A stretch of DNA of 55,758 bases. Origin: Nemertoderma westbladi. Lineage: Eukaryota > Animalia > Xenacoelomorpha. Below, one piece after another: positions 1-55,758 of the stretch (position 1 is its first letter; the number at the start of each line of letters is the position of its first letter). Under the pieces are notes generated by a model, which saw nothing but the letters and a program-made list of their open reading frames with translations, was not told where the DNA came from and did not search any database. The position numbers and the translations under genes were made by a program. The stretch covers positions 1 to 55,758 of the forward strand of contig JAUCBJ010001900.1 of assembly GCA_032718475.1 (NCBI GenBank). The letters run 5' to 3'.

Positions 1-1102
1 CGAAAGGATAATAAAAATGTATACACTTGTATTCATAGGAGGTATACCGGTACTATTAATTAATAGTTCGCTTGACATTGCGTTGCAGCTGCATGGGTTA
101 TTATGGGTGATGAATCATGATGATAAGAGAATATTGTTGTCATGATCAAATGGTATCATTTGGGATCTTCAAAAAAGCGAACGAATTCTACACTGAAATA
201 TATCATATATATATTGCAGTGGCGACTGTAGTGTAAATAAAACTCGGCCAACTCTAATAGAGAATTTGTTACAAAAATATAGGAAAGCAAAATGGCGCGT
301 CTAAACCTTTTCTGGGGACTAAAATATACTCCCATGCAAGGTTCAATGAAAAAACGTTCTTCAGAGGCATTGGAAATGATAATAATATTACCTTTAACCA
401 GCGAGCTGGTTGAAGGCGGTAAAATGAAGTACGATGCACATTACACAACACAATACACAGACTTAGCTCACACATACAAAAATTCAGAAAGGTGAGCTGT
501 TGAGGTTCCTTTCACATAGTTACCATGCAATGTACATACACTGTACATACATTATTTAATGAATGAATGGTACCGGTAATTGAATGAAATTAAAAGGTTA
601 CGATGGTAGGTTACCTACTGTGGGTGGGTCACAGCAATAGGGCTATTATGTTTAGTGTAGAATTTAATAGACCTAGTTACATTGTGGATGACAATACTTG
701 AAAGTTTGGTTGCCAGTGATCGATGGGAGTTAAAAGGTCCAACAAACAATTGAATAGTCTGATAGTTAGAGTCCGGTACCAGTCAGTCAGTCGGACAGGA
801 ATGATTATCATCGACCCCAAGGTCCTGTTTATTATGGCGAAATAAACTGCTAAAGCAGAATTTGTGATCTATTACTCTTTAGTGTTCGATTTTGTTTCTC
901 TATCTTGTAATTGCTACTAGATTATGTAAAATGTTTTGATTATCTGAATGTGTGAATCACAATGTCACCTTAATAAGCCGACTAAAGGTCAAATGTATTC
1001 CTTTGTTGGTTGCTTATTTGAATAACGTTACTAAATTATGATTAGCGAAAGAGAAATTCATAATAAAAATAAATTAAACAAAAGGGATACCGGTACCGGT
1101 AC

Positions 1103-2047
1103 CTTAATAATTCGTTGTATCATCCCGGTAAGATGGTAGTCCACCAGGTTGTTAGACGGTGTAGCCTCTGTGAGTCTACAGATTGTAGACTTCATCAACC
1201 AATGGTCTCCCTGCGGTTCGCTATGAATCACAGAGCTAAAGCTGCGAACCAGATCGGTGGCGTCGCGAAAACCGAAGTAAGCGGGGTTAAAGGCGCGGTT
1301 GAACATCTTCTCGAACTCATGTTTAAGTTCGGAGGAGATGAGCCCATTGGGGTGTTCGAGAAGGAGGGCTGTGATGCTCTCACGGAACTCGTCGCGAGTA
1401 CGATACGGGGGTTGGAGAGACGGCAGGTCGACGGATTCCGGTTCGGGACCGGAGGCCGGGACATTTAGTGAGATGTGGAACCCGTCCGAAACCGATTTGA
1501 CAACGAGCACCTCGCCAAATGCGTTAAAGAACTGCTGGAGACTTGTGTAGCCAAGTCGGGTGTAGTCGAAGGGGTTGTGGAATCGTTGGATGTAAGCTTC
1601 CTGGAAGTCGCCATCAAACATTCCGCTCGGGTAGGCACGGAGCATCTCGACGATTTGATTAACTACGTGCGGAGGGACTTCATTCGGTTTATCGATAACC
1701 TGCGGGGACTTTCCGGCGTACCGGGGAACCTTGTCCGGTTTGTCCGGAACGTTCGGGGCCCTTCTTGCGTGCGGAGAAACATCGTGGGGTTCACCAATAG
1801 ATGCCCTTCCATCTGGGACATCTAATTCGGTTCGGAGGAAGAAGAGGATTTCTCCGCTGCGAGTCTCACGGGTCCACAGTTCGTCCCCGAACATATCGAA
1901 CAGCAGATCTCCGAGTAGGGTGAATCCATATTCTTTGGCGACCAGCTGACTTCCGGTCGTTGTTGAGTAGATATGACATAATTCTTTTTTACTCAATCCA
2001 TCGGGTCGTTTTCTAAGGATTTCTTCCACGTCTTTTAGACAACCCAT
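1103..2047 (-). CDS. TDRD5: TDRD5-like gene copy A, coding exon 1 (three LOTUS/OST-HTH domains and the start of a fourth); the rest of the gene lies off the left edge
   Basis: Three repeats of the LOTUS pattern (L..hP.Gl...f...Y/F......ld...GF..l..ll). Donor AAG|GTACCG at 1103/1102. Near-identical to 36303-37247. Confidence 0.8.
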
Positions 2048-2611
2048 TGTCTGATTGTTACCGATAGCAGGATAGTCCTACTGACTGTCACTGTCTGCCT
2101 GCTAGGCTGCTACCATAGGCTACCCAGTCCAGCAGTCAGCCGGTGACGAGGGATTAACGTCAGAACGTGTTTGGAGGCCTCCACATACAGACATAATACA
2201 GTAATACTGTAGGTAGGCCTAATATAAGTAAAACACGTCATAAATTAATTGATGGATTGAATCAATAAACCTCTGTCCTTTTTACAGCAACCTTAAACAA
2301 AATGAGCTGCACAATAATTCATTGAACGGGAAGGACGCCACTACTGGCAAAAATCATAAATCAAAGCCAAAGTAAACAATATCTCTCCTTCATAGACCTC
2401 ATGTCTTCAATACACTAATCACAAAGAGACAGTCAGACCCAGGCTATACAAAAGTTGTTACCTCTGAGTCTGAGCCAGCAGCTGCTACAAAGTGTTATTA
2501 TGTAGACAATAATAAAATTGTGTATTACTACAGCTACATTCTTGTCTCTCACTTGGCGGGTATTGTCCCGGTCCGTGAAATCCTATTCCTGGATTATGAA
2601 ATTGGGGCCTG

Positions 2612-3880
2612 GGGCGGTATTCATAAATGTGACTAACTAGGAACTTAGTCCTAGTCACATCAAGTTAGTAAGTGCTTGTACTAATTCGGTATTCAGAGAA
2701 GTTTGTGCTACTTATTACTAACGTATTTAGTACTAGTTGTTGCTAAACTCGTATTCATAGAATTTAGTCTTACTTAAGTTAGTTAGTATTAGCTGTAACT
2801 TAAATTTCTAGTCACATGAAGATGTGACTAAGTTGGTAAGACCGCTTACTTATTGCATATTGGCCTTCATACATACAGTATGGTTATTATGTTACTGACG
2901 ACTCTGTCCACATTATTCTCTATCTTGTTTTTCTAGCATTCTGTGTTCATTGCAAATGTGTTGTTGCAGAGAAAATGTCAAATGTAACGACATAAAGCTT
3001 TTTGTTTTTTAAACATATATCCGACTTAAATTTCCAAATTTCAGCTCACATTCTTGAATGGTGAGATTGCTGCCGAATGGTCCGCGTCCGTTGAAAAATG
3101 TGTTTCGCTAAAGAATTCTACCTTTCGCTAACTTTCGCAAGATGAAAAAGCGGTAGCGTTCCCACTTCATTAATTTCATATCTATTACCGAATGTAAATA
3201 ATGGTATTCGATAATGGTAGCCAATTGATTTATCGCCTTACTAACTGACTAAAAATAATAATTGTTCACTATAATTTTAACAGGAAATCACTAAAATATT
3301 CAGTTTCCACTAAAATCTATTAATTAACATTAAATCTATTAATTATAAATTATTGCTAAAATGTGGGAAAGGGCATGTTACAGTGCCACTAAAAATGAAG
3401 GGATTTTATTACAACAGGCCGTAACAGATTTATTTTTGATGAAAATATATTTTAGTGATAATTAAATTGAGTGGAGGAAATACAGTATATACCGGTATTT
3501 GATAACGAAAAAAATTTACTGGAAAACAGGAATTGTTTTAGTGACCAATAAAATTAATGGGTTTTAATGTAGACTACCAGTACAAGTAAAACAGTAAACA
3601 TAGAGACATGCAGGGCATAGCTACCGACCTTAAGTTGAAACTGAAAGCTTTTTGATAAACATAAGTTAAAGTACCAGCACTGCTACTAATAGGCTAGAAC
3701 TAAGTTTAGTAACAGTTTATGAATACTGATATTTTTTAAGGGCTAGTTGAAACTAAGTTAAGTCAATGCTCTTACTAAAATCAGTTGTTTTTAGTAACAG
3801 ATAGCTCTTACTAAATATAGTTGCAGCTCTTACTAAGAGCTGTCAATAAGTAGCTGTAAAACTTTAAGCTATAAAACATT
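2612..3880. mobile_element. Probable truncated non-autonomous DNA transposon, specific to spacer A
   Basis: Absent from the homologous spacer at ~40378. Begins GGGGCGGTATTCATAAA with repeated GTATTCA subterminal motifs, and an inverted copy TTTATGAATAC occurs at ~3716. No clean right terminus or TSD found. Confidence 0.4.
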
Positions 3881-4879
3881 GTTTTAAGATGATTCCTATA
3901 GAGAAGAACTCAACTTCTCAGAGGATTTCAATTATTGCTACCTGAGCAGTATTCTAGGAATCCGGAACATAGATAAAGATTTCAAACATAAGAAGTGCGC
4001 GATTCTTGATTCTGTGATTTATATCAGAAAATCTGGGTTTAATCGCTAGATAAAAGAAAAAATGAGATTTATAACATAATATATGTCTATGTAATACAGT
4101 ATGTATTTTATTGTGCATTATCCATTATGGTATGTTTTACTTCTCACACCTTACACGGTGTGTTCTACTACTACTACTAACTTAATTGTGCCGTTATTGT
4201 TTACATTTAAATTTTCATGATTATATTTTTACCTAAATAAAGAGTAGTGTCTACATCATTGTCCAGAATAGGGTGTTTCCCTTCACTTCTATGAGGCTTT
4301 CTAGTGTTCCTACCTGTCCCAAATACGTTGTGTAATGATTTCCAACCTGTCCAATATAGGGGCATCCAATCAAATCATAATATGAGCCAACTCCTCGTCA
4401 TCGGACCAATACCAACATTCCTAAAGTTAAGCATCTCCCTTATTGGCTATATAATGTAAAGGTTAATGGACAATTCCACTGATATATAATCCAAGTGTCA
4501 ACTACGAATCCAGGGCTCATTATAACAACCTATACTGGACAGAGCAACGTATTTGGGACAGTGGAAATTCCCATTCTAAATAAGGGCATTTGGAATACAT
4601 GTTCCCTAGTTATGGTTAAAGATATACTGTGGGGTGCCTTGCAAATGGCCTGTAAGACTGTGATGCATTATAGGCTATAGTGTCATCATAGTCACATTAT
4701 TTCATTTCATGTTGTGCAATTTATTCATGTTGTGCAATTTATTCATGTTGTGCAATTTATTCATGTGGTGCAATTTATTGATTTATATATAATAAATCTA
4801 TATACATTCGTATAATAATAATTAAATGGCAATCAAATTAGTGATATCGCACCCTCCTCCCCCAGACTCAACTTCATCC

Positions 4880-5610
4880 CAAATTGTCCTTAATAAGTCT
4901 TAAATTTGCCTCAGATAGGTTGTTAGAGTCCCATATAGGGTGTTTGTGTCCCATATAGGTTGATAGTGTCCAAAATAGCCTGTGGCTTTAAAAAAATTAT
5001 TTCAAATTTTTTATAACTGTAAAGGAATACTGAAAAGAATATCGATTTCATAACCATATCTTTAATTCCAATTTGTCCCAAATAGGTTGTTTATGTCCAT
5101 AATATAGGGTGTTTGTGTCCCATATAGGGTGTTTTTGTCCTGAATAGGGTGTGAATTGCTTATAATGATTTCAAATAGTTTCTAAATGTAATTGAATACT
5201 CAAAAGAATATAGAATTCACTATCAGAGCTTTAATTTAAATTTGTCACAAATAGGTTGTTTATGTCCCATATAGGGTGTTTGTGTCCCATATAGGGTGTT
5301 TGTGTCCCAAATAGCGTGTGACTTTCTCAAAATGATTTTAAATAGTTTCTAAATGTAATGGAATGCTCAAAATAATATAGAATTCACTACCATAGCATTA
5401 ATTTAAATTTGTCCCAAATAGGTTGTTTTTGTTCTAAATAGGGTGTTTGTGTCCCGTATAGATTGTGAATTGCTTATAATGATTTCAATTAGTTTCTAAA
5501 TGTAATGGAATACTCAAAAGAATATAGAATTCATTATCATAGCTTTAATTTAAATTTGTCCCAAATAGGTTGTTTATGTCCCATATAGGGTGTTTTGTGT
5601 CCCATATAGA
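4880..5610. repeat. Imperfect tandem array (~160-180 bp period) built on the GTCCCATATAGGGTGTTTGT motif
   Basis: Recurrent AATTTGTCCCAAATAGGTTGTTTATGTCCCATATAGGGTG...GAATACTCAAAAGAATATAGAATTC blocks. Homologue at 41800-42455. Confidence 0.75.
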
Positions 5611-5738
5611 GCCGCAACATCGGTATATTCTACAAAATAAACAACTTTGTAAAGCCCCGCACCGAATACTAATTATTATACTATATAATACACTAGTTGA
5701 CCCTTACTTACAGTATTGTTATTGTAATGCCGTACGGG

Positions 5739-7859
5739 CAGAGGCGTAGCGCGTGGGGGGGGGGGGGGGGGGGGGGGATGTTCCCCCGGGCACACTCACC
5801 CGTGGGCGCTGAAATGCCATGCAAATGTCAGGGTATTCTTGTAAAAATCGGACAAATCAGTAAAAGGCTCATTCCAAAGTAAAGTACGGGACATTCGTAC
5901 ACAATTTTGAACTTTGATTGCCTGTACAATGTTATCCACAGCACATATGTACACAAAATTGTGCTTGGATTGAACTTTCGAATATCAGCTTTGATTTCGC
6001 TAAGATAATGGCGGGACTTAGTCACTTTTGAGAAAACACCAGCTTGTCCAATTAAGGTAAAGTACGGATTCGTACGAAATGGTTTTTTTTATTTTATGAT
6101 TTCAATTCTAAAATTTAGCGAATTGTGCGCAGGTACAGTGTTGAGTTGATGTTTAGGATAAAGCTGTATTATTAAGCTTAAATAAAAATATAAATATAAG
6201 ACGAATTGCTGCATTGCTAATTTTTTACAGTGTGGTTTGTGTGGTAAAGTATGGGACATTGCTAAGTAAAGTACGGGACCTGTACGAATTTTATGGTCAA
6301 AATGGTCTCTTACACTTAACCTAACAGTAATTTCTGGATAATTAGTGATAATAAAGTGCAACTAAGTATTTCCAACCAAGATATGGATACAAAATGTGGG
6401 GCGGCCCACAAATTGACCCGAAGTCTTAGCATATGTGCCCTTGAGGAGTTGTATGTCATCTGTCAAATTTTTGATCGCTAATACTGTATAACTCGGTCAT
6501 TTTTAGATGAAATTAAACCAAACCTGGTACGTATGAAGTCTGTCAAAAGTTTGGAAAGAATCTGAAATTTAAGGAATCAAAGGTCACATATCAGACAGTC
6601 TGTCTGTTGGTACCGATAGTTTCAAAATTTTGATAAAACCAAAATAAGTCCGCCAATCATTGATGAAATATAACCAAACTTGGTACACATGTAGTCTGTA
6701 AAAAGTTTCGAAATTCTTTCCATTTTTCTGAAAATGTATCAATTACTGTACTTACCGATCTTCTTATCTGCTAAAAAACTAAATTTTTTGAAATTTGTTG
6801 TAAAGTACGCGACTTTACATGCATAAACTCAAAGATTAGTTAACTGAGGAATGATTCTTAGTTCAAATACATACTTCTATGCTTCCCCCTACTATCACCC
6901 TAAAGCATTATAACACTCCTGTCCTCCAGGTTTAATATATTACATTAATACAGTGCACTAAAATGTAATCGCCATTATAATGGTAAAGTATGGGACAATT
7001 TTCAATTGGCCGCCATGATATTTCTGAGGGAGTGAAGATGAAACTAATTGTTTTATACAATGACGCAACACAAATGTGCTTTGCATTCCACTGGGTGATT
7101 AGGCTGAGTTACATCTCTGTGAATAAACTAAAAATTTCACTATTTTAGGTAAAGTATGGGACATCACAAGATTAACTTTATTGATTTCATTACAGAGGAA
7201 TGAAACACTGGTGAAATTAAATGAAACCAAAAAAATTCGAAAATGGGTTTATTTTTGATTTGGTTCATGCTCAGAAATGTTAATTTATTGGTCATAGGAA
7301 GTGCCTACAGGAAACCAAACTTTTGCACACTTTTATTCACATTTTGTGCAGGGCAGGTCCATAATTTGTAATTCGACTATTTTTGATAAACCACCTGTGT
7401 TGATACAATTTTTAGCACTGAATTCATGGAGTACGATAAATTTTGACCTAAAATAAGTATAAATTCAAAGCTACATCTCATTTTTAGAAATTAGTGGGGA
7501 GGTTGACCTTTTCATGGAATGAGCCAAAAAGTCAGGGATTGTGATACAGTATACACAGGACATGTGTCATAAGCGAAAAATGTAAAAATTTTCTCTGCTC
7601 GCTTCGCTGCCATTCAATAAGCCTATACAGTATTATAATTTCACTATATCAAACTTGTGCATAATAGATTTGATATACAGTAGTTATATACTTTTAGTAA
7701 ACTGTTTTTTGGATGTTTGTTTTTAATATTTTATTCTGTTATATAATATTTAAAAAAACCGCCATAAATGAAAAGTTAAAATTATTGAGGGGGGGGGGGG
7801 GGGGTGGGGCTATCTCAGCTTCATTCCCCTGGGCGCCAGAATGGCTCACTACGCCTCTG
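5739..7859. mobile_element. Non-autonomous hAT-like DNA transposon containing a nested element
   Basis: TIR CAGAGGCGTAG...CTACGCCTCTG. 8-bp TSD CGTACGGG / CGTATGGG (one transition). Poly-G subterminal tracts. Confidence 0.8.
5866..7525. mobile_element. Nested non-autonomous TIR DNA transposon
   Basis: TIR GGCTCATTCCA...TGGAATGAGCC inserted in an A-run. Repeated internal motif TAAAGTA(C/T)GGGAC at ~5880, 6058, 6245, 6268, 6984 and 7150. Confidence 0.7.
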
Positions 7860-7925
7860 CGTATGGGCAGCCAAATCATTCAGTACAATGCCAATGCAGT
7901 CTCCTCCCAACCCAGCCTCACAGCA

Positions 7926-8012
7926 CGGAAACTCACACCCCGACCCGGACACTCACACCCCGGACACTCACACCACGGGCACTCACACCACGGACGCGGA
8001 CACTCACACCCA
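7926..8012 (+). repeat. Short ~15-bp tandem repeat (GGACACTCACACC core)
   Basis: About five imperfect units are visible. Confidence 0.7.
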
Positions 8013-8049
8013 AGACGCAGACGAAAACCTCGGTCACCTACTGACTCAC

Positions 8050-8440
8050 CCGATACAACATTGAAGACATTACATAAATTACAACAGAAAGCAGAATGTA
8101 TTGTAATCAGTAAGGGAAACCCCAATTTCCACCCCTTAACTATACGTTCCATATACATCAAACAGGTAACAATACTCGCTACACTCACATAAAAAAGATT
8201 CTACCTCTAGACGAGTTCACATCACTTCTTACATTCACATCTACAATCCACCAACACCGAACGCACACGGCCACCAACAATGACTGCACAGTACCCCGAA
8301 CACGATTACTGGTTGCTAAACAATCTATACGAGTGATGGCACCAGAGGTCTGAAACGCTCTACCAACCACTACTGTCCGACAATCAATAAATCTGTATAA
8401 ATTTAAGAAAGCTATAAAACTATTTATCCATAATCTATAA
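8050..8440 (+). mobile_element. Decayed 3' end of a LINE ORF2 (L2/CR1 group)
   Basis: Conceptual translation LKTLHKLQQKA... then HQHRTHT..VPRTRLLVAKQSIRVMAPEV*NALP..NLYKFKKAIK. This matches the LINE C-terminal pattern (WNxLP..FK..K) with a W-to-stop change. Confidence 0.6.
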
Positions 8441-8770
8441 CGTGAATTTGGAATACCATATAGTATTGATACATTATGATAAATTTATATTGCATCCGTA
8501 ATAACTATAGTACAAATTAATTATATAGCTGCAATTTATTATTACATTACGTTCTGTCCTTGTATCTACCGTACTTGTTGTATTGTTCTTGTCCTTTTTG
8601 TACTGCTGTACTGTACTATAATATCTACGTACTGTACATTCTTTCATATTTATAATTTACCCCTGTCAACGATAAATAAACTGTAAGTAGCACGATTGCA
8701 TGAAATCTAATCAGATATTATGGTACCGATATTATGTTCCTATTTAGCATGTGAAATTAATGTCAACTAT

Positions 8771-9929
8771 TGTTTGCGCTTTTAAGACCTTTGACAGTTT
8801 AACCTGCCAAATTAGGATGTCTTTTAGATGATAGATAGTCTTTAGCTTATGACGAATATTTGATACACTACATTAGCCGAAGCCAGTCTATGCGCAATCA
8901 TTCACCCGCTGGATATACCCGGGAGACTGAATTCGGAAGCTTAATGATTGATGGTGTAAGCCTACTGTATTATTCGACTGATCGTAATATATAATCTCTG
9001 ACAAATATTATTCACTTTCGGGAAATATTAACAGTTCCTTTAGGACGTGGCGCTCTAAATATGTAAACAGAGTTATGACTTAAACTAGACACAACGAAAT
9101 GGCTATAGATTAACGTATATGGCGCATTCTTTAGGAGATGCTTTGTTATCAGTTACAATCATACACAATGCTGCACAATACTGCACACTAATCTGCCGAC
9201 CTTCACTAAATTTAGTCACGTATAAAGAGAGCAACATACAATTTATGTAGGGCCTATGAAATAGCATTAGATTCACTTCAAACCACTTGACATAGGTCGC
9301 AATCATTTATATGTAACCGGTCTCTCTAACCTTTAGTATATCAAGAAGATTGGGGTGTCTGACTATTGATCAGTATTCCGATATAATATTTCATCAACAA
9401 ATATAATGAATAACCGACAGTAAAAGCAGTAATATTAGTAAGATTTGTATAATATAGTATGGATTGGTTTGATATGTTAACTCGATAACAGATATACGTT
9501 CTATAATTAAGCCTACTAATGTTAAGCTAAAGACTGAAACACGGAGGTGCCAAAAGCCGGTGTTCTTAGGCTCTGGGCAAAAACATAACACTGAATTCCT
9601 GAGTTTCTGTATCCAACCTCCAACACAGAGACAAAAAACGCTCTGATTGGTCGACCGTACAAAGAGAGAACAAAGAACAAAGAAATGTTCGACGTGGCAA
9701 TATCAGCTGTTAGCCGTCGTCATGGTAGCGACACTGTTTTCAAGAGTATCCAGCTTATTGCGTCACGAAATTGCGGATTAATGTCCTCTAAAGTACACAT
9801 ACAGAAGAAATGACTTTTATGTCCTCTAAAACACCAATACAGTAAGGACACGGCCCTTTTATGCCTGGTAAACCAACTACAGAGTACTTTACGGGAAAAT
9901 AACCGGTTAATTACGCAAAAGCTTTTACA
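8771..9929 (-). repeat. 3' LTR (1159 bp)
   Basis: Direct repeat of 23748-24905. Only one substitution (9743/24720) and one 1-bp indel (~9780) noticed by eye. Confidence 0.97.
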
Positions 9930-9940
9930 CCGCTCCCAGA
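9930..9940 (-). promoter_or_regulatory. Short polypurine-tract-like plus-strand primer site (TGGGAGCGG|TGTAA)
   Basis: G-rich run abutting the 3' LTR on the element's sense strand. Confidence 0.55.
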
Positions 9941-10007
9941 AAATGGGATCTAAGTCTATAAAATATAACAAATCACAGTTTCTAAAATATAAAAATACTC
10001 TAAACAG

Positions 10008-11981
10008 TTAGTCTTTCTTACGTGGACGGCGTTTACGCAATTTTTTGAGGCTAGCAAGAGTCCTTTTCTCTTTAGGGCGAGCCACTTTGCTAGGAGGGCT
10101 GTAACTCCTGGGTGAAGGGTGCAATACAATTGCATCAGAAGGTTTCGGATTGCGATCGGTGTATCCGCCGGTCGAGGTACCTGGTTGATCGATATCAACT
10201 TCAGTGGAGCGAGGTCTAACGGTCTTTAGGGCGCATCTTAGGACAGCAGCTCCTACTGGTCCTTGACGGGTCGTCTGGACAACGGCGGTAGGCGGACCGT
10301 GAGTGGTGAGAAACTTCCTTGGTTTAATAGTTCTTTCCAGCTCGCGTTCTCGGGCTCGATATTCGTAGGGCCGTCGAGATACTTCCTGTAACTCAGGGTG
10401 CGAGTTGATAAATAAATCGCCATACTCAGGGTCTTGACGGATATAATTGATCAAATGGTATGAAGTAATATCGTTAGGATTGACGTTCCTAAGGTATTTT
10501 CGAACGAATTTGGTGGAAATACACTCACCAACACGCTTCATTAGTTCGTAACTCGGTGTGCGTGTTTTTTGTTCCACAGACGCGAATAAATAAGGATGGA
10601 ACGCGTAAACTCCCTCGTAAGAGCGTCCAGGGTAGTATCGATGACGGGACTCACAATGTAAATCCGCAATCGCTTCCCAAGCTCGGATGTAGCGCAGGGT
10701 AATCATTTCATCTACGCTCTCTAAATCGTGATTAAAGGGGCAATTATAACTGGCATGTCCTTTAAGTTGACAGTGGTGGCATTGAGTCATAAATTGGGGG
10801 CAGACTGCAAAAATATGAGAGCTATTAAGTCTGCAATACGCACAATATATCTCCATCATCGGTTGTTCGTGGAAATAGGAGCAGGGTACGTCTGAGTCCA
10901 TAGGGGTGAAATGGTCTCTCGATGCGCATAATCGACAACGTTTTCGAGAAACATAGTTAGCGTGTCGATAATCGTATGCGGTGAGACATTGTGGACCTTG
11001 ATACCACTCTAAGACGTAGTCGTTATCGCTGCTCCGGGGCGCTGTAGGCTGAATCGCTTCAGCTTCTAAGCATATTGGTTCGTCTTCCAATTGCATAGCT
11101 GAGATAGGTGCGGCTGTCTCCGCAAGCGGACCCACTGTCTGAACTTCGACGACAGAATAACCCGTGGGTATTCGGGGTCTTTGTATAACAGATGAATGTA
11201 AGTTCTGTATACAAACGTCCTGAAAAAGGGCAAATCCCGCGCTGTTTAGCTTCTCCGCCGCTGAGTCTCTCAGGCTGAGTTTGGTCAGAGCGCGGTCCTT
11301 GAACTGACTATCAACGTTACGGAACGGAGTCAGAAAGTGCCTGAAACATTCAAAGCGGATGAATTTATTGTGTTCATCTAACTTGGCGAGTTTGGTTCCA
11401 AGTATTAAGGGATGGGCGCGTATGGTACGTCTGCACACATCGGCTAGCCAACCGGCAAGTGCTGCGTTTTCAAAGATCGTGTATATAGCTAAGGAGGGAC
11501 GAAGTGGAACACTCATAAAGCTATACACGGCGCCAGGTGCAGTCAATGGTCCATCAAAGTATAAACGAGAATAATGATCTCCGTATACTTGTTGGTAATT
11601 TATAGGATTTCCAACCTTGAAATTCCATCCGTATTCTTGAAAGGCAAGATGTCCGATGGAGGTTCGTTGTACTTTAGTAATTCCGCTGGGTGTATTGGCA
11701 TACATAGTGCGGAAGAAACCTCGGCCTTCTGCCCAAGGAGCAATCAGCTGAGTATCAACGAAGGGGTATGGAATGTTCTCCATATTCCGAAAGTCGTTCT
11801 GTAGGTCTCCATAAACAGCTGAGCCGATTTTAAGGATTCTTTCGTTAAACAACATCTCGAGCACGGGTTGGGGTAACATCGATCCATCGATACCCATGGC
11901 CGGTTTGCGCTCGGTGTCGGTGACGTAACGTTTGGTCGTAACGTCGGTTTGTCCGTTAGTCAGTACCTTCCAGAATGTCAC
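10008..11981 (-). CDS. Accessory ORF3 of the BEL element: DnaQ/DEDDy 3'-5' exonuclease-like N-terminus, Cys/His zinc knuckles and a basic C-terminal tail
   Basis: 657-codon open frame. Motifs DTERKP, LPQPVLEMLFNERILKIGSAVYGD, FVDTQLIA, SIGHLA and PLRPSLAIYTIFE parallel the WRN/RNase D/EXD family. CHHCQLKGHASYNC is a canonical CCHC knuckle. KKLRKRRPRKK is NLS-like. True start is uncertain. Confidence 0.7.
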   Translation of the reverse strand: MTFWKVLTNGQTDVTTKRYVTDTERKPAMGIDGSMLPQPVLEMLFNERILKIGSAVYGDLQNDFRNMENIPYPFVDTQLIAPWAEGRGFFRTMYANTPSGITKVQRTSIGHLAFQEYGWNFKVGNPINYQQVYGDHYSRLYFDGPLTAPGAVYSFMSVPLRPSLAIYTIFENAALAGWLADVCRRTIRAHPLILGTKLAKLDEHNKFIRFECFRHFLTPFRNVDSQFKDRALTKLSLRDSAAEKLNSAGFALFQDVCIQNLHSSVIQRPRIPTGYSVVEVQTVGPLAETAAPISAMQLEDEPICLEAEAIQPTAPRSSDNDYVLEWYQGPQCLTAYDYRHANYVSRKRCRLCASRDHFTPMDSDVPCSYFHEQPMMEIYCAYCRLNSSHIFAVCPQFMTQCHHCQLKGHASYNCPFNHDLESVDEMITLRYIRAWEAIADLHCESRHRYYPGRSYEGVYAFHPYLFASVEQKTRTPSYELMKRVGECISTKFVRKYLRNVNPNDITSYHLINYIRQDPEYGDLFINSHPELQEVSRRPYEYRARERELERTIKPRKFLTTHGPPTAVVQTTRQGPVGAAVLRCALKTVRPRSTEVDIDQPGTSTGGYTDRNPKPSDAIVLHPSPRSYSPPSKVARPKEKRTLASLKKLRKRRPRKKD

Positions 11982-13243
11982 TGTGTTTATTATGTATCCT
12001 TGGATACTAGCAGTGCGCTGCTTATTCCCTATGCTATTTAATGGTGCAAGCTTTCTATTGTTCTTTTAACTCACTTCTAATTCTAGCGTGGTTGTTGCCA
12101 TGGTGACATTATGGAAAGCTAGCGGTAGAATTAGGGTAACTCTCATGCATACAGATCTGGGATGCTATTTAATAGTAATTCTTTAATGGTCAATATCCCC
12201 TTTATACATGATTCTATGAATTTTATCGGCTATTGACTATACATTGGAGATTCTCGCACACAAATACACTTACTAGAGTGAATCTCCGCTCCCATGATCT
12301 ATTAATTAATGGAATTTTGGGAATGTTATAAATTGTATAAAATGACAATTTATTAAATTCATTGAAATATCTGAATTTAAATTTATTCCCGTAAATTTTA
12401 TTATTTAATGTTAAGTAGACACAATTTTATTCCAGAACGTGTCTGGGGACTTGGATCCTTGGTTCGAGGAATTTTGTCCTTTTAAGAGTATCGGTAAGTG
12501 CTACGATATCTTAATCGACTAGAATTTTAAAGGATCTGCTATTTGACAGATTTTGTAAATATTAATAATTAATATTTAGGATGGGCACCAGTTTATTCCA
12601 GAACTTGTCTGGGGACGTTAACCACTGATTCTAGAATTTTGTCTTTCAAGTATATCGGTGGGTGCCGCGATATCTTAATCTACTAGAATTACAGATGGTC
12701 AAAGGGTTTAACAGATTTATTTGCGTTGTACGCTACTGTTAAAGGGACATCACGCTACTATATGTATTATTTAATATACGGTATGAGAGCAATATCGCAT
12801 GAAGCAATGTCAGTGTGAAGAGGCAAGTCGTTTCCAAGGTCTACCCAGAGCTTGGTTTAGCCGAGACACGAGGATCTGAACTTTGCATTCCTAATACTCT
12901 GCCTACCAATAATACTTGAATATAGTAGTGGCTTTATTGTACTTTAATAAGTACGGACATTTCATCTTACTGTAGTCATGTATTTATAATGTAATACGGA
13001 CAGTAAGGAAGGAGAAAAAGAATTATTTCTCGCCGTCGCACTAAATATATAATACAAGTAATTACGTAATAAATGCGAATATATTGCACTAATCTACTAA
13101 ATGTTCGCTAAAATAACATGTTACTAAATAAAATTAAATAAAACGATTAAAATAAAATTACATAATAATACATACATAAATATAAAAGAATAAAACAAAT
13201 ACAAATATAAAATAATATGGTCACACACCCACTCCAGCCGTTG

Positions 13244-15517
13244 TTAAGTTGGGGAGTCCCTAGATGTTTGTCGGATTAGGGAGGTGGTCGTGGGAAGAGT
13301 ATCTTGTCTCCCATAGTTTCCGGAGAGTTCTCTGTCTCTTTCCAGTAAACATAAGCGACCAACTGGGCGATTGAGCTGCTGCGTCTCGAAGACAATTCCC
13401 GGTTTCTTGAAGTTACGTCGCATGACGACGAGTTCTACCGATCGCACCAAACCGTCTTCCGAGATGTGAGTCTCGATTATACGACCTGTCTGCCACCGCT
13501 TACGTGGAAGATCTACATCCACAATAAGAACCATGTCTCCAGCGCTGACGTTTTCTTGCTGCGCAAACCACTTAGTTCGAAGTTGTAGCGTGGGCAGATA
13601 ATGTTTTTCGAAATGGTCAGCGAAACGACGGGATAACAACTGCATGAGTTGCCAAGTTTGTCGGCAGTATTCGTCTCCGTCTGTGATTTCCGATTGTGGG
13701 AGCATGGCTACAGGTTTCTTCAGTAGGAAGTGCGCGGGTGTTAGCGCTTCCAGGGAATCGGGACTCGATGAGACTGGCATAAGCGGTCTCTCGTTGAGAT
13801 AGGCGGCGATTTCTTCCATTAACGTCCGCAAAAGTTCGTCGGTGAGATAAGCGCGGCAAGGCACTATAAAATGAAATGCTGTCTTCACACTTCTTATTAA
13901 TCTCTCCCAACTTCCTCCCCACCAAGGGGCGTCGGCGGCGTTGAAGGTCCAACTAGACGCTGTTACTCGTAGTTGGTCGTCCACCTGTCTTTGGTTCCAA
14001 TCTTTGACGTAAGCTTTGATTTCATTGTTGGCACCAATGAAGTTTGTTCCCTTATCAGATCTCATCGTGTTACTAGTGCCAAAGCGAGCGATCTGTCGTC
14101 GTAAGCTTAATAGAAAGCTGTTGGTAGATAAATCGTTCACCATATCGAGATGGATGGCTCTACAAGTCATACAAACAAAGATTACACACCATCTCTTGAC
14201 TATAGTCCTAGCACGATATACTTCAATAGGGCCAAATAAATCCACACCGGTATTAGTAAAGGGTGGTTCATAAAAGCTTACTCGTTCCCTAGGTAATTCT
14301 GCCTCTCGCTGTGTTAAAGGCCTACTGAATGCTTTCCTACAGGGTATACAGTTCCTAAGAACTTGGTTCAGAGCTCTACGGGGTTTATAAAAATAATAGC
14401 GAGTTCGAATTTCGCTAAGAACTCGTTCTCTACCAGCATGATAAAGTTTGCTGTGAACATCTACAATCATCTTGACTTGTATTTCAAGATTTCTAATGAG
14501 TATGGGGAACTTAGTATCAAAGGATAATGGGGCATTCGTTAACCTTCCTCCAACACGTATCAACCCATCTATCATTGTGCTAGAGAAACGATCCCTTAAG
14601 CGCATCTGTGGATTTCTCAACAACAGGAAATACTTATCGGAATCTTCATAGCATTGCAAGAGTCTCAACATCTGCTTGTTGGTTTCTTCATGCTCCTGAT
14701 AACTGATCTTCTCATTCAGAAACTTGTCGGGTAGCTTATATTTGGGAAGATCTTTAATAACATGGACCTGCACTGATGTGATTGGAGCGGTATCACCCTT
14801 TGCGTTCATCCCAGAGTAGTGATGGTGAAAACATCTCTTTAAATATGTAACGGCCTTACAGAGCCGATTCCAGGAACTGTAGTGATGTATCGCTCTCTGC
14901 AGAAGAGGTGAGAGTCCTTGCGAGACGTCTGGTATGCCAGATTTCCACTCCTTATCACGGATTTCCACAACGGGTTTATTTGTGGCTGTGGGTTTCTGAT
15001 CCAAATCGTTTTCTCCGGAAGTATGTAGTACAGACAGATCTACTGTGGGTTTGAATAACTTAGATTTACTCGCCTGAGTTTTAGGTTTGACTTTCTCCGC
15101 TCCCTTGGCCTGTCTAATCTCTGCTGTAGTAAGATGAGGAGGCCATTCTTCTTCTTCTTTGTAGAGGAAGTCGGGTCCACCTAACCAGTCTGGAGTGTCG
15201 ACAAGTTCTTGTGGAGTTGCTCCCCTGGAGGCGATGTCCGCTGGATTAATCGTTCCGGGGCAATGTCTCCATTGATCCATCGTCGTGCGACTGAGTATAA
15301 TAGCTACTCTGTTGGTAATGAAGACGCTGAACTGACAGACTTCATTGGTTATATACTCCAACACGAGTAAAGCGTCGGTCCAATAGACAGTTTTCTCCAG
15401 GGGATAGTCGATCTGTTCTGTTACATTCCGGCCGATGGCTGTAGCATATAGAGCCGCTTTTAACTCCGCTCGAGGAACTTTCAACTTGTTGTTTATCAAT
15501 GCCTTAGAGGTAATGCC
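13244..15517 (-). CDS. BEL pol, distal part: C-terminal RNase H, integrase zinc finger, DDE core and C-terminal domain; in frame with the upstream ORF across one TAA
   Basis: VPRAELKAA, YWTDALLVL, NPADIASRG, H..H..CIPC, TGVDLFGP, SDKGTNF, WERLIRSVK, WQTGRI. Confidence 0.93.
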   Translation of the reverse strand, partial: GITSKALINNKLKVPRAELKAALYATAIGRNVTEQIDYPLEKTVYWTDALLVLEYITNEVCQFSVFITNRVAIILSRTTMDQWRHCPGTINPADIASRGATPQELVDTPDWLGGPDFLYKEEEEWPPHLTTAEIRQAKGAEKVKPKTQASKSKLFKPTVDLSVLHTSGENDLDQKPTATNKPVVEIRDKEWKSGIPDVSQGLSPLLQRAIHHYSSWNRLCKAVTYLKRCFHHHYSGMNAKGDTAPITSVQVHVIKDLPKYKLPDKFLNEKISYQEHEETNKQMLRLLQCYEDSDKYFLLLRNPQMRLRDRFSSTMIDGLIRVGGRLTNAPLSFDTKFPILIRNLEIQVKMIVDVHSKLYHAGRERVLSEIRTRYYFYKPRRALNQVLRNCIPCRKAFSRPLTQREAELPRERVSFYEPPFTNTGVDLFGPIEVYRARTIVKRWCVIFVCMTCRAIHLDMVNDLSTNSFLLSLRRQIARFGTSNTMRSDKGTNFIGANNEIKAYVKDWNQRQVDDQLRVTASSWTFNAADAPWWGGSWERLIRSVKTAFHFIVPCRAYLTDELLRTLMEEIAAYLNERPLMPVSSSPDSLEALTPAHFLLKKPVAMLPQSEITDGDEYCRQTWQLMQLLSRRFADHFEKHYLPTLQLRTKWFAQQENVSAGDMVLIVDVDLPRKRWQTGRIIETHISEDGLVRSVELVVMRRNFKKPGIVFETQQLNRPVGRLCLLERDRELSGNYGRQDTLPTTTSLIRQTSRDSPT

Positions 15518-18500
15518 TTAGGCGACTTTGATTCCGTCCGGAGTTTCCACCCTTAGGTAGGCTACTATACCTATTCCCATATCGCTGGCGTCTCCAAACA
15601 CATGGAGTTGATATGAATACGTAGGGAGAACATGACCAAAATATGAACGGGAAATTATAAAGTTTTTGATGGCTGGTAGAGAATCTTCCCATTTCATCCA
15701 CTTCTTTAATAATTCTCCCTTAAGTGGATCGTCCCATGAGTGGTTTTCAAGCCACATTTGTTGTACTAAACTCCGAGCAATCAATATAACTGGGCTAATA
15801 AATCCCAATGGATCGAAATAAGTGCTCAGGATACTTAAACAAATCCGTTTAGTCCGAACTGGATTATCTCGCTGTTTTAGTTGGAAAAACAGGATATCTC
15901 TTTCGGTGTCCCATTTCAAACCAAGGGTCTTAGTTTCTGGGAGATCATCCTTTATTAGATCTAGGTCTTTTGCTCCTCGATCTTCTACCGGGATCGCCTC
16001 CAGAAACTCACGGGAGTTGCTGGTGAATTTAGTTAATCGAAATCCACCTTGCTTTAAGCATTCTACCGTACCTTTAGCGACCTCAATGGCTTCTTCGACT
16101 GATGGAAGGGACTTTAGATTATCGTCCATGTAGATGTCTCGTTTGATGTTGTCGATCACCTCTTTAGAGAAGGCGTCTCGGTTGTCATTCGCAGTGGTAC
16201 GCACCACGGAACAGGCGTTTGAAGGGCTCGAGATTATCCCAAAAGCTTGGATGGTCATCCAGTACTCCACCGGTTTCTTGTTGAGGTCTCCTTCAGGCCA
16301 CCACAGAAATCGTAGGCTATCTCGATCCCTATCCAGCGCTTTGACTTGTAAGAACATGCCTTCTATATCTGAGGCGAAAGCAATGGAATATTGTCTTAAT
16401 CTTAATAGTATTCCCAACAAGGATTGGAGTAAGTTGGGTCCGGGTAACAATTCAGAATTAAGAGATTGGCCCATATAAAGGGCGGAACCGTCAAACACCA
16501 CTCGTACTTCATGGGGTTTACCGGGTTTGGGAATGTAATGGTGAGTTAAATAATACGTTCTCTCAGTTATAGGTGTTTCTTCCGGTACTAGCTCCGCATA
16601 TCCCTTGCTAATAAACTTCTTCAACTGCGTTTGATACATTTCTTTAGCTGAAGAATTTGCCGTAAGGCGTCGATGTAGTTGAGCAATTCTTTTCTCCGCC
16701 AAAGGTCTGTTGTTAATGAACTTTGGTTCTCGCTTTCGGAAGGGAAGTCCGATCTCATACCTACCTTGATCTTTAAGAAAACGAGTAGTTGTCGCTTGGA
16801 TCTGCTTGGCTCTTTCTTCCTCCACCGATAGGGCCTTATCGTAGGAGTTGGGCTCTACAGCCTCTTGAGTAAAGAATCTTACGGCGTGTTCATCCCGAGT
16901 CTTGGCATTATAACGTTCAATGACGTCATTAAGCTCGTCGTTATAGTCGTCTCGCTCTGATGGGAGAAGGAGTTGACATAAGTTCACTTGATTTTGCCAA
17001 GTCTCGCTTTCCTTAAGGAGATCGATGGCATTCTCCTCATCGAAGAGTTGATGTATATCGTCGTTGTCTGAGGAGTATGGAGTTCCCTCAGTTGGATCGT
17101 CTAACTCACTGTTCTCAACTTCCCATTCTCGCACTTGATATACCTGATCTTTCGGTAATCTTTCCATGAGAGTTCTACGGGAAGGGCCAGTAAAGTACCA
17201 ACCCACTCTAGTTCTTACCGCATAAGGTTGTAATGGTTGCGGTTGAGCGGGCCGTTTCTCCAATGTCTCGAGCGCTTCATGCGCGTTTTGACCGATGAGT
17301 ATTTGCACTCCAGGGTAATCGGTGTCGAATCTAGGTATTTCCATCTGCTGGGCAAAATCGTCCTCGTCCCAGTTATAAGGTTCCACTTGAGTGGTAGCGA
17401 AGTTCTTTATTGCCACCATTTTCACTGACCTTATGCTATGTTCTCCTAATTCGTCCTGGGGGGTGGACAACGCACCTACATAATAATCCGCCGTTACTGT
17501 AGATTTCCAAACCTGCATAATTCCTGACATGTTTAGCTTAGTTCGGAACTTGGGTTGTCCAGCAAATATGTCTTCGGCTAGCTCTTTGTCGATGAATGTT
17601 CCTGTACTACCGGAGTCAAGGAGGGCGTTCACTACATAACTCCTTTTTGGTCCGTGGACCCTTACCTGTACCACAGGAAATTCTCTAATCCCTACATTGG
17701 AAGTTGGCGCTTTCCAAAATGGTTGTCGATCAGAAGTAGTTAGAGTGAGGTCACTTTCTGTATCTTTTTCATAAGTGAGCGCTCGATACACTGCGGTATT
17801 TATCATGTAACAGGATTCGTTTTCGTCGGAGAACTCGTCCGTATAGAATCCTTCCATCTCAGATTGATCAGTGTCGTTCACATCACTGAATTGGACATGT
17901 AGTTCGGAATCACTTACCTGACTCGGACTATTTCGCTCGAATTCAGTGTGCAACAAGATATGATGTTTTGCACCGCACTTTGCACACCTTGTGTCGGAGT
18001 AACAGGTTCGTCGTTGGTGTCCTTGTCTGAGGCAATTATAACACAACCGCTTATCCCACATGACATCACGTCTATCCTTAAAGGATTTCTTCAAGAATTC
18101 ATCACACCCACTCAAGCGATGGGGCCCGTCGCACAATGCACATTTGGGTTTGATGTTACTTACTTTAACCTGTGTTGTGTTGCGCACACTTGTTCTTTCC
18201 TCGGGCTTTCTTCCATGAATTCTCTTAGGAGACGTAGGAGGAGTTGTTACCTGTTCTCTCCTGTCGCTGGTTCGAGACTTAGATTTACTTACGTCTTTCC
18301 TCGATTTATTGACATAATAAGATCCTTCGGTGTTCCCGTCACATAGCGCACATTTCGGTTTGATGTTACTTACCTTACTTTGAGTAACATTGTGTACACT
18401 TGTTTTTTCTTCGGGCTTTCTCACCTGAATTCTCTTAGGAGACGTAGGAGGAGTTTTTCTTACCTGTTCTCTCCTGTCATTGGTTCGAGACTTGAATTTA

Positions 18501-21500
18501 CTTACCTGATCTTTAGGCATTTTATTGACGTAATAAGATCTGTCAGTGTCTTTCCCGCTATCCTCTCCTTGAGAAGTCTGGCTTTCGCCGTCGTCTGTAT
18601 AACACACTGGTGTTACCTTTCTCCTAGAGACGGGTTTTTCACTTACCTTGTTTTCCGGTGTCTTCTCTCTGGACAGTTTTAGGAGCTGTAATTTCACTTC
18701 TCCATCTAGGAATGACATGAGATCAGCCATGGTAGGGTCTCGTCGTTGTTGTTCCATCATATATAACACTTTCTTATCCCAGCGTGTACCTACTCCACCC
18801 TTCGGTAAAGTAGAAGCCACGGCTCCAATAACCATAGAACTCCGATATTCATGAGACTTACCTAACCAATCTAATTGTCTACAGATCTCTTGAATCTCAT
18901 CGGAAAACTCTATTATCCCGCTGCTAATGAACTTTCGGGGCGCTACTAATTTTGCATACAAATATTTAGCTATGTTATTCCTATTACCATACCTGATGTT
19001 TAGTGTATCCCAAACTTGTCTTAATCCGTCTGGATGTCTAATAAACTTTAACGCCATTAACTTGGGAGATCCTTCCAAGCACTCGATGAGGAATCTAAGT
19101 TTCTCTCCATTAGATAGTACAGAGTTCTGTATGTTATCTTTATAATATTCATTAAAAGGTAACCATTTCATCTCATCTCCATTGAACTTGACTATCTCTC
19201 CCACCTTTACCGCTTGCCGGGCTTCGGTTCTAGCCATTTGACGCGTAAAACTTTCTTGGGCCATCGTGTTATTTAATATCGAGTTATCGGTATATAAATT
19301 TCTCGGATTATGATCAGGTCTATAGGGAATGTCATTATCAACAGGTCTATAATTACCCTTAATAGGGTTCACTATAGGAGTTTCTACTTCGCTAGCAGTA
19401 TAGATGCGTGTAGGCTCCACACCTTGCGCATGAGATACTTCAGACCTAACAGGTTGACACATTGTTACAGGGGGTGGTGGTATACCCCTTTGTGTATTTA
19501 CTAATTTATCGCGTTCTAGCGCGATACTTTGCTGCACTTCTTGCAACTCTAACCTACTTTCCCTTACTGTGCCCTTGAATTGCTGAACGGTCTCCTGCAT
19601 CTGTCCGAGCAGGAGATCCATCCCCCGTCGTCCCTCATCCACCCATTCGACCGCCGAAGCGGGATTCGCCAACGTTGTAGCGGGCGGACGAGGGACAACG
19701 GGCGACAAATCATGAATATTTCGCTCGGAGTCCAGGACCTGAACTGTCTCATGGGCTGTTCTACTGGGCACAGGTAGCTTAGTGCTGTGCAGAGGGAATT
19801 TAGAGGTAGGTTCAGGGAGCACAGGTGTCTCTATCACCGAAGGGGTGATTTCAAGAACAGGCCTAATTATTTCAGGCTCATCTACTATAGTAGGGAGTCT
19901 TTCTATTGTAATTATTTGGTCTGTGGGTTCTGTACTACCTGAGTTGGTGTTATTTAGTTGCCTTCTAACAGCTGGAGGCAAATCAGGCAATTTCTGACGG
20001 TGGGATGTTCTTTTACGTCTGCTTAGACGAGATCTATTTCCTTTGCCTTCAGTATCGGTGGTATCGCCTTCCTCAGATGATGTATATCCCTGTCTTTTGG
20101 GAGTAGATCGATTCATCATCTGCATATTACTAGCTGTTAACTGTTTATTTATGCAGTCTTGATTCTCCTGAATATTTTCCAGTTCTAATTGGGCGATCTC
20201 TTCAGCCGCTATCCGTTCTGCTTCTGCCGCTGCCATTGCCGCTTTTCTTTCCATTTCGGCTGCTTTTCTTTTCGCTTCTGCCTCTGCCGCTGCCTCTGCC
20301 GCTTTTCTTTCCATTTCGGCTGCTTTACTTTCCTCTTCGGCTGCTTTCCTTTCCGCTTCGGCAGCTGCTACTGCTGCTTTCTTTCTGTCTTCTATACGTT
20401 TTTTCTTTACTTGTTCTTCTTGGACTCGTGTGATGCGGAGTTGTTCATCAAATTTAGCCTGGTTCGCAGCCCTCATTTCCACATCGATGGCATCCAACAC
20501 ACGCTGAGTTCCTTCACTATTAGGGCTAAGTCCATCTAACCTTCTCCTCAACTCTTCATCACCTAAAAAACGTTGATAGTCTGACAGATAGATGTCAATG
20601 GCATCCCTCTTATGCGGCTTCTCTGCCGTCACTTCACTTTCCACTTGGGAAATAGTAGCGTCTGTTGATTCTCCATGGGTTGAGCGCTCCTCCAGCTGAG
20701 CTTTCAACTGAGCCGTTCCTTGAACCTGGAGACTCACCCGTTGAAACCAAGTCTTTACGGCAACTTGCAACGACGTGTCTTGTCTTCTTTTAGAAGCCTC
20801 CTCAAAGGCCGATAAGATTAGTCTGATTCGCAGAATTCTTTCTCTAACTTGATAAAGCAGTTGTCCCTGCACTTGAGGTCCTTGTGGTTGTTGAAACAGT
20901 TGTCCTTTTACTCGCTCCATAGAGCTGAAGAATCCCTGTGCGTATCCGGCTGCGGACCTCTTCCACACAGCTGGATCGATGGTTTCCTTGGCTACTCCCA
21001 TCCGGTGTATGTCTTCCCAGGCAGCTTCTGATAAATCAAACGGGAGTCCGGGTCCGGGGAAGTTCCATTGCGACTCGACAATAGACTTCAGTTCTTCCCT
21101 CGTGTATCCCGCATAACTATCTTTAGTTGATCGCTGACTTCTCGCCCAATCGATCTGGTGTTCTTCCACCGCGATCAATATCCTAGTGAGTACGGCTGCA
21201 GGAAGGATGAGAAGGGGATCCGAATAAACCGCATCCGTCATCTTTGCTCCGCGCTCGGGTGTCAGCTCTACAGTATCCTCACTACTGGAGCTGTCGGGCC
21301 ACTGAGAAATAAGTTCTTGGCTCGCGGGTTGTTGCTGTTCCGCTGCTTCTTGGTCCCGCTTGACCTGAGCTCGAGTGCCTATGATAGACCTATGGTGTTG
21401 GACCAGCCTAGGTTCTGATATTACTACTGGAGGGTTGACCTTCCTCACAGTGGGAGGTGAACTGAACTTAGGACTAGACGGTTCTACACCTCTATCTGAG

Positions 21501-21556
21501 TCGCAGATAGTTACATCTAATAAACTGTCTGACAGGTTCTGCTTAGTATCAGACAT
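15518..21556 (-). CDS. BEL gag-protease-RT-RNase H (N-terminal part) polyprotein
   Basis: FNGDEMKWLPF gag domain, three zinc knuckles (CALCDGPH..C, CYNCLRQGH..C, CAKCGAKHH..H), protease LLDSGS, RT VRVVFD / SDIEGMF / YMDD, RNase H LHVFGDAS. First ATG at 21556. Confidence 0.95.
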   Translation of the reverse strand: MSDTKQNLSDSLLDVTICDSDRGVEPSSPKFSSPPTVRKVNPPVVISEPRLVQHHRSIIGTRAQVKRDQEAAEQQQPASQELISQWPDSSSSEDTVELTPERGAKMTDAVYSDPLLILPAAVLTRILIAVEEHQIDWARSQRSTKDSYAGYTREELKSIVESQWNFPGPGLPFDLSEAAWEDIHRMGVAKETIDPAVWKRSAAGYAQGFFSSMERVKGQLFQQPQGPQVQGQLLYQVRERILRIRLILSAFEEASKRRQDTSLQVAVKTWFQRVSLQVQGTAQLKAQLEERSTHGESTDATISQVESEVTAEKPHKRDAIDIYLSDYQRFLGDEELRRRLDGLSPNSEGTQRVLDAIDVEMRAANQAKFDEQLRITRVQEEQVKKKRIEDRKKAAVAAAEAERKAAEEESKAAEMERKAAEAAAEAEAKRKAAEMERKAAMAAAEAERIAAEEIAQLELENIQENQDCINKQLTASNMQMMNRSTPKRQGYTSSEEGDTTDTEGKGNRSRLSRRKRTSHRQKLPDLPPAVRRQLNNTNSGSTEPTDQIITIERLPTIVDEPEIIRPVLEITPSVIETPVLPEPTSKFPLHSTKLPVPSRTAHETVQVLDSERNIHDLSPVVPRPPATTLANPASAVEWVDEGRRGMDLLLGQMQETVQQFKGTVRESRLELQEVQQSIALERDKLVNTQRGIPPPPVTMCQPVRSEVSHAQGVEPTRIYTASEVETPIVNPIKGNYRPVDNDIPYRPDHNPRNLYTDNSILNNTMAQESFTRQMARTEARQAVKVGEIVKFNGDEMKWLPFNEYYKDNIQNSVLSNGEKLRFLIECLEGSPKLMALKFIRHPDGLRQVWDTLNIRYGNRNNIAKYLYAKLVAPRKFISSGIIEFSDEIQEICRQLDWLGKSHEYRSSMVIGAVASTLPKGGVGTRWDKKVLYMMEQQRRDPTMADLMSFLDGEVKLQLLKLSREKTPENKVSEKPVSRRKVTPVCYTDDGESQTSQGEDSGKDTDRSYYVNKMPKDQVSKFKSRTNDRREQVRKTPPTSPKRIQVRKPEEKTSVHNVTQSKVSNIKPKCALCDGNTEGSYYVNKSRKDVSKSKSRTSDRREQVTTPPTSPKRIHGRKPEERTSVRNTTQVKVSNIKPKCALCDGPHRLSGCDEFLKKSFKDRRDVMWDKRLCYNCLRQGHQRRTCYSDTRCAKCGAKHHILLHTEFERNSPSQVSDSELHVQFSDVNDTDQSEMEGFYTDEFSDENESCYMINTAVYRALTYEKDTESDLTLTTSDRQPFWKAPTSNVGIREFPVVQVRVHGPKRSYVVNALLDSGSTGTFIDKELAEDIFAGQPKFRTKLNMSGIMQVWKSTVTADYYVGALSTPQDELGEHSIRSVKMVAIKNFATTQVEPYNWDEDDFAQQMEIPRFDTDYPGVQILIGQNAHEALETLEKRPAQPQPLQPYAVRTRVGWYFTGPSRRTLMERLPKDQVYQVREWEVENSELDDPTEGTPYSSDNDDIHQLFDEENAIDLLKESETWQNQVNLCQLLLPSERDDYNDELNDVIERYNAKTRDEHAVRFFTQEAVEPNSYDKALSVEEERAKQIQATTTRFLKDQGRYEIGLPFRKREPKFINNRPLAEKRIAQLHRRLTANSSAKEMYQTQLKKFISKGYAELVPEETPITERTYYLTHHYIPKPGKPHEVRVVFDGSALYMGQSLNSELLPGPNLLQSLLGILLRLRQYSIAFASDIEGMFLQVKALDRDRDSLRFLWWPEGDLNKKPVEYWMTIQAFGIISSPSNACSVVRTTANDNRDAFSKEVIDNIKRDIYMDDNLKSLPSVEEAIEVAKGTVECLKQGGFRLTKFTSNSREFLEAIPVEDRGAKDLDLIKDDLPETKTLGLKWDTERDILFFQLKQRDNPVRTKRICLSILSTYFDPLGFISPVILIARSLVQQMWLENHSWDDPLKGELLKKWMKWEDSLPAIKNFIISRSYFGHVLPTYSYQLHVFGDASDMGIGIVAYLRVETPDGIKVA

Positions 21557-22889
21557 GTTTGTGTGCACAGTTGAATGCCTACTGCTATATTACAGTCTAA
21601 GCAAGTCTAGTAATTCAGTATTAACTGCTAGCCTAGTAATTAATTACCGATACTGCTACTCAGTGTAGCGTGATATATATAATATTAGAATACCGGTATG
21701 CTTATAGTATATATAAGTATTATTAGTAACTAGAATTAATTACAGAATACCTGTATGATTTCAGCCTAAATTTATATATATAATAGGCCTATCGTGAATA
21801 CCGGTATACAGCTTACACTTATAATGTATATATATAAGTATAATTACAGACTAGAATTAATTACAGAATACCGGTATAATTTCAGCCTAAATTTATAGAA
21901 ATAAAGATAATAAGCCTATTGTAAATACCGGTATATCAATTATTTTAGAATAATTGAATTTCTGAATTTTAAGGGTTACTTGGTTACTTTAACCTACTTT
22001 ATTACCGTTATTTAAGCAGTAGTCCAACTGATATTGAGACCTAATTGTTGTATGGCAGGCCTACTATTTATAAATCGTTTGAGTTGATTTATAATATATA
22101 TATACCCGTTTAATGGGTTTTGTCAATGTTTGAAATAATGTTATTATTTCTGGGGGAGTTACTACACATAAGCTGTGCGCTCTCAGTGGAGTGCTACTTG
22201 TTAGACACTAAAACAAATAATTCTAATTTACCTCAGTTACTTAATACTATGAATTACGTACAATTCAGGTTGAGATTACAATCTCTAAATAAACACAAAA
22301 ATTTAATTACAAATACACAAATACGAATTTTTAGGGTAATTTTACAAGAAGTCTACTAACCAGCCTAACAAAGGGTTAGAATATCTGGTTATTACAACAG
22401 ACAGGATACTACGGTATTTGAAAATAATAAGTAGTAGTAAATATACTGCGTTGTCCAGATAGGAAAATACCACCGCCTGATGACCTATAACCGTATCGCT
22501 ATAGGTACTACGTTATGTATCACGGAGTGTTCCTACCTAGAGATTAATTACCGCGGTCTACCAGAACCAACGTGCCTATTAACCACTTTACAACACAAAT
22601 ATACTGCCCACACACTAATCACCTTCGGAAAGCACTGTACACTAAACCCTAAATTAGGTACAAGTACTTGTATAACAAATAATCAGTAGTTAAAAATACT
22701 TGAACAGTTAAAAGAACCACGGTATCTGCCGGAGTGACCAAAGCATAAAATCTCCAGTCTTTACCTACGCCGAGCAGCCCTGATGTAGTACCGGGGTTAG
22801 TTTAACTATAACGGTATGTATAACAAACACAATTACTGTAGGAATAAACTTGGGGATATGAATGTTGCGAATAGTCGCATAAACTCTGA

Positions 22890-23468
22890 ATAATAAATAT
22901 TACGCTACGCGTACAGACTATTCAAACAAAATGCAGACCAAATACTGACAGACTACTATCAAGCCTAAACAAACTACGGTATATGCAGACTCCGAAATGA
23001 TTAGTTAGTATGCATTCTAACCTAGTAGTACGACTTATTCTTTCACAGGGGGTTTACCTCACAGCACTTGAAGCCCCTACGTTCCCAACTAGCACTTTAT
23101 CGGACAGATGCTCTACACACACCGAAATTTCCTCAAACCCAACAACAGCCAGACAACTATCCAGCCTACAAATTATCTAAATAAAATTATACGCTACCCG
23201 TACAGACTATACAAACAAAGTACAGACCAAACGATGGCAGACTACTATCAAGCCCAAATACACTACAGTATATGCAGACTCCGAAATGATTAGTTAGTAT
23301 GCGTTCTAACCCAGTAGTACGACTTATTCTTTCACAGGGGGTTTACCTCACAGCACTTGAAGCCCCTACTTTCCTAACTAGCACTTTATCGGACAGATGC
23401 TCTACACACACTGCAATCCGTTCAGACTTAACAACAGTTAGACAACAGTCAAGCCTACAAATTATCTG
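22890..23468. repeat. Two-copy 289-bp tandem duplication in the element's 5' leader
   Basis: ACGCTAC...CAGACTA blocks start at 22902 and 23191. Confidence 0.85.
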
Positions 23469-23736
23469 TACAATCTGAGCAGGCTTACACGCCTTCTGCT
23501 CAATACTGGCCTACAAATAAATAAAACTGACAGAAATAAGTAAGCTCCAAAAGAAACAAGGGGTGTACAGTCCCTAATCTCTTAAACAGCCTACCGGTAT
23601 ACAATTTCACAATCGAATAATACTGCTGTACCTGTACTGCTGTAGGTACCGGTCCGGATGATCAGGCAGTCAGGCCTACTGGTTACCGGTCGACCGGTAC
23701 TTTCGACTAGATTGCTTACACCGCAATCTAGAAGCA

Positions 23737-23747
23737 ATATCTGTTAT
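23737..23747 (-). promoter_or_regulatory. PBS position (ATAACAGATAT); non-tRNA type, complementary to LTR 24462-24472
   Basis: Directly follows the 5' LTR. No TGG within the next >100 nt. Exact 11-nt reverse complement lies inside the LTR. Confidence 0.55.
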
Positions 23748-24905
23748 TGTTTGCGCTTTTAAGACCTTTGACAGTTTAACCTGCCAAATTAGGATGTCTT
23801 TTAGATGATAGATAGTCTTTAGCTTATGACGAATATTTGATACACTACATTAGCCGAAGCCAGTCTATGCGCAATCATTCACCCGCTGGATATACCCGGG
23901 AGACTGAATTCGGAAGCTTAATGATTGATGGTGTAAGCCTACTGTATTATTCGACTGATCGTAATATATAATCTCTGACAAATATTATTCACTTTCGGGA
24001 AATATTAACAGTTCCTTTAGGACGTGGCGCTCTAAATATGTAAACAGAGTTATGACTTAAACTAGACACAACGAAATGGCTATAGATTAACGTATATGGC
24101 GCATTCTTTAGGAGATGCTTTGTTATCAGTTACAATCATACACAATGCTGCACAATACTGCACACTAATCTGCCGACCTTCACTAAATTTAGTCACGTAT
24201 AAAGAGAGCAACATACAATTTATGTAGGGCCTATGAAATAGCATTAGATTCACTTCAAACCACTTGACATAGGTCGCAATCATTTATATGTAACCGGTCT
24301 CTCTAACCTTTAGTATATCAAGAAGATTGGGGTGTCTGACTATTGATCAGTATTCCGATATAATATTTCATCAACAAATATAATGAATAACCGACAGTAA
24401 AAGCAGTAATATTAGTAAGATTTGTATAATATAGTATGGATTGGTTTGATATGTTAACTCGATAACAGATATACGTTCTATAATTAAGCCTACTAATGTT
24501 AAGCTAAAGACTGAAACACGGAGGTGCCAAAAGCCGGTGTTCTTAGGCTCTGGGCAAAAACATAACACTGAATTCCTGAGTTTCTGTATCCAACCTCCAA
24601 CACAGAGACAAAAAACGCTCTGATTGGTCGACCGTACAAAGAGAGAACAAAGAACAAAGAAATGTTCGACGTGGCAATATCAGCTGTTAGCCGTCGTCAT
24701 GGTAGCGACACTGTTTTCATGAGTATCCAGCTTATTGCGTCACGAAATTGCGGATTATGTCCTCTAAAGTACACATACAGAAGAAATGACTTTTATGTCC
24801 TCTAAAACACCAATACAGTAAGGACACGGCCCTTTTATGCCTGGTAAACCAACTACAGAGTACTTTACGGGAAAATAACCGGTTAATTACGCAAAAGCTT
24901 TTACA
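23748..24905 (-). repeat. 5' LTR (1158 bp)
   Basis: Sense strand begins TGTAAAAGC and ends GCAAACA. CCAAT-like box at ~24621-24627. Confidence 0.97.
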
Positions 24906-26671
24906 ACTATGTATTTCTCAACTGTGTTTGCCTGAATGTACGTGGTGATTAGCGTAATGGGTCTTGCCGGCCAATTACCATCTACATTCTTCACAATCAG
25001 TGAGACAGGGGGGGGGGGGGGGAACTCGACGTAAAACCCGCCTTGGCGAATTAATATCCCGCCTCAATGTTAAATTCTCAATTTAGGGACAGGTTTAGGA
25101 GCAGGTTACAGTGGCAGGGTATTTTAACCAAAACAATAAACTAAATACAATAGAACAGGTTACAGTTTTATTTTTGAGAGTAATCAGCTGTTATTTGTGT
25201 CGAATTTCCCCTGAAGAGGGATGAATTTTTATTGCGTCCAGTTTCCCCCCCTATCTGCAATCAGTAGGCCACTGGCCACAAATGCATGCAACTCAACCCA
25301 ACTTAATTTGGCGCATATTATATTATATTAAATTCGAATTGAACTTGCATGCACATTAATACTGTAATATCTTGTATTGCGTAGTATTGTAGTAAATTGT
25401 TGTAAATAAATAAAAATAAAAAGTAAAAAGTTTTATTTTGGCCTATAGGAAAAGTAGCGTAGGTAGATAATGGATTATAATGTCTTATAGATAGGCCTAA
25501 ATATTGTGTCGGATTCGGGTTGGCTGCCAGCTACTTGTGATCGAATTACGACTGTACGATTCCACTCTTGAGGACGTGATTGACGTGTGTACCCTGAAAA
25601 GGTTTCCGTCTGCGGATTTCGACGACGAAGACGGTGATGAAAGTAGTTCGCGGAGTTGCTTCCCGTTCCGTCCCCATCCTCGATCAGTGTTTCTCGACAC
25701 ACTGATGTCCGTCATCCCCTCTCCATACGCCTGCCTCGTCACACCCTCTGTTGTAGATGCGGGGTTGTGGTATAACAACTGAACAATGGACATGGTTACG
25801 TATTCGCATGGTCCGAAATTGAAGAGATAGTTAAAGGTTTCTGCAAGTTTCAATTCTTAATGCTCCGAAGAATGGGTTTAATTATCTGTTTATTCCGGGT
25901 GGATCGTCCGGAGAAACTGGCGACTTATCTCTTACCCATTATGATCCCTTATTTGTTCCGGGGATGATGCCTACAAATCTTCAACGACAACGACTATTTT
26001 CCATTATCGACCCACCCCCTAACAGGGTCAGTTCGCTAACCGGCTATACAGTAGGCTCCGCCAACTTTGTGTTTGTGGTTCGCGTTCGCCCTGCAAGTCC
26101 CACAGTCAGACAGTACATCCAGTATTAGGTGTGTACTTTTACTTTGTATTGCTGTATTGCGGTAGTGGCAGTAAGGTAAGCCCACTTCATCTATACTTCA
26201 AGTCAAAGTCCACAGATCGTATCAGCATAAATTTTACCCTGTTAGTGTTATTATAGGAACTGGAACATTCTGATTAGGCCTAATACCTACTTTAGGCCTA
26301 ACTAGCAATATACTGATATAGTCTTAAGCTACAGTACCTGTGTCATTTTAATAATTAATAATATAAATCCATAACATTTTATTGTATTTTTTCAATTTTT
26401 TTAGTAGCCTAATAATTAATTGTTCTTTTTTTATTCCTATGCATATCACCTTAATTTTGTTTTCTTTGTTCTTTTTATTCAATTGCAGTTTGTTTATTAT
26501 ACGTTTTTATATTGATCCTCGATCTTCAAGTGTAAGTATCCACTCAGGATCTACAAGTATACACCAGCAACCATTGCCTGGGTTATCTTCTCCCTCCTTA
26601 TCCAATTATTGCCAGTTTCTATTTTTATGTATTTCAAATTCAATTAATTTTTGGGCTTGTCGTGCAGTAAT

Positions 26672-27011
26672 TCTACTAGGTCTATATTATAATATAATGT
26701 TGAGATCGATTAATTTCTTTTTTTTTTGCTAACAGGTCTCCCCTACCCCCCCCCCCCCCCCCCCCCTCCCCTCCCCCTCCACCCACCCCTCATTACTTCT
26801 TTACATATATTCAGCATCATGCATTTTCTCACTTTCTGGGTGGTAGCGCTTACTAGCAATGCATATTACAGTATTAGCTGCCATCCAGGCCATCATAGAC
26901 ATCTCATACTCTCACCCTCTCACTCCATGATTTCGGTAAAATCTTTGGTGTTGGGCTGCTTTGCAACACTTATGTATATTCTGTTTATATGGCAAATAAA
27001 TTTCAAGTTCA
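26672..27011 (+). mobile_element. Short retroposed insert (LINE 3' UTR-like) upstream of EXD2 copy B
   Basis: Absent at the homologous site ~46610. TSD AGTAAT. Ends with AATAAA followed by a (TTCAAG)2 tail. Confidence 0.6.
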
Positions 27012-27189
27012 AGTAATACGGTATGGAGTGTCTATTATATATTACATATTACAATTACAATTATTACAACTTATTTGTAATTTGTAGGCCTATTGTGCAA
27101 TGGAGGCTATCTCCATTCTGTCTGCAGTGTAACTTGGCGTTGGCGTCACCTTCGATCTTGCAATCTACATGTAAAATAAATTGATAATA

Positions 27190-28987
27190 ATGCCAAGCCT
27201 TGTAAATACAAGTGTAGCGGTAACCATAGGGTGTGTGGCTGGGGCCGTAACCTTGATAGTTTACTATCGACATTCCCTCTTACAAGTTGTACAGATCGGT
27301 GTTGGGAAAGGATAAAGTACTTCGTAGTCCGATAACTCGCTACACTCATCTCCAACCCGTTGAGATACAAACATACATCGCTAGAGATTGTGTCACCTTA
27401 CAGCGATTGGGGGAACAATTACAAAATGATTTAACAAATAGAAACAGCGATACCGATACCGGTACCGGTACTTACCCAGTTGTAAGTCTAGATTGCGAAT
27501 GGGTTGGAAATAACAAAGTTGCTCTTCTTCAATTATGTACGTCGTCTGGTGGCTGTTATTTATTCCGATTGTCCGAGTTGGATGGCTTGTCCGACTTCGC
27601 AGAATCAACCTGCCATTTATCGCAAGTTCTAGCCAATCCCGAGATATTAAAGGTGGGCGTTGGTATTGACGACGATGTTATTCGTCTCCGTAACGATTAC
27701 GGTTTAATCTGCCGCGGTTGGTTTGACCTCCGCTTGGCGGCGTTGACGATGGCCAACGAAGGTCTACTGAACCTTTTAAGCAGAGAAACCCGACTTGGTT
27801 TGAAAGGGTTGACGGAGTTCTTCTGTGATTATACGATGCCAAAGTCGAAACGAATTGCAACAAGTGATTGGGAAGCTGTTGAACTGACTGACGTGCAAGT
27901 TGAATACGCTTCTCAGGACGCCGTAGCTGGAATAAACATACTAATGGCGGTACTTATACATCGGTTTAACGGCAGTATTCCGTTGGATTGGCAGGAAATA
28001 TTCGAATTAGTAACTCCAATATGCGAACTTATTAATCCCGGAAAATTTATTCGTCAATTAGTTAAAAAGGGGGATAATTCGAAGGGTAGTAATAGCGGTC
28101 GCAAACTAAAGTCGGACATTAAGGTGTCGGATAATAGACACAAGGCTAGGCGGGGTTACAGCACCCGGAAGTCGGAACTTTATCGGAACACCGAGATCCG
28201 AGCCCCGGACGGGACGCTATTGTGCGTGTCGGACCGGCGGAAACTGGATTGGTACGTTAAGTACGGGCTGGGACGGGTCACCAACACCGAGCCGCTCACC
28301 GTTACGCTCAACTTCGAGCCCTCGGGTCGCCCCAACGACGAGTCCCAGCGGTATTACCTAACGGCCAAGGAGAACGAATGTTCCGTGTGCGGGGAACGGG
28401 AATCCTACGTGAGGAAGTACATAGTCCCGCGGGAGTACCGGCGTCACTTCCCGCACAGTATGAAGGACAACCTATCGCACGATGTTCTGCTCGTCTGCGT
28501 CGATTGTCATTGCGTTAGTAACTCGCACGATATGCGACTCAGGAAGAAACTCGAGTTGTTGTGCTCGGCTCCGATAAACCGAACTAACGGCGGCGACGAC
28601 CGTCGCAATGCAGCTGCCGCTAGAAGCGCAGCTAACGCGTTACTCAACGATAAAGTGAAACACAACCTTCCCGCCACCCGGGTAATTCATCTGGAAGGAA
28701 AACTAAAGAGTTACTTCGGTACCGAATGTATTTCGGACGATATTCTGTCCGAAGCGTCCGGACTGGGGTTGGATCAGCCTAGTAAATCTTCGGAATTTAG
28801 TCACGGACAGCGGGTTGTCAACTATTATATGAAGAGTGGATCGGACTCGGGGGGTTTATTGGGTCTAATTGACTTGGAGTTGTTGTGGAGGAATAACTTT
28901 CTGGAAACTATGAAGCCGCGGTTTCTACCCCCATTGTGGTCGGTCACTCACAACCACGAGCGACTAATAGCCAAGACGGTTGGTTGA
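27190..28987 (+). pseudogene. EXD2: EXD2 copy B, frameshifted by an 11-bp deletion after the N-terminal membrane anchor
   Basis: The frame from ATG 27190 stops after 41 codons. The downstream frame (27287-28987) is otherwise intact and near-identical to 46787-48589. Confidence 0.82.
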
Positions 28988-30095
28988 ATTATCTTCCTTA
29001 AACGATTAATTGATTAACATGTGAACAACTATTAATTATTGGCACACTTTTAAACAACTGTTTAATGCAAATTGCCTTAGATATTTATATTTTATTTCAA
29101 TTTCAGAAAATAAAGTTAAATAGGTAATAAAGATATAATAACTAATAACTCATTTTACTTTTAATCATGACTATATCATTCAAGTCTTATAATATGGGAC
29201 TTTATAAGATTGTGGTTTTAAACACTAATCAATAGATACGATAGTAATAGTATAAAGTTATAGATTATAACTTAGGGTCTTCTTTTAATTTATTATTTGG
29301 TATTACTATTTATATTTAAAGAAGCGTTTTAAGACCCCAGGCCTAGACCATACTTAGTTCGACCTTACTTTTCAGCACCCATTTGAAAAAACAAGCAGGT
29401 TAAGTATTTTTAAATTCTTCCCTATACCTTACGCTAATCAATGAATATTATTATTATTATTATTATTTGTTTAATTCAACCATAAAGGTCATATCTAAAA
29501 TACAGACACAAGTTAAAGTTTAAAATAATTTAAAATTATAGGCATATACAGTAGGACGTAGGTAATTAAGGAACATCTTAAAATTGTAACTAAAAATACA
29601 CAATATTTACCTAAAATTTTCACTATTTAATATATTGTAAACTAAACATACTAATTAACGTAATTTAATATCAAACACAGCATATCGTCGTTTAAGTACC
29701 TAAATGCCCTAACTCTATGTTTGATGCAAATACTATTCAATATAATTTAAATACAATATAAAATAAGTCAACTCAAATAGTCCCAACCAATTTTTTTCAT
29801 TTTACAGGAAAATCAAAAACTTGTTTATTTTCGATGTAATGAGACATATTTCCCATTGACATTTTTTAATGATCACATTTTGCTTTAGAAATACAATGAT
29901 AGATAATATAAAATAAGTATATAGTTCTTATTAATTCCGTAAATTAGTATCGGAGATGAGGCATTTTTTATACATCAATTTTTGTTTGTATTTAGTGCTT
30001 AGCTTCTTATTTGTAGCTTATTGGAATTGGGGCTTTTTATTTAAGTACGAAATACAGAAAAACATTATTATGGTAAAGGTAAGAATTTTATACAA

Positions 30096-30746
30096 TCAAT
30101 TTAGGGCCTTGTCAGGTGGCTCCATTAAGGACGCTATCGGGTTGATCAGCGTCCGCAGGAACCGCGGCGTGTCCGGGACGAACTTGGCGAGCCCCTCGCA
30201 GCAGAGGAGATCGTTGATATGAACGTCGTCCTCGGCGGAGACGTCGGTGACCCCGAGGGAGACGACCCCGTTGTCGGTGCTCGTCACGTAGCCCATCAAC
30301 GGCTTGTTGGTGACGATCCGGAAGACGCGATTGTTCGTCTCCATCGGCCACTTCCCGTTGAGGCTTGACGCGGGGATCGCAAGGTTGGTGAGTCGGGATG
30401 GGAGCGACTGGATGGCTAGATGGGTGAACTCGTGTTTGAGAATCCGGAGGGTTCGCTTCGGGACGGTGGAGGTGTTACCGTAGTCGACGTAGCGCACCTC
30501 GACAAAGTCGTTGGTCGGCGAGGCCCCCAGGATGACGGCGCGATGCCAGTTCTGGTCCTCCGGGAAGAGGGCCGCGCAGATCTGTCCCTCCCGCACCATG
30601 TAGTCCGGGATGGCGTAGGAGTGGCTGCAGGGGCCGCAGTAGATGTCGTCCAGTCGGTCCATCAGCTGGGCCAGTCGCTCCGAGGTTTCCGCTCCCCGCA
30701 ACTGGATGTACATATCCGCCGGAGTAAAGAAAACCGAAATGTAAAC
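30096..30746 (-). CDS. TDRD5: TDRD5-like copy B, exon 3 (extended Tudor domain) with a novel truncated C-terminus
   Basis: Acceptor TTTTCAG|GTT, phase 0. [16 protein letters not shown]...[19 protein letters not shown]...VRYVDYGN. Confidence 0.85.
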   Translation of the reverse strand, partial: VYISVFFTPADMYIQLRGAETSERLAQLMDRLDDIYCGPCSHSYAIPDYMVREGQICAALFPEDQNWHRAVILGASPTNDFVEVRYVDYGNTSTVPKRTLRILKHEFTHLAIQSLPSRLTNLAIPASSLNGKWPMETNNRVFRIVTNKPLMGYVTSTDNGVVSLGVTDVSAEDDVHINDLLCCEGLAKFVPDTPRFLRTLINPIASLMEPPDKALN

Positions 30747-30820
30747 CTGAAAACAATCGAGATATATTACTATATATTACGAGATATATTATATCATAGA
30801 ATGTGTTCTAAAATGTTTTC

Positions 30821-33800
30821 CTACCTCTCCGTATTTCTCTACTTCTCCGTATTTCCCTACCACACCGTATTTCCCCACCTCTCCGTATTTCCCTACCTCT
30901 CCGTATTTCCCTACCTCTCCGTATTTCCCTACCTCTCCGTATTTCCCTACCTCTCCGTATTTCCCTACCACACCGTATTTCCCTACCTCTCCGTATTTCC
31001 CATATCTCTCCGTATTTCCCTACCACACCGTATTTCCCTACCACACCGTATTTCCCTACCTCTCCGTATTTCCCTACCTCTCCATATTTCCCTACCTCTC
31101 CGTATTTCCCTACCTCTCCGTATTTCCCTACCACACCGTATTTCCCTACCTCTCCGTATTTCCCATATCTCTCCGTATTTCCCTACCACACCGTATTTCC
31201 CTACCTCTCCGTATTTCCCTACCACACCGTATTTCCCTACCTCTCCGTATTTCCCATATCTCTCCGTATTTCCCTACCACACCGTATTTCCCTACCACAC
31301 CGTATTTCCCTACCTCTCCGTATTTCCCTACCTCTCCGTATTTCCCTACCTCTCCGTATTTCCCTACCTCTCCGTATTTCCCTACCACACCGTATTTCCC
31401 TACCACACCATATTTCCCTATCTCTCCGTATTTCCCTACCACACCGTATTTCCCTACCACACCGTATTTCCCTACCTCTCCGTATTTCCCTACCTCTCCG
31501 TATTTCCCTACCTCTCCGTATTTCCCTACCTCTCCGTATTTCCCTATCTCTCCGTATTTCCCTACCACACCGTATTTCCCTACCTCTCCGTATTGCCATA
31601 TCTCTCCGTATTTCCCTACCTCTCCGTATTTCCCTACCACACCGTATTTCCCTATCTCTCCGTATTTCCCTACCTCTCCGTATTTCCCTATCTCTCCGTA
31701 TTTCCCTACCACACCGTATTTCCCTATCTCTCCGTATTTCCCTACCTCTCCGTATTTCCCTACCACACCGTATTTCCCTACCTCTCCGTATTGCCATATC
31801 TCTCCGTATTTCCCTACCTCTCCGTATTTCCCTACCTCTCCGTATTTCCATATCTCTCCGTATTTCCCTACCTCTCCGTATTTCCCTACCTCTCCGTATT
31901 TCCCTACCTCTCCGTATTTCCCTACCACACCGTATTTCCCTACCTCTCCGTATTGCCATATCTCTCCGTATTTCCCTACCTCTCCGTATTTCCATATCTC
32001 TCCGTATTTCCCTACCTCTCCGTATTTCCCTACCTCTCCGTATTTCCCTACCTCTCCGTATTTCCCTACCTCTCCGTATTTCCCTACCTCTCCGTATTTC
32101 CCTACTTCTCCGTATTTCCCTACCACACCGTATTTCCCTACCTCTCCGTATTTCCCTATCTCTCCGTATTTCCCTACCACACCGTATTTCCCTACCACAC
32201 CGTATTTCCCTACCTCTCCGTATTTCCCTACCTCTCCGTATTTCCCTACCTCTCCGTATTTCCCTACCTCTCCGTATTTCCCTATCTCTCCGTATTTCCC
32301 TACCACACCGTATTTCCCTACCTCTCCGTATTGCCATATCTCTCCGTATTTCCCTACCTCTCCGTATTTCCCTACCACACCGTATTTCCCTATCTCTCCG
32401 TATTTCCCTACCTCTCCGTATTTCCCTATCTCTCCGTATTTCCCTACCACACCGTATTTCCCTATCTCTCCGTATTTCCCTACCTCTCCGTATTTCCCTA
32501 CCACACCGTATTTCCCTACCTCTCCGTATTTCCCTACCACACCGTATTTCCCTACCTCTCCGTATTGCCATATCTCTCCGTATTTCCCTACCTCTCCGTA
32601 TTTCCCTACCTCTCCGTATTTCCATATCTCTCCGTATTTCCCTACCTCTCCGTATTTCCCCATCTCCCCGTATTTCCCTGCCACACCGTATTTCCCTACC
32701 ACACCGTATTTCCCTACCTCTCCGTATTTCCCTCCCACACCGTATTTCCCTACCTCTCCGTATTTCCCTACCTCATTTCCCTACCTCCCCGTATTTCCCT
32801 ACCTCTCCGTATTTCCCTACCTCTCCGTATTTCCCTACCTCTCCGTATTTCCCTACCTCTCCGTATTTCCCTACCTCTCCGTATTTCCCTACCTCTCCGT
32901 ATTTCCCTACCTCTCCGTATTTCCATATCTCTCCGTATTTCCCTACCACACCGTATTTCCCTACCTCTCCGTATTTCCCTCCCACACCGTATTTCCCTAC
33001 CTCTCCGTATTTCCCTACCTCATTTCCCTATCTCTCCGTATTTCCCTACCTCTCCGTATTTCCCTACCTCTCCGTATTTCCCTACCTCTCCGTATTTCCA
33101 TATCTCTCCGTATTTCCCTACCACACCGTATTTCCCTACCTCTCCGTATTTCCCTCCCACACCGTATTTCCCTACCTCTCCGTATTTCCCTACCTCATTT
33201 CCCTATCTCTCCGTATTTCCCTACCTCTCCGTATTTCCCTACCTCTCCGTATTTCCCTACCTCTCCGTATTTCCCTACCTCTCCGTATTTCCCTACCTCT
33301 CCGTATTTCCATATCTCTCCGTATTTCCCTACCACACCGTATTTCCCTACCTCTCCGTATTTCCCTCCCACACCGTATTTCCCTACCTCTCCGTATTTCC
33401 CTATCTCTCCGTATTTCCCTACCTCTCCGTATTTCCCTACCTCTCCGTATTTCCCTACCTCTCCGTATTTCCCTACCTCGCCGTATTTCCCTACCTCTCC
33501 GTATTTCCCTACCACACCGTATTTCCCTACATCTCCGTATTTCCCTACCTCTCCGTATCTCCCTACCTCTCCGTATTTCCCTACCACACCGTATTTCCCT
33601 ACCTCTCCGTATTTCCCTACCACACCGTATTTCCCTACCACACCGTATTTCCCTACCTCTCCGTATTTCCCTATCTCTCCGTATTTCCCTACCTCTCCGT
33701 ATTTCCCTATCTCTCCGTATCTCCCTACCTCTCCGTATTTCCCTACCTCTCCGTATTTCCCTACCTCTCCGTATTTCCCTACCTCTCCGTATTTCCCTAC

Positions 33801-34873
33801 CTCTCCGTATTTCCCTACCTCTCCGTATTTCCCTACCTCCCCGTATTTCCCTATCTCTCCGTATTTCCCTACCTCTCCGTATTTCCCTACCACACCGTGT
33901 TTCCCTACCTCTCCGTATTTCCCTACTTCTCCGTATTTCCCTATCTCTCCGTATTTCCCTACCTCTCCGTATTTCCCTACCTATCCGTATTTCCCTACCA
34001 CACCGTATTTCCCTCCGTATTTTCCTACTTCTCCGTATCTCCCTACCTCTCCGTATTTCCCTACCTCTCCGTATTTCCCTACCACACCGTATTTCCCTAC
34101 CACACCGTATTTCCCTATCTCTCCGTATCTCCCTACCTCTCCGTATTTTTCTACTTCTCCGTATTTCCTTACCTCTCCGTATTTCCCTACCACACCGTAT
34201 TTCCCTACCTCTCCGTATTTCCCTACCACACCGTATTTCCCTACCTCGCCGTATTTCCCTACCACACCGTATTTCCCTACCTCTCCGTATTTCCCTACCA
34301 CACCGTATTTCTCTACTTCTCCGTATTTCCCTACCACACCGTATTTCCCTAGCTCTCCGTATTTCCCTACCACACCGTATTTCCCTACCACACCGTATTT
34401 CCCTATCTCTCCGTATTTCCCTACTTCTCCGTATTTCCCTACCACACCGTATTTCCCTACCACACCGTATTTCCCTATCTCACCACACCGTATTTCCCTA
34501 CCTCTCCGTATTTCCCTACCACACCGTATTTCCATACCACACCATATTTCCCTACCTCTCCGTATTTCCCTACCTCCCCGTATTTCCCTACCTCTCCGTA
34601 TATCCCTACCTCTCCGTATTTCCCTACCTCTCCGTATTTCCCTACCTCTCCGTATTTCCCTACCACACCGTATTTCCCTACTTCTCCGTATTTCCCTACC
34701 TCTCCGTATTTCCCTACCTCTCCTTATTTCCCTACCTCTCCGTATTTCCCTACCACACCGTATTTCCCTACCTCTCCGTATTTCCCTACCACACCGTATT
34801 TCCCTACCTCGCCGTATTTCCCTACCACACCGTATTTCCCTACCAAACCGTATTTCCCTACCTCCACGTATTT
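30821..34873 (-). repeat. 18-bp minisatellite (AAATACGGAGAG|GTAGGG and variants), roughly 220 units, in intron 2 of copy B
   Basis: Directly visible as (CCGTATTTCCCTACCTCT)n on the + strand. Confidence 0.98.
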
Positions 34874-35152
34874 ATCGATGGCCGGCGCATTTGGGTACTG
34901 GTAGTAGGTATTAAAGCCAACTGCGTCCACTGGGACAGTCTCGGGGAGGGTGGCTCCGGCCCCCAGACAGGTGTCGCTCGAGTAGACCACGAGGCCGCCC
35001 CTGTCTGCCTCGAACTCCAACCGGACTCCGGGGATACATAGCAGTAGAGTCTGCACGTCCCGGAATCCCAGCTCCTCCAACGATAAACGTTGGTCAGTGC
35101 ACTCGAAGTAGGTCTCTATGAAGTTGCTCGTTTCTATGCCACCGGGGACCGC
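34862..35152 (-). CDS. TDRD5: TDRD5-like copy B, exon 2 (rest of the fourth LOTUS domain plus linker)
   Basis: Acceptor CTAG|GCG and donor GAG|GTAGGG; 291 nt, phase 0-0. [15 protein letters not shown]...[10 protein letters not shown] continues exon 1 (IQRIIK). Confidence 0.82.
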
Positions 35153-36302
35153 CTAGCATTGGGATAAATATGAAAGGATATGTCGAAAGGATAATAAAAA
35201 TGTATACACTTGTATTCATAGGAGGTATACCGGTACTATTAATTAATAGTTCGCTTGACATTGCGTTGCAGCTGCATGGGTTATTATGGGTGATGAATCA
35301 TGATGATAAGAGAATATTGTTGTCATAAAATTCATTGATGATCAACTGGTATCATTTGGGATCTTCAAAAAAGCGAACGAATTCTACACTGAAATATATC
35401 ATATTGCAGTGGCGGGTGTGGTGTAAATAAAACTCGGCCAACTCTAACAGAGAATTTGTTACAAAAATATAGGAAAGCAAAATTTCTAAACCTTTTCGGG
35501 GGACTAAAATATACTCCCATGCAAGGTTCAATAAAAAAACGTTCTTCAGAGGCATTGGAAATGATAATAATATCACCTTTAACCAGCGAGCTGGTTGAAG
35601 GCGGTAAAATGAAGTACGATGCACATTACACAACACAATACACAGGCTTAGCTCACACATACAAAAATTCAGAAAGGTGAGCTGGTGAGGTTCCTTTCAC
35701 ATAGTTACCATACCATGCAATGTACATACACTGTACATACATTATTTAATGAATGAATGGTACCGGTAATTGAATGAAATTAAAAGGTTACGATGGTAGG
35801 TTACCTACTGTGGGTGGGTGGGTGCACTGCAATAGGGCTATTATGTTTAGTGTAGAATTTAATAGACCTAGTTACATTGTGGATGACAATACTTTAAAGT
35901 TTGGTTGCCAGTGATCGATGGGAGTTAAAAGGTCCAACTAACAATTGAATAGTCTGATAGTTAGAGTCCGGTACCAGTCGGACAGGAATGATTATCATCG
36001 ACCCCAAGGTCCTGTTTATTATGGAGAAATAAACTACCAAAGCAGAATTTGTGATCTATTATTCTTTAGTGTTCGATTTTGTTTCTCTATCTTGTAATTG
36101 CCACTAGATTATGTAAAATGTTTTGATTATCTGAATGTGTGAATCACAATGTCACCTTAATAAGCCGACTAAATGCTAAAGGTCAAATGTATTCCTTTGT
36201 TGGTTGCTTATTTGAATAACGTTACTAAATTATGATTAGCGAAAGAGAAATTCATAGGCCTAATAAAAATAAATTAAACAAAAGGGATACCGGTACCGGT
36301 AC

Positions 36303-37247
36303 CTTAATAATTCGTTGTATCATCCCGGTAAGATGGTAGTCCACCAGGTTGTTAGACGGTGTAGCCTCTGTGAGTCTACAGATTGTAGATTTCATCAACC
36401 AATGGTCTCCCTGCGGTTCGCTATGAATCACAGAGCTAAAGCTGCGAACCAGATCGGTGGCGTCGCGAAAACCGAAGTAAGCGGGGTTAAAGACGCGGTT
36501 GAACATCTTCTCGAACTCATGTTTAAGTTCGGAGGAGATGAGCCCATTGGGGTGGTCGAGAAGGAGGGCTGTGATGCTCTCACGGAACTCGTCGCGAGTA
36601 CGATACGGGGGTTGGAGAGACGGCAGGTCGACGGATTCCGGTTCGGGACCGGAGGCCGGGACATTTAGTGAGATGTGGAACCCGTCCGAAACCGATTTGA
36701 CAACGAGCACCTCGCCAAATGCGTTAAAGAACTGCTGGAGACTTGTGTAGCCAAGTCGGGTGTAGTCGAAGGGGTTGTGGAATCGTTGGATGTAAGCTTC
36801 CTGGAAGTCGCCATCAAACATTCCGCTCGGGTAGGCACGGAGCATCTCGACGATTTGATTAACTACGTGCGGAGGGACTTCATTCGGTTTATCGATAACC
36901 TGCGGGGACTTTCCGGCGTACCGGGGAACCTTGTCCGGTTTGTCCGGAACGTTCGGGGCCCTTCCTGCGTGCGGAGAAACATCGTGGGGTTCACCAATAG
37001 ATGCCCTTCCATCTGGGACATCTAATTCGGATCGGAGGAAGAAGAGGATTTCTCCGCTACGAGTCTCACGGGTCCACAGTTCGTCCCCGAACATATCGAA
37101 CAGCAGATCTCCGAGTAGGGTGAATCCATATTCTTTGGCGACCAGCTGACTTCCGGTCGTTGTTGAGTAGATATGACATAATTCTTTTTTACTCAATCCA
37201 TCGGGTCGTTTTCTAAGGATTTCTTCCACGTCTTTTAGACAACCCAT
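36303..37247 (-). CDS. TDRD5: TDRD5-like copy B, exon 1; predicted spliced product ~628 aa
   Basis: ATG at 37247, 945 nt, LOTUS repeats, donor AAG|GTACCG. Confidence 0.83.
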
Positions 37248-37304
37248 TGTCTGATTGTTACCGATAGTCCTACTGATTGTCACTGTCTGCCTGCTAGGCT
37301 GCTA

Positions 37305-38854
37305 GGCCTGATTCCACGCTGCAGATAACGTGTATGGGAACTGATATTAAACCGAAGAAATGCGTAACTTATCTTGGTTCAATGATTAATTCGACACTAT
37401 CGGGTGTTGAAATGGCTACAAAAACACTGAAGAAAGGTAACGCACGTCTTAAATACCTACACCGAAATGGGGCCTTATTATCCAGGGAACTCCGGAGAAT
37501 GCTATGTAACTGTCTTATACAGCCGCACCTAGATTACGCGTCATCAACATGGTTTGGTTTATCTCTGCCCCAAAAAAACTCTGTGACCAATTAAAAGCGC
37601 TGCAGCGAAAGTGCATTCGTTACTGCCTAGGAATGGGTCCACGATCCCACATCAACTCCTCCCACTTCATTGCCATAAACTGGCTGCCAATACGGCTGCG
37701 AGTGCAGTCAGTAATTCTGTCGCACATGTACCGTATTTCCCACGGCACGTCACCTCCATATCTATGCGAACTGGTAGAGTTTCACGAAGGTCGACCTGGG
37801 ATGCGTAGACCCTCAAACCGCGCACTTCTACCTCATAAACGCACGGTACATGGACAAATGGCGCTAAGCTATGAAGGGCCTAGACTGTGCAATAAACTGC
37901 CGGAGTCTGTAACCACTGCTGAATCCATTGTTTCCTTTAAGCACAAACTGAAAGAGCATTATTTGACGCAGCTAGAGAGCTCTGACCAATCAGCATTTCA
38001 ATATTTTTAACTTTTAACTTACGTACAGTACTTGAATGGACCTCCATGGAAACGAGGCACTGGCCTCATGGAGCTATCCAATACGCCTTTATTTATTTTA
38101 ATTATTAATTACTCAATAATAATAATAAACTTACGTCAAAACATGAATAGACACAAGATAGTCAGATTATTGTTTTAAATTTTTATTTGTTTACTAGTAT
38201 TTGTAAATACTTATTTTTTCTTTTTTTAGTTGATTTAAATTAATAACTTTTATGACTCTGAAGATTTTAGTAATATATGCTGAATGTGACAGTAGCCGAA
38301 TAATATCTGTATAAGCTTGCCAAATTTAATATGTAGGGAAATCCCCTATTTTCTGTTCTCGGTGCAATAATGTTTTAATATGTATTTTGCAGTCCTTGAT
38401 GCCATTAATTTTTCTAGAGAGCTCTGAGCAATCAGCACCTTAATATTTTAATATTTTAACTTTTTAACTTACTTATTTTTAACTACTAATTACTGAATAC
38501 TGAAATAAACGTACGTTAAAATATGATTAGACACAAGTCAGATCATCGCTTCAAATTTTATTTGTTTAATAGTATTTGAAATATTTTTATTCTTTACTTG
38601 ACTTAAATTAATAACAGTTATGATTTTAAAGATTTTATGACCGAATAATATCAGTATAAACCTAACAAATTTAATATGTATTTTTATGCTCTTGGTGCAA
38701 TAATTTTTTACAATTTTAAAGACATGGATATGGATATTACTGTCTCTCCAATTATGTAAAGTATTACCGGTAATATGTATTCTGTTATTACGTAAATTGT
38801 ATCTATACAGTACTCTATATTTATGGCGTAAAAACAATCAATCAATCAATCAAT
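37305..38854 (+). mobile_element. 5'-truncated LINE (L2/CR1 group) with a (CAAT)n tail, inserted 58 bp upstream of the copy B start codon
   Basis: YLG...LIQPHLDYASSTW...LQRKCIR...WLPI...NKLP..SFKHKLK. Frameshift from a TGGTT duplication. Short TSD (T)GCTA. Absent in copy A at ~2112. Confidence 0.88.
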
Positions 38855-39239
38855 GCTACTGTAGGCTACCCCGTCAGCCGGTGACGAGGGATTAACGTGT
38901 TTGGGGGCCTCCACATAATACAGTAATATAAGCCTAATATAACAGTATAAGTAACACACGTCATAAACTGATAAATCAATTGATGGATTGAATCAATAAA
39001 CCTGTCCTTTTTCCAGCAACCTTATACAAAATGCTGAAATGAGCTGCACAATAATTCATTGAACGGGAAGGACGCCACTGGCAAAAATCATAAATCAAAG
39101 CCAAAGTAAACAATATCTCTCCTTCATAGACCTCATGTCTTCAATACACTAATCACAAAGAGACAGTCAGACCCAGGCTATACATACAAAAGTTGTTACC
39201 TCTAAGTCTGAGCCAGCAGCTGCTACAAAGTGTTATTAT

Positions 39240-40247
39240 AACGAACCTGTCTTTAGACTGGGTAGTTTTTGTCTAAAGCTGAGGCCGGCAAAAACACGAT
39301 GGATATATTTACCTATATCACTATATATGTCACTATATCACTCACTATGTATGTTCACCAAATGGCTTGAAACCACTTGCATGCATTGTAAAATTGTAAA
39401 CGCAAGTATTTATCAATTGTTGTCTAGTTGTTGAATAAAAAAGTTGGGAACGATTCGAAGTGCGATATTCGAAATATTTGCATATTTTCAACATTATTGA
39501 ACGCGAAATTAAATACCCACAACTCCCTTGCTTGAAATGTTTTTCAGGTGATTGATATTTAGCAATTATTATGAGGTTACTTACTACTGAAATCTGACAG
39601 AATGCCAAACGTATTATTATAGTTCTATCTCTATTCAGCCAGTTAGTGTAATGTCAAGCAGTACATCATTTATATATCGTATGTATCTATAGGGCCTAAT
39701 TGTCATCGTTATAATACTGTCATCAACTTAGGCTAAGCTCAATTGTAATGCAAAGGCTTAGTAGGTTTTGTATATCTGGGACGTTTACAACAGCTGTCGA
39801 TTAAACTAACAAAACCATAAAACTGAACCAGGGTGGCTGCCAGCCGGGTACCAACGGCTGTTGGGTAGACTTAAGGGAACATTTCACAAACTTTCATAGG
39901 ATGCTTGTACATGTACATTATATTGGTTGCTCCGATGTTTTTATTAGGCTAACTGAGAATGTATCAGGTATAAATACTGTAATTATAGTGTTAGTGTTCT
40001 TTATTTTATTTATCTAATACAGAAAAGACCCCTCCGCAGAATAAACTGCTCTTTTGGGCCGTTTCTCAGGTTGCGGATATGGATACCATTTCACACATCA
40101 TCGTAGTAATTGTGATTATGATTTGTTTGCCTAGGCGAATGTGTATTACATTAGATGGGAGGCAGTTTTTTGGTTGATGCAAGTCATTCTTGGTTTGCAT
40201 CTTCCAATCCCATCTGTTTCTTGGAGTCTGTGTAAGACAGGTTCGTT
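39240..40247. mobile_element. Non-autonomous TIR element (MITE)
   Basis: 14-bp TIR AACGAACCTGTCTT...AAGACAGGTTCGTT. Absent at the homologous position ~2500. Confidence 0.7.
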
Positions 40248-40550
40248 TAAAGCCATCTTGATGGCGTTCTAGTGTAGACAATAATAAAGTTGTGTATTAC
40301 TACAGCTACATTCTTGTCTCTCACTTGGCGGGTGTTGTCCGTGAAACCCTATTCCTGGATTATGAAATTGGGGCCTGGTCACTAGGGCTACCAACCCTGA
40401 AATCGATTGCTGTCCAAAAATACAGTTTAAAACTAAATAGAAATATATATTATAAAAATAAAAATTATTATAAAAATAAGAAGTGCGCGATTCTTGATTC
40501 TGTGATTTATATCAGAAAAACTGGGTTAAATCGCTAGATAAAAGAAAAAA

Positions 40551-41376
40551 GTAGATTTGCTGATGACTTAGAAGTACTTTCAGAATCACTAGAGGGAGCC
40601 CAACTGCTCCTCAGCTAATTAGAACATGCTGCTTCTAGTATTGGTCTTTTTATTAACTCCAGAAAGACCAAAATTTTGACAGTTAACTTTGAAAATTCTC
40701 AGCAAGTCTCTGATCGGATGAGCATAAAGCTCAAAAGGATGGTATGCTTGAGCATGTGGACGACTTCTGTTACCTGGGATCATGGATCCGGAAGTCAGGT
40801 GAGGACCTTCGAATACGTAAGGGAAAGGGATGGGCAGTCTTGAATAGGCTTTCCAGGATTTGGAAGTCACCGAGAATTAATCGGAAACTTAAAGGTCCGA
40901 TTATTTAGAGCATCAGTAGTTCCAGTACTCCTCTATGGGAGTCCATGCTGGGCTCTAACTGCTGAGGACACCAAATCTCTGGATGGGACATTCACAAGAA
41001 TGCTACGCCGGGTTCATTGTGTCAAGTACAATGCACACATCTCCAACCAGACACTATATAACATTGGAGGTGTCTCATTGGTTCCCCCAAACTTGACACT
41101 AGAACAAAATCGCCTCCGCTTTGCAGGACATTGCTTTCGCCGTGAGGACCAGCCTGTGCATAATCTTGTACTTTGACAGCCTCATGGAATGAATAAGCAT
41201 GGTGGACAGCCCATGACTTTCTTGAGACGCATCTTAAAGGACACTGGCCTTAAAGATGCGGATGATCTAGCAAATGTCATGGGTGATAGGGAGTTGTGGC
41301 GGCGCAATTTTGTCGACAAGCCGGCACAGCATTCTTAAAAATGCAGCTGCAATGCAGCATGCCGATACTAGTAGTA
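40551..41376 (+). mobile_element. 5'-truncated, decayed RTE-clade LINE
   Basis: RFADDL...IGLFINSRKTK...VDDFCYLGS...RLRFAGHC with stops and frameshifts. (TAG)n tail. Absent in spacer A. Confidence 0.85.
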
Positions 41377-41799
41377 GTCTACATCATTGTCCAGAATAGG
41401 GTGTTTCCCTTCACTTCTATGGGGCTTTCTGTTATTCCTACCTGTCCCAAATACGTTGTGTAATGATTTCCAACCTGTCCAATATAGGGGCATCCAATCA
41501 AATCATAATATGAGCCAACTTCTCGTCATCGGACCAATACCACCATTCCTAAAGTTAAGCATCTCCCTTATTGGCTATATAATGTAAAGGTTAATGGAAA
41601 ATTCCACTGATATATAATCCAAGTGTCAACTACGAATCCGGGGCTCATTATAACAACCTATACTGGACAGAGCAACGTATTTGGGACAAGAGCAGGTTTA
41701 GGTATATGTACAGTGGAAATTTCCATTCTAAATAAGGGCATTTGGAATACATGTTCCATAGTTATGGTTAAAGATATACTGCGGGGTGCCTTGCAAAAT

Positions 41800-42455
41800 T
41801 AAATTTGCCTCAGATAGGTTGATAGTGTCCCATATAGGGTGTTTGTGTCCCATATAGGTTGATTGTGTCCAAAATAGCCTATGGCTTTAAAAAAATTATT
41901 TCAAATAGTTTATAACTGCAAAGGAATACTGAAAAGAATATCGACTTCATAACCATATCTTTAATTCCAATTTGTCCCAAATAGGTTGTTTATGTCCAAT
42001 ATAGGGTGTTTGTGTCCCATATATTGTGTTTTATCCTGAATATGGTGTAAATTTCTTATAATGATTTTAAATAGTTTCTAAAAGTAATGTAATACTCAAC
42101 AGAGTATAGAATTCACTAACGTAGCTTTAATTTTAATTTGTCCCAAATAGGTTGTTTTTGTCCCATATAGGGTGTTTGTGTCCCGTATAGGGTGTGAATT
42201 GCTTATAATGATTTCAAATAGTTTCTAAATGTAATTGAATACTCAAAAGAATATAGAATTCATTATCAGGGCTTTAATTTAAATTTGTCCCAAATCGGTG
42301 GTTTATGTCCCATATATAGAGTGTTTGTGTCCCAAATAGCGTGTGACTTTCTCAAAATTATTTTAAATAGTTTCTAAATGTCATGGAATACTCAAAAGAA
42401 TATAGAATGCAATATCATAGCTCTAATTTAAATTTCTCCCAAATAGGTTGTTTTT
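41800..42455. repeat. Second copy of the GTCCCATATAGGG tandem array
   Basis: Homologous to 4880-5610. Confidence 0.75.
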
Positions 42456-42784
42456 AATTAATTAATTAATTAGATGCAATAATATCACAGAAACACAATG
42501 ACGTTTACAGAATTCAATAAGATGCTAAAATAGCCGAGATATTGGTGTTTTCAGTTTAAAAATTATTCAAAATTTGAAAACGATCTGTGATTGGTCGTGA
42601 CGTCACTATACGCCTCGGGATCCCATTGTTACCAACATTCAGATACCCAATACTATCTTTGTGTAAATTACAGTACAAATTAGGCAGTTTATTACACAGG
42701 TACTACTGCTACATTAGTACTGTAGTACAGTTCAGCAGTTACCGGTACAAAGACAAGCTTTCCGGCACTGCATACTTGTTTATT

Positions 42785-43135
42785 TATATGGCGAACGGAG
42801 AGTAACCGGGACAACGGCAAGAACTAGCGAATATGGCGAACGGAGAGTACTTGGGACAACGGCAAGGAATAGCGAATACGGTAAGTACCCGGGACAACGG
42901 AAACGGAAAGGAGGAGCGAATACGGCGAACAGGGGGTACCCGGATAGCCGGATCAACGACGAGTTGGAGCGAATACGGTGTACAGCGAACGGGAGGTACC
43001 CGGGGCCGGGACAACGGCAAGGAGCAGCGAATACTGGAATATGGTGAACAGGACGTAGGCCTACTGTACACCTGGAACTGGAACAATGACGAGGACAGAT
43101 GAGGAGCGAATACGGTGTCGGTGTACAGCGAACTG
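42785..43135. repeat. GC-richer imperfect repeats (GCGAATACGG / CCGGGACAACGGCAAG), probably internal to an unclassified element
   Basis: The motifs recur 4-6 times. The region is absent from spacer A. Confidence 0.5.
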
Positions 43136-43404
43136 CCCACTACTGCGAACTCGCCACTGCTGACTGCCCACTAGTTCCGGTATCATTGTTAGCATTTTGT
43201 CGAATCACGCACTCATCCTCAGACCCTCATGATGAGCGTTAACACTAACCGTTGGTCGATTCCTCCTTGACTGTACACATCTGATACGGCCCATACAGAT
43301 ACAATGTCATCTCCTCTCTCCTCTTTGTGTTTGTGGTTTGCGTTCGCCCAGGAAGCCCTACAGTACAGTATTAGTTAGGTGTGTACTTTGTATTGCGGCA
43401 GTGG

Positions 43405-44505
43405 CAGGCCCGTATCGTGCGGGGGGCTTTGGCGACACTGCCCCCCCCCCCCCCCCCCCCCAGACAAGTCCCACTGCCCCCCCCCCCAGACATGTCTTGT
43501 TCACTCGTCTTGTTCACAATTAATTAATAATAATATTGTTGTTGTTGACCCCAGTGATCAATATTATTGGATACACATTGATACACTTATAATAGGATAC
43601 ACACTTCTACATACTGACCTGACTCCCCACCATCCCATTTTGGTCCAATTATATAATACTACATGACATTGACCTACCTACCTGTAATTACTAAAAAAAT
43701 ACCCGAAAGCTCCAGGTTCTCTCATTGGCTACCAGGGCAAGGGTTGTTTGTTGTTGACCCATTGTCTATTTGTCTGTAATTTGGGAGCCAGCTTGCAGCT
43801 AAAAGTCTAGGCGCTGAGGGTTGCTTGCGCTGGTATCCATATCTATAATTTGTTGTAACTTAACCTTAACCATATTATACCTGAAGTGGGTCCTTCGCGC
43901 AGCACGTGACATAAACTTATGTAAGTTCCAACGCGAAAGAAATCTAGGCCAATTCTAAGCAGATGTCCCTTGATCACTTTACACCTAAAGGCAGTCTGGA
44001 AATCTGCAGTCGATTTAAGACCTCAGAAAAAGATTAAATGACACAGCAAATGGTCTAGTACAATTCTGCCAAGTTTCCGCTGAAACGGATTAAAAGCAAA
44101 GAAATGGGAGGACATTTAATGCTTAGACATGTAGCCATCTAGCGGGAGACTGCTGAACTGTTGGTGTCAAAAGTCGCTAAATAATGTCAAGTTTTGGACA
44201 TATTTATGCCTACAAATTTTCAATTCGACAGCTTTAATTCTGACAAAGTTATTTGAATGTTACGTTAATGAAATCGTTACGTCAACATCTATTTGACATT
44301 TTATTGACATACTCCTTAATAGACATACTGCAAGGCTCCGCCAACTTCGTGGCTTGCTCCACACGCTCTTCAACAATATTGACTTTTTATGTCCTAAATT
44401 AACTCTCACTTTGCTGTATGACCCCACAAACCCAGTTAAAGGTCCCCCCCCCCCCCCAGATTTGGCCTCTGCCCCCCCAGATATTATGATCACCATACGG
44501 GCCTG
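43405..44505. mobile_element. Non-autonomous hAT-like element
   Basis: TIR CAGGCCCGTAT...ATACGGGCCTG. Perfect 8-bp TSD GGCAGTGG. Empty site at ~26165. Confidence 0.9.
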
Positions 44506-44847
44506 GGCAGTGGCAGTAAGGTAAGCCCACTTCATCTATAACTCCAGTCAAAGTCCACAGATCGTATCAGCATAAATTTTACCCAGTTAGTGTTATTATA
44601 GGAACATTCTGATTAGGCCTAATACCTACTTTAGGCCTAACTAGCAATATACTGATATAGTCTTAAGCTACCTGTGTCATTTTTTTGAATAATTAATAAT
44701 ATAAATCCGTAAAAATTACACATATACAATAAATCCGTAAAATTGTATATTTTTTCAATTTTTTTAGTAGCCTAAAAATTAATTGTTCTTTTTTTATTCC
44801 TATGCATATCACCGTAATTTTGTTCTCTTTGTTCTTTTTATTCAATT

Positions 44848-46409
44848 GGGTAGACGACTCGGAAATTTTTTTTCGAGTTTTCGTTGGTTTCATGTGAAAG
44901 AGCATGTGAAAAAACCCCAGAGAGCAATTTTACTTAAAAAAAATAACATTGGCCGAGTTATAGCAATTTTAAAACGCAAAATTAGCAAAATCGAAAAATC
45001 AGGCCGTTTCAGAAAACTGCACGAGTGACGTCACTAGTGCAGCAGTAAATGTTTATTGGTTACTATACAATATAAATCTCTTAGTAACTAAAATAAATAA
45101 TGTAGCTAATATTTATTTGGTGTGTTTTTGTGTTGTGTTAAGAATACATTATTTGATATCTTTATGGCGGAAATTGATTCATAACAAGTTAATTACTCCA
45201 GAATAATATTTATTTATCCCAAACTATACAGTTGTTAGCTATTAAAATAAAATATATTTTGTAGCTAAAATTGCCAGGTGGTACAAATCCAGTAGCTTAT
45301 TGATGTTTTATTAAGCTTCAAAACTTAGATTGCGGATTCGGATACGGATTGTGGATTCGCACTTTTTCGATTGCAATTATTTTTATACAAGATAAATTAT
45401 TTAATTCCAAATAGCATTGATAGTTAGTCCATGTGGAAAGGTTAATAAGACGTATACGGGAATACAAGATGTTGGAACCCCATTCAGTGATTCCTTTCAA
45501 GATAATCCCTGTAATTGATGATGATGTAGTAAAAATATTTTCAGCAGCCATCCCATCATTAGTTGAACTATAACTATAATTTACATTTTTAATTATCTAT
45601 TTTTTCACAATTTTGGGAAATATATATTATTCCTTCCAGAAGCTACGACTACTTTTCATTAAACTTTGCATGTATATGGAATCATATTAAAACACATGTA
45701 ACTGGCCAAAATATGTCAACAACATAAATCAATAGCCCAAAACATTATGTTTTGGTATTTTTTAGGTACTTTATTGATATTTTTGGATGTCAAACCAAAA
45801 ACAGCTATGATGAAAGGCATAATAATGGTGACACGGGCAACACTAGTACCAGTAACACTAAATAACACTAAATAATTTCCATCTAGTGCTAATCTACCCA
45901 TCCCGCATTGTTCGCTGTAAAAACAATTGAAAAATAGATTAAAGAAACGCCTGGCAGTATTTAGCTAGTTAAATATATTTTTAGCTACAGCTCTCCTCTA
46001 CGGTACAGGTATGGGCGAAATAAATATTATTCTAGAATAATTAACTTGATATGAATAATTTGCCTCCATACCGCTATCCTATAATCGATTCTTAACACAA
46101 CACAAATACACATCCAAATAAATACATAGCTACATTTATTATTTGTTTTATTTTAGATACTGCAATATTATACTTTATATTAGCCAATCAACAGCGCTTG
46201 ACAGCTGTTGCTGTGTTATGGCTGACGTCACTCGTGCAGTTTTCAGAAACGGCCTGATTTTTCGATGTTGCTAATTTTGCGTTTTAAAATCGCTATAACT
46301 CGGCCAATAATAATTTTTTTTAAGTAAAATTGCTCTCTGGGGTTTTTTCACATTCTCATTCACATGAAACCAACGAAAACTCGAAAAAAAATTTCCGAGT
46401 CGTCTACCC
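44848..46409. mobile_element. Non-autonomous DNA transposon with long (~190 bp or more) TIRs and a 4-bp AATT TSD (possibly Sola-type)
   Basis: GGGTAGACGACTCGGAAATTTT... with its reverse complement ending at 46409. Empty site TTCAATTGCAG at ~26480. Confidence 0.88.
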
Positions 46410-46786
46410 AATTGCAGTTTGTTTATTATACGTTTTTATATTGATCTTCGATCTTCAAGTGTACAAGTATCCACTCAGGATCTACAAGTATACACTCATA
46501 AGTGCAACCATTGCCTGGGTTATCTTCTCCCTCCTTATCCAATTATTGTCAGTTTCTATTTTTATGTATTTCAAATTCAATTAATTTTTAGGCCTACTTG
46601 TCGTGCAGTAATACGGTATGGAGTGTCTATTACATATTACAATTACAATTATTACTTACTTTATTATTACAACTTATTTGTAATTTGTATTGTGCAATGG
46701 AGGCTATCTCCATTCTGTCTGTACTGTAACTTGGCGTTGGCGTCACCTTCGATCTTGCAATCTACATGTAAAATAAATTGATAATA

Positions 46787-48589
46787 ATGCCAAGCCTTGT
46801 AAATACAAGTGTAGCGGTAACCATAGGGTGTGTGGCTGGGGCCGCAACCTTGATAGTTTACTATCGACATTCCCTCTTACAAGTTGTACAGACCGCGTAC
46901 AGATCGGTGTTGGGAACGGATAAAGTACTTGGTAGTCCGATAACTCGCTACACTCATCTCCAACCCGTTGAGATACAAACATACATCGCTAGAGATTGGG
47001 TCACCTTACAGCGATTGGGGGAACAATTACAAAATGATTTAACAAATAGAAACTGCGATACCGGTACCGGTACTTACCCAGTTGTAAGTCTAGATTGCGA
47101 ATGGGTTGGAAATAACAAAGTTGCTCTTCTACAATTATGTACGTCGTCTGGTGGCTGTTATTTATTCCGATTGTCCGAGTTGGATGGCTTGTCCGACTTC
47201 GCAGAATCAACCTGCCATTTATCGCAAGTTCTAGCCAATCCCGAGATATTAAAGGTGGGCGTTGGTATTGACGACGATGTTATTCGTCTCCGTAACGATT
47301 ACGGTTTAATCTGCCGCGGTTGGTTTGACCTCCGCTTGGCGGCGTTGACGATGGCCAACGAAGGTCTACTGAACCTTTTAAGCAGAGAAACCCGACTTGG
47401 TTTGAAAGGGTTGACGGAATTCTTCTGTGATTATACGATGCCAAAGTCAAAACGAATTGCAACAAGTGATTGGGAAGCTGTTGAACTGACTGACGTGCAA
47501 GTTGAATACGCTTCTCAGGACGCCGTGGCTGGAATAAACATACTAATGGCGGTACTTATACATCGGTTTAACGGTAGTATTCCGTTGGATTGGCAGGAAA
47601 TATTCGAATTAGTAACTCCAATATGCGAACTTCCTAATCCCGGAAAATATATTCGTCAGTTAGTTAAAAAGGGGGATAATTCGAAGGGTAGTAATAGCGG
47701 TGGCAAACTAAAGTCGGACATTAAGGTGTCGGATAATAGACACAAGGCTAGGCGAGGTTACAGCACCCGGAAGTCGGAACTTTATCGGAACACCGAGATC
47801 CGAGCCCCGGACGGGATGCTATTGTGCGTGTCGGACCGGCGGAAACTGGATTGGTACGTTAAGTACGGGCTGGGACGGGTCACCAACACCGAGCCGCTCA
47901 CTGTCACGCTCAACTTCGAGCCCTCGGGTCGCCCCAACGACGAGTCCCAGCGGTATTACCTAACGGCCAAGGAGAACGAATGTTCCGTGTGCGGGGAACG
48001 GGAATCCTACGTGAGGAAGTACATAGTCCCGCGGGAGTACCGGCGTCACTTCCCGCACAGTATGAAGGACAACCTATCGCACGATGTTCTGCTCGTCTGC
48101 GTCGATTGTCATTGCGTTAGTAACTCGCACGATATGCGACTCAGGAAGAAACTCGAGTTGTTGTGCTCGGCTCCGATAAACCGAACTAACGGCGGCGACG
48201 ACCGTCGCAACGCAGCTGCCGCTAGAAGCGCAGCTAACGCGTTACTCAACGATAAAGTGAAACACAACCTTCCCGCCACCCGGGTAATTCATCTGGAAGG
48301 AAAGCTAAAGAGTTACTTCGGTACCGAATCTATTTCGGACGATATTCTGTCCGAAGTGTCCGGACTGGGGTTGGATCAGCCTAGTAAATCTTCGGAATTT
48401 AGTCACGGACAGCGGGTTGTCAACTATTATATGAAGAGTGGATCGGACTCGGGGGGTTTATTGGGTCTAATTGACTTGGAGTTGTTGTGGAGGAATAACT
48501 TTCTGGAAACTATGAAGCCGCGGTTTCTACCCCCATTGTGGTCGGTCACTCACAACCACGAGCGACTAATAGCCAAGACGGTTGGATGA
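46787..48589 (+). CDS. EXD2: EXD2 (exonuclease 3'-5' domain-containing 2) copy C, intact, single coding exon, 600 aa
   Basis: N-terminal hydrophobic anchor. ExoI SLDCEW, ILKVGVGIDDD, SDWE..LT..QVEYASQDA. LYRNTEIRAPDG, KLDWY, FEPSGRP, CSVCG..IVPREYRRHFP..HDVLLVCVDCH. C-terminal PRFLPPLWSV. Confidence 0.93.
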   Translation: MPSLVNTSVAVTIGCVAGAATLIVYYRHSLLQVVQTAYRSVLGTDKVLGSPITRYTHLQPVEIQTYIARDWVTLQRLGEQLQNDLTNRNCDTGTGTYPVVSLDCEWVGNNKVALLQLCTSSGGCYLFRLSELDGLSDFAESTCHLSQVLANPEILKVGVGIDDDVIRLRNDYGLICRGWFDLRLAALTMANEGLLNLLSRETRLGLKGLTEFFCDYTMPKSKRIATSDWEAVELTDVQVEYASQDAVAGINILMAVLIHRFNGSIPLDWQEIFELVTPICELPNPGKYIRQLVKKGDNSKGSNSGGKLKSDIKVSDNRHKARRGYSTRKSELYRNTEIRAPDGMLLCVSDRRKLDWYVKYGLGRVTNTEPLTVTLNFEPSGRPNDESQRYYLTAKENECSVCGERESYVRKYIVPREYRRHFPHSMKDNLSHDVLLVCVDCHCVSNSHDMRLRKKLELLCSAPINRTNGGDDRRNAAAARSAANALLNDKVKHNLPATRVIHLEGKLKSYFGTESISDDILSEVSGLGLDQPSKSSEFSHGQRVVNYYMKSGSDSGGLLGLIDLELLWRNNFLETMKPRFLPPLWSVTHNHERLIAKTVG

Positions 48590-49179
48590 ATTATCTTCCT
48601 TAAACGATTAATTTACTGACATGAACAGCAATTATATATTGGCACACTTTTAAACAGCTGTTTAATGCAAATTGCCTTAGTTATTTATATTTTATTTCAA
48701 TTTCAGAAAATAAAGTTAAATAGGTAATAAAGATATAATAACTAATAGCTCATTTTACTTTAAATCATTACTATATCATTCAAGTCTTATAATATGGGAC
48801 TTTATAAGATTACGGTTTTAAACACTAATCAATAGATACGATAGTAATTGTATAAAGTTATAGATTATTACTTAGGGTCCTCTTTTAATTTATTATTTGG
48901 TATTACTATTTATATTTAAAGAAGCGTTCTAAGACCCCAGGCCTAGACCATACTTAGTTAGACCTTACTTTTCAGCACCCATTTGAAAAAACAAGTAGGT
49001 TAAGTATTTTTAATTTCTTCCCTATACCTTACGCTAATCAATGAATATATTGTAAACATACTAATTAACGTCATTTAATATCAAACACAGCATATCGTCG
49101 TTTAAGTACCTAAATGCCCTAACTCTATGTTTGATGCAAATACTATTCAATATAATTTAAATACAATATAAAATAAGTC

Positions 49180-49754
49180 ATAATAATGTTTTTCTGTATT
49201 TCGTACTTAAATAAAAAGCCCCAATTCCAATAAGCACAAATAAGAAGCTAAGCACTAAATACAAACAAAAATTGATGTATAAAAAGTGCCTCATCTCCGA
49301 TACTAATTTACGGAATTAATAAGAACTATATACTTATTTTATATTATCTATCATTGTATTTCTTTCTAAAGCAAAATGTGATCATTAAAAAATGTCAATG
49401 GGAAATATGTCCTATTACATCGAAAATAAACAAGTTTTTGATTTTCCTGTAAAATGAATAGTCCCAACCAATTTTTTTTCATTTTACAGGAAAATCAAAA
49501 ACTTGTTTATTTTCGATGTAATAGGACATATTTCCCATTGACATTTTTTAATGATCACATTTTGCTTTAGAAATACAATGATAGATAATATAAAATAAGT
49601 ATATAGTTCTTATTAATTCCGTAAATTAGTATCGGAGATGAGGCACTTTTTATACATCAATTTTTGTTTGTATTTAGTGCTTAGCTTCTTATTTGTAGCT
49701 TATTGGAATTGGGGCTTTTTATTTAAGTACGAAATACAGAAAAACATTATTATG
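49180..49754. repeat. ~275-bp inverted repeat (foldback) with a ~20-nt spacer
   Basis: 49180-49457 is the reverse complement of 49479-49754. Only one arm exists in the other unit (29798-30070). Confidence 0.9.
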
Positions 49755-50054
49755 GTAAAGGTAAGAATATTATACAATCAATTTAGGGCCTTGTCAATAA
49801 ATATGATAACCAATTGGAATTAGGTATCATATTTAATTGGCCGTAACTCTAAATTTGATTGGATGAAACTTTTCAAGAATATTACCACTGGGTAGAGCGA
49901 TGTCGACTTAGTGTAATGGTAGAAAAAGTGAAATTATAAAAAATGGATTTAGGACACATTAGGTTCTTAAGCGACGGTATGTTTCCTTTCCAGTTTATCT
50001 GAAACTCTTAAAATTTCTTATTAATTCATAATAATAAGGATTTATTTTACGACG

Positions 50055-50280
50055 ATGCCGTTCAACCACGTTACTTTATCTGATACTGTAACTCGTATAG
50101 TGGAAGACGACCCGTTCCACGAATACCCATTTATGTATCTAATAAACGGAACGGAGTTCAAACTATCCGTTCTAATCGATACCGGCTGCGGTTCCGATTC
50201 TCTAATACGTTACATAGAAACCAACATTCTAGAACGTTACCTGGGCCCCTTCCTGGTCGTTAACACGCACAATCATTTCG
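50055..50280 (+). pseudogene. 5' fragment of a metallo-beta-lactamase-fold hydrolase, broken within the HxHxDH motif
   Basis: MYLINGT...VLIDTGCG...LVVNTHNHF, then an abrupt switch to antisense Tudor-exon sequence where DH is expected. Confidence 0.7.
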
Positions 50281-50960
50281 CCACCCGCCCCCCGCTCCCC
50301 AGCAGACCGGACTTCCGGACTGCCAACCGGTGGCTCCATTAAGGACGCCATCGGGTTGATCAGCGTCCGCAGGAACCGCGGCGTGTCCGGGACGAACTTG
50401 GCGAGCCCCTCACAGCAGAGGAGATCGTTGATATGAACGTCGTCCTCGGCGGAGACGTCGGTGACCCCGAGGGAGACGACCCCGTTGTCGGTGCTCGTCA
50501 CGTAACCCATCAACGGCTTGTTGGTGACGATCCGGAAGACGCGATTGTTCGTCTCCATCGGCCACTTCCCGTTGAGGCTTGACGCGGGGATCGCAAGGTT
50601 GGTGAGTCGGGATGGGAGCGACTGGATGGCTAGATGGGTGAACTCGTGTTTGAGAATCCGGAGGGTTCGCTTCGGGACGGTGGAGGTGTTACCGTAGTCG
50701 ACGTAGCGCACCTCGACGAAGTCGTTGGTCGGCGAGGCCCCCAGGATGACGGCGCGATGCCAGTTCTGGTGCTCCGGGAAGAGGGCCGCGCAGATCTGTC
50801 CCTCCCGCACCATGTAGTCCGGGATGGCGTAGGAGTGGCTGCAGGGGCCGCAGTAGACGTCGTCCAGTCGGTCCATCAGCTGGGCCAGTCGCTCCGAGGT
50901 TTCCGCTCCCCGCAACTGGATGTACATATCCGCCGGAGTAAAGAAAACCGAAATGTAAAC
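50229..50960 (-). CDS. TDRD5: TDRD5-like copy C, exon 3 (extended Tudor domain)
   Basis: Near-identical to 30096-30746 but extends further. The last ~17 codons are antisense to the MBL fragment. Confidence 0.83.
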
Positions 50961-51034
50961 CTGAAAACAATCGAGATATATTACTATATATTACGAGATA
51001 TATTATATCATAGAATGTGTTCTAAAATGTTTTC

Positions 51035-54000
51035 CTACCTCTCCGTATTTCTCTACTTCTCCGTATTTCCCTACCACACCGTATTTCCCTACCACACCGT
51101 ATTTCCCCACCTCTCCGTATTTCCCTACCTCTCCGTATTTCCCTACCACACCGTATTTCCCTACCTCTCCGTATTTCCCATATCTCTCCGTATTTCCCTA
51201 CCACACCGTATTTCCCTACCTCTCCGTATTTCCCTACCTCTCCATATTTCCCTACCTCTCCGTATTTCCCTACCACACCGTATTTCCCTACCTCTCCGTA
51301 TTTCCCTACCACACCATATTTCCCTATCTCTCCGTATTTCCCTACCACACCGTATTTCCCTACCACACCGTATTTCCCTACCTCTCCGTATTTCCCTACC
51401 TCTCCGTATTTCCCTACCTCTCCGTATTTCCCTATCTCTCCGTATTTCCCTACCACACCGTATTTCCCTACCTCTCCGTATTGCCATATCTCTCCGTATT
51501 TCCCTACCTCTCCGTATTTCCCTACCACACCGTATTTCCCTACCACACCGTATTTCCCCATCTCTCCGTATTTCCCTACCACACCGTATTTCCCTACCTC
51601 TCCGTATTTCCCTCCCACACCGTATTTCCCTACCTCTCCGTATTTCCCTACCTCATTTCCCTACCTCTCCGTATTTCCCTACCTCTCCGTATTTCCCTAC
51701 CTCTCCGTATTTCCCTACCTCTCCGTATTTCCCTACCTCTCCGTATTTCCCTATCTCTCCGTATTTCCCTACCTCTCCGTATTTCCCTACCTCTCCGTAT
51801 TTCCCTACCTCTCCGTATTTCCCTACCTCTCCGTATTTCCCTACCTCTCCGTATTTCCCTACCTCTCCGTATTTCCATATCTCTCCGTATTTCCCTACCT
51901 CTCCGTATTTCCCTACCACACCGTATTTCCCTCCGTATTTTCCTACTTCTCCGTATCTTCCTACCTCTCCGTATTTCCCTACCTCTCCGTATTTCCCTAC
52001 CTCTCCGTATTTCCCTACCTCCCCGTATTTCCCTATCTCTCCGTATTTCCCTACCTCTCCGTATCTCCCAATCTCTCCGTATTTCTCTACTTCTCCGTAT
52101 TTCCCTACCTCTCCGTATTTCCCTACCTATCCGTATTTCCCTACCACACCGTATTTCCCTCCGTATTTTCCTACTTCTCCGTATCTCCCTACCTCTCCGT
52201 ATTTCCCTACCTCTCCGTATTTCCCTACCTCTCCGTATCTCCCTACCTCTCCGTATTTCCCTACCACACCGTATTTCCCTACCACACCGTATTTCCCCAT
52301 CTCTCCGTATTTCCCTACCACACCGTATTTCCCTACCTCTCCGTATTTCCCTCCCACACCGTATTTCCCTACCTCTCCGTATTTCCCTACCTCATTTCCC
52401 TACCTCTCCGTATTTCCCTACCTCTCCGTATTTCCCTACCTCTCCGTATTTCCCTACCTCTCCGTATTTCCCTACCTCTCCGTATTTCCCTATCTCTCCG
52501 TATTTCCCTACCTCTCCGTATTTCCCTACCTCTCCGTATTTCCCTACCTCTCCGTATTTCCCTACCTCTCCGTATTTCCCTACCTCTCCGTATTTTCCTA
52601 CCTCTCCGTATTTCCATATCTCTCCGTATTTCCCTACCTCTCCGTATTTCCCTACCACACCGTATTTCCCTCCGTATTTTCCTACTTCTCCGTATCTTCC
52701 TACCTCTCCGTATTTCCCTACCTCTCCGTATTTCCCTACCTCTCCGTATTTCCCTACCTCCCCGTATTTCCCTATCTCTCCGTATTTCCCTACCTCTCCG
52801 TATCTCCCAATCTCTCCGTATTTCCCTACCTCTCCGTATTTCCCTACCTCTCCGTATCTCCCTACCTCTCCGTATTTCCCTACCTCTCCGTATTTCCCTA
52901 TCTCTCCGTATTTCCCTACCTCTCCGTATTTCCCTACCTCTCCGTATTTCCCTACCTCTCCGTATTTCCCTACCTCTCCGTATTTCCCTACCTCTCCGTA
53001 TTTCCCTACCTCTCCGTATTTCCCCACCTCTCCGTATTTCCCTACCACACCGTATTTCCCTACCACACCGTATTTCCCTATCTCTCCGTATTTCCCTACT
53101 TCTCCGTATTTCCCTACCACACCGTATTTCCCTACCACACCGTATTTCCCTACCTCTCCGTATTTCCCTACCACACCGTATTTCCCTACCTCTCCGTATT
53201 TCCCTACCTCTCCGTATCTCCCTACCTCTCCGTATTTCTCTACTTCTCCGTATTTCCTTACCTCTCCGTATTTCCCTACCACACCGTATTTCCCTACCAC
53301 ACCGTATTTCCCTATCTCTCCGTATTTCCCTACTTCTCCGTATTTCCCTACCACACCGTATTTCCCTACCACACCGTATTTCCCTACCTCTCCGTATTTC
53401 CCTACCACACCGTATTTCCCTACCTCTCCGTATTTCCCTACCACACCGTATTTCCCTATCTCTCCGTATTTCCCTACCTCTCCGTATTTCCCTACCACAC
53501 CGTATTTCCCTACCTCTCCGTATTTCCCTACCTCTCCGTATTTCCCTACCTCGCCGTATTTCCCTACCTCTCCGTATTTCCCTACCTCTCCGTATTTCCC
53601 TACCTCACCGTATCTCCCTACCTCTCCGTATTTCTCTACTTCTCCGTATTTCCTTACCTCTCCGTATTTCCCTACCACACCGTATTTCCCTACCACACCG
53701 TATTTCCCTACCTCTCCGTATTTCCCTACCTCTCCGTATCTCCCTACCTCTCCGTATTTCTCTACTTCTCCGTATTTCCTTACCTCTCCGTATTTCCCTA
53801 CCACACCGTATTTCCCTACCACACCGTATTTCCCTATCTCTCCGTATTTCCCTACTTCTCCGTATTTCCCTACCACACCGTATTTCCCTACCACACCGTA
53901 TTTCCCTACCACACCGTATTTCTCTACTTCTCCGTATTTCCCTACCACACCGTATTTCCCTAGCTCTCCGTATTTCCCTACCACACCGTATTTCCCTACC

Positions 54001-55461
54001 ACACCGTATTTCCCTATCTCTCCGTATTTCCCTACTTCTCCGTATTTCCCTACCACACCGTATTTCCCTACCACACCGTATTTCCCTATCTCACCACACC
54101 GTATTTCCCTACCTCTCCGTATTTCCCTACCACACCGTATTTCCATACCACACCGTATTTCCCTACCTCTCCGTATTTCCCTACCTCCCCGTATTTCCCT
54201 ACAACACCGTATTTCCCTACCTCTCCGTATTTCCCTACCTCTCCGTATTTCCCTATCTCTCCGTATTTCCCTACCACACCGTATTTCCCTACCTCTCCGT
54301 ATTTCCCTACTTCTCCGTATTTCCCTACCACACCGTATTTCCCTACCACACCGTATTTCCCTACCTCTCCGTATTTCCCTACCTCTCCGTATTTCCCTAC
54401 CTCTCCGTATTTCCCTACCTCACCGTATTTCCCTACCTCTCCGTATTTCCCTACCTCTCCGTATTTCCCTACCACACCGTATTTCCCTATCTCTCCGTAT
54501 TTCCCTACCTCTCCGTCTTTCCCTCCCACACCGTATTTCCCTACCACACCGTATTTCCCTACCTCTCCGTATTTCCCTACCTCTCCGTATTTCCCTACCT
54601 CTCCGTATTTCCCTACCTCTCCGTATTTCCCTACCTCTCCGTATTTCCCTACCTCTCCGTATTTCCCTACCTCTCCGTATTTCCCTACCTCTCCGTATTT
54701 CCCTACCTCACCGTATTTCCCTACCTCTCCGTATTTCCCTACCACACCGTATTTCCCTACCACACCGTATTTCCCTACCACACCGTATTTCCCTACCACA
54801 CCGTATTTCTCTACTTCTCCGTATTTCCCTACCACACCGTATTTCCCTAGCTCTCCGTATTTCCCTACCACACCGTATTTCCCTACCACACCGTATTTCC
54901 CTATCTCTCCGTATTTCCCTACTTCTCCGTATTTCCCTACCACACCGTATTTCCCTACCACACCGTATTTCCCTATCTCACCACACCGTATTTCCCTACC
55001 TCTCCGTATTTCCCTACCACACCGTATTTCCATACCACACCGTATTTCCCTACCTCTCCGTATTTCCCTACCTCCCCGTATTTCCCTACAACACCGTATT
55101 TCCCTACCTCTCCGTATTTCCCTACCTCTCCGTATTTCCCTATCTCTCCGTATTTCCCTACCACACCGTATTTCCCTACCTCTCCGTATTTCCCTACTTC
55201 TCCGTATTTCCCTACCACACCGTATTTCCCTACCACACCGTATTTCCCTACCTCTCCGTATTTCCCTACCTCTCCGTATTTCCCTACCTCTCCGTATTTC
55301 CCTACCTCACCGTATTTCCCTACCACACCGTATTTCCCTACCTCTCCGTATTTCCCTACCTCTCCGTATTTCCCTACCTCTCCGCATTTCCTTACCTCTC
55401 CGTATTTCCCTACCACACCGTATTTCCCTACCAAACCGTATTTCCCTACCTCCACGTATTT
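51035..55461 (-). repeat. 18-bp minisatellite in intron 2 of copy C, roughly 245 units, with higher-order duplications
   Basis: Same unit as in copy B. Landmark variant units recur at 739-bp and 887-bp offsets. Confidence 0.98.
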
Positions 55462-55740
55462 ATCGATGGCCGGCGCATTTGGGTACTGGTAGTAGGTATT
55501 GAAGCCAACTGCGTCCACTGGGACAGTCTCGGGGAGGGTGGCTCCGGCCCCCAGACAGGTGTCGCTCGAGTAGACCACGAGGCCGCCCCTGTCTGCCTCG
55601 AACTCCAACCGGACTCCGGGGATACACAGCAGTAGAGTCTGCACGTCCCGGAATCCCAGATCCTCCAACGATAAACGTTGGTCAGTGCATTCGAAGTAGG
55701 TCTCTATGAAGTTGCTCGTTTCTATGCCACCGGGAACCGC
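55450..55740 (-). CDS. TDRD5: TDRD5-like copy C, exon 2; exon 1 lies off the right edge
   Basis: 291 nt with the same splice sites as 34862-35152. Confidence 0.82.
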
Positions 55741-55758
55741 CTAGCATTGGGATAAAGA

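Follow-up and report, generated by a model that had tools for sequence, protein, structure and literature searches.

A conserved accessory gene with a predicted RNase D/EXD-type exonuclease domain and zinc knuckles in a BEL/Pao retrotransposon

Related genes on mobile elements and in cells

DEDDy-type exonuclease genes are known as a third open reading frame (ORF3) of the Juno and Vesta LTR retrotransposons of bdelloid rotifers and of Athena/Terminon elements (Rodriguez et al. 2017, PMC5408684). The ORF3 described here, found in a window of 55,758 nucleotides (the whole stretch of DNA analyzed), resembles those of Juno and Vesta: it is a non-env third frame after pol with a predicted RNase D/WRN-like DEDDy domain, an altered acidic motif, and no transmembrane segment or coiled coil (PMC5408684). 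Compared by description, the host elements differ, being Juno/Vesta in rotifers and a BEL/Pao element here. The motif is DEED in rotifer ORF3 and D-E-D-E in the homologue P0002, with the ExoII Asp and ExoIII Glu present in the window ORF3. In addition, our gene encodes three CCHC knuckles and a conserved C-terminal stretch, whereas for Vesta2 and Vesta5 no more than a Cys-His-Cys motif was noted, and it is under purifying selection, whereas the rotifer study tested only env and GDSL ORF3s and found neutrality (PMC5408684). Our literature search found no report of a DEDDy ORF3 in BEL/Pao elements or joined to knuckles. With this locus, a second superfamily of LTR elements is seen to have the arrangement. 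To our knowledge, neither a function nor a sign of selection has been presented for the rotifer DEDDy genes since 2017, and few counter-defence proteins are known from animal retrotransposons.

The same layout, one DEDD exonuclease domain with CCHC knuckles in tandem after it, occurs in the trypanosome RNase D, TbRND. In excerpts of its report (PMC7797062), this is a cellular, mitochondrial enzyme that trims guide RNAs and binds them through its knuckles, of which there are four near the exonuclease domain, and its DEDD motif is canonical. ORF3, in contrast, has three knuckles about 165 residues from the exonuclease domain and resides on a mobile element; the two architectures are likely to be convergent. 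The predicted N-terminal fold is also that of EXD2, the WRN exonuclease, EXD1, Egalitarian and Nibbler/Mut-7 (the PF01612 group), but identity is below 20% and the HNH-like part of EXD2, the MUT7-C domain and the helicase are absent from ORF3. As far as tested, ORF3 is not an orthologue of any protein of this group. Dada DNA transposases likewise contain a transposon-borne DnaQ-like exonuclease; in the excerpted account (PMC3706591) it is inserted in the DDE transposase of a DNA transposon and retains all four DEDD residues.

The host element and the position of ORF3

The host is a BEL/Pao (Belpaoviridae) LTR retrotransposon of 16,135 bp (8771-24905, minus strand). It is recognized by TG...CA LTRs, a target-site duplication, the domain order gag-PR-RT-RH-IN (from the order of motifs) and the Pao-specific Pfam domains DUF1759 (E 9.5e-11), Peptidase_A17 (E 8.4e-26) and DUF5641 (E 5.7e-20). 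The two LTRs differ at two sites, one mismatch and one indel. The features of the element are as follows:

24906-24910 (ACTAT on the plus strand), second copy 8766-8770, unstranded: target-site duplication, 5 bp
23748-24905, minus: 5' LTR, 1158 bp, TGTAAA...CAAACA
24462-24472, minus: candidate self-primer, Tf1-like, at the predicted RNA 5' end
23737-23747, minus: predicted primer-binding site without TGG, adjoining the LTR; all 11 nt are complementary to LTR positions 434-444
15518-21589, minus: gag, protease, RT and start of RNase H in one frame of 2023 codons, with DUF1759, three gag Cys motifs, LDSG, YMDD and Peptidase_A17
13244-15517, minus: rest of pol, with the end of RNase H, integrase (H2C2 and core) and DUF5641
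11948-13243, minus: AT-rich non-coding spacer upstream of ORF3, its final 118 bases open in the window copy only
11931-11947, minus: break in ORF3, a 17-nt filler of short copies from both flanks
10008-12065, minus: ORF3 open frame, 685 codons between stops; codon 57 (11897) is the first ATG, giving 629 aa
11436-11930, minus: remaining two-thirds of the predicted DEDDy-type exonuclease domain, codons 46-210
11805-11807, minus: ExoII Asp87
11481-11483 and 11469-11471, minus: Tyr195 and Glu199 at the ExoIII position
10740-10937, minus: three CCHC-type zinc knuckles, C377-C442
10596-10690, minus: conserved post-knuckle stretch with E464, A467, R476 and G485, of no named family
10008-10090, minus: basic tail and stop codon of ORF3
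9930-9937, minus: weak polypurine tract (short and purine-rich) before the 3' LTR
8771-9929, minus: 3' LTR, 1159 bp

In the window copy, pol is interrupted by an in-frame stop in the 15515-15520 region, and short indels at 15514 and 15519 distinguish other copies from it. The spacer holds two direct repeats of about 135 bp (12391-12526 and 12555-12690). Run X5, which we only guess to be RNA, covers the spacer as well and is therefore uninformative on transcription or splicing.

ORF3 lies between the end of pol (13244) and the 3' LTR (9929-8771), on the same strand as pol. An env-like gene was rejected on hydropathy: no hydrophobic segment was found, the best 19-residue Kyte-Doolittle mean being 1.19 in ORF3, which is without its true N-terminus, and 1.24 in full-length P0002. 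A preceding sequence-only reading had called the gene a non-env sense frame between pol and the 3' LTR, with which position, strand and hydropathy agree, and all the motifs that it quoted are present. It had also described an intact ORF of 657 codons. The frame is indeed open, over 685 codons (657 is the length from a proposed splice acceptor at 11981), but the break at 11931-11947 shows that it is not intact.

The primer-binding site is a candidate for Tf1-like self-priming, as judged from base complementarity and a predicted RNA start. Matches of this kind, 11 of 11 nt, occurred in 24 of 20,000 shuffles of the LTR and are given by four of the 13,807 internal 11-mers. In Tf1 and Tj1, too, the primer site by the LTR can pair with LTR-internal sequence, but these elements belong to the Ty3/Gypsy group and are without an exonuclease ORF3 (PMC4600332). 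In a BEL/Pao element such a site is an oddity against which the priming hypothesis described below is testable.

Homologues, fold and conservation

Only two matches at E<=0.001 were found among 1.84 billion representative sequences, P0002 (E 1e-6) and P0003 (E 2.4e-5), and both have the N-domain plus knuckle layout of ORF3. P0002, from a 9.4-kb contig, is the nearest relative with the full architecture, including three knuckles that match HIV nucleocapsid knuckles (E 1e-4). Aligned pairwise with ORF3 it scores 146, where 1000 shuffles gave at most 59. P0002 is acidic at all four positions (D62, E64, D130 and, within YxxxE, E233), and alignment equates ORF3 D87 with D130, and Y195/E199 with Y229/E233. 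The ExoII residue D87 also aligns to KVGVGIDD of EXD2. Both proteins have YxxxE rather than YxxxD at ExoIII, where the homologue model has pLDDT below 50 and the assignment is from alignment only. The sequence-only reading had placed the ExoII and ExoIII motifs in agreement with this alignment. In P0003 the ExoI glutamate is gone and the knuckle module is kept and doubled; RNA binding is therefore suggested as the constant function.

Relatives are otherwise sparse. Word-seeded protein searches returned none for P0001 (7997 candidates) or the alignment A1, and only P0002 itself for its residues 25-290; rotifer sequences were not among the results of the protein searches. Viral contigs, queried with P0001, with P0002 and with the alignment of the knuckles, contained no relative, and neither did genome contigs. 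Metagenome contigs gave two loci from 141 pattern matches: L001, a locus of 3685 bp that encodes P0003 and in which no RT was seen, and L002, which has the knuckle module only. ORF3 shares the post-knuckle stretch with P0002, with L002 and with each of the two modules of P0003.

The fold of the window ORF3 was assigned through homology to P0002 and through ESM Atlas features, the modelled fold being that of P0002. The domain model of P0002 matches EXD2 (Foldseek E 1.1e-6; VIA Z 11.7, rmsd 3.2-4.0, 113-117 residues aligned), followed by Rrp6, Egalitarian, NrnC, EXD1, WRN, RNase D and Nibbler; TbRND is matched at Foldseek E 8.5e-5. From model residue 128 on, its pLDDT is below 50. Atlas features assign the window ORF3 to PF01612 with 0.92 (29 of 30 matches), on the basis of 164 common features where same-family matches typically have 170; for the knuckle module only zf-CCHC leads, below 0.9. 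Direct comparisons gave less: ORF3 has no Pfam exonuclease match, its profile match to EXD2 is weak (hhalign E 0.07), and its single-sequence fold model is useless (pLDDT 32). Neither ORF3 nor A2 had a match below E 0.3 when PDB sequences were searched. A BFVD search returned only generic DnaQ-type viral proteins. The P0002 and Atlas matches bear out the DnaQ-like fold that had been proposed, and on this modelling ORF3 is very probably an accessory gene of the WRN/EXD/RNase D-type DEDDy fold.

Copies of the family, which is found in runs under three species labels, were seen through contigs of four sequencing runs and compared with the window copy. The ORF is conserved among them, as the sequence-only reading required: eight of nine listed contig pieces within ORF3 are gap-free at identities down to about 80%, and single contigs have deletions at 11006-11128 (run X4) and 11423-11611 (run X3). 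Among variants scored against one copy, and hence not independent, 22 of the 25 listed in 11380-11930 are synonymous, against about 0.23-0.30 expected (p<=2e-9), as are 7 of 11 in the C-terminal half of ORF3 and 16 of 20 in pol, counting the best 40 of 150 rows and the best 40 of 1537 as ranked by support. Asp87 varies only silently. The exonuclease domain is under strong purifying selection in the family. This selection equals that on integrase in strength, so the element depends to some degree on the gene.

The window copy has lost the start of the gene, including the start codon and ExoI, through a deletion marked by the 17-nt filler. Other copies hold different and longer sequence at 11931-11947; their contigs diverge from the window at 11948 (listed for four of four runs) and 11930 (listed for three of four), with loose ends at the break of up to 151 letters. 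The first 39 codons of the open frame (11948-12065) are non-coding in the family, with indels and a stop among copies: all seven listed indels of 11380-12260 fall within 11961-12060, and codon 16 becomes a stop through a variant at nearly all depth in each of the four runs. Counting against this is a BLAST alignment that, at matching spacing, pairs P0002 with the GQ of codons 38-39, which lies upstream of the break. All minus frames of 11931-13243 were scanned for a fitting D-x-E and none was found, the sole match (1/1) sitting between stops.

Two earlier suggestions about this region are overturned. The DTE at codons 50-52, taken for ExoI, aligns to residues 94-96 of P0002, 32 residues past D62-x-E64. 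The splice acceptor near 11981, offered for the unusually short ExoI-ExoII spacing, lies in the non-coding stretch with indels at 11982, 11985 and 11986, and the spacing is short because of the deletion. An ATG at 12101 with GTGAGT after it was rejected as a conserved first exon: the G of the ATG varies at about 60%, and the GT at about a third, of the depth of run X1. No GT-AG joint is among the contig differences listed, and contigs show such joints unreliably. Having lost its start and ExoI, the window copy is predicted to be inactive; it marks the family rather than the working gene.

Possible roles of the ORF3 product

ORF3 probably acts on RNA, since it has knuckles and parallels the trypanosome RNase D; the predicted RNA-binding module points at a substrate. 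Our best explanation of the whole, held tentatively and at somewhat less than an even chance, is that this conserved accessory gene encodes a predicted RNase D/EXD-type 3'-5' exonuclease joined to three knuckles that blunts host silencing. Presumably expressed separately from a sub-genomic RNA and catalytically active in intact copies, it would grip single-stranded RNA with the knuckles and shorten, from the 3' end, those host small-RNA precursors or guides that target the element. Anti-silencing as such, one of the functions guessed earlier, is possible but falls short of probable. A point against it is that mature piRNAs carry 2'-O-methyl groups and are resistant to enzymes of this type. Rather unlikely, on present evidence, is a broader proposal: a self-priming BEL/Pao lineage with a one-chain RNA-decay machine, combining an active D-E-D-E exonuclease with knuckles of the Air2/nucleocapsid kind and a C-terminal module that has no name. 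The machine would trim host piRNA precursors or process the self-primer. ORF3, P0002 and P0003 would then form an undescribed mobile family, and BEL/Pao elements would have their first anti-silencing or priming factor of the enzyme type. Being acidic at all four positions, P0002 is a testable candidate enzyme.

ORF3 might instead work in the particle of the element, trimming replication intermediates, above all the self-primer, or cDNA 3' ends. We consider this unlikely; in its self-primer variant the RNA 5' end, paired over 11 nt with the primer site and cut a little downstream, would be chewed back to the duplex edge. It is favoured by the 11-nt self-complementary primer site without TGG, by the resemblance of the knuckles to those of nucleocapsid, and by the action of EXD2 and WRN, top fold matches, on DNA as well. 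Tf1, however, self-primes with RT/RNase H alone, and P0003 has a degenerate ExoI. For the rotifer study, Rodriguez et al. put forward a role in processing the 3' end of the element's RNA (PMC5408684), and Dada DEDDy domains are proposed, in part of their report, to process transposition ends (PMC3706591), but excerpted accounts also place DEDDy ORFs on Terminons, without an LTR primer site (PMC5408684, PMC6431247).

Slightly more doubtful is a catalytically dead RNA-binding adaptor, comparable to EXD1, Maelstrom or Egalitarian, that shields or transports element RNA or serves as a decoy for a silencing factor. Of these, EXD1 and Maelstrom derive from DEDD enzymes and have lost activity but still bind RNA (PMC5408684), the fold matches include both Egalitarian and EXD1, ExoIII has Glu for Asp, and P0003 is without the ExoI Glu. 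Against this, P0002, the closest relative over the domain, is acidic at all four positions, and Asp87 is kept, with a silent change only among copies.

That ORF3 helps to proofread the reverse transcription of so long an element (16 kb), the weakest of the three functions guessed from sequence, is very improbable. The element does exceed the 15-kb bound used for BEL/Pao in the excerpted source (PMC3118150), and nidovirus ExoN is a known parallel (PMC7968707, in part); yet copies differ by up to about 20%, spacer and leader make up part of the 16 kb, ORF3 stands apart from RT as its own gene, and equally long LTR elements are without such an enzyme in the excerpt of PMC6431247. Least probable is chance capture of a host gene as a neutral passenger, for instance from the neighbouring EXD2: the window contains two EXD2 genes, and the best fold match is to EXD2, but that source was rejected for negligible sequence likeness (the hhalign E given above; tblastn finds only itself), and the idea at large is largely refuted by the strong synonymous bias among the listed variants, alongside the occurrence of ORF3 under three species labels.

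An accessory ORF in a BEL/Pao element

ORF3 is a real, selected, non-env accessory gene of a BEL/Pao LTR retrotransposon, and the copy in the window is truncated. The element spans 16,135 bp (8771-24905, minus strand), is flanked by a 5-bp target duplication and contains the Pfam domains DUF1759, Peptidase_A17, Integrase_H2C2 and DUF5641. Its motifs follow the BEL order: gag Cys motifs, LDSG, YMDD, RNase H and integrase motifs. Its ends are as follows:

LTR pair, 1158 and 1159 bp, minus strand: TGT at start, ACA at end

With one mismatch and one indel between its LTRs, and pol broken by a single in-frame stop near 15515-15520, the insertion is young but damaged. At this stop site, other copies are distinguished by short indels.

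The ORF3 frame (10008-12065) comprises 685 codons from stop to stop, with the first ATG at codon 57. It lies 1.2 kb downstream of pol, and its end is 78 bp short of the 3' LTR. No hydrophobic segment was found in ORF3, in agreement with the sequence-only reading of a non-env cargo ORF between pol and the 3' LTR. Pfam returned a sub-threshold zinc knuckle and nothing else for ORF3, PDB sequences gave no match and a single-sequence structure model gave no usable fold. When 1.84 billion representatives were searched in full with HMMER, two proteins were recovered, both unnamed singletons:

P0002, 648 aa, E 1e-6: covers ORF3 residues 38-211
P0003, 633 aa, E 2.4e-5: covers ORF3 residues 310-497

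The local score of ORF3 against P0002 is 146, compared with a maximum of 59 in 1000 shuffles. All three proteins have an N-terminal domain that a variable linker joins to three CCHC knuckles; a conserved stretch follows the knuckles. P0003 (metagenome locus L001, 79-2025) carries the knuckle and E..A..R..G module twice; a 904-codon ORF of a second metagenome locus (L002, 615-3329) carries it once, without the exonuclease domain. This appears to be an unnamed mobile module.

A WRN/EXD/RNase D-type identity of the N-terminal domain, with a DEDDy fold, is well supported through a structural model of the P0002 domain. The model, built from an alignment of its two natural relatives alone, is fair at residues 31-147 and poor beyond (mean pLDDT 49.8). 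This identity follows from its matches: Foldseek placed EXD2 first (E 1.1e-6), followed by Egalitarian, RICE1, trypanosome and E. coli RNase D, EXD1, Nibbler, WRN, NrnC and Rrp6, and VIA aligned it with EXD2 at Z 11.7 (rmsd 3.2-4.0, 113-117 residues). Together with the homology to P0002, the EXD2 match upholds the DEDDy exonuclease-like domain previously proposed for ORF3. In addition, ESM Atlas features for ORF3 residues 20-290 pointed to PF01612 (0.92; 29 of 30 hits in that set), on 164 shared features, slightly below usual same-family sharing.

The catalytic motif residues of P0002 are D62-x-E64, D130 and Y229-x3-E233. In the alignment, ORF3 D87 pairs with D130, consistent with the ExoII assigned earlier, and Y195 and E199 pair with Y229 and E233; ExoIII at Y195/E199 is a putative assignment taken from the alignment and not from the P0002 model. 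The DTE formerly taken as ExoI aligns with P0002 residues 94-96, 32 residues past ExoI, and is therefore not this motif. At the ExoI position P0003 reads D-F-K, and this protein looks catalytically dead.

The ORF3 start and variation among copies

The stretch is present in 6 of the 7 public sequencing runs listed, under three species labels. Contigs were compared over 8700-15600 (runs X3, X4, X5, X6) and 11380-12260 (X1, X3, X4, X5). Those of other copies diverge at 11948 (at least 39 in X1, 4 in X3, 1 in X4, 2 in X5) and at 11930 (at least 7 in X3, 3 in X4, 1 in X5; none among the rows listed for X1, which has 166 further rows). Their loose ends reach up to 151 and 124 letters, respectively. 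None of the pieces listed, a minority of all pieces, spans the 11930-11948 gap. The 17 bases between these points are pieced together from short copies of the two flanks; filler patched in this way is the expected pattern of polymerase-theta end joining.

Because all seven indels listed in 11380-12260 fall within 11961-12060 (none in 11380-11947) and a variant at nearly all depth creates a stop at codon 16 in all four runs (X1, X3, X4, X5), 11948-12065 is non-coding in the family. P0002 residues 1-92 have no match in 11900-13300, nor does any minus frame of this interval hold a suitable D-x-E. From the contig breaks, the non-coding stretch and the lack of an upstream ExoI match, it follows that this copy is missing its start codon and the N-terminal third of the exonuclease domain, both lost at 11930-11948. 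The ORF had been described as intact; its 685-codon frame is indeed open, but upstream it is open by chance. Counting against the loss, BLAST pairs the residues GQ, which lie immediately upstream of the break, with P0002 at equal spacing, although the read evidence carries more weight than a match of two residues.

Variants were classed against this copy's codons in the best-supported 40 of 150 rows (11380-12260) and 40 of 1537 (8700-15600). In the exonuclease part, 22 of 25 listed variants are synonymous (expected 0.23-0.30; p at most 2e-9) and 23 are at third codon positions, with a rough dN/dS of 0.04-0.06 from the best-supported listed variants, values that reflect shared ancestry among rows and no codon-model estimate. 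Synonymous changes account for 7/11 listed variants in the ORF3 C-half, 16/20 in pol and 4/7 in the upstream non-coding stretch in the same frame. Nine contig pieces are listed inside ORF3, some of them ~80% alike; eight of the nine are gapless. By the exonuclease-part variants and these pieces, the ORF is conserved among family members, and it is a working gene of the family, constrained about as tightly as integrase. Deletions inside ORF3 in two single contigs fit decayed copies, as expected.

Contigs of X3, X4 and X5 also fuse 13373 to 15090, with ~12 other letters at the junction. This is a widespread internal-deletion derivative without most of the RNase H end and integrase, and is probably non-autonomous.

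Known relatives and proposed role

In the available text of the sources, DEDDy ORF3s with a DEED motif are described from bdelloid Juno and Vesta elements and from Terminons (PMC5408684, PMC6431247, PMC6338049), and DEDDy domains from Dada transposases (PMC3706591). In the open literature we found no report of such an exonuclease ORF in a BEL/Pao element. Two surveys of BEL/Pao elements (PMC3118150, PMC8556966) do not use the word "exonuclease" in their available main text; Repbase entries or the element files that accompany PMC3118150 could contain ORFs of this kind without remark. New relative to known DEDDy ORF3s are the BEL/Pao host superfamily, the knuckle-bearing architecture, and the evidence of selection plus an adjoining candidate self-priming site.

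In trypanosome RNase D, tandem CCHC knuckles likewise follow a DEDD domain: they grip the RNA as guide-RNA 3' ends are trimmed by the nuclease. The authors of that work, in the available text, regard such a pairing as very unusual (PMC7797062). For the knuckles of P0002, HIV nucleocapsid is a match at E 1e-4 and Air2 a weak one at E 0.06. By analogy, the ORF3 substrate would be RNA, held by the knuckles while the exonuclease domain trims 3' ends. We tentatively favour a product that would interfere with host small-RNA silencing, since such ORFs are also found on elements that have no LTR primer site, and P0003, one of the relatives, retains the knuckles but not the catalytic Glu.

The former point speaks against trimming of a candidate self-primer; that ORF3 trims this primer or other replication intermediates is less likely but a live rival. 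The element carries the following sites:

23737-23747, minus strand: primer site, 11 bases directly after the 5' LTR, without TGG
24462-24472, minus strand: LTR complement of the primer site (LTR positions 434-444), exact over 11 nt

An equally good complement occurred in 24 of 20,000 LTR shuffles and 4 of 13,807 internal 11-mers. As a candidate for self-priming, the element shares the Tf1/Tj1 layout, in which the primer site is complementary to an LTR stretch (PMC4600332, available text). A dead RNA-binding adaptor is another live rival, slightly less likely than trimming of intermediates; a proofreading aid is unlikely. That ORF3 is a neutral passenger picked up from the EXD2 genes next to the element is likewise unlikely, with hhalign giving E 0.07 between ORF3 and neighbouring EXD2.

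Surroundings and repeats

The window also contains tandem units:

1-2112, 27012-37304, 46607-55758: ~96% identical units with intronless EXD2 (plus strand) and a gene with three LOTUS domains and Tudor (minus strand)

We take the LOTUS-Tudor gene to be TDRD5/TDRD7-like and part of the piRNA pathway. The BEL/Pao element lies in a gap where a LOTUS exon and an EXD2 copy face each other head to head. The EXD2 copy at 46787-48589 is whole; in that at 27190-28987, a frame change near 27290 cuts off the N-terminal 35 residues. Long 18-bp minisatellite arrays inside the Tudor-gene units (30680-35000, 50965-55600) yield spurious long ORFs in most frames. Nested inverted repeats at 44843-46414 and 49179-49754 resemble a non-autonomous DNA transposon and a palindromic MITE.

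Within the element, the 5' leader (21590-23736) is unusually long at 2.1 kb and holds 290-bp and 100-bp direct repeats, and the spacer between pol and ORF3 has two ~135-bp direct repeats within 12391-12690; these repeats are possible promoter or packaging signals. In gag, a ~210-bp direct repeat (18125-18549, 80%) doubles the first Cys motif region.

Follow-up and report, generated by a model that had tools for sequence, protein, structure and literature searches.

A BEL/Pao retrotransposon of Nemertoderma westbladi with a primer-binding site complementary to its own LTR, a likely case of self-priming

Structure of the element

The window, which is the whole stretch of 55,758 nucleotides analysed here, contains a single complete LTR element, a retrotransposon of 16.1 kb lying on the minus strand from 24905 to 8771. 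Its main parts, in the order of the element, are as follows.

24906..24910, minus strand: upstream copy of the target-site duplication (ATAGT, 5 bp)
23748..24905, minus strand: 5' LTR, 1158 bp, TGT...ACA
23707..23731, minus strand: leader hairpin of 9 bp, right after the primer-binding site (PBS), including a splice-donor-like GTAAGC at 23719
15518..21589, minus strand: gag-protease-RT-RNase H frame, first Met at 21556, with DUF1759, Peptidase_A17 and the motifs LLDSGS and YMDD
13244..15517, minus strand: in-frame continuation with the remaining RNase H and the integrase (Integrase_H2C2, DUF5641, D-D-E motifs)
10008..12065, minus strand: ORF3, 685 aa, in the env position between pol and the 3' LTR, with CCHC knuckle-like motifs
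9930..9937, minus strand: polypurine tract adjoining the 3' LTR
8771..9929, minus strand: 3' LTR, 1159 bp, TGT...ACA
8766..8770, minus strand: downstream copy of the target-site duplication (ATAGT, 5 bp)

The two LTRs are 99.8% identical, differing at 2 positions; the element is young and its insertion recent. The window holds no empty-site paralogue of the insertion. GC content of the 5' LTR is 37%. In this copy, a stop codon at 15518-15520 splits the RNase H of pol, and RNase H motifs are found on both sides of it. The assignment to BEL/Pao made in the first-pass annotation was borne out by the Pao-type domains that Pfam assigned to both frames (DUF1759 and Peptidase_A17 in the first, Integrase_H2C2 and DUF5641 in the second), by the order PR-RT-RH-IN, and by the presence of LTRs, polypurine tract and target-site duplication. 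The best RT homologues are 39-45% identical and carry the same domains. No chromodomain appeared in the Pfam result, and the RT is not of the Gypsy type that characterizes the Tf1/sushi (chromovirus) group.

For ORF3, one search returned no homologues and another returned 2 remote ones. A relationship to DEDDy-type 3'-5' exonucleases is weakly indicated (Atlas 0.82; Pfam E 0.2 in one homologue), and the structure model (pLDDT 33) was unusable. No similarity was seen between ORF3 and an EXD2-like gene nearby in the window. The leader is 2.2 kb long, its fold as a whole gave z = -1.1, and Rfam returned 0 hits on 21500-25000. Tandem duplications were observed inside the element in the leader (22885-23467 and 21708-21935), in gag (18125-18540 and 20216-20338) and before ORF3 (12391-12690), and these add to its unusual length.

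Contigs from three DNA runs of one organism indicate that the family of this element is high-copy and diverse, with copies 80-100% alike. One part of the LTR is variable among these copies.

24398..24460, minus strand: stretch directly 3' of the 11-mer described below, with a dip in depth; joints in 3 runs end at 24461

Among the 40 rows listed (with 321 further), no variants fell within the PBS or the 11-mer, which is uninformative on covariation. For the LTR part 23849-24150, contig depth in the DNA runs was two- to several-fold above the flanks, and this part is perhaps a separately amplified repeat.

Outside the element, the window carries segmental duplications (1-2112 resembling 35184-37304, 27012-29452 resembling 46607-49051, and 30115-35168 resembling 50329-55756), which hold a LOTUS-domain ORF, the intron-less EXD2-like exonuclease ORF and an 18-bp satellite of several kb. 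Long inverted repeats (44843-46414, and 49179-49754 / 29796-30072) resemble non-autonomous DNA transposons.

Complementarity between the primer-binding site and the LTR

Two short segments are central to the question of priming.

23737..23747, minus strand: primer-binding site lacking TGG, exact complement of 24472-24462, at offset 0 from the LTR
24462..24472, minus strand: candidate self-primer of 11 nt in the LTR (LTR position 434-444), ending A-T and followed by C

The first-pass annotation had reported an exact match at 23747-23737 to LTR bases 24472-24462 in reverse complement, beginning at the first base past the LTR and ending after 11 nt, and the absence of a tRNA-type PBS. Both observations were reproduced: the 198 nt past the 5' LTR contain no TGG, the first one lying at +199. 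When the LTR was shuffled with dinucleotide composition kept, the match recurred in 31 of 20,000 shuffles (0.16%) at offset 0 and in 88 of 20,000 (0.44%) at offsets 0-3. This makes the match a little weaker than the earlier chance estimate of about 1 in 1000. Among 13,807 interior 11-mers, 4 have their complement in the LTR, the PBS counted in. An 11-nt match in one element is unusual but would not survive a genome-wide scan alone, and it is the relatives that carry the case.

From an RT alignment, 104 BEL loci were collected, 79 of them from metagenomes and 25 from genome bins; viral contigs were also searched and gave no relatives. The 25 from bins (L080-L104) are contigs filed under bacterial or archaeal genome bins and are most likely contaminating animal DNA. 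Scoring was done for 39 of the 104 loci, those with definable LTR ends, and the remaining 65 comprise contigs without a whole LTR plus PBS, duplicates of scored families and loci left uninspected. Matches were scored both as contiguous and as split in the form X|GT...AG|Y. In 19 elements the LTR end was fixed by the divergence of the two LTR copies, with the frayed end of L026 adjusted by eye, and in 20 it was picked by eye with the match known, so that this half of the sample is biased. The ends of L009, L026 and L102 were re-set by eye, having previously made L009 a TGG element and L026 and L102 non-matching. Once L066 and L076 had been seen, the limits were relaxed to an offset of 6 and a minimum intron of 35 nt, and the control was rerun at identical settings.

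Of 33 relatives without a TGG site, 32 pair with their own LTR over 10-15 nt, the mode being 11 (4 at 10 nt, 18 at 11, 4 at 12, 4 at 13, 1 at 14 and 1 at 15), at offsets 0-6 past the LTR. The match is contiguous in 7 of them, as in the present element, and in 25 it exists solely across a GT..AG splice junction within the LTR. The remaining one, L083, matches at 9 of 10 positions across a junction. With ends set by divergence, the match spans at least 10 nt in 12 of 13 non-TGG elements (11 families) and at least 11 nt in 10 of 13; with ends set by eye, the biased half, 20 of 20 match over at least 10 nt. The six TGG elements match their own LTRs over just 4-6 nt, and five of them share the site TGGTCC. 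As a control, PBSs were paired with LTRs across families (1,322 pairs), of which 66 reached 10 nt, 17 reached 11 nt and none reached 11 nt contiguously. The matched letters differ family by family, each family pairing with its own LTR, and self-complementarity holds as a trait of the lineage. Compensatory changes, proposed earlier as a check in related BEL families, were found in L080 and L082, which differ in 3 exon-1 bases that the PBS follows. Similarly, L009 (contiguous) and L010 (spliced) are sisters (100/98) with different yet self-matched letters. These relatives remove most of the worry about a chance match.

Such family-specific letters also bear on the idea that the PBS pairs with half of a host tRNA (an internal fragment), a mode of priming seen in some Copia lineages. 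Priming of this kind does exist, according to the available part of PMC6317226. A half-tRNA would nevertheless impose one sequence, as seen in the TGGTCC of the TGG elements, while the non-TGG sites vary between families, each pairing with the LTR of its own element. Among the 12-nt tRNA 3'-end sites listed in the supplements of PMC13524379, the motif was not found. There are no tRNA genes in the window, and the 104 loci contain 2 tRNAs only, with a best match of 5 nt. We therefore regard half-tRNA priming as very improbable.

Another reading accepts self-priming for the lineage and takes the 11-mer of this element as a chance match, the true primer lying elsewhere. An LTR of 1158 bp with 37% GC offers room for such a match, the element sits on a long branch, and its loop between primer and LTR end is an outlier (714 nt, against 44-222 nt in the 33 relatives). 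The caveat of a long R plus U5, raised in the earlier annotation, was confirmed, primer start to LTR end being 725 nt (11 + 714). Removal of a weak 686-nt intron (24466-23781) would also give a 10-nt match at offset 1, but its donor, GTTATC, is unlike those of the relatives. When foreign PBSs were compared with this LTR, 5 of 30 reached 10 nt in spliced mode, whereas contiguous matches never exceeded 7 nt (0/30). The 11-mer, moreover, is of the length commonest among relatives and shares their A-Y|C end; primers end in AC (26) or AT (5, this element among them) in 31 of 31, three of them trimmed by one base, and the base that follows is most often C (19/31; AT|C in this element). A chance origin of this 11-mer is unlikely in our judgement.

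Phylogenetic placement was examined with an RT tree of 52 rows (IQ-TREE, LG+G4) rooted on 8 distant rows; the rows were those with a priming label, of which L008, L020 and L022 were labelled by eye, together with 10 unlabelled ones. The present element groups with 43 rows that hold all self-complementary elements, apart from the 8 distant rows (100/99), and is sister to those 43 rows (92/94) on a long branch of 1.07, the nearest RT being 46% identical. Since it lies on this long branch outside the 43 rows, its relatives are distant. A quick tree of 99 rows gives the same picture. Contiguous and spliced forms are intermingled, requiring at least 8 changes, the counts giving no direction, and the tRNA-type TGG elements L041/L022 and L060 are nested among self-complementary elements, so the priming mode is labile. 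We also observed that L075 (spliced, 14 nt) falls in the same subclade as L041, L022 and L060, a possible switch of priming mode.

Splice junctions, transcription start and a candidate mechanism

Many relatives have a PBS that would fit their RNA only after splicing.

L003, L005, L010, L013, L017, L018, L023, L025, L026, L032: PBS complementary solely to the exon-exon junction of an LTR intron (37-1022 nt)
L035, L036, L043, L046, L053, L063, L069, L071, L075, L076: junction-type PBS of the same kind
L080, L081, L082, L088, L102: junction-type PBS of the same kind

Among 26 junction-type LTRs, the donor is GTAAG or GTGAG in 21 and the acceptor CAG or TAG in 25, mostly after pyrimidine-rich runs. 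Judged by these motifs, the splice sites look real. Most relatives would then form their primer only by splicing the LTR intron, a feature missed in the first-pass annotation, and the present element would be an intron-less form.

Three motifs upstream of the 11-mer bear on where transcription begins.

24623..24627, minus strand: CCAAT box-like motif, upstream of both initiator-like sites (sequence reading)
24566..24571, minus strand: second initiator-like TCAGT, its A 97 nt upstream of the 11-mer (predicted start)
24509..24514, minus strand: initiator-like TCAGT, its A 40 nt upstream of the 11-mer (predicted start)

Transcription had been proposed to start at about 24472, with the caveat that a textbook TATA box is missing. 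That caveat was confirmed, no TATA motif being present within 260 nt upstream of the 11-mer, and the proposed start is unsupported, the initiator-like motifs lying 40 and 97 nt further upstream. TATAAA at 24288 may be a downstream TATA box, though by eye it has no initiator-like motif after it at the distance expected. In relatives, the distance from TATA to primer ranges from about 30 to 165 nt: L061, L080 and L082, with paired TATA and initiator, have a predicted start about 85-90 nt upstream of the primer, and L023 has a TATA motif about 30 nt before it. A start at the primer itself would give spliced forms an exon 1 of just 3-10 nt, which would be odd. On the other hand, a primer that measures 11 nt as a whole would be the simplest account of the narrow 11-nt length. 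For the 5' end of the primer we somewhat prefer an upstream start followed by a second cut to a start at 24472. Of 33 relatives, 21 have a canonical poly(A) hexamer downstream of the primer and within the LTR, which places the primer in R, as strand transfer needs. In the present LTR neither AATAAA nor ATTAAA occurs, and variant hexamers are found downstream of the 11-mer at 24314, 24288, 24224, 24193 and 23948.

RNA folding weighed against self-priming, as do the 714-nt loop, the long branch with its distant relatives, the tRNA-type elements nested in the group, the want of a canonical poly(A) hexamer in this LTR and the stop codon in pol. The duplex of PBS and 11-mer was not favoured for any of three start sites (pair probability at most 0.01), and forcing it costs 3.6-12.8 kcal/mol; among contiguous relatives that were folded, it forms in 3 of 6. 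The flanking duplexes of the Tf1 type, known as the pretzel, were sought in a narrow test on the 30 nt past the primer, which gave p 0.90 and 0.77 for this element and p<0.05 in 1 and 3 of 32 elements. Extension of the helix upstream of the primer was significant in 1 of 32 (Fisher p 0.10), and a 5-bp in-register extension spotted by eye in this element gave p 0.26.

These results are relevant to the view that the duplex is real and selected yet structural, serving packaging, dimerisation or a translation switch, while another RNA primes nearby. Cleavage and priming are inferred steps, the pretzel was not detected, and an internal primer would need an extra cut, unlike that of Tf1. The position of the matches at offsets 0-6, the primer 3' end pointing into U5 and the narrow length all speak for a primer instead, as does the restriction of the match to elements in which the tRNA site is absent (32/33 vs 0/6); no other primer site is visible in the 198 nt past the LTR. 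A purely structural role is, in our view, unlikely.

On the analogy with Tf1, the element likely primes reverse transcription with an 11-nt piece of its own RNA and not with a tRNA, and we put the probability of this reading at roughly 0.8. Pol II would initiate within the 5' LTR no further downstream than 24472, which would put the 11-mer in R, and the 11-mer would fold onto the PBS, probably with help from nucleocapsid. A nuclease, by analogy the element's own RNase H, would cut just 3' of the 11-mer (A-U|C) and leave a 3'-OH, from which RT would copy U5 and the rest of R before jumping to the 3' R. When LTR elements replicate, the primer is copied into the PBS as the plus strand is made, and here this step would keep PBS and primer matched, which would explain both the family-specific matching and, in most relatives, a PBS complementary to an exon-exon junction. 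In spliced relatives, the unspliced 3' copy would pass the LTR intron on to the next generation, and splicing of the 3' LTR copy would yield intron-less forms like this element.

For the lineage as a whole we lean, with modest confidence, towards a broader picture. In a large and widespread BEL/Pao lineage, tRNA priming would have been replaced by a self-primer that the spliceosome assembles across an LTR intron, so that splicing licenses reverse transcription and the PBS is a DNA record of the junction. Intron-less forms would arise repeatedly and some branches would have gone back to tRNA, and self-priming would go back to the root of the lineage, the present element being its deepest branch in this sample.

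Comparison with known priming systems

Should these sites function as their sequence suggests, Belpaoviridae would include a major animal lineage that is tRNA-independent, and self-priming would extend to a third LTR superfamily. Most members would then need splicing in order to prime, and we found no such coupling of RNA processing to reverse transcription in the literature searched. Self-priming would also explain why annotation tools report no PBS for many BEL elements, and it would suggest an escape from silencing by tRNA fragments that target the PBS. The complementarity itself would provide a simple sequence test for finding such BEL elements. The literature searched, which lacked most subscription papers and Repbase notes, contained no report of self-priming in BEL/Pao. 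In papers that mention BEL or Pao together with self-priming, the passages available concern Tf1, chromoviruses or plant lineages, and the main text of four BEL surveys (PMC554778, PMC6238403, PMC8556966, PMC3118150), as far as available, holds no passage on PBS or tRNA.

Self-priming has been described for Tf1/sushi elements and Tcn1 in the accessible parts of PMC7175516, bioRxiv 2022.12.06.519325 and PMC4600332. Tf1 obtains a primer of length 11 when RNase H cleaves its RNA between bases 11 and 12 (PMC7175516, available part), and three duplexes around the PBS form the pretzel (bioRxiv 2022.12.06.519325, available part). As in Tf1/Tf2 of Schizosaccharomyces pombe, Tj1 and the Tf1/sushi group including Tcn1, so far as these sources describe them, the PBS of the present element adjoins the LTR and pairs with about 11 nt of that same LTR, with the same polarity and with the tRNA site absent. 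Unlike the Tf1/sushi elements, which are Ty3/gypsy chromoviruses, it has BEL/Pao domains, and its candidate primer may lie inside the transcript and not, as in Tf1, at the RNA 5' end. It also differs from Tf1 in its 714-nt loop, in the lack of a detected pretzel and in that most of its relatives build the primer by splicing. The element thus likely works in the manner of Tf1 with no membership of the Tf1/sushi group.

The wording of the first-pass annotation, an independent origin outside Gypsy, was wrong if read as the first such case, since self-priming had already been proposed from sequence for the Copia TAR lineage (Houba, Osr-1), as stated in the available part of PMC6317226. The prediction rule given there, of at least 10 bp of complementarity between PBS and LTR at 0-5 bp past the LTR, describes the present element too (11 bp at offset 0), and the evidence is of the same kind. 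The TAR elements are plant Copia, however, and a splice-built primer is not mentioned for them in that part of PMC6317226.

Among elements with an extra ORF, Juno and Vesta of bdelloid rotifers are similar, as theirs too follows pol, precedes the 3' LTR and may encode a 3'-5' exonuclease (PMC5408684, available part). Their ORF3 is a DEDDy exonuclease according to that part, whereas here the exonuclease is just a weak lead, with CCHC motifs alongside.

With Belpaoviridae (BEL-Pao, Semotivirus) the element shares LTRs, the gag-PR-RT-RH-IN order, the polypurine tract, DUF1759, Peptidase_A17, DUF5641 and a 5-bp target duplication. ICTV describes this family as tRNA-primed with an 18-nt PBS for tRNA-Arg or tRNA-Gly, a genome of 4.2-10 kb and an optional env (PMC8742986). 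The present element, in contrast, has an 11-nt self-complementary PBS, a length of 16.1 kb and an ORF3 that does not look like env. By its proteins it is a BEL/Pao element, and in its priming it is a variant.
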